Source: Psammoneis japonica (taxonomy: Eukaryota). Taken from it: 64,000 bases of DNA. A model generated the notes under the pieces. That model saw nothing but the letters and a program-made list of their open reading frames with translations, was not told where the DNA came from and ran no database searches. Positions 1 through 64,000 of the stretch are shown one piece after another. The stretch covers positions 124,001 through 188,000 of the forward strand of contig QPGO01000048.1 of assembly GCA_008632985.1 (NCBI GenBank), read 5' to 3'. The position numbers and the translations under genes were made by a program. Position 1 is the stretch's first letter. The number at the start of each line of letters is the position of its first letter.

Positions 1-1564
1 CAGCCTTGAGAGACGTCCGTCGAGCGCTGTTGGACGCAGATGTTAATATAGCCGTTGCTGACGCTCTAATTGAGGGAGTCAAAACTCGCAGTTTAGGAAA
101 GGAAGTGACAAAGGGAGTGACTGCGGATCAACAGTTTATTAAAGCTATGTATGATGAGCTTCTCGATATGATGGGTGGCGATTCGACCTCCAAAGCAGAA
201 GATTCTGAAACTGGACGCAGTGCTCCTGTGGCAACTCTGGCGGCAGGTACACCTAGCGATCCTGCCGTTGTACTGCTTGCGGGTCTGCAAGGTGCTGGTA
301 AGACTACAGCAGCTGGCAAATTGGCACTTTACTTGAAAGAGCGGGAAGTTGATTATGACGCTGTCAATGCCATGGACGAGGAAACCTCATCGCAAATGTT
401 GTCAACTCGTCTCCCTAAAAGAGAAAGAAAGGTCTTATTGGCCGCCGCTGATGTCTATCGCCCTGCAGCAATTAAACAGCTTCAAGTTTTAGGCGAAAGC
501 ATTGGAGTGGAAGTGTTTAGTATGGGGTCTGAAGCTGATCCTGTGGACATTGCAGCTGCCGCTCTCGACAAAGCAAAGACAGAAGGATACGACACCGTGT
601 TGGTAGATACTGCTGGCCGGCAGGTAATTGACGAAGACTTGATGAGCGAACTAAAGCGTATTAAGGAAGCAGGTGAGGTCTTTTGATGTTTGCGAATAAC
701 CGGACTTACAGCATCTTCTCACTGCTAGAAATTGCTCCTTTCGAATCAGTGAATCCGGCGGAAACGCTTCTCGTGGTCGACGCAATGACAGGTCAGGAAG
801 CTGCGTCTTTGACCGCTTCTTTCGATGCTGCAGTGGGAATCTCTGGTGCGATATTGACAAAGTTAGATGGAGATTCCCGTGGTGGTGCAGCTGTGAGCGT
901 ACGCGGTGTTAGCGGAAAGCCAATCAAGTTTGTCGGAACAGGTGAGAAGACACCTGACTTAGAACCCTTTTACCCTGATCGAATGGCATCGCGAATTTTG
1001 GGTATGGGGGACGTTGTGAGTCTGGTGGAAAAGGCTGCTGCCGAAGTTTCTGATGCAGAAGCGCTTAAAATGCAGCAGAAGATGATGGAAGCAAAGTTTG
1101 ATTTTGATGACTTTTTGAAACAGTCGAGTCTAGTTTCCAAGATGGGGAATATTGCGAGCGTGGCAAAAATGATTCCTGGTTTATCTGGCCAAGTTGATAA
1201 CGCTCAAATGCGCAATGTGGAAATTAGGTTGAAAAAGAACAAGGCAATGATTTGCAGTATGACCAAGAAGGAACGCGCGAACCCAGAGCTCCTTATAACC
1301 GATGCAACGGCCAGGTCTCGCATAACGCGAATCACAAAGGGATCAGGCTGCACTTTTGAAGAAGGGCTTGGGTTTATGAGTGAATTTCAAAAAATGAGGA
1401 CTATGATGAGTCGCATGCAGAAGCAGATGGCTGGCTCAGAAGGAGATCCGGCAATGGCTGGAGCAGATGGCTCTGCCGCACCCGAAATAGGCAATCGTGC
1501 GATGCGTCGAATGGCTAAGAAGAAAAAGAAAGGGGGGCGTCGAGGTGGTGGTGGATTTGGATGA
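1..1564 (+). CDS. ffh: Chloroplast signal recognition particle 54 kDa subunit (cpSRP54/Ffh), 5'-truncated by the window edge; intron 673-749
   Basis: SRP GTPase motifs GLQGAGKTT, DVYRPAA, DTAGR, TKLDGDSRGG and a Met-rich M domain. A GT..AG intron at 673-749 joins ORFs 6..686 and 683..1564 in frame (KEA-V-NPAETLLVVD). Confidence 0.95.
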
Positions 1565-1674
1565 AGCCTTGGAAGAACAATATTTTAAGCCTTTAGGCAT
1601 CCTCTATCTATTCTTTAGTAGAGATGCGATGGAACTACCTGGTATGAAGCATTGTTTAGCGGCGGTGTGCGTCT

Positions 1675-3144
1675 TTACACGGGATCACAAAGGAGGAACC
1701 TCCCAACCGGTTCAAGATGCCTATCAGATTCACCGTCAAACACTTTCTCTCCACGAAGCCAAGTTCCCAAGACACGACCATGCAGCGACATATCAGCAAA
1801 GTAGCTACCCGGCCACCTATGGTGCTCGTTGCCATAGTCATTGGGGACACCAAAGTAGCTGGGATCCCACCACACCAAATCGGCTTGTCGCCCTTCCGCT
1901 ATTACGCCCTTTATTGTCTCCATACCTGGAATCATGCGAGAAGGGTTCTCACTCCACCATGTTGCGATCGTTGAGAGAGAGGCCAACCCCCTCTCCTTGG
2001 CTTCCGTATAGGTAGCTGGCAACTGGTACTGCAAGCCACTTAGTCCACCCCACGCCTGCTTGATGTCGCCCGTCTCTAGAAAACGTAAATCAGGGGAACA
2101 TGGACTGTGGTCCGAGGCTATCATGTCGATAATACCAGTCTTGATGCCGTTCTCCCACAATGCTTCACGATTTATGGCATCGCGTATTGGGGGGAAGCAC
2201 TTGAGTCTTGTTTCTCCATCAGGAATAGAATCGGAATCAAAGATAAGATAGTGCGGGCATGTCTCAACCGTCAGCGACCGGCCTTCGCCTTTGGCGTGGG
2301 CGATGATTGGAATGCAACCAGCATCACTCAAGTGAACTATGTGCATCGTGCATCTATCAGCAACACCACATACAACATTGACGGCGGCCCTTTCCCACTC
2401 TGTAGGGCGCGAACGAATATGAGCCTCATAAGATTTGTGGCTAGTGTTGCGATATGATGCGGTAGCCTGGTTCTGCAGTTCCGCTTCTGTCATGAGTTCC
2501 GAGTGCACCAGAATTGGTTTCCCACGCTTTCCGCAAATATCTGCAGCAATCGAAAGCTGTTCTGGTGAAACTGCTTCAAATCCCGCCGCCTTTGGTAGTG
2601 GTGAGAGGAAGGCCTTAATACCAAAGACTCCGGCATCTAGTAAAGCACCCAAATCTTTGGGATTCGCATTGGACGGCACCACCCCACCCCACTGACCAAC
2701 GTCAGCCAGCAAAGGGACTTTCAATGAAGCACTCTTCTCCAGGTCGAAACTTTCTGCAGACGTTGTAGCTGGTATTGAGTTTAATGGCATACTCATGAGA
2801 GTCGTGATACCCCCGGCGGCGGCGGCACGGGTGGCAGTTTCGTATCCTTCCCAATCGCGCCCCAGCTCACTAATGTGTGTATGAACATCAATGAGACCCG
2901 GTGAGAGCGCCGCTGTCTCACCCAGATCAACGAAATCGTAGTTCATTCTGCACGCCCATGTTTTCGATTCTTTCCGAGAATGTCCAGGTAGACAGCGCTC
3001 AATTATTCCTTTCTCGTTGATAGCAACACTTCCTTTTTGATTACCACCGATTTCTCTGGAAAACACAACATTGCCACTCCACAAAACCGAAGGTTTGCAG
3101 ACATGGCTGATTCTACCCACTGATCGGACAGCTGCGGCGCTCAT
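1675..3144 (-). CDS. allB: Allantoinase (cyclic amidohydrolase)
   Basis: PGLIDVHTH metal-binding motif, GRDWEGYETATRAAAAGGITT, MPLNSIP, VETCPHYL, KCFPPIR, ASDHSP, AWGG. Confidence 0.9.
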   Translation of the reverse strand: MSAAAVRSVGRISHVCKPSVLWSGNVVFSREIGGNQKGSVAINEKGIIERCLPGHSRKESKTWACRMNYDFVDLGETAALSPGLIDVHTHISELGRDWEGYETATRAAAAGGITTLMSMPLNSIPATTSAESFDLEKSASLKVPLLADVGQWGGVVPSNANPKDLGALLDAGVFGIKAFLSPLPKAAGFEAVSPEQLSIAADICGKRGKPILVHSELMTEAELQNQATASYRNTSHKSYEAHIRSRPTEWERAAVNVVCGVADRCTMHIVHLSDAGCIPIIAHAKGEGRSLTVETCPHYLIFDSDSIPDGETRLKCFPPIRDAINREALWENGIKTGIIDMIASDHSPCSPDLRFLETGDIKQAWGGLSGLQYQLPATYTEAKERGLASLSTIATWWSENPSRMIPGMETIKGVIAEGRQADLVWWDPSYFGVPNDYGNEHHRWPGSYFADMSLHGRVLGTWLRGEKVFDGESDRHLEPVGRFLLCDPV

Positions 3145-3571
3145 GGATCATTTCACCAGAATTCACAGATGAAGTCTCCAAGACCTTCTCTCCCGCTTTC
3201 CTTTCAACAACACAAAGGCTTGCAACTCAAACAGTGTTATTACACACACTGCATCGTTGAGAGGATTGTGTTTTTGTGTTGTGTGTTGTCTCGCTCTTGA
3301 CGTTTGACCCCTGTTCGCCAGTTAGTGTGTCGTGTCGTTTGGGGGTATGGGTGTGTCAGATCTTGGAATGCTTGACGCACGATGGGCAAAACTGTATGTC
3401 TTCATGTGCGGTTATTCTGTATCTACCACGACCACGTCACGCACGCAGACGGCAGCGAGCGAACGAAAGCGCGCGTGAAGCGAGCACGCGACGAACGACC
3501 AGCGACCAACGACCAAGCACCACAATGGACGCAACTGACTATGTTGTAGCGTGTCTTCTGTTATTCTCGAT

Positions 3572-4297
3572 ATGCGTTTCATTTTGTCGACTTCAATGCT
3601 TGCATCATTGTGTTGTGCGATTGCCCCTCGACGTGGTGTACAGGCATTTCAAGTTCTTCCGACACTGAAGAGAGGTACTTCTCCGGCTGTGATCTCTTCA
3701 TGGAGAAGCACCACTCATTTTGCAACCGTGGAAGAGGTGGATCCCGGTGTAGTTGAAGGGACGGATCTTCGTCTTGTGAAATATCCGCACCCCAGTCTTC
3801 GTGCAGAGAACGCTAGAATCACCGATGAAGAATTGAAGGACGGTTCAATAGCAAAGATTGCGAAGGAGATGTTTCTAGTCATGTACGCATCGGAAGGGAT
3901 TGGCCTCGCGGCGCCACAGGTTGGAGTCAACAAGCGTCTCATGGTTTACAACGAGTCGGGCGACAAAAAGAGGTGGCTTGACGAAGTAGTCATGGTAAAT
4001 CCCGAAATTGTCGAATTTAGCGACGGAAAAGATGTGAAGATCGAGGGATGCCTCAGCTTTCCTGACATGGACGGCGAAGTTCAGCGCAGCAAATGGATAA
4101 AGGTTGAAGCTCAGAACTTAAAAGGAAAGAAAATCAAAAAGAAATTTAAGGGGTTCGAGGCAAGAATATTTCAGCATGAGTACGATCATCTAGATGGTGT
4201 GGTGTACATTGATCGACTCTCTGAGGAGGGGCGAGCAGCCGTGCAGCCCACACTCGACGCACTGATCGATTCGTATGGAGACGGAGCGGCACTCTAA
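3572..4297 (+). CDS. def: Peptide deformylase, probably plastid-targeted
   Basis: GIGLAAPQVG, EGCLS and QHEYDHLDG motifs; N-terminal signal peptide ending VQA-F (diatom ASAF-type) from the ATG at 3572. Confidence 0.95.
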   Translation: MRFILSTSMLASLCCAIAPRRGVQAFQVLPTLKRGTSPAVISSWRSTTHFATVEEVDPGVVEGTDLRLVKYPHPSLRAENARITDEELKDGSIAKIAKEMFLVMYASEGIGLAAPQVGVNKRLMVYNESGDKKRWLDEVVMVNPEIVEFSDGKDVKIEGCLSFPDMDGEVQRSKWIKVEAQNLKGKKIKKKFKGFEARIFQHEYDHLDGVVYIDRLSEEGRAAVQPTLDALIDSYGDGAAL

Positions 4298-4403
4298 AGG
4301 CAATAGTGCTAGTTACGCACGTGTGCAGTGGTTTCAGGTTATGGAGAGATTGTAAACACTACATTTTTTGGTATTTACAAAAGTAACTAGAAGTAAAATT
4401 CAA

Positions 4404-5464
4404 CTAGCTACCCACGGTACCATCCAGTTGCTGTTTCATGCCGTCATACCACGCCTTAATGCCGCCACCGCGCTCTTCAGTTACTTCCTTATGTATCGGC
4501 AAGCCTTCGACTGACCTAAGCGTACCAAACATTGTCACGTCGCCAAGATTTGGCTCGTCTTTTCCAGAGGCGAACAGCTTTCCATCACCAAGCCCTTCTT
4601 TTTCCCACTTGTCCAGCACTTTATCGAGAGCTTCTCTTTCATCCGTGATTCCCCGTTTTGCTGATGTACGCAAAAGTTGGAATTGAAATAAGGTTAATAA
4701 TGCTCGCGCTGTTTATCAATGAAGACCAATAAAACAACTCACATTTTATCTTTGATGCTGCAATGTACATGGCGAAAGAGCCGAGAAAGCGAATGGAAGC
4801 TTTCTGGACGGAAGAGAACGTTTTCACATCCTGAACATAGCCAAAAGCTTGAAACGAGTCACTCCAAGTTCGACAAATGTTTGGATAAAGTAACGTTGCT
4901 AACTCTCGTGTGGCAAACTCTGTCCACTCTTTAGCAGAGTCGCTGTGTACAAACTCATTCATGTCCATCGTATTCTTCCACTTTTGCTCCAAGGATGAGA
5001 TCACGTGTGGGTGCCGCAAGAACGCTGCCGTAATTTCATCAGAGCCATTCACTTGCTCCTCATCAATAAGTGCGATTGGGACTTTTCGATAATCACCTGA
5101 CCTATCGGTATTTTGCCGATAGAACGAAAAGACAAGAGTCAATCAAACAAGCATATCAACAAAGAAGTTTCATTTGACGTTAGGGTTATGGAACATGGAC
5201 ATACCAAGGTTTGAGCTCCGCTTTTGTCAAAGGGTTTACTTCAGTTGTACTGTAAGAAATACCACAGTAGTCAAATAAAGCCTTGGTCTTGTTGCAGAAG
5301 GGGCAAATTTTGTATTGATAAAGATGAACCGATGGCGGTTTCGCGTCAGAAACTCCAGTAAACAGACGCTGTGGATTCGAAGAAGCCGAAAACGAAAATT
5401 TGCTAATGGAGGTGCTTTTCGAGGAGATGAGCCGAAGGGATCCTTTCGATAAGGGCACAGACAT
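4404..5464 (-). CDS. PTGES2: Prostaglandin E synthase 2-like (glutaredoxin/GST fold), three exons
   Basis: LYQYKICPFCNK (CPFC), EVNPLTK, YRKVPI, LYPNICRTWSDSFQAFGY and PNLGDV motifs spread over ORFs 5186..5473, 4639..5142 and 4404..4673, separated by short introns. Confidence 0.85.
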
Positions 5465-5784
5465 GATCGTCAACTACAGCATGAACTCCAAGCTTTGCAA
5501 CAGCCAACGAGTACCGGTACGAGTACCATGTTGTGTTGTCGGGCCGGCGCTGTCGGCGCCTGCTCTGCGTCATTTTTTCCCATTTGCCCCACCATTTGCC
5601 CCAATTTGAAATTCTGGATTCTCGCTTCTCGCTTGACTGACGGACGGACGATACTCGGGGAGATGCGCGCACAGGAGCGCGCACAAATCACAACTCACAA
5701 CTCATCATCAATCGCATCAACGAATCATCATCATCCACATCCACCACGCTCGCAACACATTCAACATCAACACAATAATGAGCC

Positions 5785-6628
<844 letters not shown>

Positions 6629-6646
6629 ATTTCGGCAACCAGAGTC

Positions 6647-7798
6647 TTATTCCGAAAAGCTCTCACTGCTACCGGAATCAGAGCTGTTGCTTGATTCGGC
6701 TGTGCGTCTTTGACGGGTTCGATCTTCGTCCTCGACACCTGAGCCGCGTCGAACCCTTTTTGCACTACTACTTCTACTGCGACTCTCGTGTTGGAACAGA
6801 GTTTCACTGTCGCACTCAGAGTCACTGCTGCTTGCATCGTCCGATCTGCTGCTATCTTGGCTAGGTAATCGGGCCGCGCTTTTTACGTTTAGATATTTGG
6901 AGCCAGTGCTACTACAAAGAGAAAGTGCGATTGGCAGCGATTCAGAAACCTTGTCCGCACTCTTGAGCTAGAACATATATCAACAGAACTATACCTTTTG
7001 GTCGCCGTACTCTCCTCTTGTAGGTTTGTATCTCTTTCTCGCTTCCGTTTCTGTTCTACCTGTTCTGCAATTCGAGAAAAACGAAGACGATCCAGAGGAT
7101 TGACACTCTTCCACAACTTCCTTACTTCCTTTAAAACTGCCGGTGATTCAACTGGGACTTCGAGGTCGTGCGCGAGACGTGAGGAATGCTCCCGCTGAAA
7201 GATGGAGAATGCCGTTTCACCCTTCGACTTTGGTGATACTTTTTGTTTCGGCTTCGTCTTTGAGAGAATGATGCTAGAGAATAAAAGAAATTGAGTGAGA
7301 AAATAAGGAGTCGAAAAAAGGACTGTGGTAACTTCACCAGAGAAATCCTTACTTGTGTTTTTCTATTCCGTTCTTGATCATGAGGCGTTCCATGTAATCT
7401 ACCCGTTTCTGAACCTCCAGCATACTCTCATAGCTTTTTATTGCGAGTGACACAACATTTTCGTTATGCAATTTATCTTGCACGCTCTCAGGAGAAGGCT
7501 CGTCTATTTCCCAAGAAGAAGGGTCGGACGGATTTGCGGCGATTCGCTCCAGGACAGCCGCTTGTTGCAGAAACATGTCAGAATGTTGATGGAACATTTT
7601 TGAGACATGGCGGAGAATCATGGTGGATTTCGTTCTCGGTAATGGACTGGCTGCCGTTGTAGCAGCGGTTCGTCCTGTATTCTTCGTCACTCGAGTAGAC
7701 CCTCTCTTTTGCTCCGTCTCCGCAGTGTTGCGTGGCAGTGCTGCAGAGTCTGTTTCAAGGTTCGGCCCGCCAGCTTGCTGGTTTTCGGCAGTGCTCAT
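6647..7798 (-). CDS. HMG-box-like protein, three exons (7798-7353, 7273-6995, 6911-6647); paralogue of 8148..8744
   Basis: GT-AG introns 7352-7274 and 6994-6912 give one open frame. Exon 2 reads KGETAFSIFQREHSSRL...VLKEVRKLWKSVNPLDRLRFSRIAE (HMG-box pattern), followed by a Ser/Asp/Arg-rich tail. Confidence 0.7.
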
Positions 7799-7960
7799 AC
7801 CAGCAGATATGCAATATGCAATTCAACAAGCACTTAATCGTCGTTACTTTCTTTTCCTTCTATATATGATGGGGGAAAGAGTTGGGGTGTCAAGTGCGCC
7901 GCCACTGATGACAGCAAGCAACAAGCAAAACAGCATCTTCGCGTGCAGCGGTTGAAATCT

Positions 7961-7968
7961 TTTCGCGC
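7961..7968 (+). promoter_or_regulatory. Candidate E2F site TTTCGCGC in the bidirectional promoter of the HMG pair
   Basis: Exact match to TTTSSCGC near the middle of the 349-bp divergent spacer. Confidence 0.3.
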
Positions 7969-8147
7969 GAGCGACTGGCGATGCGGATGATGCATGATTC
8001 GGCCTTTCGGCTTTCGGCTTTCAGCGCTCAGATGCCGGATCGCGGGACGGCCATTGCGATGAAAGCAATCGCGAGATGGCCTAAAGATTACTGTGACACG
8101 ATTGAGGTGTGCCATATTATTGCCTAAGATTTATCCTCACTTAGAAT

Positions 8148-8744
8148 ATGGCTATGCCACTGCCATCTGTCGAAACATTTGAGGCCTGGTCGAGTCAGGA
8201 AACCAGTGTGTGGTTGAAAACGCTTGCACGGATGTTTCGAGAACAATCGTTGCTTCTTCTTCAGCAGGCTCAGCTTCTAGAGCGAATGATTGTCGAATGT
8301 GATGAAGGCGATAATTTTTCTTTGGAGTTGCGTGTCCCATCGTCAAGAGAAACGATTGAAGAAGCGCATCGCCGACGGAACGTTGTGTCGTACTCGAAGC
8401 GGAGTTACGAGCTAATGGCGGACACCAACCAAAAGCTAGATAGTATCGAAAGTAGACTAGTGCCTTTGACAGAAAAAGGGAGTGCGCAAAAGCGAAAACG
8501 TCGTGCAGGCAGATCCCCGTTTCTATTGTACTATTCGGAACACTACCAGCGCTTTGCGGAACTCGCAGGTTCTCGTAAGGCTCAGATTGTCTCCAAGGAG
8601 GCCTCGAAGGCATGGAAGCAACTATCTGAGTCGAAGAAGAGACCGTATATCGAAAAGAGTGAGATGGAACTTAATTCTGAAGTCTCAAAAGAAGATGACA
8701 GCAAGAATCCAGCAAAGAGTAAAAAATCTGGACTAGAAAAATGA
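8148..8744 (+). CDS. HMG-box protein
   Basis: RSPFLLYYSEHY...IVSKEASKAWKQLSESKKRPYIEKSE is a typical HMG box, preceded by a helical/coiled-coil region. Confidence 0.8.
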   Translation: MAMPLPSVETFEAWSSQETSVWLKTLARMFREQSLLLLQQAQLLERMIVECDEGDNFSLELRVPSSRETIEEAHRRRNVVSYSKRSYELMADTNQKLDSIESRLVPLTEKGSAQKRKRRAGRSPFLLYYSEHYQRFAELAGSRKAQIVSKEASKAWKQLSESKKRPYIEKSEMELNSEVSKEDDSKNPAKSKKSGLEK

Positions 8745-9523
8745 ATGGCAAGAAGCAAGAAACCTTTGACAACAGTGTGACAGTGTTACATTCCAAATAC
8801 CGGTACAATGGTGTATGACAGTCACGATTGTTTGTCCTCGACTCAGCTTTTTGTCCGCGAAGAAAATGAAACATCGTGTTAGCCATCTCGTGTCTTCCCA
8901 ACAATAAAATAAGCATAGACTACTCGTTCATGAGCGCGTTATTTCTCAACTCGTGCCATGGTCTTTCAAGCAGGAGATAGACCCATACGAGCCTTGCTAT
9001 ACTGACAAGTGACAAGTCGCCGTAAGAAAACATAGCGACTTGCAGAGAGAGAGGTGCCTCTCTCGCTTTGACCCGCCTGTTCTTGACTTTGTATGTACGA
9101 CAGGAGCCGAGTGTAGATTACAAGCAGTCGAACCGAAAGCAGACTTGAAAAGACGAGAAGCTCATAATCGTTGCGGCCAAGCCTTATTTTGCTGAACTGC
9201 ATGCAGCACCGGGGTTATGGTAAACAAAATGTGATCGACGGTGTCAGTGTCAGAGTACCGGTAGATTTTTTTGGAATTTTGGCAGATTTTTTTTGGAATT
9301 TTGATTTTGCAGGCGCGCAATGTTATTAGATTATATATGTATACGAATATCTAATATATCTGCTCGTCGCTCGTTCGAAATAACTCCCGCCATGATGCTG
9401 TCCCGACCGGTTGCCGGTTGACAAGGCCTACCACCTACCATACAACTCTGTAGGCTTTGACTATCATTCGACGTTGATAATCAAACGGCGATACAGTGTT
9501 ACGGCCAGTTACTGCTCGCAACA

Positions 9524-10416
9524 ATGTCATCAGCGGCTATTCAGCACATCTTCACCACTCCATTTCGAGTTCATTGTAGAACACTCCCATCTGATGGAGG
9601 GAGAAGAATGTTCGCTGTTAAAGAACTGGCCTGGTGTGCACCCAAAGGGTCTCCAAATTCAATGAATCAAGTTGTGGACGACCAGGTAAGACAAAAATTG
9701 AGTGTTCACTAGTTCCTCGCATTGGTCCTGTCCATTCGAACTGAAACTGCGAATCAATCCGTCTGCTCCTCATCGACGTTAAATATATCACCGTGTTATC
9801 TCTTCAGACAGAAACTCAGAGACTAGAACGCCGTGGAGTGGTTCCAGTGAAGCAATTTGGGGTTGTTGCTGCAATGTCCAAAAACCGCGTCTTGGGTGTA
9901 GATGGGAAGCTGCCTTGGAACGTTCCTGACGATCGGAAGATCTTCACGGAATTGACACGGGAGAAGGTCTTAATTATAGGGAGAAAGACATTGGAAGAAC
10001 AACCAAATCACAGCCATGTGCGGCACACTAGACATTGCATCGTTGTTTCGTCCACTCTGGACCAAGAAAAAATTCGTTCCTACGCCAATATATCGATTGC
10101 CCGTTCTTTCCCTGAAGCGTTAGGAATGGCTCGAATATTTGGAGAAGAACTCAACGAAGGAGGCGGTGACTGTAGCATCAACAAGGATGAAATTGATTGT
10201 TGGATCGGAGGTGGTCAGGCGATATTTGAACAGGCACTGCGCCATGAGTCAGCCTCAGAATTGCGACTCTCCATGATTGACACGGAAGTTGAAATCTCGT
10301 CACGCATCATCTCCATGTTTCCGCCGAAGCATCGCTGGGACAACAAATTCGACGAGGTCGCCAGGACGGATATGCCCCAGTTCACCCACGTAGTTTATAG
10401 GCGCAAGAAGAGATGA
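9524..10416 (+). CDS. Monofunctional dihydrofolate reductase-like protein; intron 9686-9807
   Basis: VAAMSKNRVLGVDGKLPWNVPDDRKIF, IIGRKT and WIGGGQAIF are DHFR motifs; the N-terminal exon resembles a transit peptide; no TS domain follows. Confidence 0.8.
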
Positions 10417-12454
10417 TGTGTGGTTTTGAATAATATTTTGATACAGAAAGTTTTGTCTATTCCATCCCGTATTGTCGTAAGATTTAAGCGGCACGAGAAC
10501 GCCTCATGTAGCATGGCAAGTCGGCGTAAACATGGGACATGGGAGCGATTGCTCTCTCTAGGTAGAGAGAGCTAGCAGGTCCGCGCGGTCACTCAGCGTC
10601 TGTGAGTGGGGTGGGGCCCCTCTAGACCAAGGGCATAAGACCCACCAGGTGCTCTCCAGCTGCAGCATCCGACAAGTGTGAAGAACCTGAGAAGGACCAC
10701 TGAGTCAACCACAAATGTCTCCCAATGAAGGGCAAAAGGGATTTTTGAATCTTTGCTGGCCACCATTGATTTTGACCTCTTTTTGGTTGGGTGCAGTGCC
10801 CCTTTCATGAGAATTTCTGTTTGCTGCTCTCTCTTGGTGTGGGGCCGGAAGTTTCGTGTGTTCTCCTGGAAGATGGTGGAGTTGTGAGATGCACATTTCC
10901 CTTTGCACATGGAGCAGCAGCTGGCGAACATGGTGGTGATGCCCAAAAGCTGTTGTGCACAGCAGCCTGTGCACATGTGAGCAAATGCCACCATTGTGCC
11001 CAGGAGTGTGACCTTTTGTTGGTTTGCCACAGCTTTGCATGGCAAACTCCCAAGGGGGGGGGGGGGGGGGGGGCTTGGATTTGTTGATGGAGAGGCTTGG
11101 ATTTGTTCATGGGGGGGGGCTTGTGGCTCCTGACAGATGCAGCCCCTTGTTCATGACACCATTGGCGTGGCACTCTGTGTGGCTCTGTCCATGCACAGAT
11201 GACATCAAGCTGCTTTGGCCTTGGAAAGCCGGGGCATTCTCAACAGAGCTCTCTTGAGAGAACACTCATTTGCAAGTGGGTCATGCCCACACATGCATGT
11301 CTGCAATGCATTTGCTGATGTGAGCATGGTTGACCAAAAATGCCACCCTCCAGTGTGGCCAGCTCTCAGAGATTCCACTGCCAGCCCGCAGGGCCACACC
11401 ACTCAAGAAGCCATTTTCTCTTCCAGCACAAAAGTGCTGTAGAAATGATGTTGCACAGCATCTTTCTCTCTGGTGCACTTTTTTGTCAGCTTGGTGTGAT
11501 GACAAAGCCACTCCATGTTGCAAAAAAGGCATGCTCCATTGCTGTCCATTTTTGCTTGGGTGCTCACAACATGCTGCTCCCCATGCGTGATGAGGAAATA
11601 AAAAGCCAAGTTGCAGCAGCCACTTTGGCCATGCCAAGAACAAGGGTGAGCTCCTTGAGCACATGGAAAAGGTGCCAGAAGCAAGGCCAGCTTGACTTTG
11701 TGATGAGAAGGATGAAAATGAGAAAGCTTCTTGCAGCAACTCTGGCAACAAGGGCTGCAACAAAGAGCTTGACTTCACCACCCAAGAGGTCACAAACCCC
11801 AGTGTGTGTCACCCAAAGACTTTGCAACATGTGCCAGAGCTTTCATGTTGCTGCTGCATCAGATGATTGAGAGAGACTGTGTGGCAAAGAAATTTTGTGG
11901 ATGGCATGTGAGAGCCGTGAGTGAGTGCAAAAACATTGAAAGCCATTGCCAAAAACTTGTTGGAAAGCACAAATTTCAAGCATCAAAGTTTGGGCAGTGG
12001 CTGGCAAGCAGCACTCTTGGTGCTGCTCCCACCTGCACAAGCACCAAATTTGTTGTGCTGCAGCTGGCAGCACATCACAGAGGTGGGAAAAGTTAAGGCT
12101 CCCCTTGATGTGGTCTGTGCACAGCAAAATTCTGAGCAGCATGCAACATTTCTTGTGCTGGGTGCAGGAGATTCTTCCTGAGCTTCTGCACAGGTGACCC
12201 ACCCACTCCTGTGCAAGGCTCTCACACCAGGCTGCCCAACCACTCCACCCCAGTCATTCATGGCAAGCAGTGCAGCAGGAGCAAACCCTGGCTCATTTTG
12301 CAGCAGGTTTGCCCAATTGGTTTTTCTCAGAAAACACACATCAAGCTGGGGGGGGGGGGCAAACTTCTGACTTTGTTTTTTGGCAAATTGTTGGGTGCCA
12401 CTTTTGGTGCACAGCTTTGCTTTCTGTGTTGCAGGCTGCCCATTTGCCACTTTC

Positions 12455-12590
12455 ACCCCCACTGTTGTCTCCACCCCCCACTTCTGCCATTTTTGCTCCA
12501 CCCTGATGGATCTTTGTCATTTGGTGCTTGTTTCCACCCCCACTTCTGCCATTTTTGCTCCACCCTGGCAGATCCTTGTCATTTGTTGCT
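12455..12590. repeat. ~60-bp tandem duplication
   Basis: Two copies of ccacccccacttctgccatttttgctccaccctg...gatcyttgtcattt. Confidence 0.8.
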
Positions 12591-15500
12591 CCTGACAGCT
12601 CACATCTCCTTGTCCTGCTGCACACTGACCATGTTGTTTTGTGCAATGTTTCCAGCTGCAGCATGATGACATCTCTCCCTCTCTTTTCCATGTGTTCCCT
12701 TGCACTGTTCTTGCTGCTGGAGCCATTTTGGTCAGAGCTGCAGTGTTTCCAGAGTCTTGCTTGCTGGCTGTGCAAATGTTGGCCTGTGTTTTTTAAATGA
12801 CAGCCACAGAGCAGGTCAGTTTTTGCCTGGCACTTGCCAACAGCTGCAGGCTTGGGTGTGCATCAGGTTCCACAGTGTTGCCCTGCTGGCTTGGGGCATT
12901 TCTGGTGACCAAGAGTTCTCTTCATGTTGCCCCTGTGTTCCCCCCTCTCTAACTTTTTGAGAATTGTTTGCAAGCATTGGACAACTGAGCCCTGATTTCT
13001 TGTCCAGAAGATTCCAAAGACCGTGGCAATTTTTGTGTGTTTGCGTGCAAAGTCAATGGCAAACTGGCTCATTTGTGTCATTTTGTTTTGTCATGTTTGA
13101 GTGCAAATGTTTGAGTTTTGGGGCCACTCAGACTCAGCGCTTCCTTCCAAGGCAGAGATTTTGCACCAGCACTCAGCTGAGACAATGTTCCAACACTTGT
13201 GCTCAACAGCTCTCTTGAGTGAGGCCACTGGCATCATCTGCAAATCATTCACCTGCAACATGCGCAAGCTGGCAAAGTTTTGAAATGCAGCAAGTGGTGG
13301 CACCATGAGCACATGTGAACAAAAATTTGAAACTTGCAATTTGTGCCAAGATGTCTGTGTGGAAATGATTTTCTGCATGATTGGACATGCACAGTGGACA
13401 TCTGTTCATTGAGCTGCTCTGAGTTGTTGGTTGCAACAACACCAGCTCACCATGTTGTTTTGCTGATGTCTCCTTTGCTGTGCAACCACCAAACATTTGT
13501 GCAACCATTTTCCTTTTCCGTTCATGCTCTGTGCTCTGGCCATTTGTTCACAACAAGTCACAAACAATGGTTTGCAAAAGCACCCCACAGCCAAACTCTG
13601 TTGACAGAAATGACCAGCCTTGGCCACTTGCATGTGTGCTGCAGAACATGCCAGTGCTCTCTTTCATGCAGGTCGTGCCCTCCAGACAGGTCTTAGAAAG
13701 AGTCAGAGTTCACAGATCAGCCACCCACTTGAGAAAAAATTGAGGTGAATGGCTTGTTGGTGTGGCTCACCACTGAAGGTGCAAAAATTGGCAACTCAAG
13801 CCACAAAACAACTGCTCAACAGAAATGTGAAACTCTCATGTGCAAATCAGAGCTGACAACCTCCACTCAGCACAGCTGGGAAATGCAGCTGAGTCTTTCA
13901 AGAAAGTGACTGGCTCCACAAACAAAGATGCCAAAAAGGCCAGCACTCCCAAAACCCCACACCCACACTGCATGTGACCTTGCGCTGGCATGGCCTGCAC
14001 AGAACAAGCAGATGAGATCAACAAGTGCTCACAAGAGCATTTTGCAGATCTCACCCCAAAACAACAACAAAAGTCACTGGTTGCTGGACAGAGAGGTGTG
14101 CGTCTGTGGAGCTGGCTGTGCCTGCACTCATCCTCCCAAATGTTGCCCAAAGAAACCAGCAAATTGGTGGTGCTGTGTTGAGTGCTGCAAAAAAAGAGAG
14201 ATGCCAACTTGTTTTCAAGTCTGTGCCAGTTGGTTGCTGCTCCAGGGAAGGTGCATGTGAAGCCAGTGGCAAGCCACTGGCACACACAGTGGCTGCCAAA
14301 ACAAAGTGACTGGAAAGGCTTTTGTGTTTTTTTCTGACCTTTGCACAAGCAGCGGAACACTGTGCAATGAAGTGAAGCCACATTGTTGCACCTGCAGAGG
14401 ACCCACCAACAGAGTTGATCTGTGTTTTACAAGAAGCCTGTGTTCTTGACAAGTTCTCCTCAAGTGTGGTTCAAGCATTTTTGACAATTGACAAACTCTG
14501 CAAAGAGCAGGGAACCAGACTCAATGAAATTTGGTCTTGCAATGCATGCACCTTGACACAGGATGGACTTTGTGCATGCTTGCAGTGCAGCCATTGTGAA
14601 TGTTGTTGTGTTGACAGTTGAGCCAATTGGCAAAGCAGGAAATGACAATGAACAACACATGTGACTGGTCAGTTCTTGATCTCAACAACATCACTGCACG
14701 TGGATCAAATTGCTGACATGGTCCAAATTGATCTCATTGACTTTGATTTTTGTTGGCTGCACACTGCCAACATTTTGATTTGTGCATTGTGCAATTTGGA
14801 TTTCTGGCAATCATGCCAACTTTTTGCCTGTGCTGCACATTGTTGTTCTCCACTGCCCACCACTTCCTTGTCTTTGCTTCTGTCATTTCTCTTTTTCTTC
14901 TCCCACTGCTGCATTTCACTGTCTGCATGGCATCTTCTTTTTCTTGGCTCTGCTGCAATCAGGTCATGCTCCAATTGTTGTCACATGCTCCAACACCAGT
15001 GCTGTGCTCCCGCCATTTGTCTTTCAACAAAAAGCACAAGTTTCTGTGTGGTGTGGTGCTCATCATGCATGGGAGGCAAAAGCAGTGTGTGCCACAAAAT
15101 GCAGAGAAGTCACAAGTTTTGCATGTTTTGTTTTGGCAACTGTTTCACAATGAAGCTGCTTCCACTCACCTTTGTGCAAAGTTTGCAGCACTGTGCTCAT
15201 GCAACTCATGTCAAAATTTGTCCAAGCACCAAGGATGGGTGAAAGCTTTGGTTTTTTTTTTGCATTGTTTTGAAAGCTGTCAGCTTTGCTTTGCACCACA
15301 CTTCTGGCCTTTTCTGTCTTTCTCATTGCTCTCCTTTGTTTGGGTGTGCACTGTCATCAGCTTTGTTGGTGCTCACACCCCACCCCACAATGCCGTCATT
15401 GCACACAGCATGCTTGGTGGATGTGTCCTGTGTTTTGTTGTGTTTTGTGCAGCCACGATGAAGTGTTTTTTGGCATGATGTCACCAAGCCAGTGAGCCTG

Positions 15501-15789
15501 CTGGCGATCATTGTCTGCAACATTTTGCAAGCAGGAATTTTTTAGTGTCCTTTCATCAAATGCATTTTCAAAGTTTCATGTCACTTAAAACAACTTGAGT
15601 GATTTGCTCAATTGGTCTTCATTGCCAAAGCTCATCAATTGTAAATTCTCATTTGTTTGGCAGCTTGATGTTGAACATTGTTTGAATCACATGCAGCACA
15701 TGTCTGTTTTTGAAGAAGCTTTGTTTCTGTTGCTCTGGGGCTGCTTTTGCAACTGATTTTTGAAGCTGGCACACACATGCACAATGGTG

Positions 15790-16740
15790 CCAAACAACCC
15801 AGCAATTGCAAGATGAGGACACTGGCAGCATCTGGCAGGCCACAGGCTTGACACCACCACAAGAGCTGTTGTTGGGGGTTGCAACATTGATTTTGTGCTG
15901 TTGTGGCCCCATGTCAACAGACCTGAAGTTCCAAAGTCCCACACTGAAATGACCCCACAATGGCACCAACCAAGCTGACAGCTGCAAGCTGAGGGCACTG
16001 GTGGCATCTGGTGGACCCCAGGCAACACTTCAAGAACTGTGGCTGGGCATTGCACAAAGGTTGATCTTGTGGCATTGTGCCACTGTGTCATGTTGTGCCC
16101 AAAAGCAGCAGATTGAGCTTGCAAACTTCTGAGCAAAACAGCCCCATGACAGTGCCAACCAACATGTGACAGCTGGGAACATTGGTGGTCTCTGGCAAAT
16201 TCCCAGGCAACAGTTTAAGAACTGTGGTTGAAAATTGCAAGGTTGATGTTGTGGCATTGTGACTCCAAGCCACCTTGTGCCAAACAGAAGCATGCTGAAC
16301 TTCCAGACCCCAGAGTGAAAGGACCCCATGACAGTTCCAACCAACCCAAAAACTGCCAGCAGACACTGGCAGCAGCATGTGGCAGACCTGGGGCAAGACT
16401 TCAAGATCTGTTGTTGGGCATTTCAAGGTTGATCTTGTGGCTCCCACTGTGGCTCTGTGTCACTTTGTCCCCACAACAGGAGTGCAGTCTTGAGCTTCCA
16501 AACTCACAGCAAAAGGAGCCCATGATGGCACCAACTGACCTGACAGCTTCAAAGTGAGGGCACTGGTGGTGGTCTCTGGCAGGCCCCAAGTGACAGCTTG
16601 TCAACTGCGACTGGGCATTGGAAGATTGATCTTGTGGTGTTGTGGCCCCACATTCCTTGCCACACATGGCAGCAGACTTCTTGTCCCAACTCTAGAGTGC
16701 AAGGATCCCATTGGTTGGCTGCTGGGAAAAAGCTTGGGAT
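15790..16740. repeat. Diverged tandem repeat, unit ~175-195 bp, about five copies
   Basis: Anchor aaggttgatcttgtgg(c/t) variants at ~15883, 16057, 16239, 16425 and 16622, with recurring ccccatgacagt..caacc and cactggtgg..tctggca. Confidence 0.7.
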
Positions 16741-18408
16741 GAATGGCAGCCTTCTTCAAGGCAACTGCTGGGGTGCCCAATTTTTAGATCAGCGACATGT
16801 GTCTTTTTCCTGTTGGTTTTGTCTTTCTTGTGAAGTGTTGTTGGGTTTGTTGCCAGCAGATGAAGCAGCACAACATGAAATGACTGCACATGTGGCACCC
16901 CCTTGAAAGTGTTGCTGTTTGTGCTTCCAGCTGACAAAACAGTGTGAAGTCTCTGCAAATGCAACCCATTTCTCACATGGCATTGCCACTTGTTTCCAGT
17001 GCACAAAGCAGCACAGCACCACAGCAGCTGCAAATGTGACTCTTTTTCTCACACAATGTGCCCCTGCTTGCTTCCAGCAGGAGATGAAGCAGCATGGTGC
17101 TGCAAAGTGCCATCTGTGAGTGCAGTCTGTTTGATCAGAAATGGCGCTTGATTGTGACAGGAAAGATGGTGGCATTGCTGTCTCAAAACACATTTTGGTC
17201 CATGCAGCTGCCTCTGCATCTGATGAAACATGCACGGAGTTACAAATGTGTGAGAGCATGCACCACGTCCATCACAGCCAATGCAGCAGGAAAACAGACA
17301 TGGCAAAAACTCCTTGCAAACAGCATCAAAGCCAACACAAACCATGCACCCTTGTTGTGTCTTCTTTGACTTTGCCTCCACAGCATTTCATGACATTGCA
17401 TCTGTCTTATTGATGGAATGCAGCAAAGCCCAAAAACCCAGGTGCCACACTGACATCTGCCAGGAGCCAGACAAGGTTGAAAGTGGGTCCGTGGACTTCA
17501 CAAGCAAGCTGCCACCTTCTGACAGCAAGATGCCATGTTCAAGGTTGTGCTCATTTCACTTGGGATGGAATCTTGCAATCAAGTCCAGCACTTTGCCACA
17601 CCCAAGCTGGGGCATGCTGGCACACAATCAAAGCAGCAGCTGTGACCCCAACTTGCCATGCAGTCAGCTGGCTCCAATGCCCCATGTGCCATCTGCTGGT
17701 TGATTTGCATTGGAGCCTTCTCAGGCTCCAAAATCAACCGTTCCATGTGCTGAAACCCTTCACAGCTGCCTCCACTTTGGACTTGTCCATGGAGATTGGG
17801 CAACCCAGTTGTGCTGCAATCCAATGTGGTGCTTGTTGGTGTTGGAAAATCTTGAAGCAGCAGGGCACCAATCCAAAATGTTGGGCCCAATTGTGCAATC
17901 CCATGAATTCTCATCAATCAATGCTGGCAAAGGGTTCAATGGCACAAAGTTGGAATCAGCATCAAGTGCCAGGCAACATGTGAAGCGTGCAACAGCTTTG
18001 TCAAAATTGCTCACATGTTCTTCCAGGATTGGAGCTCTGGGGTGAACATTGTGAGCAGCTTGCACAACACTTGTGCCAGACCATTCTGAGAGCTGTGACA
18101 GAATGTTGTCAAAAACCTTTGCAAACACAATGTTGTGCATGTTTTTGTTGTGGTCAAGTTCTGAGGAGATCAGCTGTTGCCATCCAGGAGTGCTCAAACA
18201 AATGCACTCCCCAGCACTGCACACACAAGGAAGATTTTTATTTTGGCATGGTTTCCACCTGCAAGCACTGAAATCCACCTTGAAATGTGCAACTCTTGCA
18301 CCAAGGATTGCTGCATCACCACCCTCTGTCATGATGGCATCCATCTGACCCTCTGCCCCCATCTTCACAAACAGATGCTCTGCCTCAAATGGAGCTCATT
18401 CATGCTCC

Positions 18409-18620
18409 ATGTTGTTGTTGTTGTTGTTGTTGTTGNNNNNNNNNNNNNNNNNNNNNNNNNNNNNNNNNNNNNNNNNNNNNNNNNNNNNNNNNNNNNNNNN
18501 NNNNNNNNNNNNNNNNNNNNNNNNNNNNNNNNNNNNNNNNNNNNNNNNNNNNNNNNNNNNNNNNNNNNNNNNNNNNNNNNNNNNNNNNNNNNNNNNNNNN
18601 NNNNNNNNNNNNNNNNNNNN

Positions 18621-18663
<43 letters not shown>
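18409..18663. repeat. (TTG)n microsatellite spanning an assembly gap (N run 18436-18620)
   Basis: TTG repeats on both sides of the N run. Confidence 0.95.
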
Positions 18664-21600
18664 GCTTCATCTGTGATTCCACCAAGTGGCCAGCCATGTT
18701 TGCGCTTGGATTGCACAGAGCTTGGACATGCTTTGCTGCCTTGTCATGATCAGAACCAGGCATCAGAGTGCCTTGTTGGGCTCCACTGATGAACTCCTCC
18801 ATCCACTTGTTGGCTTCATGGACCAGCTCTGTTTCAAGCCTCTTGGGCCACACTCACCCATCAAACACTTGGGCTGCAGTGACACCCTGCAGATGCAAGC
18901 TTCCTGTGCATCAGCTGAAGAGCTGTGCTCTTTGGTGCATGTGGTGGATCTGACATCAAACACTGTGCTGTGACATGCTTGTGACAGTTGTTGTGCAGCC
19001 AAAGTAAAATGTCAACCCCAAGCCTTTTCCCTTTGGCATTGCTGAAGGGAGCAGAGGGTCAAGTGTTGATGGGACCAAGTGCCTTGGTGAGCTGCAGGCC
19101 TCTGATGCCCATCTTGCATGATGGGTGGTTTTGCAGTTGCTGGGTGAAACTCTCATGGAAAACAAGGCAAAAACTCTGAATCAGCATTCTCCCCCCAGCA
19201 TCAAATTTTGTGGAGCATGACATTTTGCGCGTGCATTTCTGCAGGGCACAAGACTCCTTGTGCAGCAGAAGCACCCCAAAATGCAGGCAATGGACACTCA
19301 AATGGAAGACCTTCCAACCAAATGAACAAAGTTGCATGCTTGAGACACCAATTGCAGCCATCATCTGTGCACATTCTTGATCATTGTAAAGAAAATGCCA
19401 GACATGTGACAGGCAATCATCACAGTGAAGTTGTTCATGAATCACAAATGACAGAACAAAGCACAGTTGAAGACATTTGTGAAAATTGTGCATTGGTGGA
19501 AATTGCAGTGACAAATGAATGTGAAAATTTACAACCACTGTTCATTGTTCTTCTTGTTGAGCATGGAAACATGTTGTCACAGATGCACACTGCAAAGCCA
19601 TGCAAAAAAATGGAGGGATCTGTTCACAGGAGCAACTCACTGCCTGCATGAAGAACAGCAGTTTTGAAACAGAGCACAACAGGCAGGTGTGGCACTGCCA
19701 GCTTGCCAGCTGTTTTGGCCATTGTGTTCTGGAGGAGATGCTGTGTGTCCCCCCCCCCCAAGGCAAGCCACTCTGCTGCTTTGATGATGCTGCACTTTTG
19801 TGTGATTGGCTGTCCACTCCTCCAAAATCTGAGAAGGGGTTCACACAGAAGCTCAGCCCATTTTTTCATGAACTGCATCTTCAAGTTTGCACAAGAAGCC
19901 ACTTGCAAAGGGACCAGCTGATGACCATCAGCTCTGTTGCTTGGGACACAACTCTCTCATCTTGTCAGTGGGAGTGAGGCAACTGTTGAAGAGCACTTTT
20001 TGGAGCAAAGGTCTCCCTTTGCTCACTCAGGTGTGCTTTCCAGCATTTCCTGCACTGCTGGAAAAGCTCTGACACAATTTGCAATGAACTGGCATGAAGA
20101 GATTTTGTTCCTTGTGTGCAATGTGTCACAAGCACAGCAAATTTTGTTGGGTGTGCACAATGCTCAGATGCAAGGCAATCTTTGCGCAACTGCCCTGCCC
20201 TGCCTCCTTGCCATGCCATGCCACCTCTTCTTCCTCATCTTTGTCCCTTGTGCCAGGAGACACTCTCTTTCTGTCTGGGTGCAATGAAAGTTTCAATGAT
20301 GTCATCAACAGCCACTGCCTTGATTTGTTTGTCTGTTGGAATCATTTGAAAAATGTCCATTTTTCTGTTGGGGAAATGTTTTGGTCAATGTTGAGCTGGT
20401 TGTTTTGGGAAAAGAAGAGTGTGCTTCATGGCAGACATTGCTTGTCCAACATGATGAGTGATGAGCACACAAAATCCAGCTGCAGGAAAGGTGGCTGCCA
20501 ATCCATGGTTGAGCACACAAGGTCTGTCACTCTTCTTTTTTGCTGCTTGCTGTTGGCCAACTTTTGCTCTGGAGGACATGCCACCAAAAGATGAGCATCT
20601 GCAATGCCAGCACAGCTCCCTCACCATTTCTCACAGCTGGGCATTTTTGGCTTCCATCGCACTTTGTGTGTCAAAGAAGAGGCTGCAACTTCCCATCTCT
20701 CTTGTTGTTTGTGCAGCTCTTTGTGCAAATCTCAGCCACTGTTGTGGCAACAAGGCACCCAATGCAGAGCTCCCTGCTGAGATGCCCCCCTCATGAGTCT
20801 GTGGCAGAGTCATTGCAGGCATGGCTGTGCTGCTGCTGCACCATGGCACAGGCCTTGTTTGGCACAATGACACAGTGCCCAAGCAAAAAACTCAAAAAAA
20901 CATGATTTGGGCAGAGACAGCTTGCCAAAGAAACAAACAACCCAGGCAAATGCACTTGATGACACAACACACTCCCAGCTCCATCATGAGTCATGTGAAC
21001 ATGATGCTCCCCAGACCCCAGACCAGCAGAAGCCAGCAATGCAGTCACAAGCAGCACCAGTGCAAAGGAAGCGAGTGGTTTCTGATGTCTTTTCCCTCTC
21101 AGCATGTTCCTTGCAAGCATTGCACATCACATCACTGCTGTCCTCCAAGGCCACCCATCTGGGTCAAAGAACACCCCTTTGGACAAGATGGAACACACTG
21201 CTTTTCTTGGACTCTCTTTGCTCACAATGTTTTTGTGGTGGCTGGCACCGTGTGTGCTCTCCAACACACACTGTTCCCATGAGGGGATGGGAAGGGGGGT
21301 GCAACAGCCGCCATGATGATGAGATGTCACTTGACTCCATTGGTGTTGCTCTCATGATCAAATTAAAAACCTTGCAGGTGGGTCCACACATGGACTGTGC
21401 AGGACTTGGATTGGGCAATGCAGGTGACCCAAATTTGGTGATGGAAAATTTGTGTGTGAACTGGCCCTGCCATGTCATGGGGTTCATGGACCTTGTCTCT
21501 GATGATGCTGCTCTCAAAGGCCTTTGTGAAGAAAACAACCAACCACCACTTGCATCGTCAGCTCCAGCTTGTGGGAATCCAGCCACACAAGAAAAAACTC

Positions 21601-22626
21601 AGGGTTGTTGCTTCAAGCATTTGTTGCAGTGCTGCAAAATGCATCTTGCTGGGTGCCAAGCTCAGATGGAGGGACATGATTGCTGAGAAAAAAAAAGGCA
21701 CAAAAAAAGTGCCCTCTTCCTGTGTTGATGATCCTTGGGAAGGGTGGCAAGAAGCAGCCACTGGAAGAAATGGCACCAAAAGAAAGATTGCGATGGTGCT
21801 GTGCAGGAACAGAAAAACAAGATGAGTTGATTGGCTGGGTTGCAGAGAATTGCTGCAAAGCCAAGAGAAGCCAAGGTAGAAACCTTGCTGGTGCTGGCAG
21901 CAGCACAGCAGAGGCACACAGACCACACCAAACCACACTCCAGAAAAGAGGCCACTTGCTTTCTTGGATGCTGTGTCTTTGCACCACATCATGGCTGCCC
22001 AGACAATGATCAGCTGGTTGTCCAATGAACAAAAGGCTGGCTGCTGTTTTGCTCAACAACAAAGTCTTGCAGCAATCTCCCAGCACACAGCAAAAGGAAA
22101 GATGTGACCCAGTTGGCTTTGCTGCACCTCCCGGGGGGATGCTCTGGCTGTGTGCAGCAAGAGCTGCAAGGAGAGTGTCGTCAGCTGGTCTTGTTTTGAA
22201 GTTGTCTGGCTTTTCCAAGCCTTCTCTTGAACCCTTGAGCTGCCCCCCTCATCTTGTCTTTTGCCACTGTCCACACCTCTCTGCACCACAGGCCTGGCCA
22301 AAAATGTTTTCATGTGCCAACATCAAAGTCATTGTCAGCTTCATTCTCTCAGCCACTCCACACTGGCTGGCTGACTCTGGCTGGTGGCTTGTTTTGCACA
22401 GGCTCATGAAGCAGGCAAGATCTTCTTCTGAAAAAGTGCTGCTGTCTTTCTGCTCATTGCACTGCCCCCATTCTCAGCCTTTTCAAGGAAGAAACAAAGT
22501 TGAGTGCTGATGCACTCTTGTTGTCAGCTCAAAAGGTCAGGTGCCAGAGAGTGTCTTGTTGACTTGTTTTTGTGTTGCTCCATGTCACAAGAATGCAACT
22601 TTCCCATGTCTCCATTGCCATGATGC

Positions 22627-22627
<1 letters not shown>

Positions 22628-22665
<38 letters not shown>

Positions 22666-22667
22666 AC
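22628..22667. repeat. (CA)n microsatellite
   Basis: About 20 CA units. Confidence 0.95.
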
Positions 22668-23088
22668 CCTGCTTGTGGAAAAGCAGTTTAAACCACAATT
22701 TGGCAGCAGAAAAAAGCCTCGCAGCCCCTCGTCAACCCCTCATTGACAGCTCACGTGTTGAGATCTGTTCCTTGGTGGCATCTCTCCAATGAGAAACTGT
22801 TTTTCATCTTTGTTGATGATTTCTTTGGCTGAGACTTCGATTATCAGCTGCATTGTCCAATCTTCAGAGGTGCATTGTCAGAGGCAGTTTTTTCGTCGAT
22901 CGAACGGAAAGATGTTCTACTCGAGTACATGCGGTTCGAGACAACCGGAGCATTTTTTTGTCGTCTGCGCTGCGTCGTCCTGACAACAATCGGGCGGAAA
23001 CCAGACGGCGATTTCCAGATTGCTTGCGAATAGTACCGGCATGTATTACAGTGCCGGTACTCGATGGTTTATGTGCCTCCTGTAAACA

Positions 23089-24645
23089 ATGGCGGAATGC
23101 ATGCTGCAAAACTCGATTTCTAGCGACTGTTATGTCGGTATTGATGTTGGAACGCAAGGGACAAAGTGTGTTGCATATCATCCATTGCTTGGAGTCGTCG
23201 CTAGGGCGTCGTATGCATATGATTTGGCTGCCAATCCAGAAAACGTGAAAGGACGAGCAGAGCAGGACCCTGCAGTTTGGCTACTCGCGGTAAAGACTAG
23301 TCTCGGTCAGATTGCGGAGACTTTGGCTGCGAAGAAATTCGCTGTGGCTGGGGTAGGCGTTTCTGGTCAACAACATGGTATGGTGCCACTTTCTTCAGAT
23401 TTCCTTCCTCTTCGTCCGTGTAAACTGTGGTGCGACGTCGAAAGTGACCAGCAAGCACGTGAGTTCTCCTCGAAGGCATCCGATATCCTGAAACGATCCA
23501 TGTCTGTTCCAGCTGGATTTACAGCTCCGAAAATTCTTTGGTTAAAACAAAATGAACCCCTCATATATCATGAGACTCGGTGGTTTGTCTTGCCTCACGA
23601 TTTTGTTACGCTAAAGCTTGCCGGGAAATCATCCGGTGAGATACCCACTACCGATGCTGGAGATGCCAGTGGAACTGGGCTATGGGATGCGTCGTCCAGC
23701 ACATTTTTGCCTTGTCTGGCGGAGATTATCGATAGCGACCTCTATGCGAAGCTACCGAAAAGTTTGCCTCCAGGTTCCGTTGCTGGGTATCTCTCGTCAG
23801 CTTACAAATCACTTCTTGGGCAGGACAAAGCTGCAACAGTACCAATTTCTGTCGGGTCAGGAGACAACATGTGCAGTGCTTTGGGGGTGGGTTGTGTTGT
23901 TCCGGGTCGTGCAGTGCTTAGTCTGGGAACATCGGGCACGATTTTCGGTGTTTCATCAGCTCCGGTTGTTCCAGGTGAAACGGGGGTCGCTCCATTTCAG
24001 GACGCCACTGGTAAGCACCTGCCCTTAGTCTGTACGATGAGTTGCACTGGCGTGTTGCAGTATGTCTTGGATACATGGTGTGAGGGAATCTCACATGAAG
24101 AGGCTACCAACTTGGCGGAGGGCGTTGACGTGGGCTGTAACGGTGTCACTTTCCTTCCGTTCTTGGGAGGCGAAAGAACACCAAATTGGCCTCATGCCAC
24201 GGGAGCCTTGCTGGGCATGACTTCAAGCAATATTAGCAGGGAGAATCGTGTAGGCTTACTCTATAGGGCTGCTATGGAAGGTGTTACATTTGTTCTCGCT
24301 GACGCCCTGAAGGACCTTCAAAATGCATGCGGCAAGGGCTTTCATAATCTTGAAACGCTTTACGTTGTTGGTGGAGGCTCTCAGAACCCTTTGTGGCGTC
24401 AAATAATCTCTGATGTGCTTGGGGTAACGTTGAAGTTCCCGCTCGAGGCCGAAAGTGCGGCTCTCGGAGCGGCTTTTCAAGCTGGGGCGGCAGCGACGAA
24501 CACTCCCGTAGACAAGTACGTGTTGGAGCAAGAAATTCCGATGGAGGATGCTGTAGTCGTGCCAACCAACAGCCAGCAAGTTCAGGAGGCGTACAAAGAG
24601 GCACTTACGCGATACCACACCTGTTCAAGAAAACTGTTTCAGTAG
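23089..24645 (+). CDS. xylB: Xylulose kinase (FGGY carbohydrate kinase), intronless
   Basis: GIDVGTQGTK, GVSGQQHG, LWCD, FTAPKILWLK, GSGDNM, SLGTSG, FLPFLGGERTP and GGGSQN motifs. Confidence 0.9.
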   Translation: MAECMLQNSISSDCYVGIDVGTQGTKCVAYHPLLGVVARASYAYDLAANPENVKGRAEQDPAVWLLAVKTSLGQIAETLAAKKFAVAGVGVSGQQHGMVPLSSDFLPLRPCKLWCDVESDQQAREFSSKASDILKRSMSVPAGFTAPKILWLKQNEPLIYHETRWFVLPHDFVTLKLAGKSSGEIPTTDAGDASGTGLWDASSSTFLPCLAEIIDSDLYAKLPKSLPPGSVAGYLSSAYKSLLGQDKAATVPISVGSGDNMCSALGVGCVVPGRAVLSLGTSGTIFGVSSAPVVPGETGVAPFQDATGKHLPLVCTMSCTGVLQYVLDTWCEGISHEEATNLAEGVDVGCNGVTFLPFLGGERTPNWPHATGALLGMTSSNISRENRVGLLYRAAMEGVTFVLADALKDLQNACGKGFHNLETLYVVGGGSQNPLWRQIISDVLGVTLKFPLEAESAALGAAFQAGAAATNTPVDKYVLEQEIPMEDAVVVPTNSQQVQEAYKEALTRYHTCSRKLFQ

Positions 24646-24810
24646 CATTTTCCGGTCTCCGAAGTCTCCACTGAAGCAGAATAAGTTTCTGCTGCTGGCA
24701 TTCACAAGCCGTTGCCGTGTACAGCACATACTAAATGCATAGAGTTTCATGAATGAGGCTGTCTATATTCTAATTGTTGTGCCTATGCAATTCGATGGTT
24801 TGCCAGACAC

Positions 24811-26507
24811 TTATGTCTCAGCATTTTCTGTTAGCCCAGATTGAAGGCTAGAGAGCAGCACGTAGTTCGTAACCAAATTCTTGTGATCTAGAACTGCACC
24901 TGTTAGCGGACTTGTGTTTGACGTTTTCAACCAGCGCGCTATTGCACTGCGTTCATACGTGTGTCCGTCTGCGGCGACAACGGGGTCTCTCATTGGCAAG
25001 CCAGTAATAGGACAGCACGGCATACCTGGGAGGGGATCACGGTCGTCCGGCAGCTCTTCGTCACTAACTTGCAACTCATCAGGTGCTATGTCGCTTTCCG
25101 ACTCGAAATCAGCTTGTTCGACATCCTCAGCATCATTCGACGAATCATCGTCAGATAAGTTGGTTGGGTTGAAACGTCCATCCAAGTTTGTGACATGTAC
25201 AATATCTTCGATGGCCAACCCGACACCTCCTTTGCCCCAGCGGTTGAGCAAGGATATCCCTTCCTTTACGGCATCAGCGCCAACGGATAGAAGTCCTTCT
25301 TCCGGCACGCGCTCAACCGTTTCCGAAACTGTGGCTATAAGCGGCGAGAACGCTAGCCGCTCGGTGAGGTTAGCAAGCTCCTGCTGACATGTCTCAATTG
25401 CACCTTGGTAGTGTTCTTCGCAAATAAACATGAATCGATGCCCGGTGAAAGAGCACAACCAGCCCTCGGGGGAGTTGTATGATAAAACAAGTTCGTCGCC
25501 GTCCACTTCTTCTACAATGTATACCAAGCCTGGTGGAACAGGATACAAGTCAGACGCTGAGCAATAACTAGTGAAGCGGAGCTTATCACCAGGTCTAGGA
25601 GGTGGGTCTGTTGCCTCATACTCGCACACGATTCGCAATGTACCACTCGAGTTTTCAGTACCCAGCAAAGGGATCCATTCATCGATTGATGCAGTCTTCC
25701 CGGTCAAAATTGGAGTCACATCCACTGACGCCATCCCAAGGAACGGATCATCAGAATCGCCCTGATCTCCCATGCCCTTTGAGAGCTTTGTTGGATATTT
25801 CTCCAATTTACAACTGGTGCCGGTTGCGTGAAACAAAGCCACCGTCAGTATCGGTTTTGGAGGAGCCGGCAAGGTCAACTCACTCACACCATCTCTTTTC
25901 AGATTCTCCTCTTCATCAGAACTGGTATTCGAGGTAGCAGTTCCGGGTGCGTCATGGCCTGAATTAATTACAGGAAGGGACACATCGAAAAACATTGTTT
26001 CTCCACGCGGCCAAAGAGGGTTCGCGGTGTCGTACACTTCGGTCGTTCTTTGACTCTGCCCACAGTAGCGAACACTGGCATAGGGATTCACTGAGCTTCC
26101 CGGCGAATTCCGCGAGCGACTACGACGCAAGTCGCTGCTCGATCGTTTGTTACCAAAGAGAATATTTCCAAGTCCTCCTTTCTGTACAGGCTTCGATAAC
26201 AGTATCGCGTAAGAGGAATATTTCCATGTTTTGTGCAGACATCTGTAAAACGATTGCTTACCTCGAGATCTCTTGCAGCAACGACTCTCACAATCAACGT
26301 CCCCAGAATGTAGTCCGTGTAGCGAGATTTAGGTTTCTCGAACTCTGTAGGATCGTCATCTTCCACAAAATCTAGCAGTGAAAGGTCTAGATGATCATAT
26401 TCCGGTTCCGGTAGAGGTTCGAGCGAGTCACTCAATGGCCGTTCTGACATGCTTGTTGCTGCAGTCGTCGTCTTGAGCGTTGTTGTTGCGAGACCTCTCT
26501 TCGTCAT
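24811..26507 (-). CDS. C2-domain plus U-box E3 ubiquitin ligase; intron 26191-26261
   Basis: C2: GTLIVRVVAARDLE...NPYASV...DPFLG. U-box: CPITGLPMRDPVVAADGHTYERSAIARWL..SNTSPLTG. Confidence 0.85.
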
Positions 26508-26724
26508 CGCAGATCTTCCTTGGTCTACTCGCCACGCGGTCGCATGCCGTGCGCTGTTTTGAGCGAACATAACAGAGTATAAGTACTTGTATACGAAGAC
26601 GCATATGACGTCACACATAAAATGATCCCGCCCGCCCGCCCGCCCTCCCGTGCATACATCGTCTGTTGTCGTCCGCACACGCGCATTCGCACACTCTGCG
26701 CGCTCGAGAAAGACGATGCATGAA

Positions 26725-27255
26725 GTACCCTCTCTACTCTAGCTAGAGGTCTAGCTCTAGGGCCCTATCTACTCTCTACCTACTAGTAGCTAGACTACTA
26801 GTAGCTAGGGTTCCTACGGTACTCTAGCTACTCTCTAGCTAGCGCTAGCTAGAGTAGAGAGCTACTACTACTAGCTAGAGTAGAGAGTAGAGTCGTCTAC
26901 TCTGTTCAATGTTGTTGTAGGTCTCCTACTCCAGAGTAGAGAGTAGAGGCCTACCATACTGTATGATACACCGGTACCGGTAGTAGCTACTCTACTGTAT
27001 GTACTGTACAATGAGCTACTCTCTACCAGTATTAGAGAGAGCTCTCTCCATGTAGAGTCGTCCCTCTCTAGAGTAGAGAGAGAGAGTACTGTGCTCTCTC
27101 TACTATTCCTACCGGGTGAGAGAGCATAGCTTGGCACAAATATGGTAGAAGTAGTATGATGGCTCTCCTCTCTACTCGTAGTAGCTAGGAAGCAGTACTC
27201 TAGAAAGTAGGAGTAGCAATCTAGACTCTACTAGCTAAATGATTAGCTTACTGAG
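26725..27255. repeat. Low-complexity TAG/CTA/AGAG-rich intergenic tract
   Basis: Dense ctag, tagag, ctcta and tact words; TG/CA scarce. Confidence 0.8.
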
Positions 27256-27368
27256 AAACAATCAACATGCATTACTGAACATCAACAAGACTTCTACAGC
27301 AATCGTCTCGAACGTAATAAGGCGTCTAAGCCACGTTCAACTCAATGATTTCAGTTGAACTCTGGATT

Positions 27369-29893
27369 CTAAAGATCATCATCTTCGATATCATCATCTC
27401 CGTCATCATCTTCGTAAAAGAAGTAATTGCCGTTCTTCTTCTGCTCGGCATCCTTTTGCGATCCTTGCTTATTGATCCTGTGAGCGAGAAAGAAAGAGAA
27501 GCAAATTTGTCAGCCAGAATGTTCTCACACACGATCCAGAATAGATGAATTGTTCACCTAACCGTTGAATCGTCCGGTTAGAAATTAAAACTAAGACTTA
27601 GAAAGAATCTTTCAGTGCCGAACGCTAAAACAGCGCCCGAGGGTAACGAATACCACACGGAAACCAGCGTAAAGAATGTATTCTCGTCATCCCAGACAAC
27701 AACAAAACTCCAACGTTTGTGATTGTTACAATAACTCACCTTGGTCGAAAGTTTGTTGGGTCCCTTCTGAACGTCACCTCCAAGCTCTTCAGGAACTCAT
27801 TCATACCGGTTAAAAGCCCCTGCGGACTTGACGCCGTGGCCTCAATCCCGGGTTGACCGTGGTAAACGACTACGCGATCCGCAAGATAGGTAGCCATGAT
27901 AAAATCATGCTCCACAACAAAGGCTGTTTTCTTACTGTGCATAATGAAACGTTTGATCACCTTCGCGCAATTGATACGCTGTTCAGAATCCAAGTAGGCA
28001 CTGGGTTCATCAATGAGATAGACATCCGCAGGAGTGCCGAGTGCCAGAACAATAGCGAGACGTTGCAACTCCCCACCTGACAAGTTCTGAACTCCGTTGT
28101 CGATAATGTTGTCAATAACAAGAGGTTTCATCACGTCGGAGACGAACTGAGGGTGAACATACGAATCACGAACACGTTTGTGAAGAAGTTGCCGGACGGT
28201 GCCCTGAAACTTTGGGGAAATCTTCTGGGGCTTGTAACTAACATTAAGATCCGGAGCACCGGCATTAGCAGCCTCGTAGGTCAACCCCTCTTCTTCAAAT
28301 TTGACTTGTTCGTCGCTTTTAAGGAGTCCTGCTAGCATTCGAACGAAAGTGGTTTTGCCGGTACCATTCTCCCCCAAAAGAACAATGATTTCAGAATCAG
28401 TGAATGACCCCTCTTCTATATGAAGTTTGAAGGAAGAGCCTTCCCTCGTCTGTGTCTTTGTCATTGAGGGATAAGAGTACCGCTTCATCTCGTCGTTCTT
28501 CACCTCCACGCCTTCAGCACGCTCGGAAACCTACGTTGAGCAAAACAAGACAGCATTAGAGGAAGGAGCATCAGCGTGCGCTTTTGGCCAGATCTTGCTT
28601 TCTCATACCTTGAACGAGAGAGCGTCCTGGCGGAATCTCAAGTTCTCCGTTGGGATAAATCCCGCCAGAAAAGCGTTGATACCCATACGGACACTGAACG
28701 GCATCGTGACGACACCGTACGCACCAGGAGTGCCATAGAGTACGCAAACATAATCACTTAGGTAGTCTAGGACAGCCAAGTCGTGCTCCACCACAAGTAC
28801 ATAGCGCCCGTATCCGTGGTCGCCATCGAGTAGCTGACGGATCATATGGGCCGCCGTAAGACGTTGCTTGACGTCGAGGTAGGATGACGGTTCATCAAAC
28901 ATGTAAACGTCGCTGCTCTGAACGGCAACAGCAGCAATAGCGAACCGCTGCAATTCACCACCAGACAAAACGCGGACATCACGTTGCAACAGATGGTTTA
29001 ACTCTGCCTCAGACGTGGCCCAGCTTAAAACATCCCAGTTTTCCGATTCGGTCCTCTGCGTGAAAGGCAATACGGAAAGGTTGAGACTACAAATGAAATA
29101 CGCCGATTGAACGGCCTTCCTTTCACAAAAACGAGTCTGGAACGCACCTCGTCCTTGCTCTTGAGAATATCCAGAACTTTTCCTTTGACTGCGCGGGGGA
29201 TATGGTCAACGTATTGCGGCTTAATTGTAGCTTTCATTGTGTCCTCTAGAATCTTCGTAAAGTAATTCTGCAGTTCCGAGCCGCGAAAGTACACCAAGAT
29301 CTCTTCCCAGTCGGGTTGATTTTCGTACCTCCCTAGATTCGGCTTCATCTTCCCAGCAAGAATCTTTAGTGCGGTGGACTTGCCAATACCGTTGGTCCCC
29401 ACGAGACCCAGTACCTGCCCTGGGCGAGGCATGGGCAAACGATGAAGCTTGAAGGAATTAGGGCCGTATCGGTGGGTTGTGTTACGTTCCAAGTCCTTTG
29501 GTAGGTTGATAATGCTGATGGCATCAAATGGGCACTTTTTCACACAGATACCGCATCCTATTGATTTACAGTGTGACAGTCGTTATATTGAATGTATAAG
29601 AGGTTGGACGCAAAAGCACGAGAACAAGCGTGACGGCACGGTACCGTGAAGCTCACTCCGCCCACTACACACTCACCAATACAGAGAGGCTCGGAAATAA
29701 AAGCAAGCTTGCTTTTAGGACCGACTTCTATGCAAAGTTTACCCAATTTAACAACTGGACAGCTCTTCTTGCATTCTTGGCGACACTTCTTCGGCTTACA
29801 CCGCTCCGCTTCCACAATCGCAATACGAGTCAGAGAGGATTCTCCGTCACCGCTGCCGCCAGCTGCTTTACCACCTTTCTTCTTCGGTGGCAT
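27369..29893 (-). CDS. ABCE1: ABCE1/RLI1 ribosome recycling ATPase, multi-exon
   Basis: Fe-S N-terminus [15 protein letters not shown], two ABC cassettes ([25 protein letters not shown]), and [11 protein letters not shown] spliced through a 262-bp intron (27478-27739) to [14 protein letters not shown]. Confidence 0.97.
27612..27690 (-). ncRNA. Candidate intronic box C/D snoRNA
   Basis: Box C-like ATGACGA (27690-27684) and box D CTGA (27615-27612) span 79 nt inside the unusually long last ABCE1 intron. Confidence 0.35.
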
Positions 29894-30357
29894 TTTCGCT
29901 TTCTCCTTCCTTTTACTATATGAAAGTGCTATCAATACCCGCTCGATGTTGTACGACCCGTCTCGAACAACAAACCTTTCAAGCACACAGCACACTTTCC
30001 AACTTTCAACTTGCTTCTTCGGAACCTTCGAACCTTCGAACTTCGTGATTTCTTGTGTCAGTCACCACTTACTAAAAACTAGGATCATTTATTTATCCAT
30101 TTATGTTAATGTTTATATTCATCGTACATCTCGGTACATTTTCTACACAATGCGAAATTAACATCCGCTCGTCCGTCATCCCTTCTTCACTGTACAGTAT
30201 GATACTCGAGTACGTACAGTATGTAGCCTACCGTACGACGACTCTCCATTTTGCACGGAAGAGAACAGACGGATTTTCTCCAAAGTGGGATGCGCGGAAG
30301 ATTTGAGCCAAACTTGTTCACCTGCGCACAGTTGTGACCAAGTTGCCGCACCCGACG

Positions 30358-32790
30358 ATGATGAATTCCTCACCCGTTCCCTCACTCTCAGGGACATTAC
30401 GGGTCGAGGAACTTGCAAAACTTCTCAAAGTCCCTGTTGGAGCAATTTTATGTGTTGAAATAGATGAATCAAAGCCTTGCGGGGTTGACAATTGCTGCTT
30501 GCCGTCAGCACGGCGAAACACACAAGGCGGACACAACAATGGACCCCGGTGCTTGTTTCATCGACAGTCATGGTTTCCAGTTGCCCCCAATGGCAAAGGC
30601 CATTTTCTTCTTGGTCCACAGTGCATGAGACCCGAAGACGCAAAAGGAAGGAAAACTTGCACACGCGACAACACTTTCTGTCATGGAATGGGGCGTTCAT
30701 CTCATGTGGTGCGCGTGCCGAAGAATTTGTCGCAACTGTCACAAGCGCTCTTGGAGTCAAACCTGAGCACTGAGAGAAAGTTTTGAATGATCCACGCAGT
30801 CAGGTGATTGCACCGTGGCACTTTCATCCTGAACATCGGCATTGTGACGAGTCGAACAAGTGCTGGCGCCTGAATCCGCACAACAGCGATGCAACATTCC
30901 GGGATTGGGAAAAGAAAAAGTGGGTTGGCTTTCCCCCCCCAAACTACAAAGTTGAGTTGCACAAAGAGATGGAAGAGCAAAGACGTGAGGTGCGGCCCCA
31001 AGAGCGATGGAAAGTGTCTTCCGGCATTGCATCAGACTCACCAGAGTGGTTTGGGCCACTTCTGACTGCACAGAGACGCGCCAAGAGGAACATGAAGACG
31101 AATGTTCCCGGCAGCAATGCTTCAAGGGGTGAAATTTCCAATCCTTTAAATGATGTCACCAATGCCCCGAGAACAGCCAGGTCAAGTGCAACAAAGTTGG
31201 TCACTCCAGATGCTGGCACCCCGCACTCCAACACAAGCATGCCGGCAGAGAAGCGTGCCGTGGTCATGACAGCTCGAGCTCAGAGTTTCAATGAAGAATT
31301 GGAGGACAAAAAGTTGGAGGTGGAGCACTTGAATAAAATGGTGGAGCAACTGAAGAAAAAGCTGTCTGACAAAGACAATGAAATGGGAGAGCTCCGTGTC
31401 AGAGCAGACAAGCAAGGGAAAACAATGGAGACATCAAAGACTCGGATTTCTGAATTGGAGTCCGAGCCAGAATGCGCCCGTGGTGAGCTGGTCGAGCTGT
31501 CTCAGCAAGCACCTCTGTCATGCAAGGACCTTGCACCCGGTGGTCACCTGGCAGATGCAAACAGTGCGCGCACCTTTTTCCCCGATTTTGAAGCTGGCGA
31601 GCGCTTCTTGGAAGTGCTGAACTGGAAAGACGGCGGCAATCCGGGTCTTGCAGAAGGACTGCGGCGTTGCAGCAAGGTTGGTCCAGGTGAACGCAAGGGT
31701 GATGTTGAGCCACCTGCTGCACACTCAACTGAACCAGAGCAACGGGTCGTCGATTGGAAAACGGAGCATTCATTTTCTGTCTTTGCTGTCATGTCGGATT
31801 AACTCAGGAAGCAATCGCCCCACTTGTTGGGATCAAAGCTGCTTCCATGGTTTCAGATGTCGTTCGGCAGTGGGCTGTTTTTCTGGACCGGTCGTTGACA
31901 CTGTGGTTTCGACTCCAAGCCGGAGCACATGTTGCGAGCGCATTCCGGCTAGATTTGTTCGGGCCTTTGGGCATGCTTCTATTTTCCTTGTTCTTGATGC
32001 CACAGAGGAGGAGGCACAGATGTCCTGCATGAAGACGGGGCATGCCACCATGCATTCTGAGTGCAAGGGCAGGGACACAATGAAGTTCTTTGGTGGCTCT
32101 GACCCCACTGGATGCACACATGAAGGCTCTCTGCCGAAAGATGGAGCGGCTGGCAGTTGTGGGGATTCAATCGGCACCGACATTTTCAAACTAATTGAAA
32201 ATGTGCCATTCGGGCATGCAGTCCAGGTTGACAAGGGGTTTCTCATTGATGATCTGTGTGCGTTGCTGGGAGTCGCGTGTGTCCGCCCCACGAAGAAACT
32301 GAAGCTACAGACTCAGCAGTCAAGCGAGGACACGGCTCCATGTCAGAAGATTGGGAATGCGAGAATTGTCATCGAACAGGTTAACGGGCATGCAAAGATG
32401 ACGGGTGGATGCTTCAACAGTGTCATCCCATTGCTTCAGCTGGACCTTGCTCCGTTTTGTTGATGCGGATTTGTTTTCTGATGCAGAACTTTCATCCTGC
32501 CATCATCCATGGGCAGTCGACGCATTGCGTCGATGGAAAACGTAGAGAACGTCCCTGCCGAGCAGAGATTCGCTGGTGTGGTGCTGCAGATGATGGTTTG
32601 GCAGATGTGTGTGGACAGGTTCACCTTTGGGGCACAGCGAGTGAGCGCAAGAGGTTTGCGGAGCTGGCAGAACAAGAGCCGGAAAAGTCGTTGGTCGATG
32701 TTGGTGAGATGGCACTTCGTGAAGACTGGCCTCGGAAACTCCGAGAGGAGCACAACAAATGCACTGGAACTGACAACTGGCTGTGTGACA
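30358..32790 (+). pseudogene. Transposase: THAP-like zinc finger, coiled coil, HTH_Tnp_4 and DDE_Tnp_4; frameshifted
   Basis: VLDATE, HSECKGRDTMKF (degenerate YSxYKxxxTxK), VQVDKGF, QQSSEDT...IGNARIVIEQVNG; GLTQEAIAPLVGI HTH; N-terminal C..C..RVP..WHF. Confidence 0.8.
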
Positions 32791-32799
32791 ACCCCCAGC

Positions 32800-35104
32800 A
32801 GTTGTGTCTGTGGAATGTGCTCAACCATTTGCAGTTAGTCCGGCTTTTCCATTGCGTCGTTCTGAGATGCTTGAATGGAGCTTGCACTGCTGGGTTGTCC
32901 TCAGAAAAACGCTTCCGATCCAGCATTCGTTGATGGCATGCATCATCGCCATGCATTTCACAATGAGGCCCGACACCCAAGTTGATGTTTCTCCATGTGT
33001 CCTTTGAGGCACATCTCTGAGCTTCCTCTTCTGTCTTTGGAGCTCGGCGGAATTGCATTTCTGAAAGTCCCTGAGTTCGCCATGCCGGCATTGTTGATTT
33101 CCTGCAATCCAGCAACATTTGTCCATCGCAACAGGCTTGGGAGTGCTTCTCTCTTCACCCCAATGATGGTGCTGGGTGTAGAGTGCACAGCAACGGTGTG
33201 TGCATTGACCAAAACCAGCAGTGCACGAAGCACAACAGCTGTCAATCACTCCAACAATGCGCCCAAGATTGTGCCCATCTTTTGCGAAGGCAGTCGGCTT
33301 AACTTGCAAGACCATGAAAACAAGATGCGGACAGAGCTCTTTTCGCTCACCTTTCTCTACCCTCTCTTTCTGATTCTTGTTCATAGATGCAAACTGTTTT
33401 GACAGCACACACAGTTTTGTCTTATCGTCCGAGAATGCAACAGTGTGAAGCTTCAATTCTCGGTGATCAAGAACCCGTTGGAGCGCCGTCCCGATGGTCT
33501 TCTGGCGCTTGCTTTCACCTGCACAGCCACAGCACTTGTGAACAAAGGAATCGCAAGCTCAGGGCTCTCAATTGCAATGTCCTCAAACTTGGCAAGAAAC
33601 CCTGGAGTAAAGATCAGCACGTCTTCATCTCAAATTTCAATTTCGCGTGTTCGGGTCTCTGAAAGAAATCCGCCGTCATGAGATTCTCCAGCAGTTCGTG
33701 AATTTTCACTCACGGGTCTCCAGTGTCAATGGCAAAGAAGGAACCCAATGTGCCTTTGTCCCGATTGAAAGCTTGTGCCAGATGAGGTTCCTCTGCCTCA
33801 AGAGAGACAAAGCCTTTTGTGCACTTTGTCAAATCGTCTTTTCGGAGCTTGTCCCCGCACTCGGAAGTGGTGTTGGCTCCACGAGCACTCAAGAAGCTCT
33901 TTAACTGTACAACATTGCATTGCTCTGGTTTGTCATTTGCAAGACAGCACCCAGCTACCTCAGTCTTAGAAAGCCATGATTTGTGCAGGTGGTTGTGCGG
34001 GTTGAAAGAAGATGGATTCTTGGAATCATTTTCAGAGAGCTCGCCACGAGGCGCAACTTCTCCCGCGGCATGTTTCCTTGTCACGACCGTGCTCGGCATC
34101 ACCAGTTTTCCATCAAGTTGCCTGACATTGCATTTAGAATCACAACAAAGGGCCCTTTCAGAAAAGCATTCAGTCACAACAGCGACATGCGCGGAAACCC
34201 TGTCCAACGTCCACGTGTCATCGAGCTTGTTGCTTCGAAGTGTGCATTCCACCACTTGTCGCAAACACAAAGACGTCTTTGACAAGTGATTGATGCTTGC
34301 TGATTGATTGACATTCAATTCTGGAGGGTTGCTGGATTCCTCGTTGATGAGTGCATTGAAAATTTCTAGAGCTGTCTTCTCACCAACACCCGGAAGACCG
34401 GATTGATCGGGCGTGCCATCACACCCACAAAGAGCGCCAAAGATCTGAAAGACTGAGTGACCAAAGGAACGGCAAGCATGAGGAAGTACAGCCATTTTGC
34501 TGCCTTCTGACAAAGCTCTTTCCATGCTGTCACTCTCCATGTCAAAGAAGCGGACACTCTCAGTGTGATGGGAGTCGACAATCAGCACTTTCTTGTGCCC
34601 GAACGCAAGCATGTCGGAGTCGCCAGAAATGACAACTTCTGTTCGATCCCCAGCAACAGGATGGTGCCAGAGCTGCAAGTCTGCCTCCTCTGGTGCAATG
34701 ATGGAAGACACCATGAATGAGTTGCAAACCTTCTTGGCCACAAGAATGCAAAGAGGTTCATTTCGCATCAAGTTGTTCCTCTCGTCGGAGGTGGAGTTCG
34801 TGTTGTCTCTTCTGGCACGTTCATGCCTCTTCCATTCAGAGTCCCTTCCATCAAAAGCAACAAAGAGCTTATCACCAAGATCACACATTCTGGCGAGATA
34901 ATTCAACATTAAAGAAAAGTCCCGCAAGGAAGGCCCGCAGTCTCCATTTGTGCGTGCACGCCTGTGTTGTCGGGCACACATGTGCAAAAGTCCGGCAACG
35001 TCAAAGCCAATCACTTTTCCTTGAAGACCAAGCTCATGGCTTGTCTTGAGAAAGTCATTGAACCTTCTGCATGGTGGGAGGGGTAGCAAACCGTGAATTC
35101 CCAT
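32800..35104 (-). pseudogene. Exo1/XPG-family 5' nuclease + SAP + SWIM zinc-finger fusion (transposon accessory gene), disrupted
   Basis: MGIHGLLP start, IGFDVAGLLH, VAFDG, APEEADLQL, VISGDSDML, CGCDG..LPGVGEKTA (H3TH); SAP-like CNVVQLKSFLSARG; SWIM CASCTAGFGQCTH. Confidence 0.8.
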
Positions 35105-35215
35105 CGCGACGCAAATTGTTCTCGCCTGATGATGACTGAAGTGTCTTGCAGCGTTTGAGGCCAAAATCTTCCGCGCATCCCACTTCGTCTGGCCATCTTC
35201 CGTGCAAAATGGTCT

Positions 35216-35314
35216 ATGACAGAGAGAGAGAGAGCTACCGTAGCTACTATAGTACCTGGTAGTAGAGAGCTTTGTAGAGCTCTCTAGAGAGTAGCTACTC
35301 TCTACTCTCTAGCT

Positions 35315-35345
<31 letters not shown>

Positions 35346-35560
35346 CTGAAGCCTTACCCTACTACTACTGGAATCTCCCTCTACTAGAGAGTAGGGCCCT
35401 CTCTATCTAGAGTAGCTTAGTAGCACCGACCGTGCGTAGTAGCGGCTGCCCACTTACTCAACCGTACTGTACGGTGTGGTAGAGTGCAGATACGATGATG
35501 GCTAAACCTCTCTACAACAGGATCCTAGTAGAGGGCCCTAGAGCCCTAGAGTCACTCATG
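35216..35560. repeat. TAG/CTA/(AG)n-rich low-complexity tract
   Basis: Same word composition as 26725-27255, including (AG)n runs. Confidence 0.8.
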
Positions 35561-35567
35561 AGGGCGC

Positions 35568-36388
35568 CTACTTGTTTTTTAGGTAAATGCTCCAGTTTAA
35601 GGCGCTTGCCACGAACACCCACCCACATGTTGGTAGCAAAAGCTTTCCGGCATTCTCATCAATTCCCCAGAACAATGCAGTGCTTGTCATTAAAAGCCCA
35701 AAGAAGATGCTGATGACAAAAGCTCCCCGGCCAGGACATTGCAATTCAAAAAACACTTTGTTCCACGCATCTCCCAATGCTAGGTGTCCGCAATAGACAG
35801 CCAATGCCTTCCAATGTTTGTTGTTTTCATCTTTAATGATACGCCTTAGCGCCAGCAGCTGTGTAGGTTTGGAAACGATGAGCCACATAATTGGGAAAAC
35901 CCATCCAGGTGGGTTCCATGCCGGCTTGAGAAGGTTCTCGTACCAATCTGGATCGCCAGGGAGTTCTGATGGGTCTAGAACTTGATTTGTTGCCACGGAC
36001 AATCCTCCATCCACAAGGCTGCCAAAGAAACTTGACGCAAAAATCACAGAAATACATGCGAGCCACTGCGGGAGTTGCAGTCCACCGATGGATTTCATGT
36101 CCAGCTTTGACGACAAATAGTTACCTCCAGATAGCACCCCAAGCAAAGCACCCGCTTCTGCTAGTGCACTGGTAGCAATTTTCAAGAAAAGCACCGGATC
36201 AGAGTCGCTGCAGGATCCTCCCCAATAGTGGTGATAGACACGCGAGAGACATCCTCTTGTTTGATATCCAGCACTCGGTTCAAGAAACTGGCCGCGGTGC
36301 GCTTTCTTAGAATAGTGGGTTCAACCGAAACTGCAACCATCGAAGCGCACGAGGCAATCGTTACAAGGAATAGAAGTACTACTCTCAT
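35568..36388 (-). CDS. TspO/MBR family protein with signal peptide; one apparent 1-nt frameshift near 36222
   Basis: WYENLLKPAWNPPGWVFPIMW, WNKVFF, LLLPTCGWVFVASALN. The upstream ORF 36182..36388 joins through (R)GGSCSDSDPVLF if one base is restored. Confidence 0.8.
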
Positions 36389-36893
36389 GGTGAGACATCG
36401 GGATGCCAGATCTACCGTTCGCTGATTATTTGTTGCCTCAAGTTGTCAACCCCGGCACCGATGATGTCGTGATGTTTTCGGTCAAGTGCCAAGTGCGTCA
36501 GCTTGGAAGCTGTCGAGCGCGACGGAGGAGGATATGTAGGAGGAGGAGTCAGTCGAGTCGGCCGGGCGGCGGCTGACAGAATAGAAATAGGAGCCGCGCC
36601 CCCGCTTCAGCCAGAGCGAAGAGCAAGGTAGTAGGTAGGCCTAGGAGCCCGCGTCCGTAGCCTTCTATCGTCTGTAACCTTACTGTATGTCTCGCAAGAT
36701 CTTCATTGAGTGACTTTGCCTCGTCCAAAACTCGGAATGCACTTTATACTGTAGAGTGCGGTTGACGAAGTTTGAGTCTGAGATCAAACGGTGCGAAAAT
36801 GCCTGAGCAACATGCCAGACGCCTTCGTCCAATGACAAAACCATAAAATTGTGCGGCAGGATTTGCCCAATTTATTCCGGGTAAACCTTAAAC

Positions 36894-38355
36894 CTAAACA
36901 ACGCTGTGTCCAGATGCTGAGCTGGGCGGTGCCTCTTCACACTTGTCAAGTTTCGTCAGCTCGTTTTCTTCGCATTCTTCGTTTAGAGGTGAGCTTGAGA
37001 CAAAATGAGACGAGCCGACATCAGCTTGTAGAATCTAATTGCGTCGAAAGATAGAAGCAAGGTCAATCGATCAGACACATCATGATACAACTAGCAAGGA
37101 TACAGATTCTTCGATGGCTGTACCTTGTTCAATTCCATTTTCGAGTAGTAGGACGCCACAGCAACACCCACAACGGCGAATGTGACGCCAAAGACGAGAG
37201 TGAGAACTCGGACAGTTTTGTTCTCTGAACTCTGTGCCGTGCTATCCGAAAGACTTGAGGCAGTTGCTCCGATGAAGGTAAACATAATAACTCCAGGAAG
37301 CATTGCAAATAATGCCAGAGCATACGCCCACAATGGGATGGAAGTTACACCACTCATATAATCAAGAGCATTGTAAGGAATCAACGGAGAAAGGCGCAAA
37401 AGAATCATTATTTTCAGGCCGTTACCCTGGAGTGCTTCGAAAATGTTTTCAGGGAACATTGAGGCAAGGATACATCATCGTCGGAAGAAAATGCAAACGG
37501 TGGAGACAATGATACCCGGCGCACAACAACTCACCTCGATCGACTGCCTGAAAAACCGGATACTTTGATGCCAAACTCACCACACAATCTCGAAACAGGT
37601 ATCTGTTTCCAAATAAGCACACGGGGTGAGAAACAGAACATCAATGCTTCTAGTAGAGGAGATGCACCGATTTCGTACCTTCCGAGCAGAAAGGCGCAAA
37701 TTGAACCGCAGCTCGCGCCAAAAAATACTGCCTGTAGATATCGGAACAGTTGATATGTGAGATGAGATCCTTATTAGAATTTGGTAAAAAAAAACTCAGG
37801 TTCCTTGTCCTCTCTCACCGTTGATGCAAGAACAATTCCCTGAGCAACGCTATCAAAAGCTTTCCCAAAGGCAAAGCCTGTCCCGATAGTAATGACTGCG
37901 CCAGGAACAAAAAGTACTGCAATCAAGCAGCGTGAGAGATAGAGCGCATAAGATCAGTCAGAAAGTCCTTTCACTCCTCTTTGATCACGCATTAAGAACT
38001 AACATGCGTATCGACCACTTTGCAACAAGTACTCACTTGTAGCCAACGTATAAATGACAATCACGGCTAGAACTCCCAACAACGGGTTCCGTTGGACCCA
38101 CTCTAGAAATGCAAGACTGGCCTTCTCTATAATCTTATTGGTGAAGGAGTCAATCACAATAAAAATTAATGACAACCCCAAAAAGAGTCCAACGGCTATT
38201 CGCACGCGTCGCGATCTTGCAGCATCGAATCTTGCGTTCGGCACCATGCGTGTTCCATCATCAACAAGAATGCCAGTGTTTGGCGATGACAAATAATCGT
38301 CTTCCTGTGTACTGCCAGCGCCGTAACTCATGTTTCCTGCGCTATTCAATGGCAT
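36894..38355 (-). CDS. TVP38/TMEM64 (DedA/VTT, SNARE-associated Golgi) membrane protein, multi-exon
   Basis: GLKIMILLRLSPLIPYNALDYMSG, MLPGVIMFTFIG, N-terminal TM helices, FVPG motif in an internal exon. Confidence 0.8.
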
Positions 38356-38519
38356 GGTTGATCGTTGCCATGAACAGGTAAATACGTTGCGCACCGAAGG
38401 AGAAGTGAGACAATCTGAAATCGAGAACTTGTCGAGAAAAGAGAAAAATGGCGCCGCGTCGTACTCAGTACATTTAGCGGACGACAGAGCTCGTAAGGAC
38501 CACAACTTTCTTTCATAGC

Positions 38520-38640
38520 AATAGAGGTTCCTAGCCCTACTGTACCTACTCTCTACTCTAGAGAGTAGAGCTAGCTACTAGTAGATTCTCGCGTACTGTA
38601 CATACAAGTACAGTAGAGAGACTATCAGAGAGCGTAGTCA
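38520..38640. repeat. TAG/CTA-rich tract
   Basis: ctctactctagagagtagagctagctactagtag. Confidence 0.7.
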
Positions 38641-38658
38641 CGCCTTTAGTTTAACTTT

Positions 38659-40597
38659 TCAAACCTTTGCACCGATACGACCGTACCTCTTCTCCCACTC
38701 TTCGATAGTTCCTGGATCAAGTTGCTTCATCTTCTGCATCAACAACGTTTCAACTTCCCTGGCTGATGACCGTTCATTCTGGTCTTGTCGATGACATCGA
38801 ACCATTGCTTCTTTTAATACCATGTCGACGGGATCCGTGCTGTTCCATTTTTCGGGATCTACTGGCGGGCGTCTTCCCGCCATAACTTCCTCTGCGGCAT
38901 CATGATCGGTCATATCTTCGAAGGGCCAAAGCTTTGTAAGGAGCATGTAGAAGACATTGCTGTAAAAAGGAAGAGAAGGCAAAACAGAATGGCAAAAAAC
39001 AAAGGTTAAAACAAATCTGCGTTTACTTCTCAGAAGCCTCTGTAGAGGTTCCATTCTCTCTCGGTTGAATATTGGAATGTGTTGCGTGGCACCTACCCTA
39101 GCGAGTATACATCGACCTGCAAATCGATTCAGCAGACGAAACAGTGCTGCAAGTCAGTCACCGGCAACAGTAGTAGTGGGGACAGAACATAAAGGACGAA
39201 ACAAATCTACGTACCTTCTCTGACTGACTCTCGTAGAGGTATTCCTCAGGACTTCGATTGCTACCTGGGTTCCTCCCCACTCTATAGCCACACGGCTCAT
39301 CCTTGTGTCTTGACCATCTTATGAATCTCGCCCGGTTGAAATCGTTAAGTTTGAACCACCCATCAATAAGAATATATTGTCCTGGAGTAATATCTGTACA
39401 AGTCACAAAGACAAAACAATAAAATTGATGAATATCAAAGCAACGTTGTATCAAGACGTGATGGAAATTCACTTACCCGTGTGAGCAATTGATGCTTGGC
39501 CCTCCTTATCAATGTTGTGTGCTTCTGCGAGGCCAATGGCAGCTTGAGTCGCTACAGTCGTTGGCCATGAAGGGAAAGCATAGGAAAAATAGTGAGTATC
39601 CAAAGTTCAATGAGCATTTGTCAAAGAGAACAAGAAGAGAATGCAAAAAGGATATTGAGTATATGTGAGATCCAAGCTTTAATTTTTGTCAAAGCATCGA
39701 AACGCCAAATCGGGATCGCTTACCAATGCGCAACTTTTCAACTTGCGACAGCTCATGCGGATGTTCTCCTTCTGGCCAGATTGCATCGTTGATATCCCCT
39801 TCAGAACTGTACTCAAAGATACCAGAGTTTCCGCAAAAGCCGTAGATGTTGACAACAAAGGGGCTTGAACTTAGCCGTTCCATAGCCAGTGCATCGCGTC
39901 TGTGGCGATCATAGTTTCTAGTAACGTAGTCATGAGTATATCGCATAGTCTTTAGCACACGCTTTGTGTCGGACAAGTCCTCTCGAACCATCCAGACATC
40001 GCGCCAATATCCATTTGAAATGAGACGAACTCTCTCATCTTTTTTCGCCTCGGCATGCAAGTTCGTCAAGTCGTACTCGTACACAGTATTACAGGACGGG
40101 TATGAGGTCAATTGCCAATCATACTGTGCCCTGCAATCTTTTGTTTCAAATTCATCTCCATGGCCCCTTCTGTATTCTTTTGAATTTTTTAATCTCTTCT
40201 GTGCGTCTAAAGAGTCCTCGTGTCGTTGGATTTGTCGTTTGGACGGGTATCGCTCCAAGTTCACATCTATTTTGCGTACCACCGGGACGTGGTCGTCACC
40301 CTCATCATAAAACGTGACGCATTGGGGAAACGCTTTATATGTTACAGGCCGTCGTAAATGGCGCATCGACAAGCTTCCCGTTGAAAGAAATATCCAGATT
40401 ATTACGAAAACGCCCCCGCCAACGACTAGAAGCGCCTGGTCAGGTCGCGACCGAGCACGAAGAAGCAGCCGTCGAGTCCACAACTCATATCCATCAAAAG
40501 CGGTTTTAGCATGCGAATTTACTTTCGCATGTGGAACCACCGAAGGTAAACGCTGTTCTTTGCGATTCCGCGGACTAGTGACAGCTCGACTGCTCAT
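38659..40597 (-). CDS. Type II membrane-anchored atypical protein kinase (PKDCC/VLK-like architecture), multi-exon
   Basis: Single N-terminal TM helix; ISNGYWRDVW, VLKT, VVNIYGFCG, HTDI, KLNDFN, RSPEEY, KVDVYSLG. Confidence 0.75.
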
Positions 40598-41039
40598 GGC
40601 ACTTGTGGCTGTTGTTCAAGAAGTGTAGCAATGATTTTCATTTTTTGTCTGCAGGCGTTGAGCGTTGAGGGCATTATTTCTCCATGTTGAATGTCGGTGC
40701 CACGCATGCATGGCGCCAGCGACAATTCCAACATGCACACAGCCGCGCCAATGCGCGAGTACCGGTACCGGTAAGGGGAGGCAATGATCCAACCTCATCT
40801 CACACGATGACCCGGGTAGGACCTTCAACTAACTACTGCTAGAGATGCAATAACGGAAAACGAGCGAGCAAAAGGAAGAAATCTGCGGCACACATCGTAA
40901 AAATAGATCATGCAACTATTGAATAATAATTTTGCCAACATTACTTCAGAGCAAAATCCATTGGGCATCCCCAACACGCGACCAGGAGAACTGCGTTCTG
41001 TGGTGAACAAGGATCTCGTTAACCTGCTCAAGATAAAAT

Positions 41040-42419
41040 CTAAGTAAAGACTCCTCCGGTGTCTTCCTCAGGACTGACAGTGCGTTTACTCTTTGACTTA
41101 GAACGACTCTTGGACGACCTTCGGCTCTTGCCTTCGTCTCTGGGACTGCGACCGCCACTGCGGTTACGGCTAGAACTTCGACCTTCACCACGATGGCGGC
41201 TCTTGCTTCGGCTCTTACTCTTCCTCCTCGACTGCCGATATTTGCGTTGCATGAGGGCTCTACGTCTCCGTCTGTTTGTGAACAGAATACCTGTAAACAT
41301 GACAAAGGAAGCCAGAAGAAGGAGACACCCAGCGCCGTACTTGACCTTGGAGGCCCAGGACTGTGCGGCAGTAGCATGCAACCAGCCGGACTTGGAACCC
41401 TTTACTAGGTTCGATGCAGCACCACTGCGGCGACTCGTCAGCGCGTCATCGTCCTGGCAAAGAGGAGAATCAAGGGACGAGCAGCTGGTAGCATATGGTA
41501 CCAGCTGCTGCGCAAGGTAAGTATTACCATTGTCGTTGTAGACGTTTCCGCACTTTTTGTAGTGCTTCAGTAAGCTGTTGAGACTACTCAGAGCGTCGTA
41601 AGTGCCCGAGCTCGAAAGACAGTACTGGTCATTGAAGGTATCAATAGTAAAGGTTCCATCGCTAGCGCAGCCAACTCCCATATACCCATTATCTCCACCA
41701 CAGATAGGAAGATCATCTACGCCATAGCCACCATAACCATCATCATCCCCAAGTCTTCGACCACCGTCACCGTATGCGTTGTAGCCATCGTCATTCCCTC
41801 CGCCGCCACCAAAGGGATTGTTGGTATCATACTGCTTGAGATAGTATAGGAATTCACCCAGGCCATACTTGGTCACAAACTGCGGGAGAGCGAGGAACGA
41901 ATCCAAAGGTAAGAGACGCTAAGAAAAACAAAAATTATGGAAAAACCATGATGCATCACTCACGGTTTCTTTGTACGAACTACTGCTACAACTGACACTT
42001 TTTCCGCTGTCAGATGCATATATGGAGAAGGCAACTTGCGCCCTCTTGCAGTTGGACATTTGGTACCAGTAAGTTGTTCCATCGTCACTGTCTTGTTCCA
42101 TGCACCCCGAGTCTTCGTCTTCAGGATCAACCACAGACCATACACAGCCTTCGATCTTGAGCGACATTGCCGACGCATCATACAGCCAATCTCGGTCGAA
42201 GGAGTCCCCATACATTGAAGGATCTCCATCGCTAGACCCCCAAGACCACCCTGCTTCTGCTGGCACAGCAAATGACAAAAAGGCCAGTATTGCGACGCCG
42301 CATAAAACAAGGGGAGGACTGTTGCGTCTGCGCCGAAAAGCACGAGGCGGTGTACGATGATCAGTGAATTCGAGATCGTCACAGCATTCTGTTTCCAAAG
42401 ACAACGGTTTACACGCCAT
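41040..42419 (-). CDS. Silicanin-like single-pass membrane protein; intron ~41880-41962
   Basis: Signal-like hydrophobic segment, SLKIEGC, RRL site, Asn/Asp/Gly/Tyr-rich lumenal part, YMGVGCASDG..IDTFNDQYC, C-terminal TM and Arg/Ser/Lys tail. Confidence 0.6.
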
Positions 42420-43974
42420 GATGTAGCTATTTCAACTCTGTATCGGGTACTGTTTACTCCTGTTAAAGCATTAGTTCCATGGATAGAACAGAAGATTCAG
42501 CTGATGCTCACAACAACAACTCGTCTTTTTTGGCAGGTTGCAAGTTGCGCACTCGCTCGTCTTTGTTTTGGGGGAGTGTGTCCGCCGTCTTCGGAAATTT
42601 TACCGGCACGTTTTTTGTGTGTATGCGTGTCGCTTTTTCAGAATATTTCAGATATTCATTCATTAATGATAAAAATATCTTAACAGATGCATGATGCTGA
42701 TATTCTACTCTTGTATATATATTATGGAAACTTAAACAAAAATGTATGATCAATAGGACGAAACGAAGGACTTGTCATCCTAAAAGCTGTAGGATCTAAT
42801 ACATCATGCAGTATCTGCTTTGCACACATTCAATACAATGACAGTTGGACTTTTAAAATAAATTCTAAGAGATGAAGTAAATACTGTAGTCTCGTGATTC
42901 AGTGTGGCGAGGCCCAACAAGTCGGTTGTTGCGCGTGTGGCGTGCCGGTTTTCAGGCCTGCAAGACATTCAATGTTCTTTTGATTTCTCCTTGTTTGGGT
43001 GGCATGCAGCAGTTTCCATCTCATGAGCAAATGTGCTGCCGATGCCCTCAACAACCAGCACAAATGGCAGCGAAGATTTTTCAGCACCTTGCCCAAGCTG
43101 TGCCAGATGCCAGACAGGCGCGTTCTTTCTGCACACTGTGCTCGCAAGCTGCACATTCTCATGCACCAGCTCTCCAGAGGAAACAGAAAAAGGTGCTGTC
43201 AGAGTTCAGCCAGGAGACAGAAGCCCCAAGATCTTCTTGTCAGCACCGCCAGATTTTCTTCTGCACTTTTTTGGTCTTTGTCTGCCACAGAGAAAGGCAA
43301 AGAAGGTGTGCCTGGAGACAAAAAAACTTTGCACTTCTTCTCCACACCTGCTTCTTTCCAGCTGTGACAGAATCTTTCAAGATGTGTGCACTTGCAGCTT
43401 CCCATTTGACTCAAGTTTGGCAGAGGTGGGAGGGGGACTTTGAGTTGTTGGAAAGTGAGCCACTCCCACACAAGCTCATTTGGGGGGAAGAGCTGCGCCA
43501 GCTTCACATGAGTCTTTTTTCTTTCACATGCACCCGCGCTTCTCAACTTCATTCATGCATGAAGGCTGTGGCACAATGACAGCAGCAGCAAAAAATTCTG
43601 GCATGCACTGATTTTGGATTTTTTGTCAAGTTGTTGAAAAAACAACAACCCCCATTTCTTGTCCACCATGGCACTCCTGTTGCACAAGCAGCGCGACTCA
43701 TGTTTGCAGCTGGACAGGGAGCCAAAACATTGCTTTCCCAGCTTGCAAAGGCTCTCTGTTTTTTTGGCACACATGCACAATCATCCAAGCACCAGCAGAC
43801 TTTGTGAACTTTCTTGTTGAAAACTTTGCACCAGCTGTCAACACCCAAGTGAGGTTGAAAATGAAAACAGTGGCAAGAGGATGTTCCAAACAAGCTTGCC
43901 AAACATGCTTGCAACTGGGGCAGTGACAGAGTGCCACCAGCGGCAAGAGCAACAAGCCAAATGGCTCCCACAGA

Positions 43975-44600
43975 CTGGCAACAGTGGATGACATGTGCGC
44001 CAGCAAGAAAGAGTGAGAAAAGTCAAGCAGATCTCAGAGAGACAGATCTGCTCCTCATCTGTCCAGGTCTGAACATCATCCACACACTCGGTGCACTGAC
44101 ACCCTCCCCTGATCTGCAATGTCTTGTGAGACAAAGCAGGTCACAAAGAAAAAAATGCAACAGCATGTGGCACCCACCACATGAAAACAACCTTGCCAAT
44201 GGAAAGGTGAAAACGGACAATGCAAGAAATGGTCAAGCTCAACATGCACAGCAAAGAAACCCCGCAGGGAGCAACAAGCTGAAGAGCCCCCTGCAAACTG
44301 GCAACAGCGGGAAACACATGTGACAGTGAGAAAGAGTGAGAGAAGCAGATCTCAGAGAGATGTGCAAGTCTGTCCAGGTCTGACCATCATCCACACACTG
44401 GGTGTGTGCTGGTGACACCCTCCACTGATCTGCTGCAATGTCTTGCAAGACAAAGCAGGTTACAAAGAAATAAAAAATGTGATGGCATGCCACACCTGCC
44501 ATGAAAACAACCTTGCCATGTTGGAAAGATGCCACAACAAAACAAATGACACAAGAAACGGTCAAGCTCAACATGTGCAGCAAAGAAACCTCACAGGGCA
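43975..44600. repeat. ~320-bp tandem duplication with a third partial copy at ~46985-47120
   Basis: agcagatctcagaga...ctgtccaggtctga and catgaaaacaaccttgcca...ggtcaagctcaacatg recur. Confidence 0.7.
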
Positions 44601-44849
44601 ACAATTTCTCCACAAAGTCTCCAATGTCAGCAGGGCACATGTGTGCCAATCCACCAAGTCTTCAACAAAAAATTTCAATGGCAGTTCCCAAAAAATCTTG
44701 CAGATCAATGGAGTCTTGAACCAAAGAATGATTTTGTCAATCAACAAAAAATCAAAATTGAAGTCTGGCAAGTCACAATGTCACTAATCTCATCATCCAG
44801 CAAAATGGGGCAGGATGGAAATTCACCATGATGCACAATGCATTGAATG

Positions 44850-46850
44850 TGAAGCAATGGCAGCCCACCAGACAAATTCACACTTCTGGTGTGCCACATT
44901 TTGTTTCATCCCTGAAAAATGCAGTGGACAAACAAAGTGCATCACAAAAGTGCTCAATGTCTGAAGAACATTGACGTGTCACAGGTGAGCATCAAATGAC
45001 TTGCAAAAAACCATCACCGTGGAGAAAGTGTCTTGGAAGAATTTTGAACACTCAACAGCCTTGCATGCTTTCACTGCTGTGCCATGAGGATCCCAACCCT
45101 GCTCATGAAATGCAGGGTTGTCATTGGCGATGGTCGACAGGTTGGGAGCATCAGGAAAAATTGTGCCACTTGACACCACAATGGCCTGTCACAGCAGAAG
45201 GCAACAAGACTTGGTGACCCTCTTTCAGGGTCATCCCACTTCCATTGGACTTGCATGCTTCCTCTCTGCTGCACTTGATTCTCCCCTGATCAGAAAACAG
45301 AGGGTCGTCATCAGCAATGGAGACCAACATGCCAATGGTGGGGACCTTGGAGGAATGAGACAGCAGAGCAGAAAAAGCAACCACACATGGTGCAAGAGCA
45401 AACAACTGGAGAAAACAGCACATTTCTGATGTTGCTCTTCAACCCTGGAAAGCTCACTGGACAAATGGGGTGCAACCTGGAGTGAGACTTGATGTTGACA
45501 GAAGGTCGGTGCTTGGTGGGTGAGCATCCAGGGATGTGCAAATCTTGGCCACCCAGTGCTTCACCACTGGAAGAGTTGGAATGCTTGTCAATCCTGCACA
45601 CTTCCTCTGCACCTTGCTTGCTCTCCTGATCAGGAATCACAGGATCATCATCAGAGATGATTGATGGGTCTGGAGCACCATGAAAAGCACAGTTGTGTGC
45701 AACAATGGTCTGACAACAGAAGAAGAAAGAGACTGGGCAGCAGAGGGGAGCAAGACTCTGTGGCTCTCTTTCACAGCCTCCCTGCTTCAGCTGGTCTTGT
45801 CTGGATGATGGAAGGAACAGTGGCATCACATGTTGGAAATTGATGATGGCCGAGCCAAGAATCTGAAGTCAAGGGGACTTGACAACTGACAATGCTGCAA
45901 TCAAGATCAGCAATTGAACCTGCATGATGCACACACTTGGGCGCCACTGCTGGACAAGAGGTTCAGTGTCATGATCACAAAGAATGAGCGGGGCTTTGGC
46001 AAGAATGCCTGTGTGGGCATCTGCAACATCATCTGGCATCAAGCTGACATTTTGGTGCAAAGCGCCCCATTGGTGAACATCACAAAGCAAAGCAACCTGA
46101 TGGCAAAGATCCTTGAATGCAATGGGCACAAGGGGTTCTCCACAATGCCCACCAAGTGTCACACATGACATTGAGGGACTTGATGCATCATCCCCACACC
46201 AAGTCCACAAAAAGATCAGACATGAAAATCAATGGAGAAGTTTCATCCAAGGATGGCAGAGACAAAACCACTCACTTGGATGCTTGTGGTGCAAGAGAGA
46301 ACTTGTTCCAGTCCATGCAAGGCCATTGCAGATCAGAGTTGAAGTGCACATGCTCCATGCCAAAACTGCAATTCACGCTGTTGTCACGCCAGCACTGAGA
46401 GCAAGTTGGATCTTCTGCTCAAGTGTCTGTCCAGAGAGGCAAGATGCAGAGTTACAAACACTTTGAACTTCAACCTTGAGAGCAGCTTGTCTGATGACTG
46501 ATGCAACAGCTGCTGCATCCTTGGGGTTCCTCACTCCTCACACAAGGTGTGATGAACTTGTGAAGGACATGGCCCCACATGAGCTTGTGAATGCCATCCT
46601 TGGCTTGGGCATCATGTTTGCTGTTTTCAAAAAACTGATCCAGGTCAAGAATTGTGTCACCACAAGTGTCACTCAGGAACTTCATGCCATCAGGGAAATG
46701 AGGGGTTTTCTTGAAAAAACAAAATCAATCACAACAAGTGCACCAGCAACACTCTTTTCAAACTTGCGATCTGTCACAGTGCAAGTGTGCAAAAGTTTTT
46801 GATCATGAACATGTGAAAACCTGGCACTGGTCTGCATGGCCTGTGCGCCA
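44850..46850 (-). mobile_element. Ty1/copia RT-RNase H remnant
   Basis: MALHGLEQ (from KALYGLKQ) at ~46301-46327, VIDFVFSRK upstream, and HFVCPLHFFRDETKCG (from KHIxxxYHFFRD) at ~44890-44940. Confidence 0.6.
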
Positions 46851-49800
46851 ATGAAAAAAGCACTTTGATGGTGCACTCATTCAGCTCACAAACTGAGTGA
46901 ATCATGCTGGGATTTGCAATGCAGAGGAACAACAACTTGACAAGGCCACAACCTGACAGAATGCCGATGGCAAAAGTGACAAGCCAAAGAGCACCCTGCA
47001 AACCAGTGACAGTGGATGACATGTGTGCCAGTGAGGAAGAGTGAGAGAAGCAGATCTCAGAGAGATCTGCTTCTCTGTCTGGGTCTGACTGTCATCCGCA
47101 CAATCGGTGTGCTGACAGGCAGTGAGTGGGTGCAAAAGAGAGTCTGTGTGTTGCTTGACAGGAGTGCTTGGCCTCAAGCACTTGAGAAGCAAAACATTGG
47201 CCATGCACACATGCACCTGTTTGACACAAAAGCAGCAGCACTGCTCTGACAATTTGTCCCAAAAAAAGCAAACAAGACAGGGCTGCACATGCCACATGCA
47301 CAAGACAAGTGCACACGGAATCTGCAAAAAACACTTGACACAACCATTTCAATTTTTTCTGTCAGGGTGTGAGGAAAACTTTGCATCAGCTGGCACTCAT
47401 CACAGATTCTTGTTGCCCAGGAGATGCCCAAAGAATTGTGAAGAACTGGAAAATGTGAGCAAAAGTTTTTGTTTGTTGAAATTTTGGGAGCTTCCACCAT
47501 CATTTGCTGTGAGTTTGCATCTGCCTTCTTCTCACCCTTTTTCTGAACATGCTCTTCCATGTTGCACAATTTTTGCCAAGTTTTGGCCCTGAAACAACAG
47601 TGCCATTTGTCATGTCTCACATGCAAGTCTCCTGATGTTGGAGGTCCAAGCCATCCCCAAGGATGGAGTCAAGCAGCCAAGTGAAGCAAAGGAGGTTCAA
47701 GAAGCAGAGTTGATGGCCAGGCCCATGTCACCAGCTTCTAGATGAAGCAGCAAAGGATCCAAAGCAAGCACAGCAAAAAACGTTGTGTGAAAAGAACAGC
47801 GAATGAACCCAAAGTGCACAGCTTTGCCAGAAACAGTGAGGTCAAAGAATCTGTGTGGAGAAGTCTCTCTCTGGACAAATCTGGATGGAGCAACTTTCAC
47901 AATCTAAGTCAGAGCCCCAGCCATCAATCTGCATGCCATGCAAGGGTCAGCAGATCAAGCAGTGCATTTTTTGAGTTTTGCCTCAGATTGGTTGATTTGA
48001 TGTGAGAAATCTGATGTTGCCTGAATTTTGACATTGTGCACATCAATCTGATCAACAAAAACACCCACCAACATTGGCCAGACAGTTGCCAGCAATGTGG
48101 ACAGATGGAGAGTGGTTGCATCAGAATCTTGTCACACATTTGCCAAGGAAAAATGGAGTGCCAGATTGCAAAGCCTCTCAAACTTTCTGAGCTGTGCGTG
48201 AATGTCTTTGGACTTCAACCAACCAAAGATTGGAAAAGCCCAATGAGAGGAATGGGAGAAGGGAGAGCCAGTGGAAGTGGGCATCAAAGTGGCTGCCAAA
48301 ACAAAGGAAGGGTCCTCAGGTGGAATGGAAAGGGAAGGTGGCACAGTCATTTGGGAGAGAAAGGCAGCAAAGCTTGAGTGACCACAGCAACCTCAGTGGC
48401 ACCAAAAGAGTTGGCAGGGCAGCAGTCATCAACACACAGGAGAAAGTTGTCAAAGGAAAGAGGGGAGGTGGGAACTTGAAAGACAAAAGGGAGGGTGGGA
48501 GGTTCTCAAGCAGCTCCCTGGCCAGAGAGGCATTTGTGGCTGTGGAGGGCAAGAGCTGGGGACAGCATGTAAATTTGGGGGTCCATGGCACAGGCAAGTG
48601 CCAGAAAAGGAATGAAGGAAGGGTTGAAAACAGTGCCAAGTTGGCAAAGAAAGTGGCAGACTTGAGGAGGGCAACAAAAGGATGGGAGCCTGGAAGGAGA
48701 GCAGGAGCAAGGGGTCAAGGGATCAAAGACAAAGCTGGCAAAACAGGGTGGCAGCGGAAGGATGGCAAAAGAGGAGGGAGAGTGGGGAGGCAGGAAGCAA
48801 TCAGAGGGAGGGAAGCATGATGCCAAGAGAGGTCTTGCAAGTCCATGTTAGAGAAGGACCGGCACAGTGGAAGAAGGTGTGGTGGAAGAAGAGACATGCA
48901 ATGCAGAGAGACTTGAGGACACAAGGTCTGAGCAAAGCCAAAATCTGGGGTGCAGGAACATGCAGCAACATTGCCAGCAGCGGGGCACGCAGAAGAGAGA
49001 AGATGGGAGGTCATGGCAGCAGAGAGGCTTGGAGGCATTTGGTGGTGGTTGTTGGGGAGCATGTCATTGTCAGGGCAGCATGAAGGATGTGAGGCATCAG
49101 AGGAATCATCACAATGATCACCCAGATCATGAAGACAGGATTCATCAGAGCTCATCAAAGCAGTCCACATCAAAGTCACCCACATCAAAGAGGCAATTGG
49201 CAAAAGAAACTGGCAGGTGCAAGGTCAAGATTGACTGTGTTGAGGGAAATCTGATGGCTTTCAATCCAGCAAAGTGACGCAGGTGGCAACCAGTGCAGTT
49301 GCAGACAGCATTGGCATGGTTGCATCCAAGAGAGGAAGCAGACGGGTGGTCATGGGCAAGCAACCTGACAATGTTGGCAGTCACAAGGTTGTCTGGAAAA
49401 TGTCGTGGCTCTTGTTCAGAGCTCATGTGCTCTTGTCAAGAACCCTGTGTTCAAGTCCTCAACAATCATTGACAAAGGGAGTTTGACAATTGTTGTCAGA
49501 ACCTTCCAAGTGGGATTTAATGGTTGATGGAAAATCAGTCGCATTTGTGTGCAAATTCTCATCAATTTTGTTCATCCACTCATTTCAACATTGTTTTTGC
49601 ATCTGTCCACAATTAAATTGACCTTCCAAGCAGGAAATGACAGTTGATGAAACTCATCACTTGCTTCTGTTTCCATCTTAACAACCGTGTTTTTGCAACA
49701 ACATTCTGACATTGTTCATTTGTGACAACAATGCTGTGCATTTTTCTTGTTGACCTGTTTGCACATTGGCTCTGTGCTGTTTGTTTTGTGCTGCACAATT

Positions 49801-52800
49801 GCCTCACTTTGTTGTTTCTACACTGCACACCAAACAATCCTCCCTTTGTCCCACCCCAGCTCCCTGTTGTCCTTTGCAGTTCCCACATGACAGGTGTGAT
49901 GTTTTGGTCCTTGCATCCTCCCTTGCAACCGCTCTTGCTCTCTCTGCGATTGTCCACACCAGGCAACGATGCTGTCCTCCAATGATCAATCTCATGTTCC
50001 TTCCATTTGGTTGGCCAAAGCATTGCCTGCAACTGGAGAAAACTTTGTGCCAATGATCAGTTTTTGTGCATGTCTTTTGTTTCTTACAATCTTGTTTCAC
50101 ATGCTGCTTCTGCTCACCTTTGTGCCCTTCCCTGTTGCCCATCTTCCATTGCAGCTCAGGTTGCATGCCCAGATGTCTGTGTGCAAAGATGTGCACAAGT
50201 GTCAGTCATTTGCACAGCGCACCTGATGTAAGTGCATTCGCCACTTCTTTTTCTCACCTTGTCTCTTGTGTCCTGCATTTTGTTCCATCTCATCTGCAAT
50301 GCTGTTGCCTGTCCCCACTGCTCTCATTGTCAGATGTTGGATGTGACTTGAGCATGCATTTTTTGTGTCTTGAGGGAGCAACAATTTGTGTTTTTGGCCA
50401 AAATGCAAGCCTGATTGTCAGTTGATTCCCGTTGGCATTGCTTTTTCAGCAACAATTTTGTTTTGAAAATCAATGATTTTGTTGCAATGCAATGGCTTGA
50501 ATGATTTGAAATGACCCCAATGAATCATTTGGTCATCAATGTCACACACACACATTCAACAAGTTTGATTTTGTCACACTGATGTGTTCTTGCAGCACCT
50601 TGTGACCAATGGCAAGAGTCAATGAACAAAATTGGTGACATTGAAGCCCAATGGTGGGATTTGTCCAGAACTTGTTGTGCACAGGCAGCTCTCTCTGCAA
50701 GGCTCCAAGAGCCAGAAATCATTGCTGCAATGATGAGAATGGGACCAGTGCTGTCGATGGCTGATTGTGACTGGGAGCTGCATGCCATGACCTCAAGCAC
50801 ACACAACATGCCATGACAGTTTGACCTGGCAAACCCTGGCATGCCAAGAAAACACATGCATTGGTGTCTGTTTCTTCACTGCAATGTCCAGTCTAGTTTG
50901 CCCATCATTGTTGTTGAACAATGCAGTTGTTGAAATGGGAGAAAGCAACCAAGAAAGACAAACAATGCCTCAAAAATCCTTGCACTGGCCACAATGAGTG
51001 CAGCTGTCATGTGAAACAGCAGGATGATGAAAACACTTGCAACAACCCCCTCGCTGTTGCACCATGCCCTGTGAGCATCACTTGCACACAAGAGAAGTCT
51101 AAGACGTCCACAAAAACAGTTGAAGTCACCTGTGTCCTTTGCAAACTCAATCATGCTTTGTCCAGTTGCTCCCCAAAAGGTGGCATCCAAATCTGGCTTC
51201 CAAAAAGACATTCCAGACCCACAATTGTCTGCTCAACATCCATGAGCATCACTCACATTGTCGACAAGATGAATGTGTCACACCGAGGGTGCACATTTTG
51301 TCCATGCTTTTTTCTTTTTTGCTCACAATTGCAGATCTCAACCACCCGAAACTGGGCCCCACCCTTCTTCCAAACCAAAACAAGACTGCACCTGTGTGGT
51401 GCCACACTCCATGAACAATGCATTGAGTGACCTTTGCATCATTTTGAAGAGCTGTGGCAACAAGCAATTTGTTCACACTGAAGATCTGTGGACGTGATCA
51501 GCAAGCATGTGAAAATTTCAATCATTGGCAAGCTGCGCTCTTGTCAAGCACAAAAACATGTCACAGATGGTTGTCAACAAGTGGTGTCAAAGAAGGGCAG
51601 AGGACATTCAAGGGGGCAACAGACGTGGTCATGAGGGCAATTGCATTGGGAGGCTCGAGAGGGGTCATGGAAGGAAGGGCACCAGACACGGTCACAGGGG
51701 CAGAAGCAGTGGGAGGCTCAAAAGTGGTCATGAAAGAAAGGGCAATGAAGGAAGGGGTGGGAAGTGCTGGGACAGCAATCGTGTCAAAAGACTCCTGGCA
51801 CAAAGGGTGCAGAAAAGCACGGGGAAGGCGGAAGGCACAAACGAAGGAGGGTGGGTGGGAACTGAAGGCGATGAAGATGACAGCAGCAGCAGCAGCAGCA
51901 GCAAGAGAAAGGGGCTGCAAAAAGAAAAAAGGCCAAGGTGGTGGGTTGGGAAACCACTTTGGGAGGTGCAGCACAGTGCCACTGCACCGGTGAGGAGATG
52001 CTGCTGCCATCACAGTCACCACCGCCAATCGCTTGAAGTTCATCTTTCGCTGCTCAGTGCACTGCCATCATTTGTGCAGACAATTTTGGTGGGACTTTCA
52101 TGACAATCAGCTCTGTGTTTTGGTTTTTGATTTTTGCTCTTTTGTTTGTTGACAAGAAGCAGCAACTCTCTGAGCAACTGAAAACTGGTGCAGGTGTTCT
52201 TCACATCTGCAACGGTTTTTTTTCTCTTTCCTTGTTGTGTCATTTCGTGTCAGACGTGAGTGGCTGGTTCTTCTTTCCATCCCAGAGATGTGTTTCCACA
52301 TCACATGGCACAACACATCATTTGGCTTGGCATCTCTGCCAAACACTGGTTGCATGGAACTTGCATGTGCACAGCACCGTGAGGCTGTCGTGGCAAAGGG
52401 GTTGTCTGTGAGCACTCTCCACTCTCTTTTTTTGAGTTGCTGCTCTTTGTGCTGAGGCTGAGGGGATGGGACAGCCTTTCTTTTCATTGGATATGGAAGT
52501 GCAGTGCACAGTGCTGAGAGGACCTGCTGGCAAGCAGTGATTGGTGTCCTCCACATCTCACACCACTGCTTTCCTGACTGCCAGGGCGACATGTCCCAGA
52601 AGGGCTTCGGAGTGGTCTGCGTTGCTGCAGAAATTAGACCTAATTTGTTTCTTCGGGGGATCACGATGCGATGAAGTAAGAGTTGTCGCGTTTCAACACG
52701 TGCCTCCCTAGTGATCAACAACTTATCTTGGCTTGAAACACAGTGCGTAGGAAAACGACAATTAACAATGCTAGTTTACCGTCATCAATGTTATGCGCGT

Positions 52801-52947
52801 ACTTTGCTAGGTTTCAGCCTTCCGAGGGATATTCATAGCCGTTGTTGCGTTCAAATTTCTCCTTTCATCACTAGTAGTTCTTTCGTACCTTAGCCCTGAA
52901 GAGTTTAGGTCGCAACTTCTGTCAAATCCAGAGACACGACGGAGGCC

Positions 52948-53529
52948 TTACCAGCCATCGTCGGCTTCCTCGGCGATTCGCTTCTTCTCTTCCTCCGTCA
53001 TTTCAAACTCTTCTTCATCTGTGCCACCCGACTCCTTTAGTGCTTGCTCGAGTTGACTAGTGAGGGAGCCCAAGTCCTGGACTGAGCTCACTTCAACATC
53101 CTCCATGAGCTGACCAGCGATGCGCGTGCTCATATTATCGGACAGACCACCTCCACGGGCTTTTGCCCGCTCGCCTTGTGCTTCCGTGAATGCAACGAGC
53201 CCGATACCTACTGCCAGACCAGCCACAGCAATGCCGGCACCCATAATGACGTTTTCTGGTATCCGAAACAGCATCGGCATTAAAAAAACGTGAGAAGTCG
53301 GGAACTAAACGAAACGTTCCGGGGAAATGTTGCACTTACGATCTAGCATAGATAGTGCGGTGCGACTACCCGAAGACGTCCTCGGATGCTTCGATATTTT
53401 CTTCTGAGACGTCACCAAGACACCTTCAGAGACAGGAAACATCTTGTTTCCCGAAGACGGGACAAACGCGAAACTAGACACAGGTGACACGCACAGGGCA
53501 AGCGCAGCTGCAGATGTCAGACACTTCAT
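52948..53529 (-). CDS. Small plastid-targeted single-TM hypothetical protein; intron 53256-53339
   Basis: Signal peptide MKCLTSAAALALCVSPVSS-FAF, transit-like region, TM GAGIAVAGLAVGIGLVAF, acidic C-terminus; the intron keeps the frame (LDQNVIMG). Confidence 0.75.
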
Positions 53530-53904
53530 CTTGACTTTAAGGGTACGGTTTGGGAGAACGATAGTTCGGCAATTGCTCGGCAATGTCGAAGAGAACCTGA
53601 AAAATAGTGCGTCGCCGAGCTGTTGTCTTGAATGTGTTTACTGTTAAGAGCCGGAGGTGACAGCAACGTCCAATGTGATGAGTGTGCATGATGAAGAGGA
53701 AAAACACGCCATCGTGATGCGTTGCCGCAGATCTTTTCTGTCAGTAGGTGGTGTACCAATTCATACATACGTATCCAATACGTACCAATCGTATAGCAGA
53801 TACGGATATTCGTTTTTATTAGACTCCTAATATTCCGAATGCAAGTCGACTGAGTCAGTCATCGCTCGGCTCTTTCATTCAAATCTATCATGGGCCTCGC
53901 CTTA

Positions 53905-54310
53905 ACGTGTAGCACTACTACACTCTAGTAGTAGAGGGCCCACCGGTACGTACTGTACCTTTGCGTCAGCCAGTGTCAGTCTCAAGTCTGGCGGCCGTGA
54001 GATTATCAGTGGTGCTACTCTCTCTAGAGAGTAGCTACTCTCTAGAGTAGAGAGTACCTGGTGCAGAAGAGAGTAGAGTAGAGAGAGTAGAGCTAGACTG
54101 CCATGTCACACCTGGTGCTCCGCAACTCTCTGAGAGTAGAGGACTCTACGACTAGAGAGAGTAGCCCCCAACTTCAGAGTAGTTCCTAGCTCTACTTTTC
54201 TCTAGCCACACGTAGACTAGTAGAGATAAGCGATAGAGATTTAACAGAGAGAGCCTCGGCATGCTCTCTAGAAGTAGGAGTACGTAGTAGAGTGAGTCTA
54301 CGGTGCTACG
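53905..54310. repeat. TAG/CTA/AGAG-rich tract
   Basis: gctactctctctagagagtagctactctctagagtagagagtac and similar words. Confidence 0.8.
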
Positions 54311-54468
54311 ATGCAACAGGGAGAGAGGTGGCCATTGAGTTGATCGCTCAGCACAGTCCAACACGTTCTTGGTTCAGTGCGTCATTCAGAAATGTAACTT
54401 CATTTCATTTCATTTCATTTCAACTTTCTGGCTTTCTCAGTGACTGGGGACTGAATCTACCGTTTTCC

Positions 54469-55965
54469 TCAGGCAGACGCAGCCGCCCCTGACTGGGTGG
54501 CTTTCATTTCGATTTGGTCTCGCGTGAGTACAACAGCAGTTCCAGAATATACCTTTAATCGTTTCGCGGATCCACCGGTGTAAGAAGTTCCGTTCCTTTT
54601 TTCATTGTGAACATTTCGTGTCCCAGCTGCTACAAATTTAACTCGTTTAGCAGCTTCCACAATTCCCTTAACGTCGACGTGCTCATCAAAAATTCTAAAG
54701 AATTCGTCTATGTGTTCCGCAGCTGAGTCTCCGGAAATTGCAGGAGCCGAAGGAATAAAGCCAAACGGTCTCTTGCTGTGATCAAACTTGTCAAAATAGA
54801 GAGAGACTTCTTTCTTGCAATTCTCTAGGGAGTAAAATCCTTCCAATGACAGCTTGTTGAAGATAGCCCCGATTACGGGGACATTACGGGCTTCAAAGTA
54901 GGTTGCGTTCAAATTGAAAGCATCAACCGCGGCTCCTACTCCGCTCCCCCCTACCAGCAGCACTCCAGGCGGTTTTCTAGATTCACCCATTGGATAGCCA
55001 ACGGCTCGAGCAACACTCGCATTGTCCGTTCCACAAATGCTGCCTACTGCGGGGAAGCCAACGCCGTCTATTAATACTACGCGCTTGTCACGAGCAACCT
55101 CATCGACAGCATCCCCAGCTTTGAGAAGCAGTTCCTCTGAATTTTCCGTTTCGCCTGCAAGAAAAGCACGGGTGAAACCTTTAAAATAAACAATGGGACC
55201 CACAGGCACACATTGAATTCCAGAATTCTTGCAGAATGTTTCTATAAGCTGAGGAGCTTCGCACTGAGTTGCCGGTTTAATGTATGCGAGTTCCGAAGGC
55301 GAATATCCTGCAGCAATCAAGCATCCAAGCAGCCCCAGACAAATGCTGGATTTTCCAACACCTGATCTGTCTCCCGCAATGAACAGGCGAATGGCGCCAG
55401 TGGAATCAATCAGCTTGGTACCTGTATGGGTGTTCTTTGTCTTTCCCTCATCTCCAATCATTGACTCAAAGGTGGCTTGGATGGCGTCCGAGGTGTGATC
55501 TAAATCTTTCGACTGGTATTTATCGCTCTGAATGAGAGTAAGGAGTTTCCCTGTCTGTAGTTGAGGTACAAACTTTACATCTGCATGTCTCATGTCGGTT
55601 GAATGCACTACTACAGCAATCGCTGGGAGTTCGGATGGAGGGCACGGTCCAAGACATTTGTCTGAATCGCCGTCGTCTCCAATACAGAGCTGAAGGGATT
55701 CCTCAGACTCATCAACTTGCATGATACCAACTACCCATCTGATCTTTTCGCGATGATGAAGCGGTGCAAGTCTCTCCAACGTTGACGATAATGCCTCATC
55801 GTTGCCATCAAAGGTGAGACCGTTTATCACGTTCCAAGAACCATAAAGGAAAACAATCCCCGCGGTCGTTTCGTCACTGACGCTTCCACTCGACTGGTTC
55901 ACATAATCATGTAGCTTGCAAATGTGCTCAGCGGATAGCCGACCTAATTTAAGGACGTTCGACAT
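54469..55965 (-). CDS. BioD/CobQ-like P-loop (AAA_26) protein with an N-terminal extension
   Basis: RLFIAGDRSGVGKSSICLGLL, AYIKPATQ, VLIDGVG, GAIFNK. Confidence 0.7.
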   Translation of the reverse strand: MSNVLKLGRLSAEHICKLHDYVNQSSGSVSDETTAGIVFLYGSWNVINGLTFDGNDEALSSTLERLAPLHHREKIRWVVGIMQVDESEESLQLCIGDDGDSDKCLGPCPPSELPAIAVVVHSTDMRHADVKFVPQLQTGKLLTLIQSDKYQSKDLDHTSDAIQATFESMIGDEGKTKNTHTGTKLIDSTGAIRLFIAGDRSGVGKSSICLGLLGCLIAAGYSPSELAYIKPATQCEAPQLIETFCKNSGIQCVPVGPIVYFKGFTRAFLAGETENSEELLLKAGDAVDEVARDKRVVLIDGVGFPAVGSICGTDNASVARAVGYPMGESRKPPGVLLVGGSGVGAAVDAFNLNATYFEARNVPVIGAIFNKLSLEGFYSLENCKKEVSLYFDKFDHSKRPFGFIPSAPAISGDSAAEHIDEFFRIFDEHVDVKGIVEAAKRVKFVAAGTRNVHNEKRNGTSYTGGSAKRLKVYSGTAVVLTRDQIEMKATQSGAAASA

Positions 55966-56309
55966 CCTTTACGTACAGTTGACAGTATTGTAGGGTAGCA
56001 TATCATACGGTAGCACACGACGACATCGCACATCGCCTTTTGACTTTATTTGACGTTGCGACAAATTGCTAAACACTTGGCAAAAACGCGCGTAAAGGAG
56101 CTTCATCGCGCAACGAATGCAAAGTTTCCATTCGTTGCTCGTTTGTACCAGGATTTTGTTCTCCCTCCCGCGCTCCGCTTCTCCCACTGACTGCGTCACC
56201 ATCGGCATTTTGCGACGATGGCGCCACCCTTTGCCATGATCTGATACAATACGACACATGAAATGGAGAATAGCAAGATGAAAATTAGAACAAGCCGGCC
56301 GTGGAGAAA

Positions 56310-58000
56310 ATGTCTTTGCGCTACCGACTCCACCCTCCCGTGTACGGTAGGAAGCTGAAAGCGCAAAAACGTCTGGATTCTGGTGGTGATGATGTAGACG
56401 ACGAATTGGTTGGCGGTGGACCTACGCAGCGTGCTATTCAGCAAGGCTTGATAAATCACGTTCGAGATTCTTGGAGATTGTTGCTCCCGGCGCGTCTCAG
56501 AATCACAGTTCCTGCGGAAGCGTCTTTGCCTCCTTCAAGGAGGTCTTTTCGGACTGTAAGGTTGCCCTCCTCCGCAGCCGAACTATACCCCCACGATGTG
56601 ATCGAGATGCCTACTCGCAGCTGATTTATTCTGCGTGTCTTTCAATGTTGAAAGACTCTTTCGACGAGAATGGTTGCTTTCAACTTTGGCATGCTGCATT
56701 CGCACTCAATGTACGCTCTGTACGAGACAAATCCTTTGTGGAAAGACCCTGACGACGAGCGAAGTAAATCGGAAATGTTACCATTGGGACTTCAGGCAGA
56801 AAACCCAAGGTCTCTTTTCTGTCGTTCCTTCAAGACACCGATACGCATAGACCGCCAATTGTTACTGCAGCGACTGCGAGACGAAGCCTTAGCACTTAGC
56901 ACGACAGGCTGATTGTCGGGCGGATTCTTTTGAGAGAAGAGAGCACCATATGCATGCATGTTTTGGACAGGTTGTTTGCTTCCGATTCGTTCGATTTTAC
57001 TGAATGCACAGGCCCTTGCGGTTTGGAAGGATTGGCAGGCCACGAAGACTGCCCTTCTCGGTGTAGGCCCTACTCGTCCAAAGACAAATAAATCAAAGGA
57101 ATATCTCGCTTCTTCAAAGGATGACGTGATGACTGATGCTGAGTTGGATGTTGTAGGTCTTTCGGAGGTAGAATCTTCATGTAATGCCCTGTCCACCTTC
57201 GGGGAGACGTATTGGTCCTAGGGCCCTACCTAGATTCTATTCGGTCACCTCCAATCAGAAAGAAAATGCCGAAAAGTTCAAGTCAGATACAGAGTACCCT
57301 ACAAAATCTAGGCCCTATGGCAAAGAAAGCCGACACTCCCGAACGTCCTGGAGTAAAATCTCGGGCAGCTCACCCATTGCTGTAAGACACGATGCTCCTG
57401 GATTTGTTGACAGGCAAGCACCTCTAGAGCACCTGATGCGTTGTCAACACGAGGAGGCGATGAAAATGTTGCACATGTAAGCACGATCGGAGAAACAGGG
57501 GATGGTGCGTTGACGTACCGGGTGATCCTGCCTCATGATTTGCCCGTGGTCGAGCAGAATGGAGAAAAAAATGTTCTAGGGAGGAGGATGGAACGCGAAG
57601 GCGCATCTTTATTGTTGGCACAGGTTGATGAACATCATCGAAGTGTAAATGTGACGATTTCCCCAATGGTCGTTGGACAATCACACCCATCTTCATCCAT
57701 TTTGTCAATGATGATGGACCTCCGTCGGACAAGGCGCTCCGTCGGTGACAAGCAGAATGGCTACCGGCATGGGACAGGTGGTGCTGCGTAAGCTGCTCCT
57801 GACTGTCAATAATGCCTCACGGACTACCGAGCAAGTTGCAGCTTCATCGCACCAGAGAAAGCGGGTCGATGAGGCTCGTCGCTCTTTTTAACAATGGAAA
57901 GCTCACCCGAGGCAGAGAACAAGGTTGACGGCTATTTGTCTGAGGTTTCAGAACTTTCTTCGGGCGACGATGTATCTGTAGCCGCCACCTTTGCACACTT
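56310..58000 (+). pseudogene. Disrupted gene, possibly SNAPC1/SNAP43-like
   Basis: Coding-like fragments in shifting frames (FASFKEVF, LWHAAFAL, YALYETNP, PIRID) with several frameshifts and stops. Confidence 0.4.
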
Positions 58001-58506
58001 TGTCAACTCTTGGCGACGGTGAGTGGTGACCCTGCTTCCGGCATCCTTCCCAGAGAAAAGAAGAGGAATCACAGCCGAACGAAATCTCAATCTCGACTCG
58101 AAAAGGGGAAGTCACGACGAAAAAAGCCCACTCAAAACAGATCAAACCTTTGGGGTGAAGACTCTTTTGCTAGCAATTCAAAAGGCACTGAAAAGGCTGC
58201 ATGAGATGGTCTTTTATCCCGAGTAACCGGTGGCGGAGTAGTTGCTCGCGATGCTTCTTCCGATGATGATGTATGAACGGGTGATACTGTATGAAGTAGT
58301 ACTGCTGTTATTTTCAAGTTTGGTTTGTTTTTAGAGAAAGGGAGAGGACTTGCTGGTGCTTCTACTTTCGTGTTTCTTGGCAGGACAACTGGTTCAGCTG
58401 ATCTTTGGTCAATTGGATTGATAGATTGAGCGGACTTACTCAACCATTGGTCGATTGGTCGGTCCGTCATGCGCACCGACAACCAAGAAAGCAGAAGGCA
58501 GAAGCA

Positions 58507-60863
58507 ATGGCGGCGGCTGATGCAAACACATCGCTTTCACTTGTCAATGGTACCCGAGACCGTGGACGACGGAGACGATGGTGTCGCCGTGGCACAAGAA
58601 GATGAAATGAGTGTGGAGCAAGAACTGCAAGTGGTCACAGCTCCGCCTCTGCATGTTCGTCCCGCCTATTTGCGCCAAACACGCAAGCGAGGCAAGGTCT
58701 TCAAATCTATGACGGAGCGATATATTCGCGATGATTTGTTCTTCGGGTGTTACTTCGTGGACGACAGTGATCCCAAAAGGCGTGCAAAAGAAGCTGTTGT
58801 GGGACGTCCTCTTGCCCTATGATACGTCGTCCCTACCGTAGTTGTCGGTGATACCAACGTGCTACTACACAACTTGGACGTGCTTGAACAAGGAGGCGAT
58901 GGCATGCCGAATATATTCATTCCCCATACTTCCCTCATGTAATGCAGATCGAACCAGCGTACGGCCTATAATCGAAAAGTGGAGTTACTTCGATCCGTGG
59001 GAGGCCAGCGATTGGTCATTTTCTTTGCCGACCAACACAATGTGGAGACTGCTCACGTTGAGAAACAAGCCCGTGCTGAGCAGAAAGGCACTGAGACCGT
59101 CAATGGCATCAGTGATGCCCGTATCACAAATGTGGCGTCTCTTGATGGCAACCGACTACGAGGAACAAATGCAAAGCTGGTTCTTTTAGCTGACGACGCG
59201 GAATCACGAGAAAGAGCCATGCGGTGTACGAAGCCAGACCGGGTTCGGAGTTGGGTAGAGGAAGATCCTAAACTGTCCTTATCTGATTTAGTGGCGCAAT
59301 TTGGAGGAACATCTCTGCATTTGGATGGGGGTGCCTAGTCTCAGGAACAGTACTTTCCATCGCAATCAGACGCCAAGGACTTGTCTTTGGGCGTACAGTC
59401 TGGGTTGCATTATCGTGGTGTACTGCATTCATCCAGCTTAACGGAAGCGTGGATGACGAATTGGCGAGGAGACGAACGAGTTGCTGTATCGATAGTTGGT
59501 TCAGATAATCGAAATCGTGCAGCGGACGGAGATGTTGTAGCGATTGCTCTGAACCTCTTGTCTGAATGGACGTCAGCAACGACGCGAGACTCCGGTGGGA
59601 TTACCAAGGATGATTCTGAAGGTATCGCGAGCGATACGGCGGAGCGAACGCATGCTGAAACGAATAACATTCCGTCTACGTTGTCATTGGATGAAGCTTC
59701 AGCAAAGTCATTTCGATCAACGGGCAAGCTGGTTGGCATCTTCCGTCGAAACTTCCTGAACTATTGTGGCTCAGTCTACCAAAAATCATCGTCGTCGACG
59801 TCATTGAGGATCGAGACGCCCTTGCATCCAAGTACGAAGTCGAGCATGCGGATGGGAGTACGACATGTGTGTTTTATGCAGTTGATAGCAAGATACCTCC
59901 TGTGCTTTTGCGTACGACCCAGAGCCAACGACTTCTCGGACAGAGAGTCTTTGTTTCTATCGATTCATGGCCAGCCAGTTCGCCATACCCTCTGGGACAC
60001 TATGTAAGGTCGTTTGGAAAAGCCGGAACAAAGGATGTGGAAACATATGGTTTGCTCCAACAGAACAAGATTCCTCACGAGCCATTCCCTGCCGAAGTGT
60101 GTCAGGTGTTTAGAATGGTTAGGCGTCTTCTCGTCAAAATGAAAAATCGCGAAAGCTAACATGTGTCTCCTTTTATTCCTTGTCAGGTTCTTGCATGTCT
60201 TCCTACCCCTGACTACAAAATTGATGCTGACAGCAGCTCTGGTCGACAAGATTTGCGTCACATCCAAGCAGGAGCTGTGAAACGCCTTGCATCTCTTGCA
60301 CGGAAGTTTCGCAGCCGATGAATCGAGAAGCAGGCGCCCTAACACTGGCGTCGCCCGAAGTGAAATTCGTTTTAGACAGTGAATCGCTCAATCCAACCGA
60401 TATTCAAGCATACACGTTGCTTGAAGCGCATGTACTGGTGGAGGAATTTGTGCCTCTTGCAAACGTTACAGCATAAAAAGATTCTTCGGCAAAGAGTCGA
60501 GTATTCAAGATTGACATCTAAGATTCCGCGCCTTGCAGATTCGCTTGATGCTGCCCAAATGGTGTCAGACCCCTTCTTCAATTGCCTGCTTCGAATATTG
60601 TCAACTCGGTGCATGCACCTGCGCAATATTTCTGCCCTGGCGAGTATAAACCCATGGACTGGCACCATTATGGACTTGCGGCTCCTGTTTGTACACACTT
60701 CACGTCCCCCATTCGATGCTCTGCAGATGTTTGCGTGCACAGCTTGCTTGCAGCTGCAATCGGGGTGGCTCCATTACCTGTTCATCTTTCATCAAAAGGA
60801 CATCTTCATGATCTGGTGGCTAACATGAACCGAAGACATCGTACTGCTCAGTCGGCTGGGTGA
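58507..60863 (+). pseudogene. DIS3: DIS3/RRP44 exosome nuclease pseudogene with frameshifts, stops and internal deletions
   Basis: [88 protein letters not shown]. The catalytic DPxxxxDxDD stretch is not seen. Confidence 0.85.
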
Positions 60864-62949
60864 GCAAGTGTGCAGCTTTCCGTCCCAGCTCCATGATGCA
60901 CGTGAAAAATAACGTTTTAACAATACCACTCGATCGACTGACAATATACAGATACGAAGTTCATGACCCTTTTGGGGGCCTAGAATGGGGGTGAACGCTA
61001 GTTACTAACCAATCACTGAAAATCGTCCCTCGTACTTGCCCGTGTAATAAAGGTGCTCCACGAAAAGTTGGTTCTATTTTGAAATACCAGATACCATGAA
61101 CAATACATACCTGTTACATTCTCGCAAGACATCGGTTTAATGAGGATGAGACCGATAATGCTCATATCTTGTGTATTTTGTTGCTCTAGCAGGGGTCAAA
61201 GTCTAGCTAAAACTTCCAAAAAAATCGAGTCGAGTGGGTCATACGGGATTCAAGACACGTGACTCGCTGTACGATGAAGTGAAATTGACCCGTTCTCGAC
61301 ACCGAGATTAGATGATAACATCATCACAAACCGATTTTATGGCAATGTTCTACTTTCTAATTTGTCTTTGACCTCGTGACAACTATATCTGACCTCTTTC
61401 ATGCTGTAAATGGGTGAAGCAATCCACGAATACTCATTCACAAGCCACACTTTTCTATTTTCAGATTTGACATTTGTGTCTTTGCGATCAATCTAGAGTA
61501 TATACAAGCCAGGGAGGAGCTCTATTCACTATTATTTATCATTCTATAGAAGAACAGCATCAGAATATTTTGTCAACCATGTTTGACTGCTTTTTTCTTG
61601 AACCGTACGCCAACTTCATTCTTCATTTTCACTCTCATCCGCCCGATTCTCTCCCATTCAAGAATACTTGGCTGAATGCATTACAGTTGCTTTATCAAAG
61701 TCTTCAAAAATAATCGTCTGGTCAATACCATTAGTCAAATGGGTTTGACGATGTGACGACGACGTTATATTCGTCGATGTGCTCATGCTAGGAAAGACAA
61801 CAAGAATTGGCTGCATCCGCAAGAAAGTTGAGTGAGACAACAAGTGGTGAGCCTTGGATACATTGATAGCACCATTTTGATTTTCAATTTAATTTCCTTT
61901 TTAAAAACTCGGACTTTAACTCAGTGGGTGCCGAATATCCGGCAAATGGTGAGTTGATGCGTCGTCTGCATGCAACATGGCGTCACGAACGGGTGCAACG
62001 GTATGTTTGCATAAAACTCGACTCTCCGCCGTTCTCTGATGGTCCCTTTACAACCCCAAACGAAAGATAGTGTAATAAACCTGCTGTAGTAATGGGACTA
62101 AAAACGACGATTGTTTAGACACCTTATCTACCGCGTCAATGTCATCGTCGGATCCGGCGGTTTTTTGACAAGTTCTCCGTGTTGTCACCGCGGTGATGGT
62201 CTGTACGATCATCCGGAGCGCGCCTGCCATGCCAGTTTGAAGTTACTTAAGGCCTGGGTCTCATAGCAGCTACACACCCTCATTTTCTTTTCATAAGAAG
62301 CTGGCAAGGAGGGGGTTGCATGCGTGCTGGATGTCGATACCTCTGTAGTTAGCGAGCCATCCTTCACTGTAATGGTTCCGCGATATGGCATTGGAGGAGG
62401 GGTGTCCCTTGCTGGCATGTCTGCAGATGACTAATGTCTACTCGCGAGCCAGAGAAGCACCCCATTGTCTATGCTAGTGCGGCGCAAAGTATTCGCTCCA
62501 GATCTTCGACAAAGTCGCTTGTGGGTGCGTGAGTTGCACGAGCATCAAAAGGAGCTTGTGATTGATCATTTGTCCACGTCCTTTCGACCAGGATCCACGA
62601 CAATTGAAAGAATTAGTGACTCTGCGAGGGACCGCCAGTCAAGAAACACAGTTGATAAAACCAGGCTGTTTTGAAACCGCTGCGATTCGATTTGTCAGAA
62701 GTAGGAGTGGCGCGTTGCAACACATGCCTATCGTACTTCTACCACAACGGAAGTCTACGGAACAAGACTAATTGTTGAAAACGGAAAAAGCGAACGGCGT
62801 CTGCGTTACACACATGCTTTTACGGTGCATTTCTGCCACATTGTACCTTCTAGAATCCTGTGGGATAGCCACACTCATAGACACCAGGACAAATCTAAGG
62901 AGTGCCGGGCAGTTCCCCACGATGTGTGACGTGCTCCTTCTATGCTAAC

Positions 62950-64000
62950 CAAAGAAAGGATGGCTACCCTCGGTGCAGCCACTGGGTGTTTTGTGGGCTT
63001 TGTTCTTTGACTTCAGTTCTACGCTGATGTCGATTGACCGACAGGAAACTTAGTGCAGTGGAACCCACACTGGAAACTAAGCAGCAATTCGAAGCCTCAA
63101 GAGATCATTCCAGCTTTTACAATGAACATCTCGTTTAGTGATCACAATGTCTGTTGTTGTTTTTTTGGTCATCGGTGCCCTCAGATGCACCCAGAGCTGC
63201 AGCACCGCCTTGTGGAAACACTGGTTGTAACAGTCACAACATTTCGGTTTCAAACTAGCTGGCACAAACTAGACTACAGGACGAATGAACTGCCATGACC
63301 CCTGCCCCCCCCACCCCCCTGGCAGCTTCTTGCCCCACGGATGTGTGAAATCGGCAACAACAACGTTCAGACAAGCGCTCACCAAGACACCGCAGCCAAA
63401 CTGTTGGAACATTTACTTGCATCTACGCTTTGGGTTTGGATTTGGTTGGAGGAGAGTGCTTCTGTTTTGTCATGTGGCTTTGCAGAGAAAGACCATGATG
63501 CATGATGCTGGCCTTGATTGCGTTGTTTGTGAGCGTCATTTTTTCACGTCCATCTTTGGCAGATCTGCACTGGCTGGCAGCTTTGCGTGCATTGCGTTGC
63601 CCTGCACGACATTTCAATCATGGAGTGATGAGGTGGCAGGACAACTTGAGCTTTGGTTCACCACTTGGCTCAGCAGAAATCAGTTGCCCTGAGACATGTT
63701 GCTCAGCAAATGATGGCTTGGTTTGCCAACTGCTGCTGTTTGCTTGTGGCGGTTCTCCTCCTGTCTTCCTTCATCACATGGCAAAAAAAGGCAAGTCTCA
63801 TCAAATTCCCTGGTCTCAGATTCTCAACTGCATCTGCCACCTCCCACTGCTTTCTTCATAATTTCCAGGTGCACATGTGCTCTTTGTGCTCCAGTGCATG
63901 ATGCCTGCAATGGCTTGGGCTGTTGACTGGGGTGTGGTCATGATCTGTGCTCATGACCTGGCTTCGAAACTCAATGAGCAGCAATCCCTGCAGTGGTTTG
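62950..64000. mobile_element. Start of a third TpA/CpG-depleted block
   Basis: TA and then CG are progressively lost towards the window end. Confidence 0.55.

Follow-up and report, generated by a model that had tools for sequence, protein, structure and literature searches.

The accessory enzyme of ISL2EU transposons is a YqaJ (lambda-type) 5′-3′ exonuclease. Elsewhere, TnsA cuts the 5′ strand at the ends for Tn7, and Exo1 resects DNA 5′→3′. The nuclease of the AcademX transposons is reportedly of the XPG type (attributed to Kojima, 2020), and we know of no SAP-SWIM tail on it. Excerpts of the published descriptions place ISL2EU in animals (PMC9179366), name only Myb or YqaJ as second open reading frames (ORFs) in a survey of PIF/Harbinger-ISL2EU (PHIS) elements (PMC4482050), credit the AcademX lineage of Academ with a nuclease and 3-4 bp duplications (PMC10045372), and give the accessory nucleases of Kolobok as lambda-exonuclease-like (KolobokE), DnaQ (KolobokD), and His-Me (KolobokP) (PMC9587614). 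Here, we report a locus within a 64,000-nucleotide stretch of Psammoneis japonica DNA (the window) that is probably a decayed cut-and-paste PHIS (IS5-related) transposon with convergent genes for a transposase and an Exo1-like XPG nuclease, the latter with a proposed function.

Element ends and transposase gene

The two convergent genes are enclosed by imperfect terminal inverted repeats (TIRs; Table 1). The terminal core matches at 17/17 positions and the subterminal block at 22/22 (chance expectation for the block, 0); the core pattern has two matches in the window, a count reached by 0 of 100 shuffles. Gapped alignment pairs the complete arms (30246-30313 with 35212-35153) with an 11-base indel, the right arm being 11 nt shorter. 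The TIRs of the element (30246-35212) are far beyond chance, and the imperfect repeats of the original prediction stand. The element has a CpG observed/expected value of 0.69, its flanks 1.03 and 0.87.

The target duplication can be read in two ways, from the TCT/TCT flanks or from a candidate AT target. The left-end TCT is not common to other copies in the DNA run, and the right end on the opposite strand reads AT/AGACCAT. Because three other contigs share the right-end TCT and AT/AGACCAT resembles the ends of a related metagenome locus (L010), the element may itself finish with the TCT at 35213-35215, which would leave AT as the target dinucleotide; both of its true termini may be 3 bases beyond those given above (30243-35215). 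Inverted repeats in L006, L008/L009, and L010 start with AT, which fits such a dinucleotide, and L006, L008, and L010 have GGCTCAAA in symmetric positions close to their two ends. The first bases of the TIRs of the window element are not GG.

The transposase gene contains at least four frame changes; its longest ORF, of 342 aa, reached 419 aa (31768) or 436 aa (32455) once indels of other copies were put in. The catalytic core matched DDE_Tnp_4 (Pfam; E, 6.6e-7; 29.5 bits; cut-off, 24.8), with LDATE, VDKGF, and IEQVNG readable as the DDE motifs. The piece at 31733-32032 matched no Pfam family at E ≤ 0.01, and the helix-turn-helix (HTH) is recognizable only via likeness to relatives; the L006 homologue matched DDE_Tnp_4 (E, 1.1e-17) and, below the cut-off, HTH_Tnp_4 (E, 3.6e-4). 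For THAP, there was no Pfam match at E ≤ 1 in the window or its homologues and none by PDB profile search, while a language model gave a weak lead. Of the THAP-like/HTH/DDE_Tnp_4 transposase originally predicted, the DDE part is thus borne out above the Pfam cut-off and the HTH part by homologue likeness, but the THAP part is not.

Table 1. Features of the element (positions in the window)
Feature	Positions	Strand	Remarks
TCT at left end	30243..30245	.	With 35213-35215, perfect 3-bp direct repeat; candidate target-site duplication
Left TIR	30246..30313	+	17-nt terminal core 30246-30262 and 22-nt subterminal block 30283-30304, both perfect
Degenerate copy of subterminal GGCTCAAA motif	~30305-30313		Within left TIR
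Transposase piece 1	30358..30786	+	Frame 1, from ATG; Cys-rich N-terminal region (C..C...C..C, QSWFP)
Transposase piece 2	30774..31802	+	Frame 3; APWHF..RHR motif (end of possible THAP-like module), linker, coiled coil
Transposase piece 4	31621..32463	+	Frame 1; DDE_Tnp_4 catalytic core; D, D, E motifs kept
Transposase piece 3	31733..32032	+	Frame 2; helix-turn-helix region (LTQEAIAPLVGIK...)
Transposase piece 5	32385..32933	+	Frame 3; conserved C-terminal tail
Nuclease C-terminal piece	32821..33558	-	Frame -2; SWIM-like domain
Last nuclease tail piece	32864..33088	-	Frame -1; aligns to residues 683-758 of P0002
Zinc motif CCASCTAGFGQCTH	33196-33237	-	Followed by HHWGEERSTPKP
Nuclease linker piece, other frame	33453..33629	-	FEDIAIESPEL; matches the family's DF..I...PE motif
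Nuclease N-terminal ORF	33710..35104	-	465 codons, intact; XPG-N, XPG-I, H3TH (Exo1-like), then SAP-like motif
SAP-like helix-loop-helix motif	33809..33928 (about)	-	VVQLKSFLSARGANTT...LRKDDL; fold-level support from homologue
Right TIR	35153..35212	-	Core 35196-35212, block 35164-35185
TCT then AT at right end	35213..35217	.	TCT common to 3 other contigs

The Exo1-like nuclease gene

The - strand ORF starts with MGIHGLLP at 35104 and is closed by an in-frame TGA (33707-33709), although homology continues past this stop in the same frame. The gene has one in-frame stop and at least two frame changes, and its frame was not lengthened by indels of other copies. With both genes broken by frame changes or the stop, the window copy is dead. 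XPG_I (E, 3.7e-4) and XPG_N (E, 0.008) matched under their Pfam cut-offs; human EXO1 was the best PDB match, and the acidic motifs align with it; all catalytic carboxylates of the nuclease domain are retained. The ORF at 35104 and the EXO1 match confirm the predicted gene with its MGIHGLLP start and XPG acidic motifs, and the domain scan of 36 ORFs of the element found no YqaJ, as had been expected.

An AlphaFold model of the L006 nuclease (pLDDT, 87.4; pTM, 0.81) returned human EXO1 in all of the top 14 Foldseek rows and aligned to EXO1 with Z 24.1 (VIA-align; 296 aligned residues; rmsd, 3.4), and to XPG, FEN1, and GEN1 with Z 18.4, 16.9, and 16.8. Its residues ~354-411 matched SAP domains (VIA-align; Z, 4.5 to 4.6) and residues 481-618 matched ZSWIM8 (VIA-align; Z, 6.0; 97 residues; rmsd, 2.8), which are middling Z values, and this homologue shares only 26% identity with the window protein. 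By ESM features, the closest clusters to the SAP-SWIM tail were animal SAP/SWIM clusters (score, 0.88) and a mollusc cluster (0.83; 41% Viral_alk_exo, 34% YqaJ, and 33% SAP members), each a lead only. The predicted SAP-like motif and SWIM finger are present in the sequence and agree with these fold matches, but Pfam called neither in the window, 19 homologues, or nine tails (in the tails, even at E ≤ 10).

Copies, relatives, and alternative readings

In one DNA run, the only one containing the stretch and possibly from the source sample, depth was ~58 in the flanks and 94 to 420 in bins of the element interior, and the nuclease region reached several times the flank depth; these depths are sums, not copy numbers. 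Aligned to the stretch were 238 contig pieces (88, 68, 41, and 41 by identity band), and loose contig ends with other flanks begin at 30246 and 35208-35215. Transitions made up 447 of 546 differing places, many as TG/CA pairs. Several diverged copies with other flanks are suggested in the same genome.

Searching a protein library of 1.84 billion entries for nuclease relatives gave 155 representatives (E ≤ 1e-3), of which 61 reached ≤1e-10 and 10 reached ≤1e-30; many are 700 to 780 aa long with the same tail. The family profile matched EXO1 (3.7e-21), FEN1 (2.5e-13), and Rad2/XPG (~1e-9) in the PDB. Transposase pieces matched five of 13 related metagenome nuclease loci by tblastn (L004, L006, L008, L010, and L013), always convergent and directly downstream of the nuclease; of the eight loci without a match, six have <500 bases downstream. 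Inverted repeats flank the pair in L006, L008, and L010, and the last of these, with a 723-aa nuclease and an 832-aa transposase each in a single open frame, looks intact. The named members are diatoms: for the nuclease, Skeletonema potamos and a transcript of Extubocellulus spinifer; for the transposase, Thalassiosira oceanica, T. exigua, Thalassiosira sp., Cyclotella atomus, and Attheya sp. The hosts of the gene pair thus appear to be diatoms. Since the same pair recurs in diatoms, the nuclease is part of the element rather than a chance passenger, and the pairing is a lineage trait.

It is possible, if rather doubtful, that this is an already catalogued diatom “Harbinger-like” family (e.g., in Repbase or Dfam) whose second ORF was merely undiscussed, with nothing new here. 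Harbinger-like transposons form a notable share of the transposable elements of Thalassiosira pseudonana (excerpt of PMC2806351), and homologues of our transposase are common in Thalassiosirales. Against this, no report linking an XPG, FEN1, or Exo1 nuclease to Harbinger, ISL2EU, or diatom transposons was found in full-text literature (Repbase, Dfam, and subscription papers lying outside that search), and the excerpts cited above, with only Myb or YqaJ as PHIS second ORFs and ISL2EU from animals, also speak against it. The original claim of a new transposon architecture has to be weighed against AcademX, which already encodes a nuclease (excerpt of the IS481EU paper, PMC10045372).

A second reading, to which we give a low probability, is an accessory protein without a nuclease role in transposition, being instead a DNA-binding or recruiting factor or acting against host repair or rival elements. 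Parts of the SAP and SWIM type typically serve in binding, and the second protein of Harbinger acts in DNA binding and import alone (excerpt of PMC9179366). In a 16-row alignment of diverse members (A1; window numbering), however, D35, D85, D142, D162, D164, and D229 are invariant and E140 nearly so, and the K..E..RR motif and all catalytic carboxylates are invariant or nearly so, which makes a mere scaffold unexpected.

In the tree, the nuclease family (60 rows) is separated from five canonical-type rows with support of 100/99. The window clade (12 rows; 97/89) joins the clade of L006, L008, and L010 in a 38-row clade (97/89), so that transposase linkage spans the latter. The nuclease is, on this phylogeny, a distinct deep family of its own; the original suggestions of a swap for YqaJ and of a possible capture from the host are not borne out. 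The dN/dS between the L007 and L008 nucleases (0.105) points to purifying selection. It is improbable that the nuclease-SAP-SWIM gene is a diatom host family, acquired by or adjoining transposons, with solo genes as the original state. Such genes without a transposase do occur in L001 (4.7 kb downstream; among LRR and RING-variant genes) and L002 (2.4 kb), and the E. spinifer transcript and strong purifying selection would fit a host gene, but a gene belonging to a transposon should be under such selection too. The solo gene of L001 nests with L010 in a five-row group (97/92) inside a 21-row transposase-linked clade (100/99), deletion derivatives retain the nuclease, and the gene lies inside inverted repeats in the window as in L006, L008, and L010, with transposon-like decay and several times the flank depth in the one DNA run.

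A one-off capture of host EXO1/FEN1 by one Harbinger copy of this genome, although the closest solved structure is the host-type EXO1, is refuted within the reach of the data by the multicopy nuclease region (one DNA run), by the pair in 5/13 loci of other organisms (26 to 36% protein identity), and by the 100/99 split, the handful of canonical XPG-type proteins at E ≤ 1e-3 falling at ranks 113-147 among the 150 matches listed.

Proposed function and comparison with known systems

On the preferred reading, a PHIS transposon with its own nuclease, the lineage transposase (~830 aa) comprises a Cys-rich N-terminus, coiled coil, HTH_Tnp_4, DDE_Tnp_4 core, and conserved tail, and the accessory protein (~725 to 770 aa) an Exo1-like XPG/Rad2 5′ nuclease, SAP-like motif, helical linker, and SWIM-type zinc finger. 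The transposase would bind the ends, with the symmetric subterminal GGCTCAAA as candidate binding site, and would make the 3′-OH cuts and carry out strand transfer; the SAP and SWIM parts would recruit the nuclease to DNA, where it would act on 5′ strands. One tentative role is to cut or trim the nontransferred 5′ strand or flap at the ends, like TnsA. Another, proposed just as tentatively, is 5′→3′ resection of the donor break, like Exo1, with the sister copy serving as template for gap repair so that the donor site would retain the element. The YqaJ/lambda-type exonuclease of ISL2EU is presumed to have a task of this kind.

The element had been called ISL2EU-like, which holds for a two-gene TIR transposon with DDE_Tnp_4 but is not borne out for ISL2EU proper, given the undetected THAP, the lack of GG, and the ambiguous duplication. 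It shares with ISL2EU two genes, one for a long DDE transposase of the IS5/PIF type (N-terminal zinc module and HTH) and the other for a 5′-3′ nuclease-type accessory. It differs in having an XPG/Exo1 fold instead of YqaJ/lambda-exonuclease, in THAP (not detected by Pfam) and TIRs not starting with GG (compared with an excerpt of PMC4482050), in window flanks of TCT/TCT and not AT/AT, and in its hosts, apparently diatoms, where ISL2EU comes from animals (excerpt of PMC9179366). PIF/Harbinger elements likewise have a DDE_Tnp_4 and HTH_Tnp_4 transposase, TIRs, two genes, and a 3-bp duplication (possible in the window copy); here, a Myb/SANT protein was found in 0/36 ORFs of the element, the transposase has about double the length and includes a Cys-rich N-terminus and coiled coil, and TCT stands against the usual TWA target (excerpt of PMC4482050).

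AcademX, compared by description only, also has an accessory nuclease in a DNA transposon lineage and 3-4 bp duplications (excerpt of PMC10045372) but belongs to the Academ transposase superfamily, not IS5/PHIS. Kolobok is a parallel in that the individual lineages within its superfamily have taken up different nucleases or helicases to accompany a DDE transposase (excerpt of PMC9587614), in another superfamily and with other nuclease folds. With cellular EXO1, FEN1, GEN1, and XPG/Rad2, the N-terminal 330 residues share the fold, all active-site residues, the MGI.GLL start, and the H3TH GCD motif, whereas identity is only 15 to 18%, the nuclease family is a separate deep clade, and, relative to EXO1, a SAP-SWIM tail takes the place of the C-terminal partner-binding region in a gene that lies inside a mobile element.

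Element ends and surroundings

The element was a stretch of 4,967 bases bounded by terminal inverted repeats (TIRs) and lying between an ABCE1-like gene and a TspO gene. Within the repeats, a plus-strand transposase gene converged on an Exo1-like nuclease gene with no YqaJ, and these observations in the original prediction were confirmed (TIR patterns, Pfam, the EXO1 match, and 36 scanned open reading frames [ORFs]). The window was eukaryotic, with host genes carrying short GT..AG introns.

Features of the element and its neighborhood (window coordinates)
Feature	Position	Strand	Remark
DHFR	9745-10416		
FGGY sugar kinase	23086-24645		
U-box/C2 protein	24811-26328		
ABCE1-like gene	28603-30061	-	Short introns
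TIR terminal core, perfect 17 nt	30246-30262 / 35196-35212		Exactly 2 occurrences in 64 kb, far over shuffled expectation
TIR arms by gapped alignment	30246-30313 and 35212-35153		11-base indel
Subterminal block, perfect 22 nt	30283-30304 / 35164-35185		Exactly 2 occurrences in 64 kb, far over shuffled expectation
Transposase piece, Cys-rich N-terminus	30358-30786	+	
Transposase piece ending in coiled coil	30774-31802	+	
Transposase piece, DDE_Tnp_4	31621-32463	+	E 6.6e-7; 29.5 bits vs Pfam cut-off 24.8
Transposase piece, HTH region	31733-32032	+	
Transposase piece, conserved tail	32385-32933	+	
Downstream nuclease piece	32821-33558	-	Contains CCASCTAGFGQCTH at 33196-33237; assigned by homologues
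Downstream nuclease piece	32864-33088	-	Assigned by homologues
Downstream nuclease piece	33453-33629	-	Assigned by homologues
TspO gene	35568-36320	-	

TIRs enclosing the element, a feature of the IS5-related PHIS superfamily (PIF/Harbinger, ISL2EU, Spy, Pangu, and Nuwa), were present in the window and in three related metagenome loci (L006, L008, and L010). They started with CCATTTTG or AGACCATT in the window, TCTCAC in L006, TGACCAG in L008, and AGACC in L010, with a GG start absent from all four. A GGCTCAAA motif lay symmetrically near both ends of the three relatives and took a degenerate form in the window.

The window copy read TCT/element/TCT, a perfect 3-bp repeat (left flank, AC then TCT; right flank, TCT then AT), which was the sole 3-bp direct repeat at its ends, so that no TWA was present. 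TCT is doubtful as a target duplication because, among contigs of one DNA run, TCT at the right end was common to three others (left-end contigs parted ways at 30246), and because the right side and the relatives had AT-type ends. Read on the opposite strand, the window's right end was AT then AGACCATT, both L010 ends were similar (AT then AGACC), and AT also opened the repeats of L006 (AT, TCTCAC) and of L008 and the related locus L009 (AT, TGACCAG). AT is self-complementary and may therefore belong to the repeat itself or represent a target duplication of the ISL2EU type.

Set among ordinary host genes, the element lies ∼200 to 350 bases upstream of the ABCE1-like gene start, and (GA)n microsatellite tracts (35218-35347) stand immediately beyond its right end. 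Elsewhere in the window, 12001-20000 and 44001-52000 were far more CpG depleted than the element (observed/expected, 0.05 to 0.15; TpG and CpA, 1.7 to 2.1), their largest ORFs had no Pfam family match, and both are probably old, heavily deaminated repeats.

Transposase and nuclease proteins

In the window copy, the transposase was read as five pieces separated by four or more changes of frame; the catalytic core of the L006 transposase matched DDE_Tnp_4 at an E value of 1.1e-17. Homologues numbered 81 (E ≤ 1e-5), most with a precomputed PF13359 assignment, and came from the genera Thalassiosira, Cyclotella, and Attheya. A C..C...FP...PWH motif was readable in the N-terminus. THAP was not called there by Pfam (E ≤ 1; window ORFs and L006) or by PDB profile search, the latter giving chance-level rows only with the N-terminal alignment (A5). 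The AlphaFold model of this region (pLDDT, 44, from only 5 sequences) was too poor for fold search, and by ESM features it lay nearest clusters with THAP in 71% and 32% of their members (score, 0.83), which is only a weak lead. The transposase frame also broke within ∼10 codons of DWKTE(W/F), just before the HTH, in both the window (∼31768) and L006 (∼3801-3815), at different positions; L010 and L004 were unbroken there.

The minus-strand nuclease gene started with MGIHGLLP at 35104 and ran for 465 open codons. Its best solved relative was human EXO1, to which its acidic motifs aligned, and its own Pfam scores were weak and below the cut-offs (XPG_I, 3.7e-4; XPG_N, 0.008). Because homologues put the downstream pieces in the same protein, the window gene was recognized as carrying an in-frame TGA (33707-33709) plus two or more shifts of frame. 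An intron between 33710 and 33558 was rejected, since GT/AG candidates failed to join the frames and homology showed a stop plus frameshifts.

A word-based homologue search with the window nuclease gave no match; when 1.84 billion representative proteins were scanned in full with HMMER, relatives numbered 155 at an E value of ≤1e-3, of which 61 reached ≤1e-10 and 10 reached ≤1e-30. The best were 30 to 36% identical across all 465 residues. Many were 700 to 780 amino acids long, and their C-terminal parts likewise showed the SAP-like motif, the linker, and a C..C.AG.G.C.H finger. Across 16 diverse members (alignment A1), carboxylates D35, D85, D142, D162, D164, and D229 were invariant and E140 was nearly so. 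Against the PDB, the family profile matched EXO1 (3.7e-21), FEN1 (2.5e-13), and Rad2/XPG (∼1e-9), and the protein has the N and I regions with conserved carboxylates and the H3TH of XPG/Rad2 nucleases (profile; fold Z, 24.1). Members with a species name came from Skeletonema potamos and, as a transcript, from Extubocellulus spinifer, both diatoms; diatom genome annotations probably label these genes "5'-3' exonuclease" or hypothetical host proteins.

Of the domains named in the original prediction, Pfam called DDE_Tnp_4 above its cut-off and XPG_N and XPG_I below theirs; SAP, SWIM, THAP, and YqaJ went uncalled. Weak XPG_N/XPG_I matches occurred in 10 of 19 homologues, and SAP, SWIM, and YqaJ in none of the 19 nor, at E ≤ 10, in nine tails. 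YqaJ and Viral_alk_exo were absent from all 36 element ORFs (7 plus 29 further ones with no Pfam family match), the 19 homologues, and the nine tails, and Myb/SANT was absent from all 36 ORFs.

The L006 nuclease was modeled from a 94-row alignment (model m2774aa070eb6) with confidence (pLDDT, 87.4; pTM, 0.81). The top 14 Foldseek rows were all human EXO1, and VIA-align Z scores were 24.1 for EXO1, 18.4 for XPG, 16.9 for FEN1, and 16.8 for GEN1. Residues 481 to 618 matched ZSWIM8 at a middling Z of 6.0 (97 residues; root mean square deviation [rmsd], 2.8), and the residues of the putative zinc motif (C238, C241, C249, and H251) were invariant in the tail alignment (A3); a SWIM finger has its CxC...CxH motif within a small beta/alpha domain. 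For SAP, a helix-extended loop-helix domain of ∼35 residues, the likewise middling matches at ∼354 to 411 (2do1, Z 4.6; 1zrj, Z 4.5; SLX4 SAP, Z 4.5) were at chance-row level by VIA-align's own note. The VIA-align list held no YqaJ or PD-(D/E)xK chain, but it was filled by nuclease-domain matches and hence excludes neither. The model suggests that neither the SWIM domain nor a helical linker hangs free, both being packed onto the nuclease domain (pTM, 0.81; 730-residue chain). With the tail alignment, PDB profile search gave chance-level rows only, and homologue search returned only four family members and no YqaJ-bearing relative.

Related loci and copies in this genome

Thirteen loci with a related nuclease were found by scanning metagenome contigs with the closer nuclease alignment (A2) and were queried by tblastn with the window transposase pieces. 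The transposase was present in 5 of the 13 (L004, L006, L008, L010, and L013), always immediately downstream of the nuclease in convergent orientation; identity to the window in the DDE core was 44 to 46% in these loci. In L010, both genes were single open frames (nuclease, 723 amino acids; transposase, 832 amino acids) between inverted repeats, filling the element with no space for a third gene. L006 had an open 730-amino-acid nuclease and a two-piece transposase, with perfect 20-nt repeats around them. L008 (whole) and L009 (840-3734), with 99.97% identity that starts at the first repeat base, were deletion derivatives that lacked the HTH and DDE parts and kept an open 755-amino-acid nuclease.

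Six of the remaining eight loci had <500 bases downstream, too few for pairing to be judged. Counting against pairing were the transposase-free nucleases of L001/L003 (a single locus) and L002. L001 carried an intact 726-amino-acid nuclease-SAP-SWIM gene (3847-6024) between inverted-orientation leucine-rich repeat (LRR) protein genes and a RING-variant ORF, and was nested among transposase-linked rows in the nuclease tree; L002 (1478-2662) shared only the first 1.2 kb with L001 (96.7% identity). Both may be derived solo, stranded, or domesticated copies. The pairing of nuclease and transposase is a trait of the lineage.

In the maximum-likelihood tree, the nuclease phylogeny raised by the original prediction, 60 family rows were separated from five canonical-type XPG rows (split, 100/99), and the window nuclease fell within a 12-row clade (support, 97/89). 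The dN/dS ratio of the L007 and L008 nucleases was 0.105, more distant pairs being saturated. The element represents a genuine, conserved lineage of two-gene transposons whose named relatives are all diatoms, and the nuclease is the lineage's own gene, captured neither recently nor as a one-off. The original interpretation, an ISL2EU-like transposon with an Exo1/XPG-SAP-SWIM gene replacing YqaJ, was partly supported: the gene pair is conserved (in five of the loci), and ISL2EU membership and the replacement of YqaJ are candidate readings.

Copies in this genome were sought in contigs of one DNA run, possibly from the source sample and the only run, DNA or RNA, listed with the stretch. Read depth was ∼58 on both flanks versus 94 to 420 across the element, nuclease gene included, a summed depth that by the method's own warning is not copy number. 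The 238 contig pieces comprised 88 at ≥99% identity, 68 at 95 to 99%, 41 at 90 to 95%, and 41 at <90%; loose contig ends with unlike flanks started exactly at 30246 and at 35208-35215, and one contig of the window's genome jumped 31448-32200 (751 bases of the transposase gene). Transitions made up 447 of 546 differing places, often as neighboring TG/CA pairs, and CpG observed/expected was 0.69 in the element versus 1.03 and 0.87 in the flanks. These data fit several diverged, decaying, probably methylated copies. Indels of other copies fell at window frame-change sites (30725, 31768, 32455, 33552, and 33615); inserting them by script lengthened transposase frames from 342 to 419 or 436 amino acids, a partial gain only, with the nuclease frame no longer than before, so no intact copy in this genome was obtained by that route.

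Proposed mechanism and comparison with known systems

The DDE transposase would recognize the ends and make the 3' cuts and strand transfer, and the Exo1-like protein, whose active site is intact and whose tail has putative DNA-binding modules, would act on 5' strands. Two roles are about equally plausible, each less likely than not: the nuclease may cut or trim the non-transferred strand at the element ends, or it may resect the donor break, from which homologous repair would restore the element. An Exo1-like nuclease kept under purifying selection across diatoms, in place of the lambda-type exonuclease of animal ISL2EU, suggests that this kind of transposition needs the 5' strand to be processed or resected, and accessory enzymes reveal what a transposase alone cannot do. 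L010-type elements look intact and could be a natural test system, diatoms being transformable, and the nuclease may have been domesticated where it stands alone, as in L001.

By ESM features, the SAP-SWIM tail was nearest animal SAP/SWIM clusters (0.88) and a mollusc YqaJ/Viral_alk_exo plus SAP cluster (0.83), leads only; SAP was carried by 49 to 64% of members in the clusters nearest the tail. The link of the tail to animal ISL2EU has ESM features as its one source, because the tail search gave no YqaJ-bearing relative. Tentatively, and with more doubt than confidence, the tail might be a shared chassis of ISL2EU-type accessory proteins, to which animals add a YqaJ/lambda-type exonuclease and diatoms an Exo1-type one, two unrelated 5'-3' folds recruited to one scaffold to carry out one step. 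If so, element-supplied 5'-strand resection or flap removal would be obligatory in this IS5-like branch, which would predate the animal/stramenopile split or have moved between the two.

Searches of the open full-text literature returned no paper joining an XPG/Exo1 nuclease with Harbinger, ISL2EU, or diatom elements. Accessory nucleases are a theme shared with Kolobok and AcademX, in other superfamilies, and the AcademX enzyme is reportedly of XPG type. Kolobok lineages have DnaQ, lambda-exonuclease-like, or His-Me nucleases (PMC9587614), AcademX encodes "a nuclease" (PMC10045372), and "Harbinger-like" elements are on record in T. pseudonana (PMC2806351). Harbinger is described as pairing its transposase with a Myb-like protein and making TWA duplications (PMC4482050); unlike PIF/Harbinger, the studied element had neither a Myb/SANT ORF nor a TWA duplication. 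ISL2EU, described from animals (PMC9179366), is reported to have AT target duplications (target A/AT/T), TIRs usually with a GG start (PMC4482050), and a THAP, HTH, and DDE transposase with YqaJ as the second ORF (PMC4482050, PMC4122938). Unlike ISL2EU, the element lacked YqaJ, and its TIRs lacked the GG start. An alignable DDE_Tnp_4 core and TIRs are the features that it has in common with PHIS, and its layout is ISL2EU-like, in that a 5'-3' nuclease gene accompanies a long transposase whose N-terminus is zinc rich.

Follow-up and report, generated by a model that had tools for sequence, protein, structure and literature searches.

Probable dinucleotide-specific hypermutation of mobile DNA at TpA in the diatom Psammoneis japonica

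Context-dependent hypermutation of the deaminase type is known as a defence from APOBEC3 and ADAR, whose substrates are cDNA or dsRNA and whose footprints are strand-asymmetric, with ADAR favouring a 5′ U. In fungal RIP, C>T transitions at CpA raise TpA (bioRxiv 10.64898/2026.01.13.699255). The closest described process was documented in mutation-accumulation lines of Bigelowiella natans, in which two viral inserts acquired 231 mutations; 230 of these were A>G or T>C changes, each of them at TpA, and just one was GC>AT (bioRxiv 10.64898/2026.01.13.699255, Mettrop et al., 2026). According to the preprint text, the process hits integrated DNA in situ, certain lines had de novo rates of ~1e-7 to 1e-6 per site and generation, and the genome holds 124 TpA-poor clusters, with TpA-poor coding sequences enriched for DDE and RT domains. 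The main text of that preprint contains no mention of CpG, trinucleotide, context or diatom. A literature search found no diatom report of TpA hypermutation, no coupling to CpG and no 3′-neighbour preference, and in the available text of a mutation-accumulation study on Phaeodactylum tricornutum no process of this kind is mentioned.

The DNA analysed here is a 64,000-nucleotide stretch of Psammoneis japonica contig QPGO01000048.1 (the window). By the similarity of its proteins, the host belongs with the diatoms. Four blocks with abrupt edges have a rho_TA of 0.03–0.10, compared with 0.66 in the host DNA of the window (36,506 nt, rho_CG 0.97). Block 1 (10637–22840, 12.2 kb; rho_TA 0.03, rho_CG 0.07) is made of unclassified repeats and includes an N run at 18436–18620; its 57 ORFs gave only two Pfam matches, both sub-threshold, and a search for terminal repeats found none in it. 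Block 2 (30246–35212; rho_TA 0.10, rho_CG 0.69) is a PIF/Harbinger-type transposon. Block 3 (42888–52634, 9.7 kb; rho_TA 0.03, rho_CG 0.16) carries internal duplicates, and block 4 (63425–64000; rho_TA 0.03, rho_CG 0.26) is represented by its start only, as the window end cuts it. In blocks 1, 3 and 4, TA depletion is deeper than in the transposon and CG is depleted too. No Pfam match was obtained for 41 ORFs of at least 100 aa in the region of block 3 (42.8–52.7 kb). A copia remnant had been proposed there at ~46310; the peptide ALHGLEQ is present (minus strand, 46323), but the copia identity was not confirmed, as there was no RVT_2/rve match and a Pfam scan of the frame at E ≤ 1 gave nothing, not even for copia RT.

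In the blocks, CpA/TpG is raised to 1.5–1.9 while TpA drops. Per 100 nt, the TA+CG deficit and the TG+CA excess are 9.42 and 9.81 in block 1, 4.97 and 4.33 in the transposon, 8.91 and 8.36 in block 3, and 8.26 and 8.83 in block 4, while the total of YR steps is 23.5–24.7 in the blocks vs 24.1 in the host. Since the deficit is matched by the excess and the YR total is constant, the shortage of TA and CG stems from conversion by transitions. For the transposon, the predicted GC shift (+3.83 − 1.14) leads to 50.6% and 50.7% is observed. The balance supports the view that A:T>G:C transitions at TpA gave rise to TpG/CpA in the blocks. We consider it probable that the diatom host hypermutates mobile or foreign DNA by a dinucleotide-specific transition, TpA to TpG or CpA. 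An A:T pair would be changed to G:C at the A of TpA on either strand. The action extends over the whole element, ends at the element's ends and goes nearly to completion. A slower CpG to TpG/CpA loss is seen in the same blocks. Coding capacity is inactivated through the conversion of Tyr codons to His/Cys, with later decay of Arg CGN codons, and hardly any stop codons arise, so that frames remain open.

The transposon is a 4,967-bp DNA element with ORFs for a DDE_Tnp_4 transposase and for an EXO1/XPG-like nuclease. Comparison of its terminal inverted repeats (left TIR, 30246–30309, plus strand; right TIR, 35159–35212, minus strand) showed 17/17 complementary positions between 30246–30262 and 35196–35212 and 93% between 30283–30309 and 35159–35185, with an 11-nt indel in the alignment. 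The target-site duplication of PIF/Harbinger elements is usually TWA; this sequence is absent and a 3-bp duplication TCT, read directly, is found instead (left 30243–30245, right 35213–35215; 1/64 by chance). Within the element there are 31 TAs vs ~200 expected at the host rho of 0.66 and its own base composition (z ~−12), and 219 CGs vs ~309 expected. Flanking TAs are dense up to 30234 and are back at 35215, while the outermost internal ones are 30398 and 35084. The edges of TA depletion thus coincide with the TIR ends to within 12 bp on the left and 3 bp on the right. The counts of TG and CA are 456 and 459, therefore both strands were equally targeted.

Host DNA on either side is unaffected. 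The exons of the ABCE1 gene (27739–30061, minus strand), with introns bridged by X2 contigs, are normal in TA and Tyr, and an exon of a TspO/MBR-domain gene (35568–36320, minus strand; E = 1e-28) follows on the right. Between the latter and the transposon, and adjoining the transposon, lies an unstranded TA-rich CTAG/TAGAGAG/(GA)n intergenic block (35216–35560), which is unmutated and serves as a negative control. The original prediction had called the process repeat-restricted; in the RIP sense this is not borne out, as short repeated CTAG/TAGAGAG TA-rich blocks 3 bp off the element are untouched. Similar blocks are also found at 26720–27110, 38540–38620 and 54020–54047.

The consequences for coding are seen in the ORFs of the transposon. 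The transposase ORF remnant (31621–32463, plus strand; DDE_Tnp_4, E = 6.6e-7, 29.5 bits, cut-off 24.8) contains no Tyr in 280 aa. It has 275 homologues at E ≤ 1e-3, T. oceanica THAOC_10592 among them. Where the conserved motif is Y-S-x-Y-K, the window encodes H145-S-E-C148-K, and in 26 Tyr-normal homologues Tyr occupies column 148 in 26/26 and column 145 in 14/26 (54%). Of the five columns with Tyr in at least 40% of these homologues, three read H, C and C in the window. On the minus strand, the EXO1/XPG (Rad2-family)-like nuclease ORF (33710–35164) has 1 Tyr, 22 His and 21 Cys in 484 aa; residues 45–196 align with the human EXO1 nuclease domain (E = 5.5e-5), and the Pfam scores for XPG_I (21.3 bits) and XPG_N (17.1 bits) are both under the cut-offs. 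The second ORF of PIF/Harbinger elements typically encodes a Myb/SANT-like DNA-binding protein; no Pfam match to such a protein was found in the transposon, and the nuclease-like ORF is present instead. A putative 342-aa open frame (30774–31802, plus strand) gave weak coiled-coil-type Pfam matches, all under cut-offs. Open frames are expected in the transposon because TA loss takes out TAA and TAG. Pooled, the four transposon ORFs have 0.5% Tyr, 4.1% His and 4.6% Cys, and six host ORFs have 2.9%, 2.5% and 2.1%, respectively. These results bear out what had been noticed in the sequence, namely the scarcity of TA with CG still common in the element, the single Tyr of the nuclease ORF, HSECK in place of YSxYK, and normal Tyr and TA content in adjacent host genes.

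The transposon family is not TA-poor by nature, because the 12 metagenome loci encoding relatives have a rho_TA of 0.55–0.83 and most homologues have 2–4% Tyr. Tyr-poor environmental relatives, present also in unrelated data sets, differ in outcome at the same codons (C/Y, H/H), and one retains Y at the window's C. Adaptive avoidance of TA (and CG) by the elements, or a TA-poor donor, can hardly be credited: TA is scarce in many genomes, this host included, but all frames and non-coding parts are depleted here, invariant Tyr codons are destroyed, the TG+CA gain balances the loss exactly, TG/CA doubles separate the duplicates of block 3 and the relatives have normal TA.

TA loss favours T-A-Y > T-A-G > T-A-A on the edited strand. 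With host-like starting tetranucleotide frequencies presumed for the elements, the per-strand rates fitted from the surviving TAs were k(TAA) 0.59, k(TAG) 1.42, k(TAC) 1.88 and k(TAT) 2.30, and the context model was preferred over the context-free one (likelihood-ratio p 3e-12; fit chi-square X2 4.7 on 12 df). An identical order emerges when the transposon is fitted by itself. Among known enzymes, ADAT2/TadA tRNA adenosine deaminases and TadA-derived DNA adenine base editors are comparable in sequence context only. The natural target of ADAT2/TadA is A34, which lies between the conserved U33 and, in tRNA-Arg, a pyrimidine (U-A-C), and this resembles the T-A-Y order found here. The chemistry would be the enzymatic conversion of adenine to inosine within DNA, catalysed by a deaminase of the ADAT2/TadA type, with targeting presumably by sequence or small RNA and not by spreading chromatin. 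An ADAT2/TadA-type deaminase is also named as candidate in the preprint text, where ADAT2-type enzymes are cited as deaminating A and C in DNA (bioRxiv 10.64898/2026.01.13.699255).

Differences between copies provide further information. The duplicates of block 3 differ mainly by TG/CA doubles; for the pair 44269–44604 and 43947–44277, 11 such doubles and 6 TA/CG singles make up 28 of the 53 mismatched bases, which supports independent mutation of the duplicates after duplication, as judged from their alignment. Contigs of read run X1, which may stem from the same sample as the assembly, differ from the window by transitions in 234 of 272 difference types. Among the differences listed (40 of 276 places), the 21 in the transposon, which are unpolarised, comprise 3 of window TA vs TG/CA, 4 forming two TG/CA doubles, 11 of CG vs TG/CA and 3 others. 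An 8.7-kb X1 contig of single-copy depth spans from host DNA into 1.1 kb of block 3, and this part holds 6 of its 12 listed differences, including one CA/TG double (binomial p ~0.002; 6–7-fold excess). Counted over copies of at least 90% identity, the summed X1 depth over the transposon is 105–237 vs ~58 for single-copy DNA, or 2–4 copy-equivalents with many contigs at least 95% alike, and block 3 is TA-free over its first 600 bp, though these have single-copy depth. Taken with the mass balance and the change of Tyr to His/Cys, the TG/CA doubles and the TA vs TG/CA differences uphold the predicted A-to-G/T-to-C process at TpA in mobile or foreign DNA.

These data also bear on timing. TA might have been lost before or during transposition, in an excised or replicating intermediate or a master copy, and the element inserted TA-poor; it could still have been moved in trans, given that no TA happens to fall in its TIRs. 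The depletion that stops so close to the TIR ends with TA-rich flanks unaffected, the 2–4 similar copies, and the concordance of the TIR arms at all TG/CA sites (discordance 0, where only ~2 TA sites are expected) would suit such a history. We nevertheless regard it as unlikely, given the TA vs TG/CA and TG/CA differences between some copies, the excess of differences in the orthologous contig that runs from unique DNA into block 3, and the in situ mutation of integrated DNA described in the B. natans preprint text. It would moreover shift the timing only, as a TpA-specific process is needed anyway. Much of the transposon's TA loss could be older than the present insertion, and the sharp right edge, 3 bp from an intact TA, is explained no less well by mutation of the element as a molecule than by targeting in situ.

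The extreme pattern and the scaffolded assembly with its N run could raise the suspicion of a base-calling or polishing error, or of a base modification misread as a transition. Such an artefact is highly improbable. A strand-discordant modification predicts extended runs of only TG or only CA, or mixtures of TA and CG, but TG and CA are intermixed in the same way as in the host (runs test, z −1.85 to +1.42 in the blocks and −1.86 to +1.0 in the host). Read-derived contigs give the same sequence, with single-copy depth across a block edge, the edges coincide with TIR and target-site duplication, and unrelated data sets contain Tyr-poor relatives.

CpG to TpG/CpA loss in the same blocks forms a second component, roughly five-fold slower than TA loss. 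The transposon has lost ~85% of TA and ~30% of CG, and the other blocks are without both; therefore TA loss is the faster. The statement that it precedes CpG loss is thus borne out as a rate ordering, with rho_TA ≤0.10 in all four blocks and rho_CG spanning 0.07–0.69. Diatom TEs are CG-methylated via DNMT5a, according to the text available (PMC9998398), and the CpG loss would find its simplest explanation in deamination of 5mC where elements are methylated and silenced. One deaminase activity directed at the elements, fast on A in TpA and slow on C in CpG, would make the CpG loss something other than ordinary 5mC decay. Several features are in line with it: TA-free and CG-poor tracts have common edges, the rho_CG of 0.07 in block 1 is well under the 0.35–1.08 of the relatives' loci, CG loss in the transposon depends on context (ACG/TCG > GCG/CCG, p = 0.001, with ancestral composition assumed), and ADAT2-type enzymes are reported to act on both bases. 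We find it improbable all the same, as element-confined methylation would yield the same common edges, TA and CG are clearly lost at rates that are not coupled, the CG context model depends on the assumed ancestral composition, and the B. natans preprint text gives only one G:C change among 231.

5mC-driven decay of silenced transposons is likewise an element-restricted CpG to TpG/CpA loss and covers the slower component, but it is unable to remove TpA, and a CG rho as deep as 0.07 is unusual. In the case of fungal RIP, which is triggered by sequence duplication and depends on a sexual stage and a DNMT-like enzyme, dinucleotide-context transitions also ruin repeated or mobile DNA, spare adjacent genes and can reach saturation, but the polarity is opposite: RIP raises TpA, which here is erased. 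It was rejected on TpA down to rho 0.03–0.10 with CpA/TpG up to 1.5–1.9. APOBEC/ADAR editing of retro-intermediates was rejected as well, the element being a cut-and-paste DDE_Tnp_4 transposon with TIRs and target-site duplication, nearly equal TG and CA counts and no strand runs.

The proposed process is no longer without precedent, as the same signature is seen as de novo mutations in the B. natans lines (bioRxiv 10.64898/2026.01.13.699255). By the preprint text, both systems show TpA>TpG/CpA transitions exclusively, TpA-poor and CpA+TpG-rich clusters, foreign or mobile DNA as the only target, local boundaries and DDE-transposase domains among the targets; host genes are spared in both, here with edges at the TIR ends, host rho_TA 0.66 and host Tyr 2.9%. 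B. natans is a chlorarachniophyte (Rhizaria) while the present host is a diatom (Stramenopila), and de novo events were observed in the former while the footprint alone is known here. Depletion is near-complete here (rho 0.03–0.10) vs 0.45 in the B. natans NCLDV region (bioRxiv 10.64898/2026.01.13.699255), transposon ends delimit it to base-pair scale, and CpG is lost too, possibly by a separate process, while B. natans is essentially without G:C>A:T. It is doubtful whether an ancient DNA-editing defence, addressed to elements, is common to diatoms and chlorarachniophytes, with one ADAT2/TadA-like deaminase acting on A in T-A-Y quickly and on C in W-C-G slowly; if true, invaders would be driven TA-free and CG-free with frames open and every Tyr, then many Arg codons, destroyed. 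The TpA-to-TpG/CpA process has so far been reported only in that unrelated alga, and the diatom footprint matches it.

TA was found to be nearly absent from four blocks of the 64-kb window when dinucleotide observed/expected ratios (rho) were calculated in 2-kb and 500-bp windows, with block limits set by the position of every TA in the window. Block 1 (10637-22840) has rho_TA of 0.03 and rho_CG of 0.07, with rho_TG 1.93 and rho_CA 1.90. For block 2 (~30235-35214), which holds the transposon of the original prediction, the corresponding values are 0.10, 0.69, 1.46 and 1.49; for block 3 (42888-52634), 0.03, 0.16, 1.78 and 1.83; and for block 4 (63425 to the window end), 0.03, 0.26, 1.69 and 2.03. 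In the host DNA between the blocks (36,506 nt), rho_TA is 0.66 and rho_CG is 0.97. The proposal that TA is rare within the element while CG is still common is thus borne out: block 2 contains 31 TA against ~200 expected at the host rho and 219 CG against ~309 (both expectations computed). The sliding-window profile of the 64 kb likewise sets the four TA-poor blocks apart from the host DNA. The one claim not borne out was the copia label at ~46310 (ALHGLEQ), where Pfam finds no family in one short frame, nor in any of 41 ORFs of at least 100 aa over 42.8-52.7 kb; otherwise, the earlier observation is confirmed and the phenomenon is real. Neither LTRs nor TIRs were found in blocks 1 and 3 in nucleotide or purine/pyrimidine space. 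A weak XPG_I match in block 1 was considered as a nuclease relative and ruled out, as BLASTP shows no relation. Block 1 may be two pieces joined at an assembly gap; a gap of 185 N (18436-18620) is directly followed by (TTG)14, the two spanning 18436-18663.

Four lines of evidence indicate that the TA depletion is the result of mutation rather than of composition: mass balance, proteins, duplicates and relatives. Per 100 nt and relative to the host DNA, the deficit of TA+CG and the excess of TG+CA correspond to each other, being 9.42 and 9.81 in block 1, 4.97 and 4.33 in block 2, 8.91 and 8.36 in block 3, and 8.26 and 8.83 in block 4. The sum of the four pyrimidine-purine steps is unchanged (23.5-24.7 in the blocks versus 24.1 in the host). 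The GC content of block 2 predicted from the shift (+3.83 - 1.14 points) is 50.6%, and 50.7% is observed.

Protein sequences carry the same trace. Tyr, His and Cys account for 0.5, 4.1 and 4.6% of residues in four transposon frames versus 2.9, 2.5 and 2.1% in six host ORFs. The predicted Tyr poverty of the nuclease ORF (1 Tyr, 22 His and 21 Cys in 484 aa) and the normal Tyr and TA content of adjacent host genes both stand. The transposase frame was aligned with 28 homologues and a consensus was taken from the 26 of normal Tyr content. In the five columns with Tyr in at least 40% of these 26, the window has I, H, C, A and C, and in the column where all 26 have Tyr it has C. The HSECK motif (H145-S-E-C148-K) sits at Y-S-x-Y-K of this consensus, in agreement with the proposal that conserved Tyr positions read His/Cys. 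At the H and C codons of HSECK, two related Tyr-poor environmental proteins have C..Y and H..H; a near-identical partner of one of them retains Tyr where the window and that protein have Cys. In the nuclease frame, a His is aligned to the Tyr of EXO1 'QLAYLN'. It was also observed that, among 125 transposase homologues of at least 120 aa with a median Tyr content of 2.5%, 10 fall below 1% (P0241, P0242, P0262, P0281, P0284, P0293, P0297, P0304, P0323 and P0365). Nearly all are environmental and one, a lead only, is a 122-aa 'low quality' protein of Thalassiosira exigua. The same Tyr erosion may occur in other diatoms.

Duplicates within blocks 1 and 3 differ mostly by TG<->CA mismatches of two neighbouring bases, as is expected if a palindromic TA or CG decays on each of its strands independently. 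Of the 53 mismatched bases between 44269-44604 and 43947-44277, 11 doubles and 6 TA/CG singles make up 28, while 46972-47112 and 44267-44407 are 93.6% identical as purine/pyrimidine versus 80.5% as nucleotides. Tandem and dispersed repeats are located inside the TA-free blocks at 15780-16711, 43856-44633 and 46962-47117, and internal repeats show purine/pyrimidine identity of 82-94% versus nucleotide identity of 66-80%; as E-values of BLAST in the two-letter alphabet are uncalibrated, the comparison was limited to the highest-ranking tandem or duplicate pairs. With regard to relatives, a search with a six-sequence alignment gave 12 metagenome loci with related transposases (34-70% protein identity, too distant for a nucleotide spectrum); a metagenome search with the single transposase protein gave no locus. 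None of the 12 is TA-poor (rho_TA 0.55-0.83), which means that the transposase family is not intrinsically so. One of these, a 7,085-nt contig of another organism (L001), combines rho_CG of 0.35 with a normal rho_TA of 0.55, indicating that CG loss without TA loss happens elsewhere.

The transposon of block 2 (30246-35212) is bounded by a 17-nt inverted repeat without mismatches (30246-30262 with 35196-35212). Together with an additional arm pair of 27 nt, 93% complementary (30283-30309 with 35159-35185), it makes up terminal inverted repeats of ~60 bp, and TCT stands directly outside both. For a DDE_Tnp_4 transposase ORF (31621-32463, + strand; Pfam 29.5 bits against a cut-off of 24.8), a search of 1.84 billion representatives gave 275 homologues at E<=1e-3, one of them from Thalassiosira oceanica. 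The 484-aa nuclease-like ORF (33710-35164, - strand) matches the human EXO1 nuclease domain in PDB (E=5.5e-5) and scores under the cut-off for Pfam XPG_I and XPG_N; a word-indexed search found zero homologues at E<=1e-3. A further open frame (30774-31802, + strand) has weak coiled-coil-type matches only. Judged by its terminal repeats, TCT flanks and the two ORFs, the 4,967-bp element is of PIF/Harbinger type with an unusual, predicted Rad2-family nuclease. The customary second ORF of PIF/Harbinger elements is Myb-like, whereas an EXO1/XPG-like (Rad2-family) ORF is found here instead. No further copies were found in the window at E<=0.01 by tblastn with six element ORFs.

The depletion ends with the element. 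The closest flanking TAs are at 30234 and 35215, 12 and 3 bp outside, and the first TAs inside are 152 and 128 bp from its ends. On the right, the element is flanked by a block of CTAG/TAGAGAG/(GA)n that is very rich in TA and untouched, as are the related TA-rich blocks at 26720-27110, 38540-38620 and 54020-54047. These intergenic blocks, of which the one on the right flank occupies 35216-35560, are partly palindromic and built from the words CTAG, TAGAGAG/CTCTCTA and TAGCTAC with (GA)n; the bin at 26501 reaches 58 TA per 500 bp. Contigs derived from reads of the public sequencing run X1 jump among them. They look like a genome-wide motif family which is not hypermutated.

The order of loss agrees with the original prediction that TA goes before CG: TA has reached its floor, or nearly so, in 4/4 blocks while rho_CG ranges over 0.07-0.69, and among the four there is no block with CG lost and TA kept. 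In block 2, a fraction of 0.15 of the TA and 0.71 of the CG has survived relative to the host, which makes the loss rate ratio ~5.5 given a simultaneous start and a host-like origin. The 71 surviving TAs are nonrandom, with T on the 5' side in 34 and A on the 3' side in 31 (20% each in the host), and 15 of the 71 lie in TTAA against 4.3% in the host. A model in which T-A-N on each strand is lost at its own rate, applied to 16 tetranucleotide classes, fits well (X2 4.7 on 12 df; likelihood-ratio p 3e-12 against a context-free model). The fitted k for the edited-strand contexts TAA, TAG, TAC and TAT is 0.59, 1.42, 1.88 and 2.30, respectively, and the order is the same when block 2 is fitted alone; the model is symmetric, such that A and T are indistinguishable as the chemical target. 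Loss of CG in block 2 follows ACG/TCG > GCG/CCG (p 0.001), a result which rests on an assumed ancestral composition.

Contigs of X1 were compared with the window over 27000-46000. Of the words sampled from the window, 67% occur in X1, which may be the sample behind the assembly and hence is not independent support. Its word depth is ~58 in single-copy host DNA, and the summed depth over the transposon is 105-237, from many short contigs, from which it follows that further copies at at least 90% identity exist. Transitions constitute 234 of 272 differences (A>G 50, T>C 51, C>T 61, G>A 72). Among the 40 of 276 places listed individually, 21 are in the transposon: three have TA in the window and TG/CA in another copy, four make up two TG<->CA doubles, eight have CG in the window and TG/CA in the copy, three are the reverse and three are in other contexts. 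An 8.7-kb contig of single-copy depth runs from host DNA (35353) to 1.1 kb inside block 3. Six of its 12 listed differences lie in the 1.1 kb of block 3 and six in 7.5 kb of host DNA (computed binomial p ~0.002 for these listed differences); the six in block 3 are two CG>CA, one CA/TG double and two others. This excess argues for changes still accruing in place in block 3 and against an assembly artefact. A strand-discordant modified base would give long all-TG or all-CA runs, and was rejected because TG and CA follow one another as randomly as they do in the host (runs-test z -1.85 to +1.42 in the blocks, -1.86 to +1.0 in the host). The runs test along the blocks likewise revealed no strand-coordinated clusters above host level.

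Contigs of a second run, X2 (labelled 'DNA?'), join over CT..AC gaps of 76-262 nt in minus-strand host genes at 27476-29676 and 37034-37679. Since such gaps are GT..AG introns on the minus strand, X2 behaves like a transcript assembly; its contigs give no cover over 30170-35241 or 42850-46000, and no RNA run was listed as containing the window, neither of which says anything on expression. The closest named relatives of a single-exon xylulokinase ORF (23086-24642) are diatoms, Seminavis (54%) being followed by Chaetoceros, Leptocylindrus, Cylindrotheca and Thalassiosira; the top match overall is 71% identical. For the ABCE1 exon, identity among the 120 matches listed is 80-89% except for one 55% entry (Oryza punctata), and apart from this entry and Triparma, the sister group of diatoms, all named matches listed are diatoms. 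The collection searched contains no identical protein, although the proteome of Bigelowiella natans, being annotated, should be represented in it; the host is thus a diatom and not B. natans.

Taken together, the mass balance, the Tyr to His/Cys replacements, the TG<->CA doubles and the TA-normal relatives support the proposed A-to-G/T-to-C process at TpA. This transition process is TpA-specific and element-confined, hits both strands equally, is near-saturating, outpaces CpG decay and favours T-A-Y. The natural tRNA context of ADAT2/TadA-like enzymes, U33-A34-pyrimidine, resembles this preference. It is conceivable, if on balance somewhat doubtful, that such an enzyme would deaminate adenine in DNA to inosine. 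From an edge sharp to 3 bp, we infer that sequence identity or small RNA, and not spreading chromatin, would direct the targeting.

To our knowledge, almost no case is known of natural, programmed A:T>G:C editing of genomic DNA; the sole report found concerns one rhizarian alga and appeared as a preprint in 2026. That a diatom shows this footprint too, saturated and ending at transposon ends, suggests a wide distribution of the process across the SAR supergroup. CRISPR tools exist for some diatom species and several genomes have been sequenced; comparison of footprint-positive and footprint-negative species could reveal the deaminase and the targeting machinery, and the T-A-Y preference is a testable pointer towards ADAT/TadA-like chemistry. 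The TA-free blocks retain long spurious ORFs, as TAA and TAG are gone, defeat homology searches and skew repeat-based dating of transposons, while the TA-then-CG order could serve as a clock for silenced insertions.

Among known systems, fungal RIP has the opposite polarity to the TpA loss seen here. APOBEC and ADAR leave strand-asymmetric footprints that depend on an RNA or cDNA intermediate, which do not fit a cut-and-paste element with TG 456 : CA 459. For the CpG component, the CG methylation of diatom transposons via DNMT5a would provide an ordinary cause (PMC9998398). In the accessible part of the report on P. tricornutum mutation accumulation, CG is the most mutable context with a GC>AT bias, and hypermutation is not reported. 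The literature searched, which does not cover most subscription journals, held no account of TpA being depleted or hypermutated in repeats of diatoms. According to the main text of the B. natans preprint (bioRxiv 10.64898/2026.01.13.699255), 231 of 302 nuclear mutations in 15 mutation-accumulation lines fell in integrated giant-virus and virophage regions. Of these 231, 230 were A>G or T>C and every one of the 230 lay at TpA, the rates being close to 6e-7. That genome has 124 clusters poor in TpA and rich in CpA+TpG, and its TpA-poor CDS are enriched in DDE and reverse-transcriptase domains; the enzyme was not established, an ADAT2 homologue being the proposed candidate. The main text makes no mention of CpG, trinucleotide context, diatoms or stramenopiles. 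The window represents, relative to that main text, a second lineage for the TpA process first described in 2026, and the diatom host, the transposon-exact limits, the saturation, the coupling to CpG loss and the 3'-neighbour preference are new.
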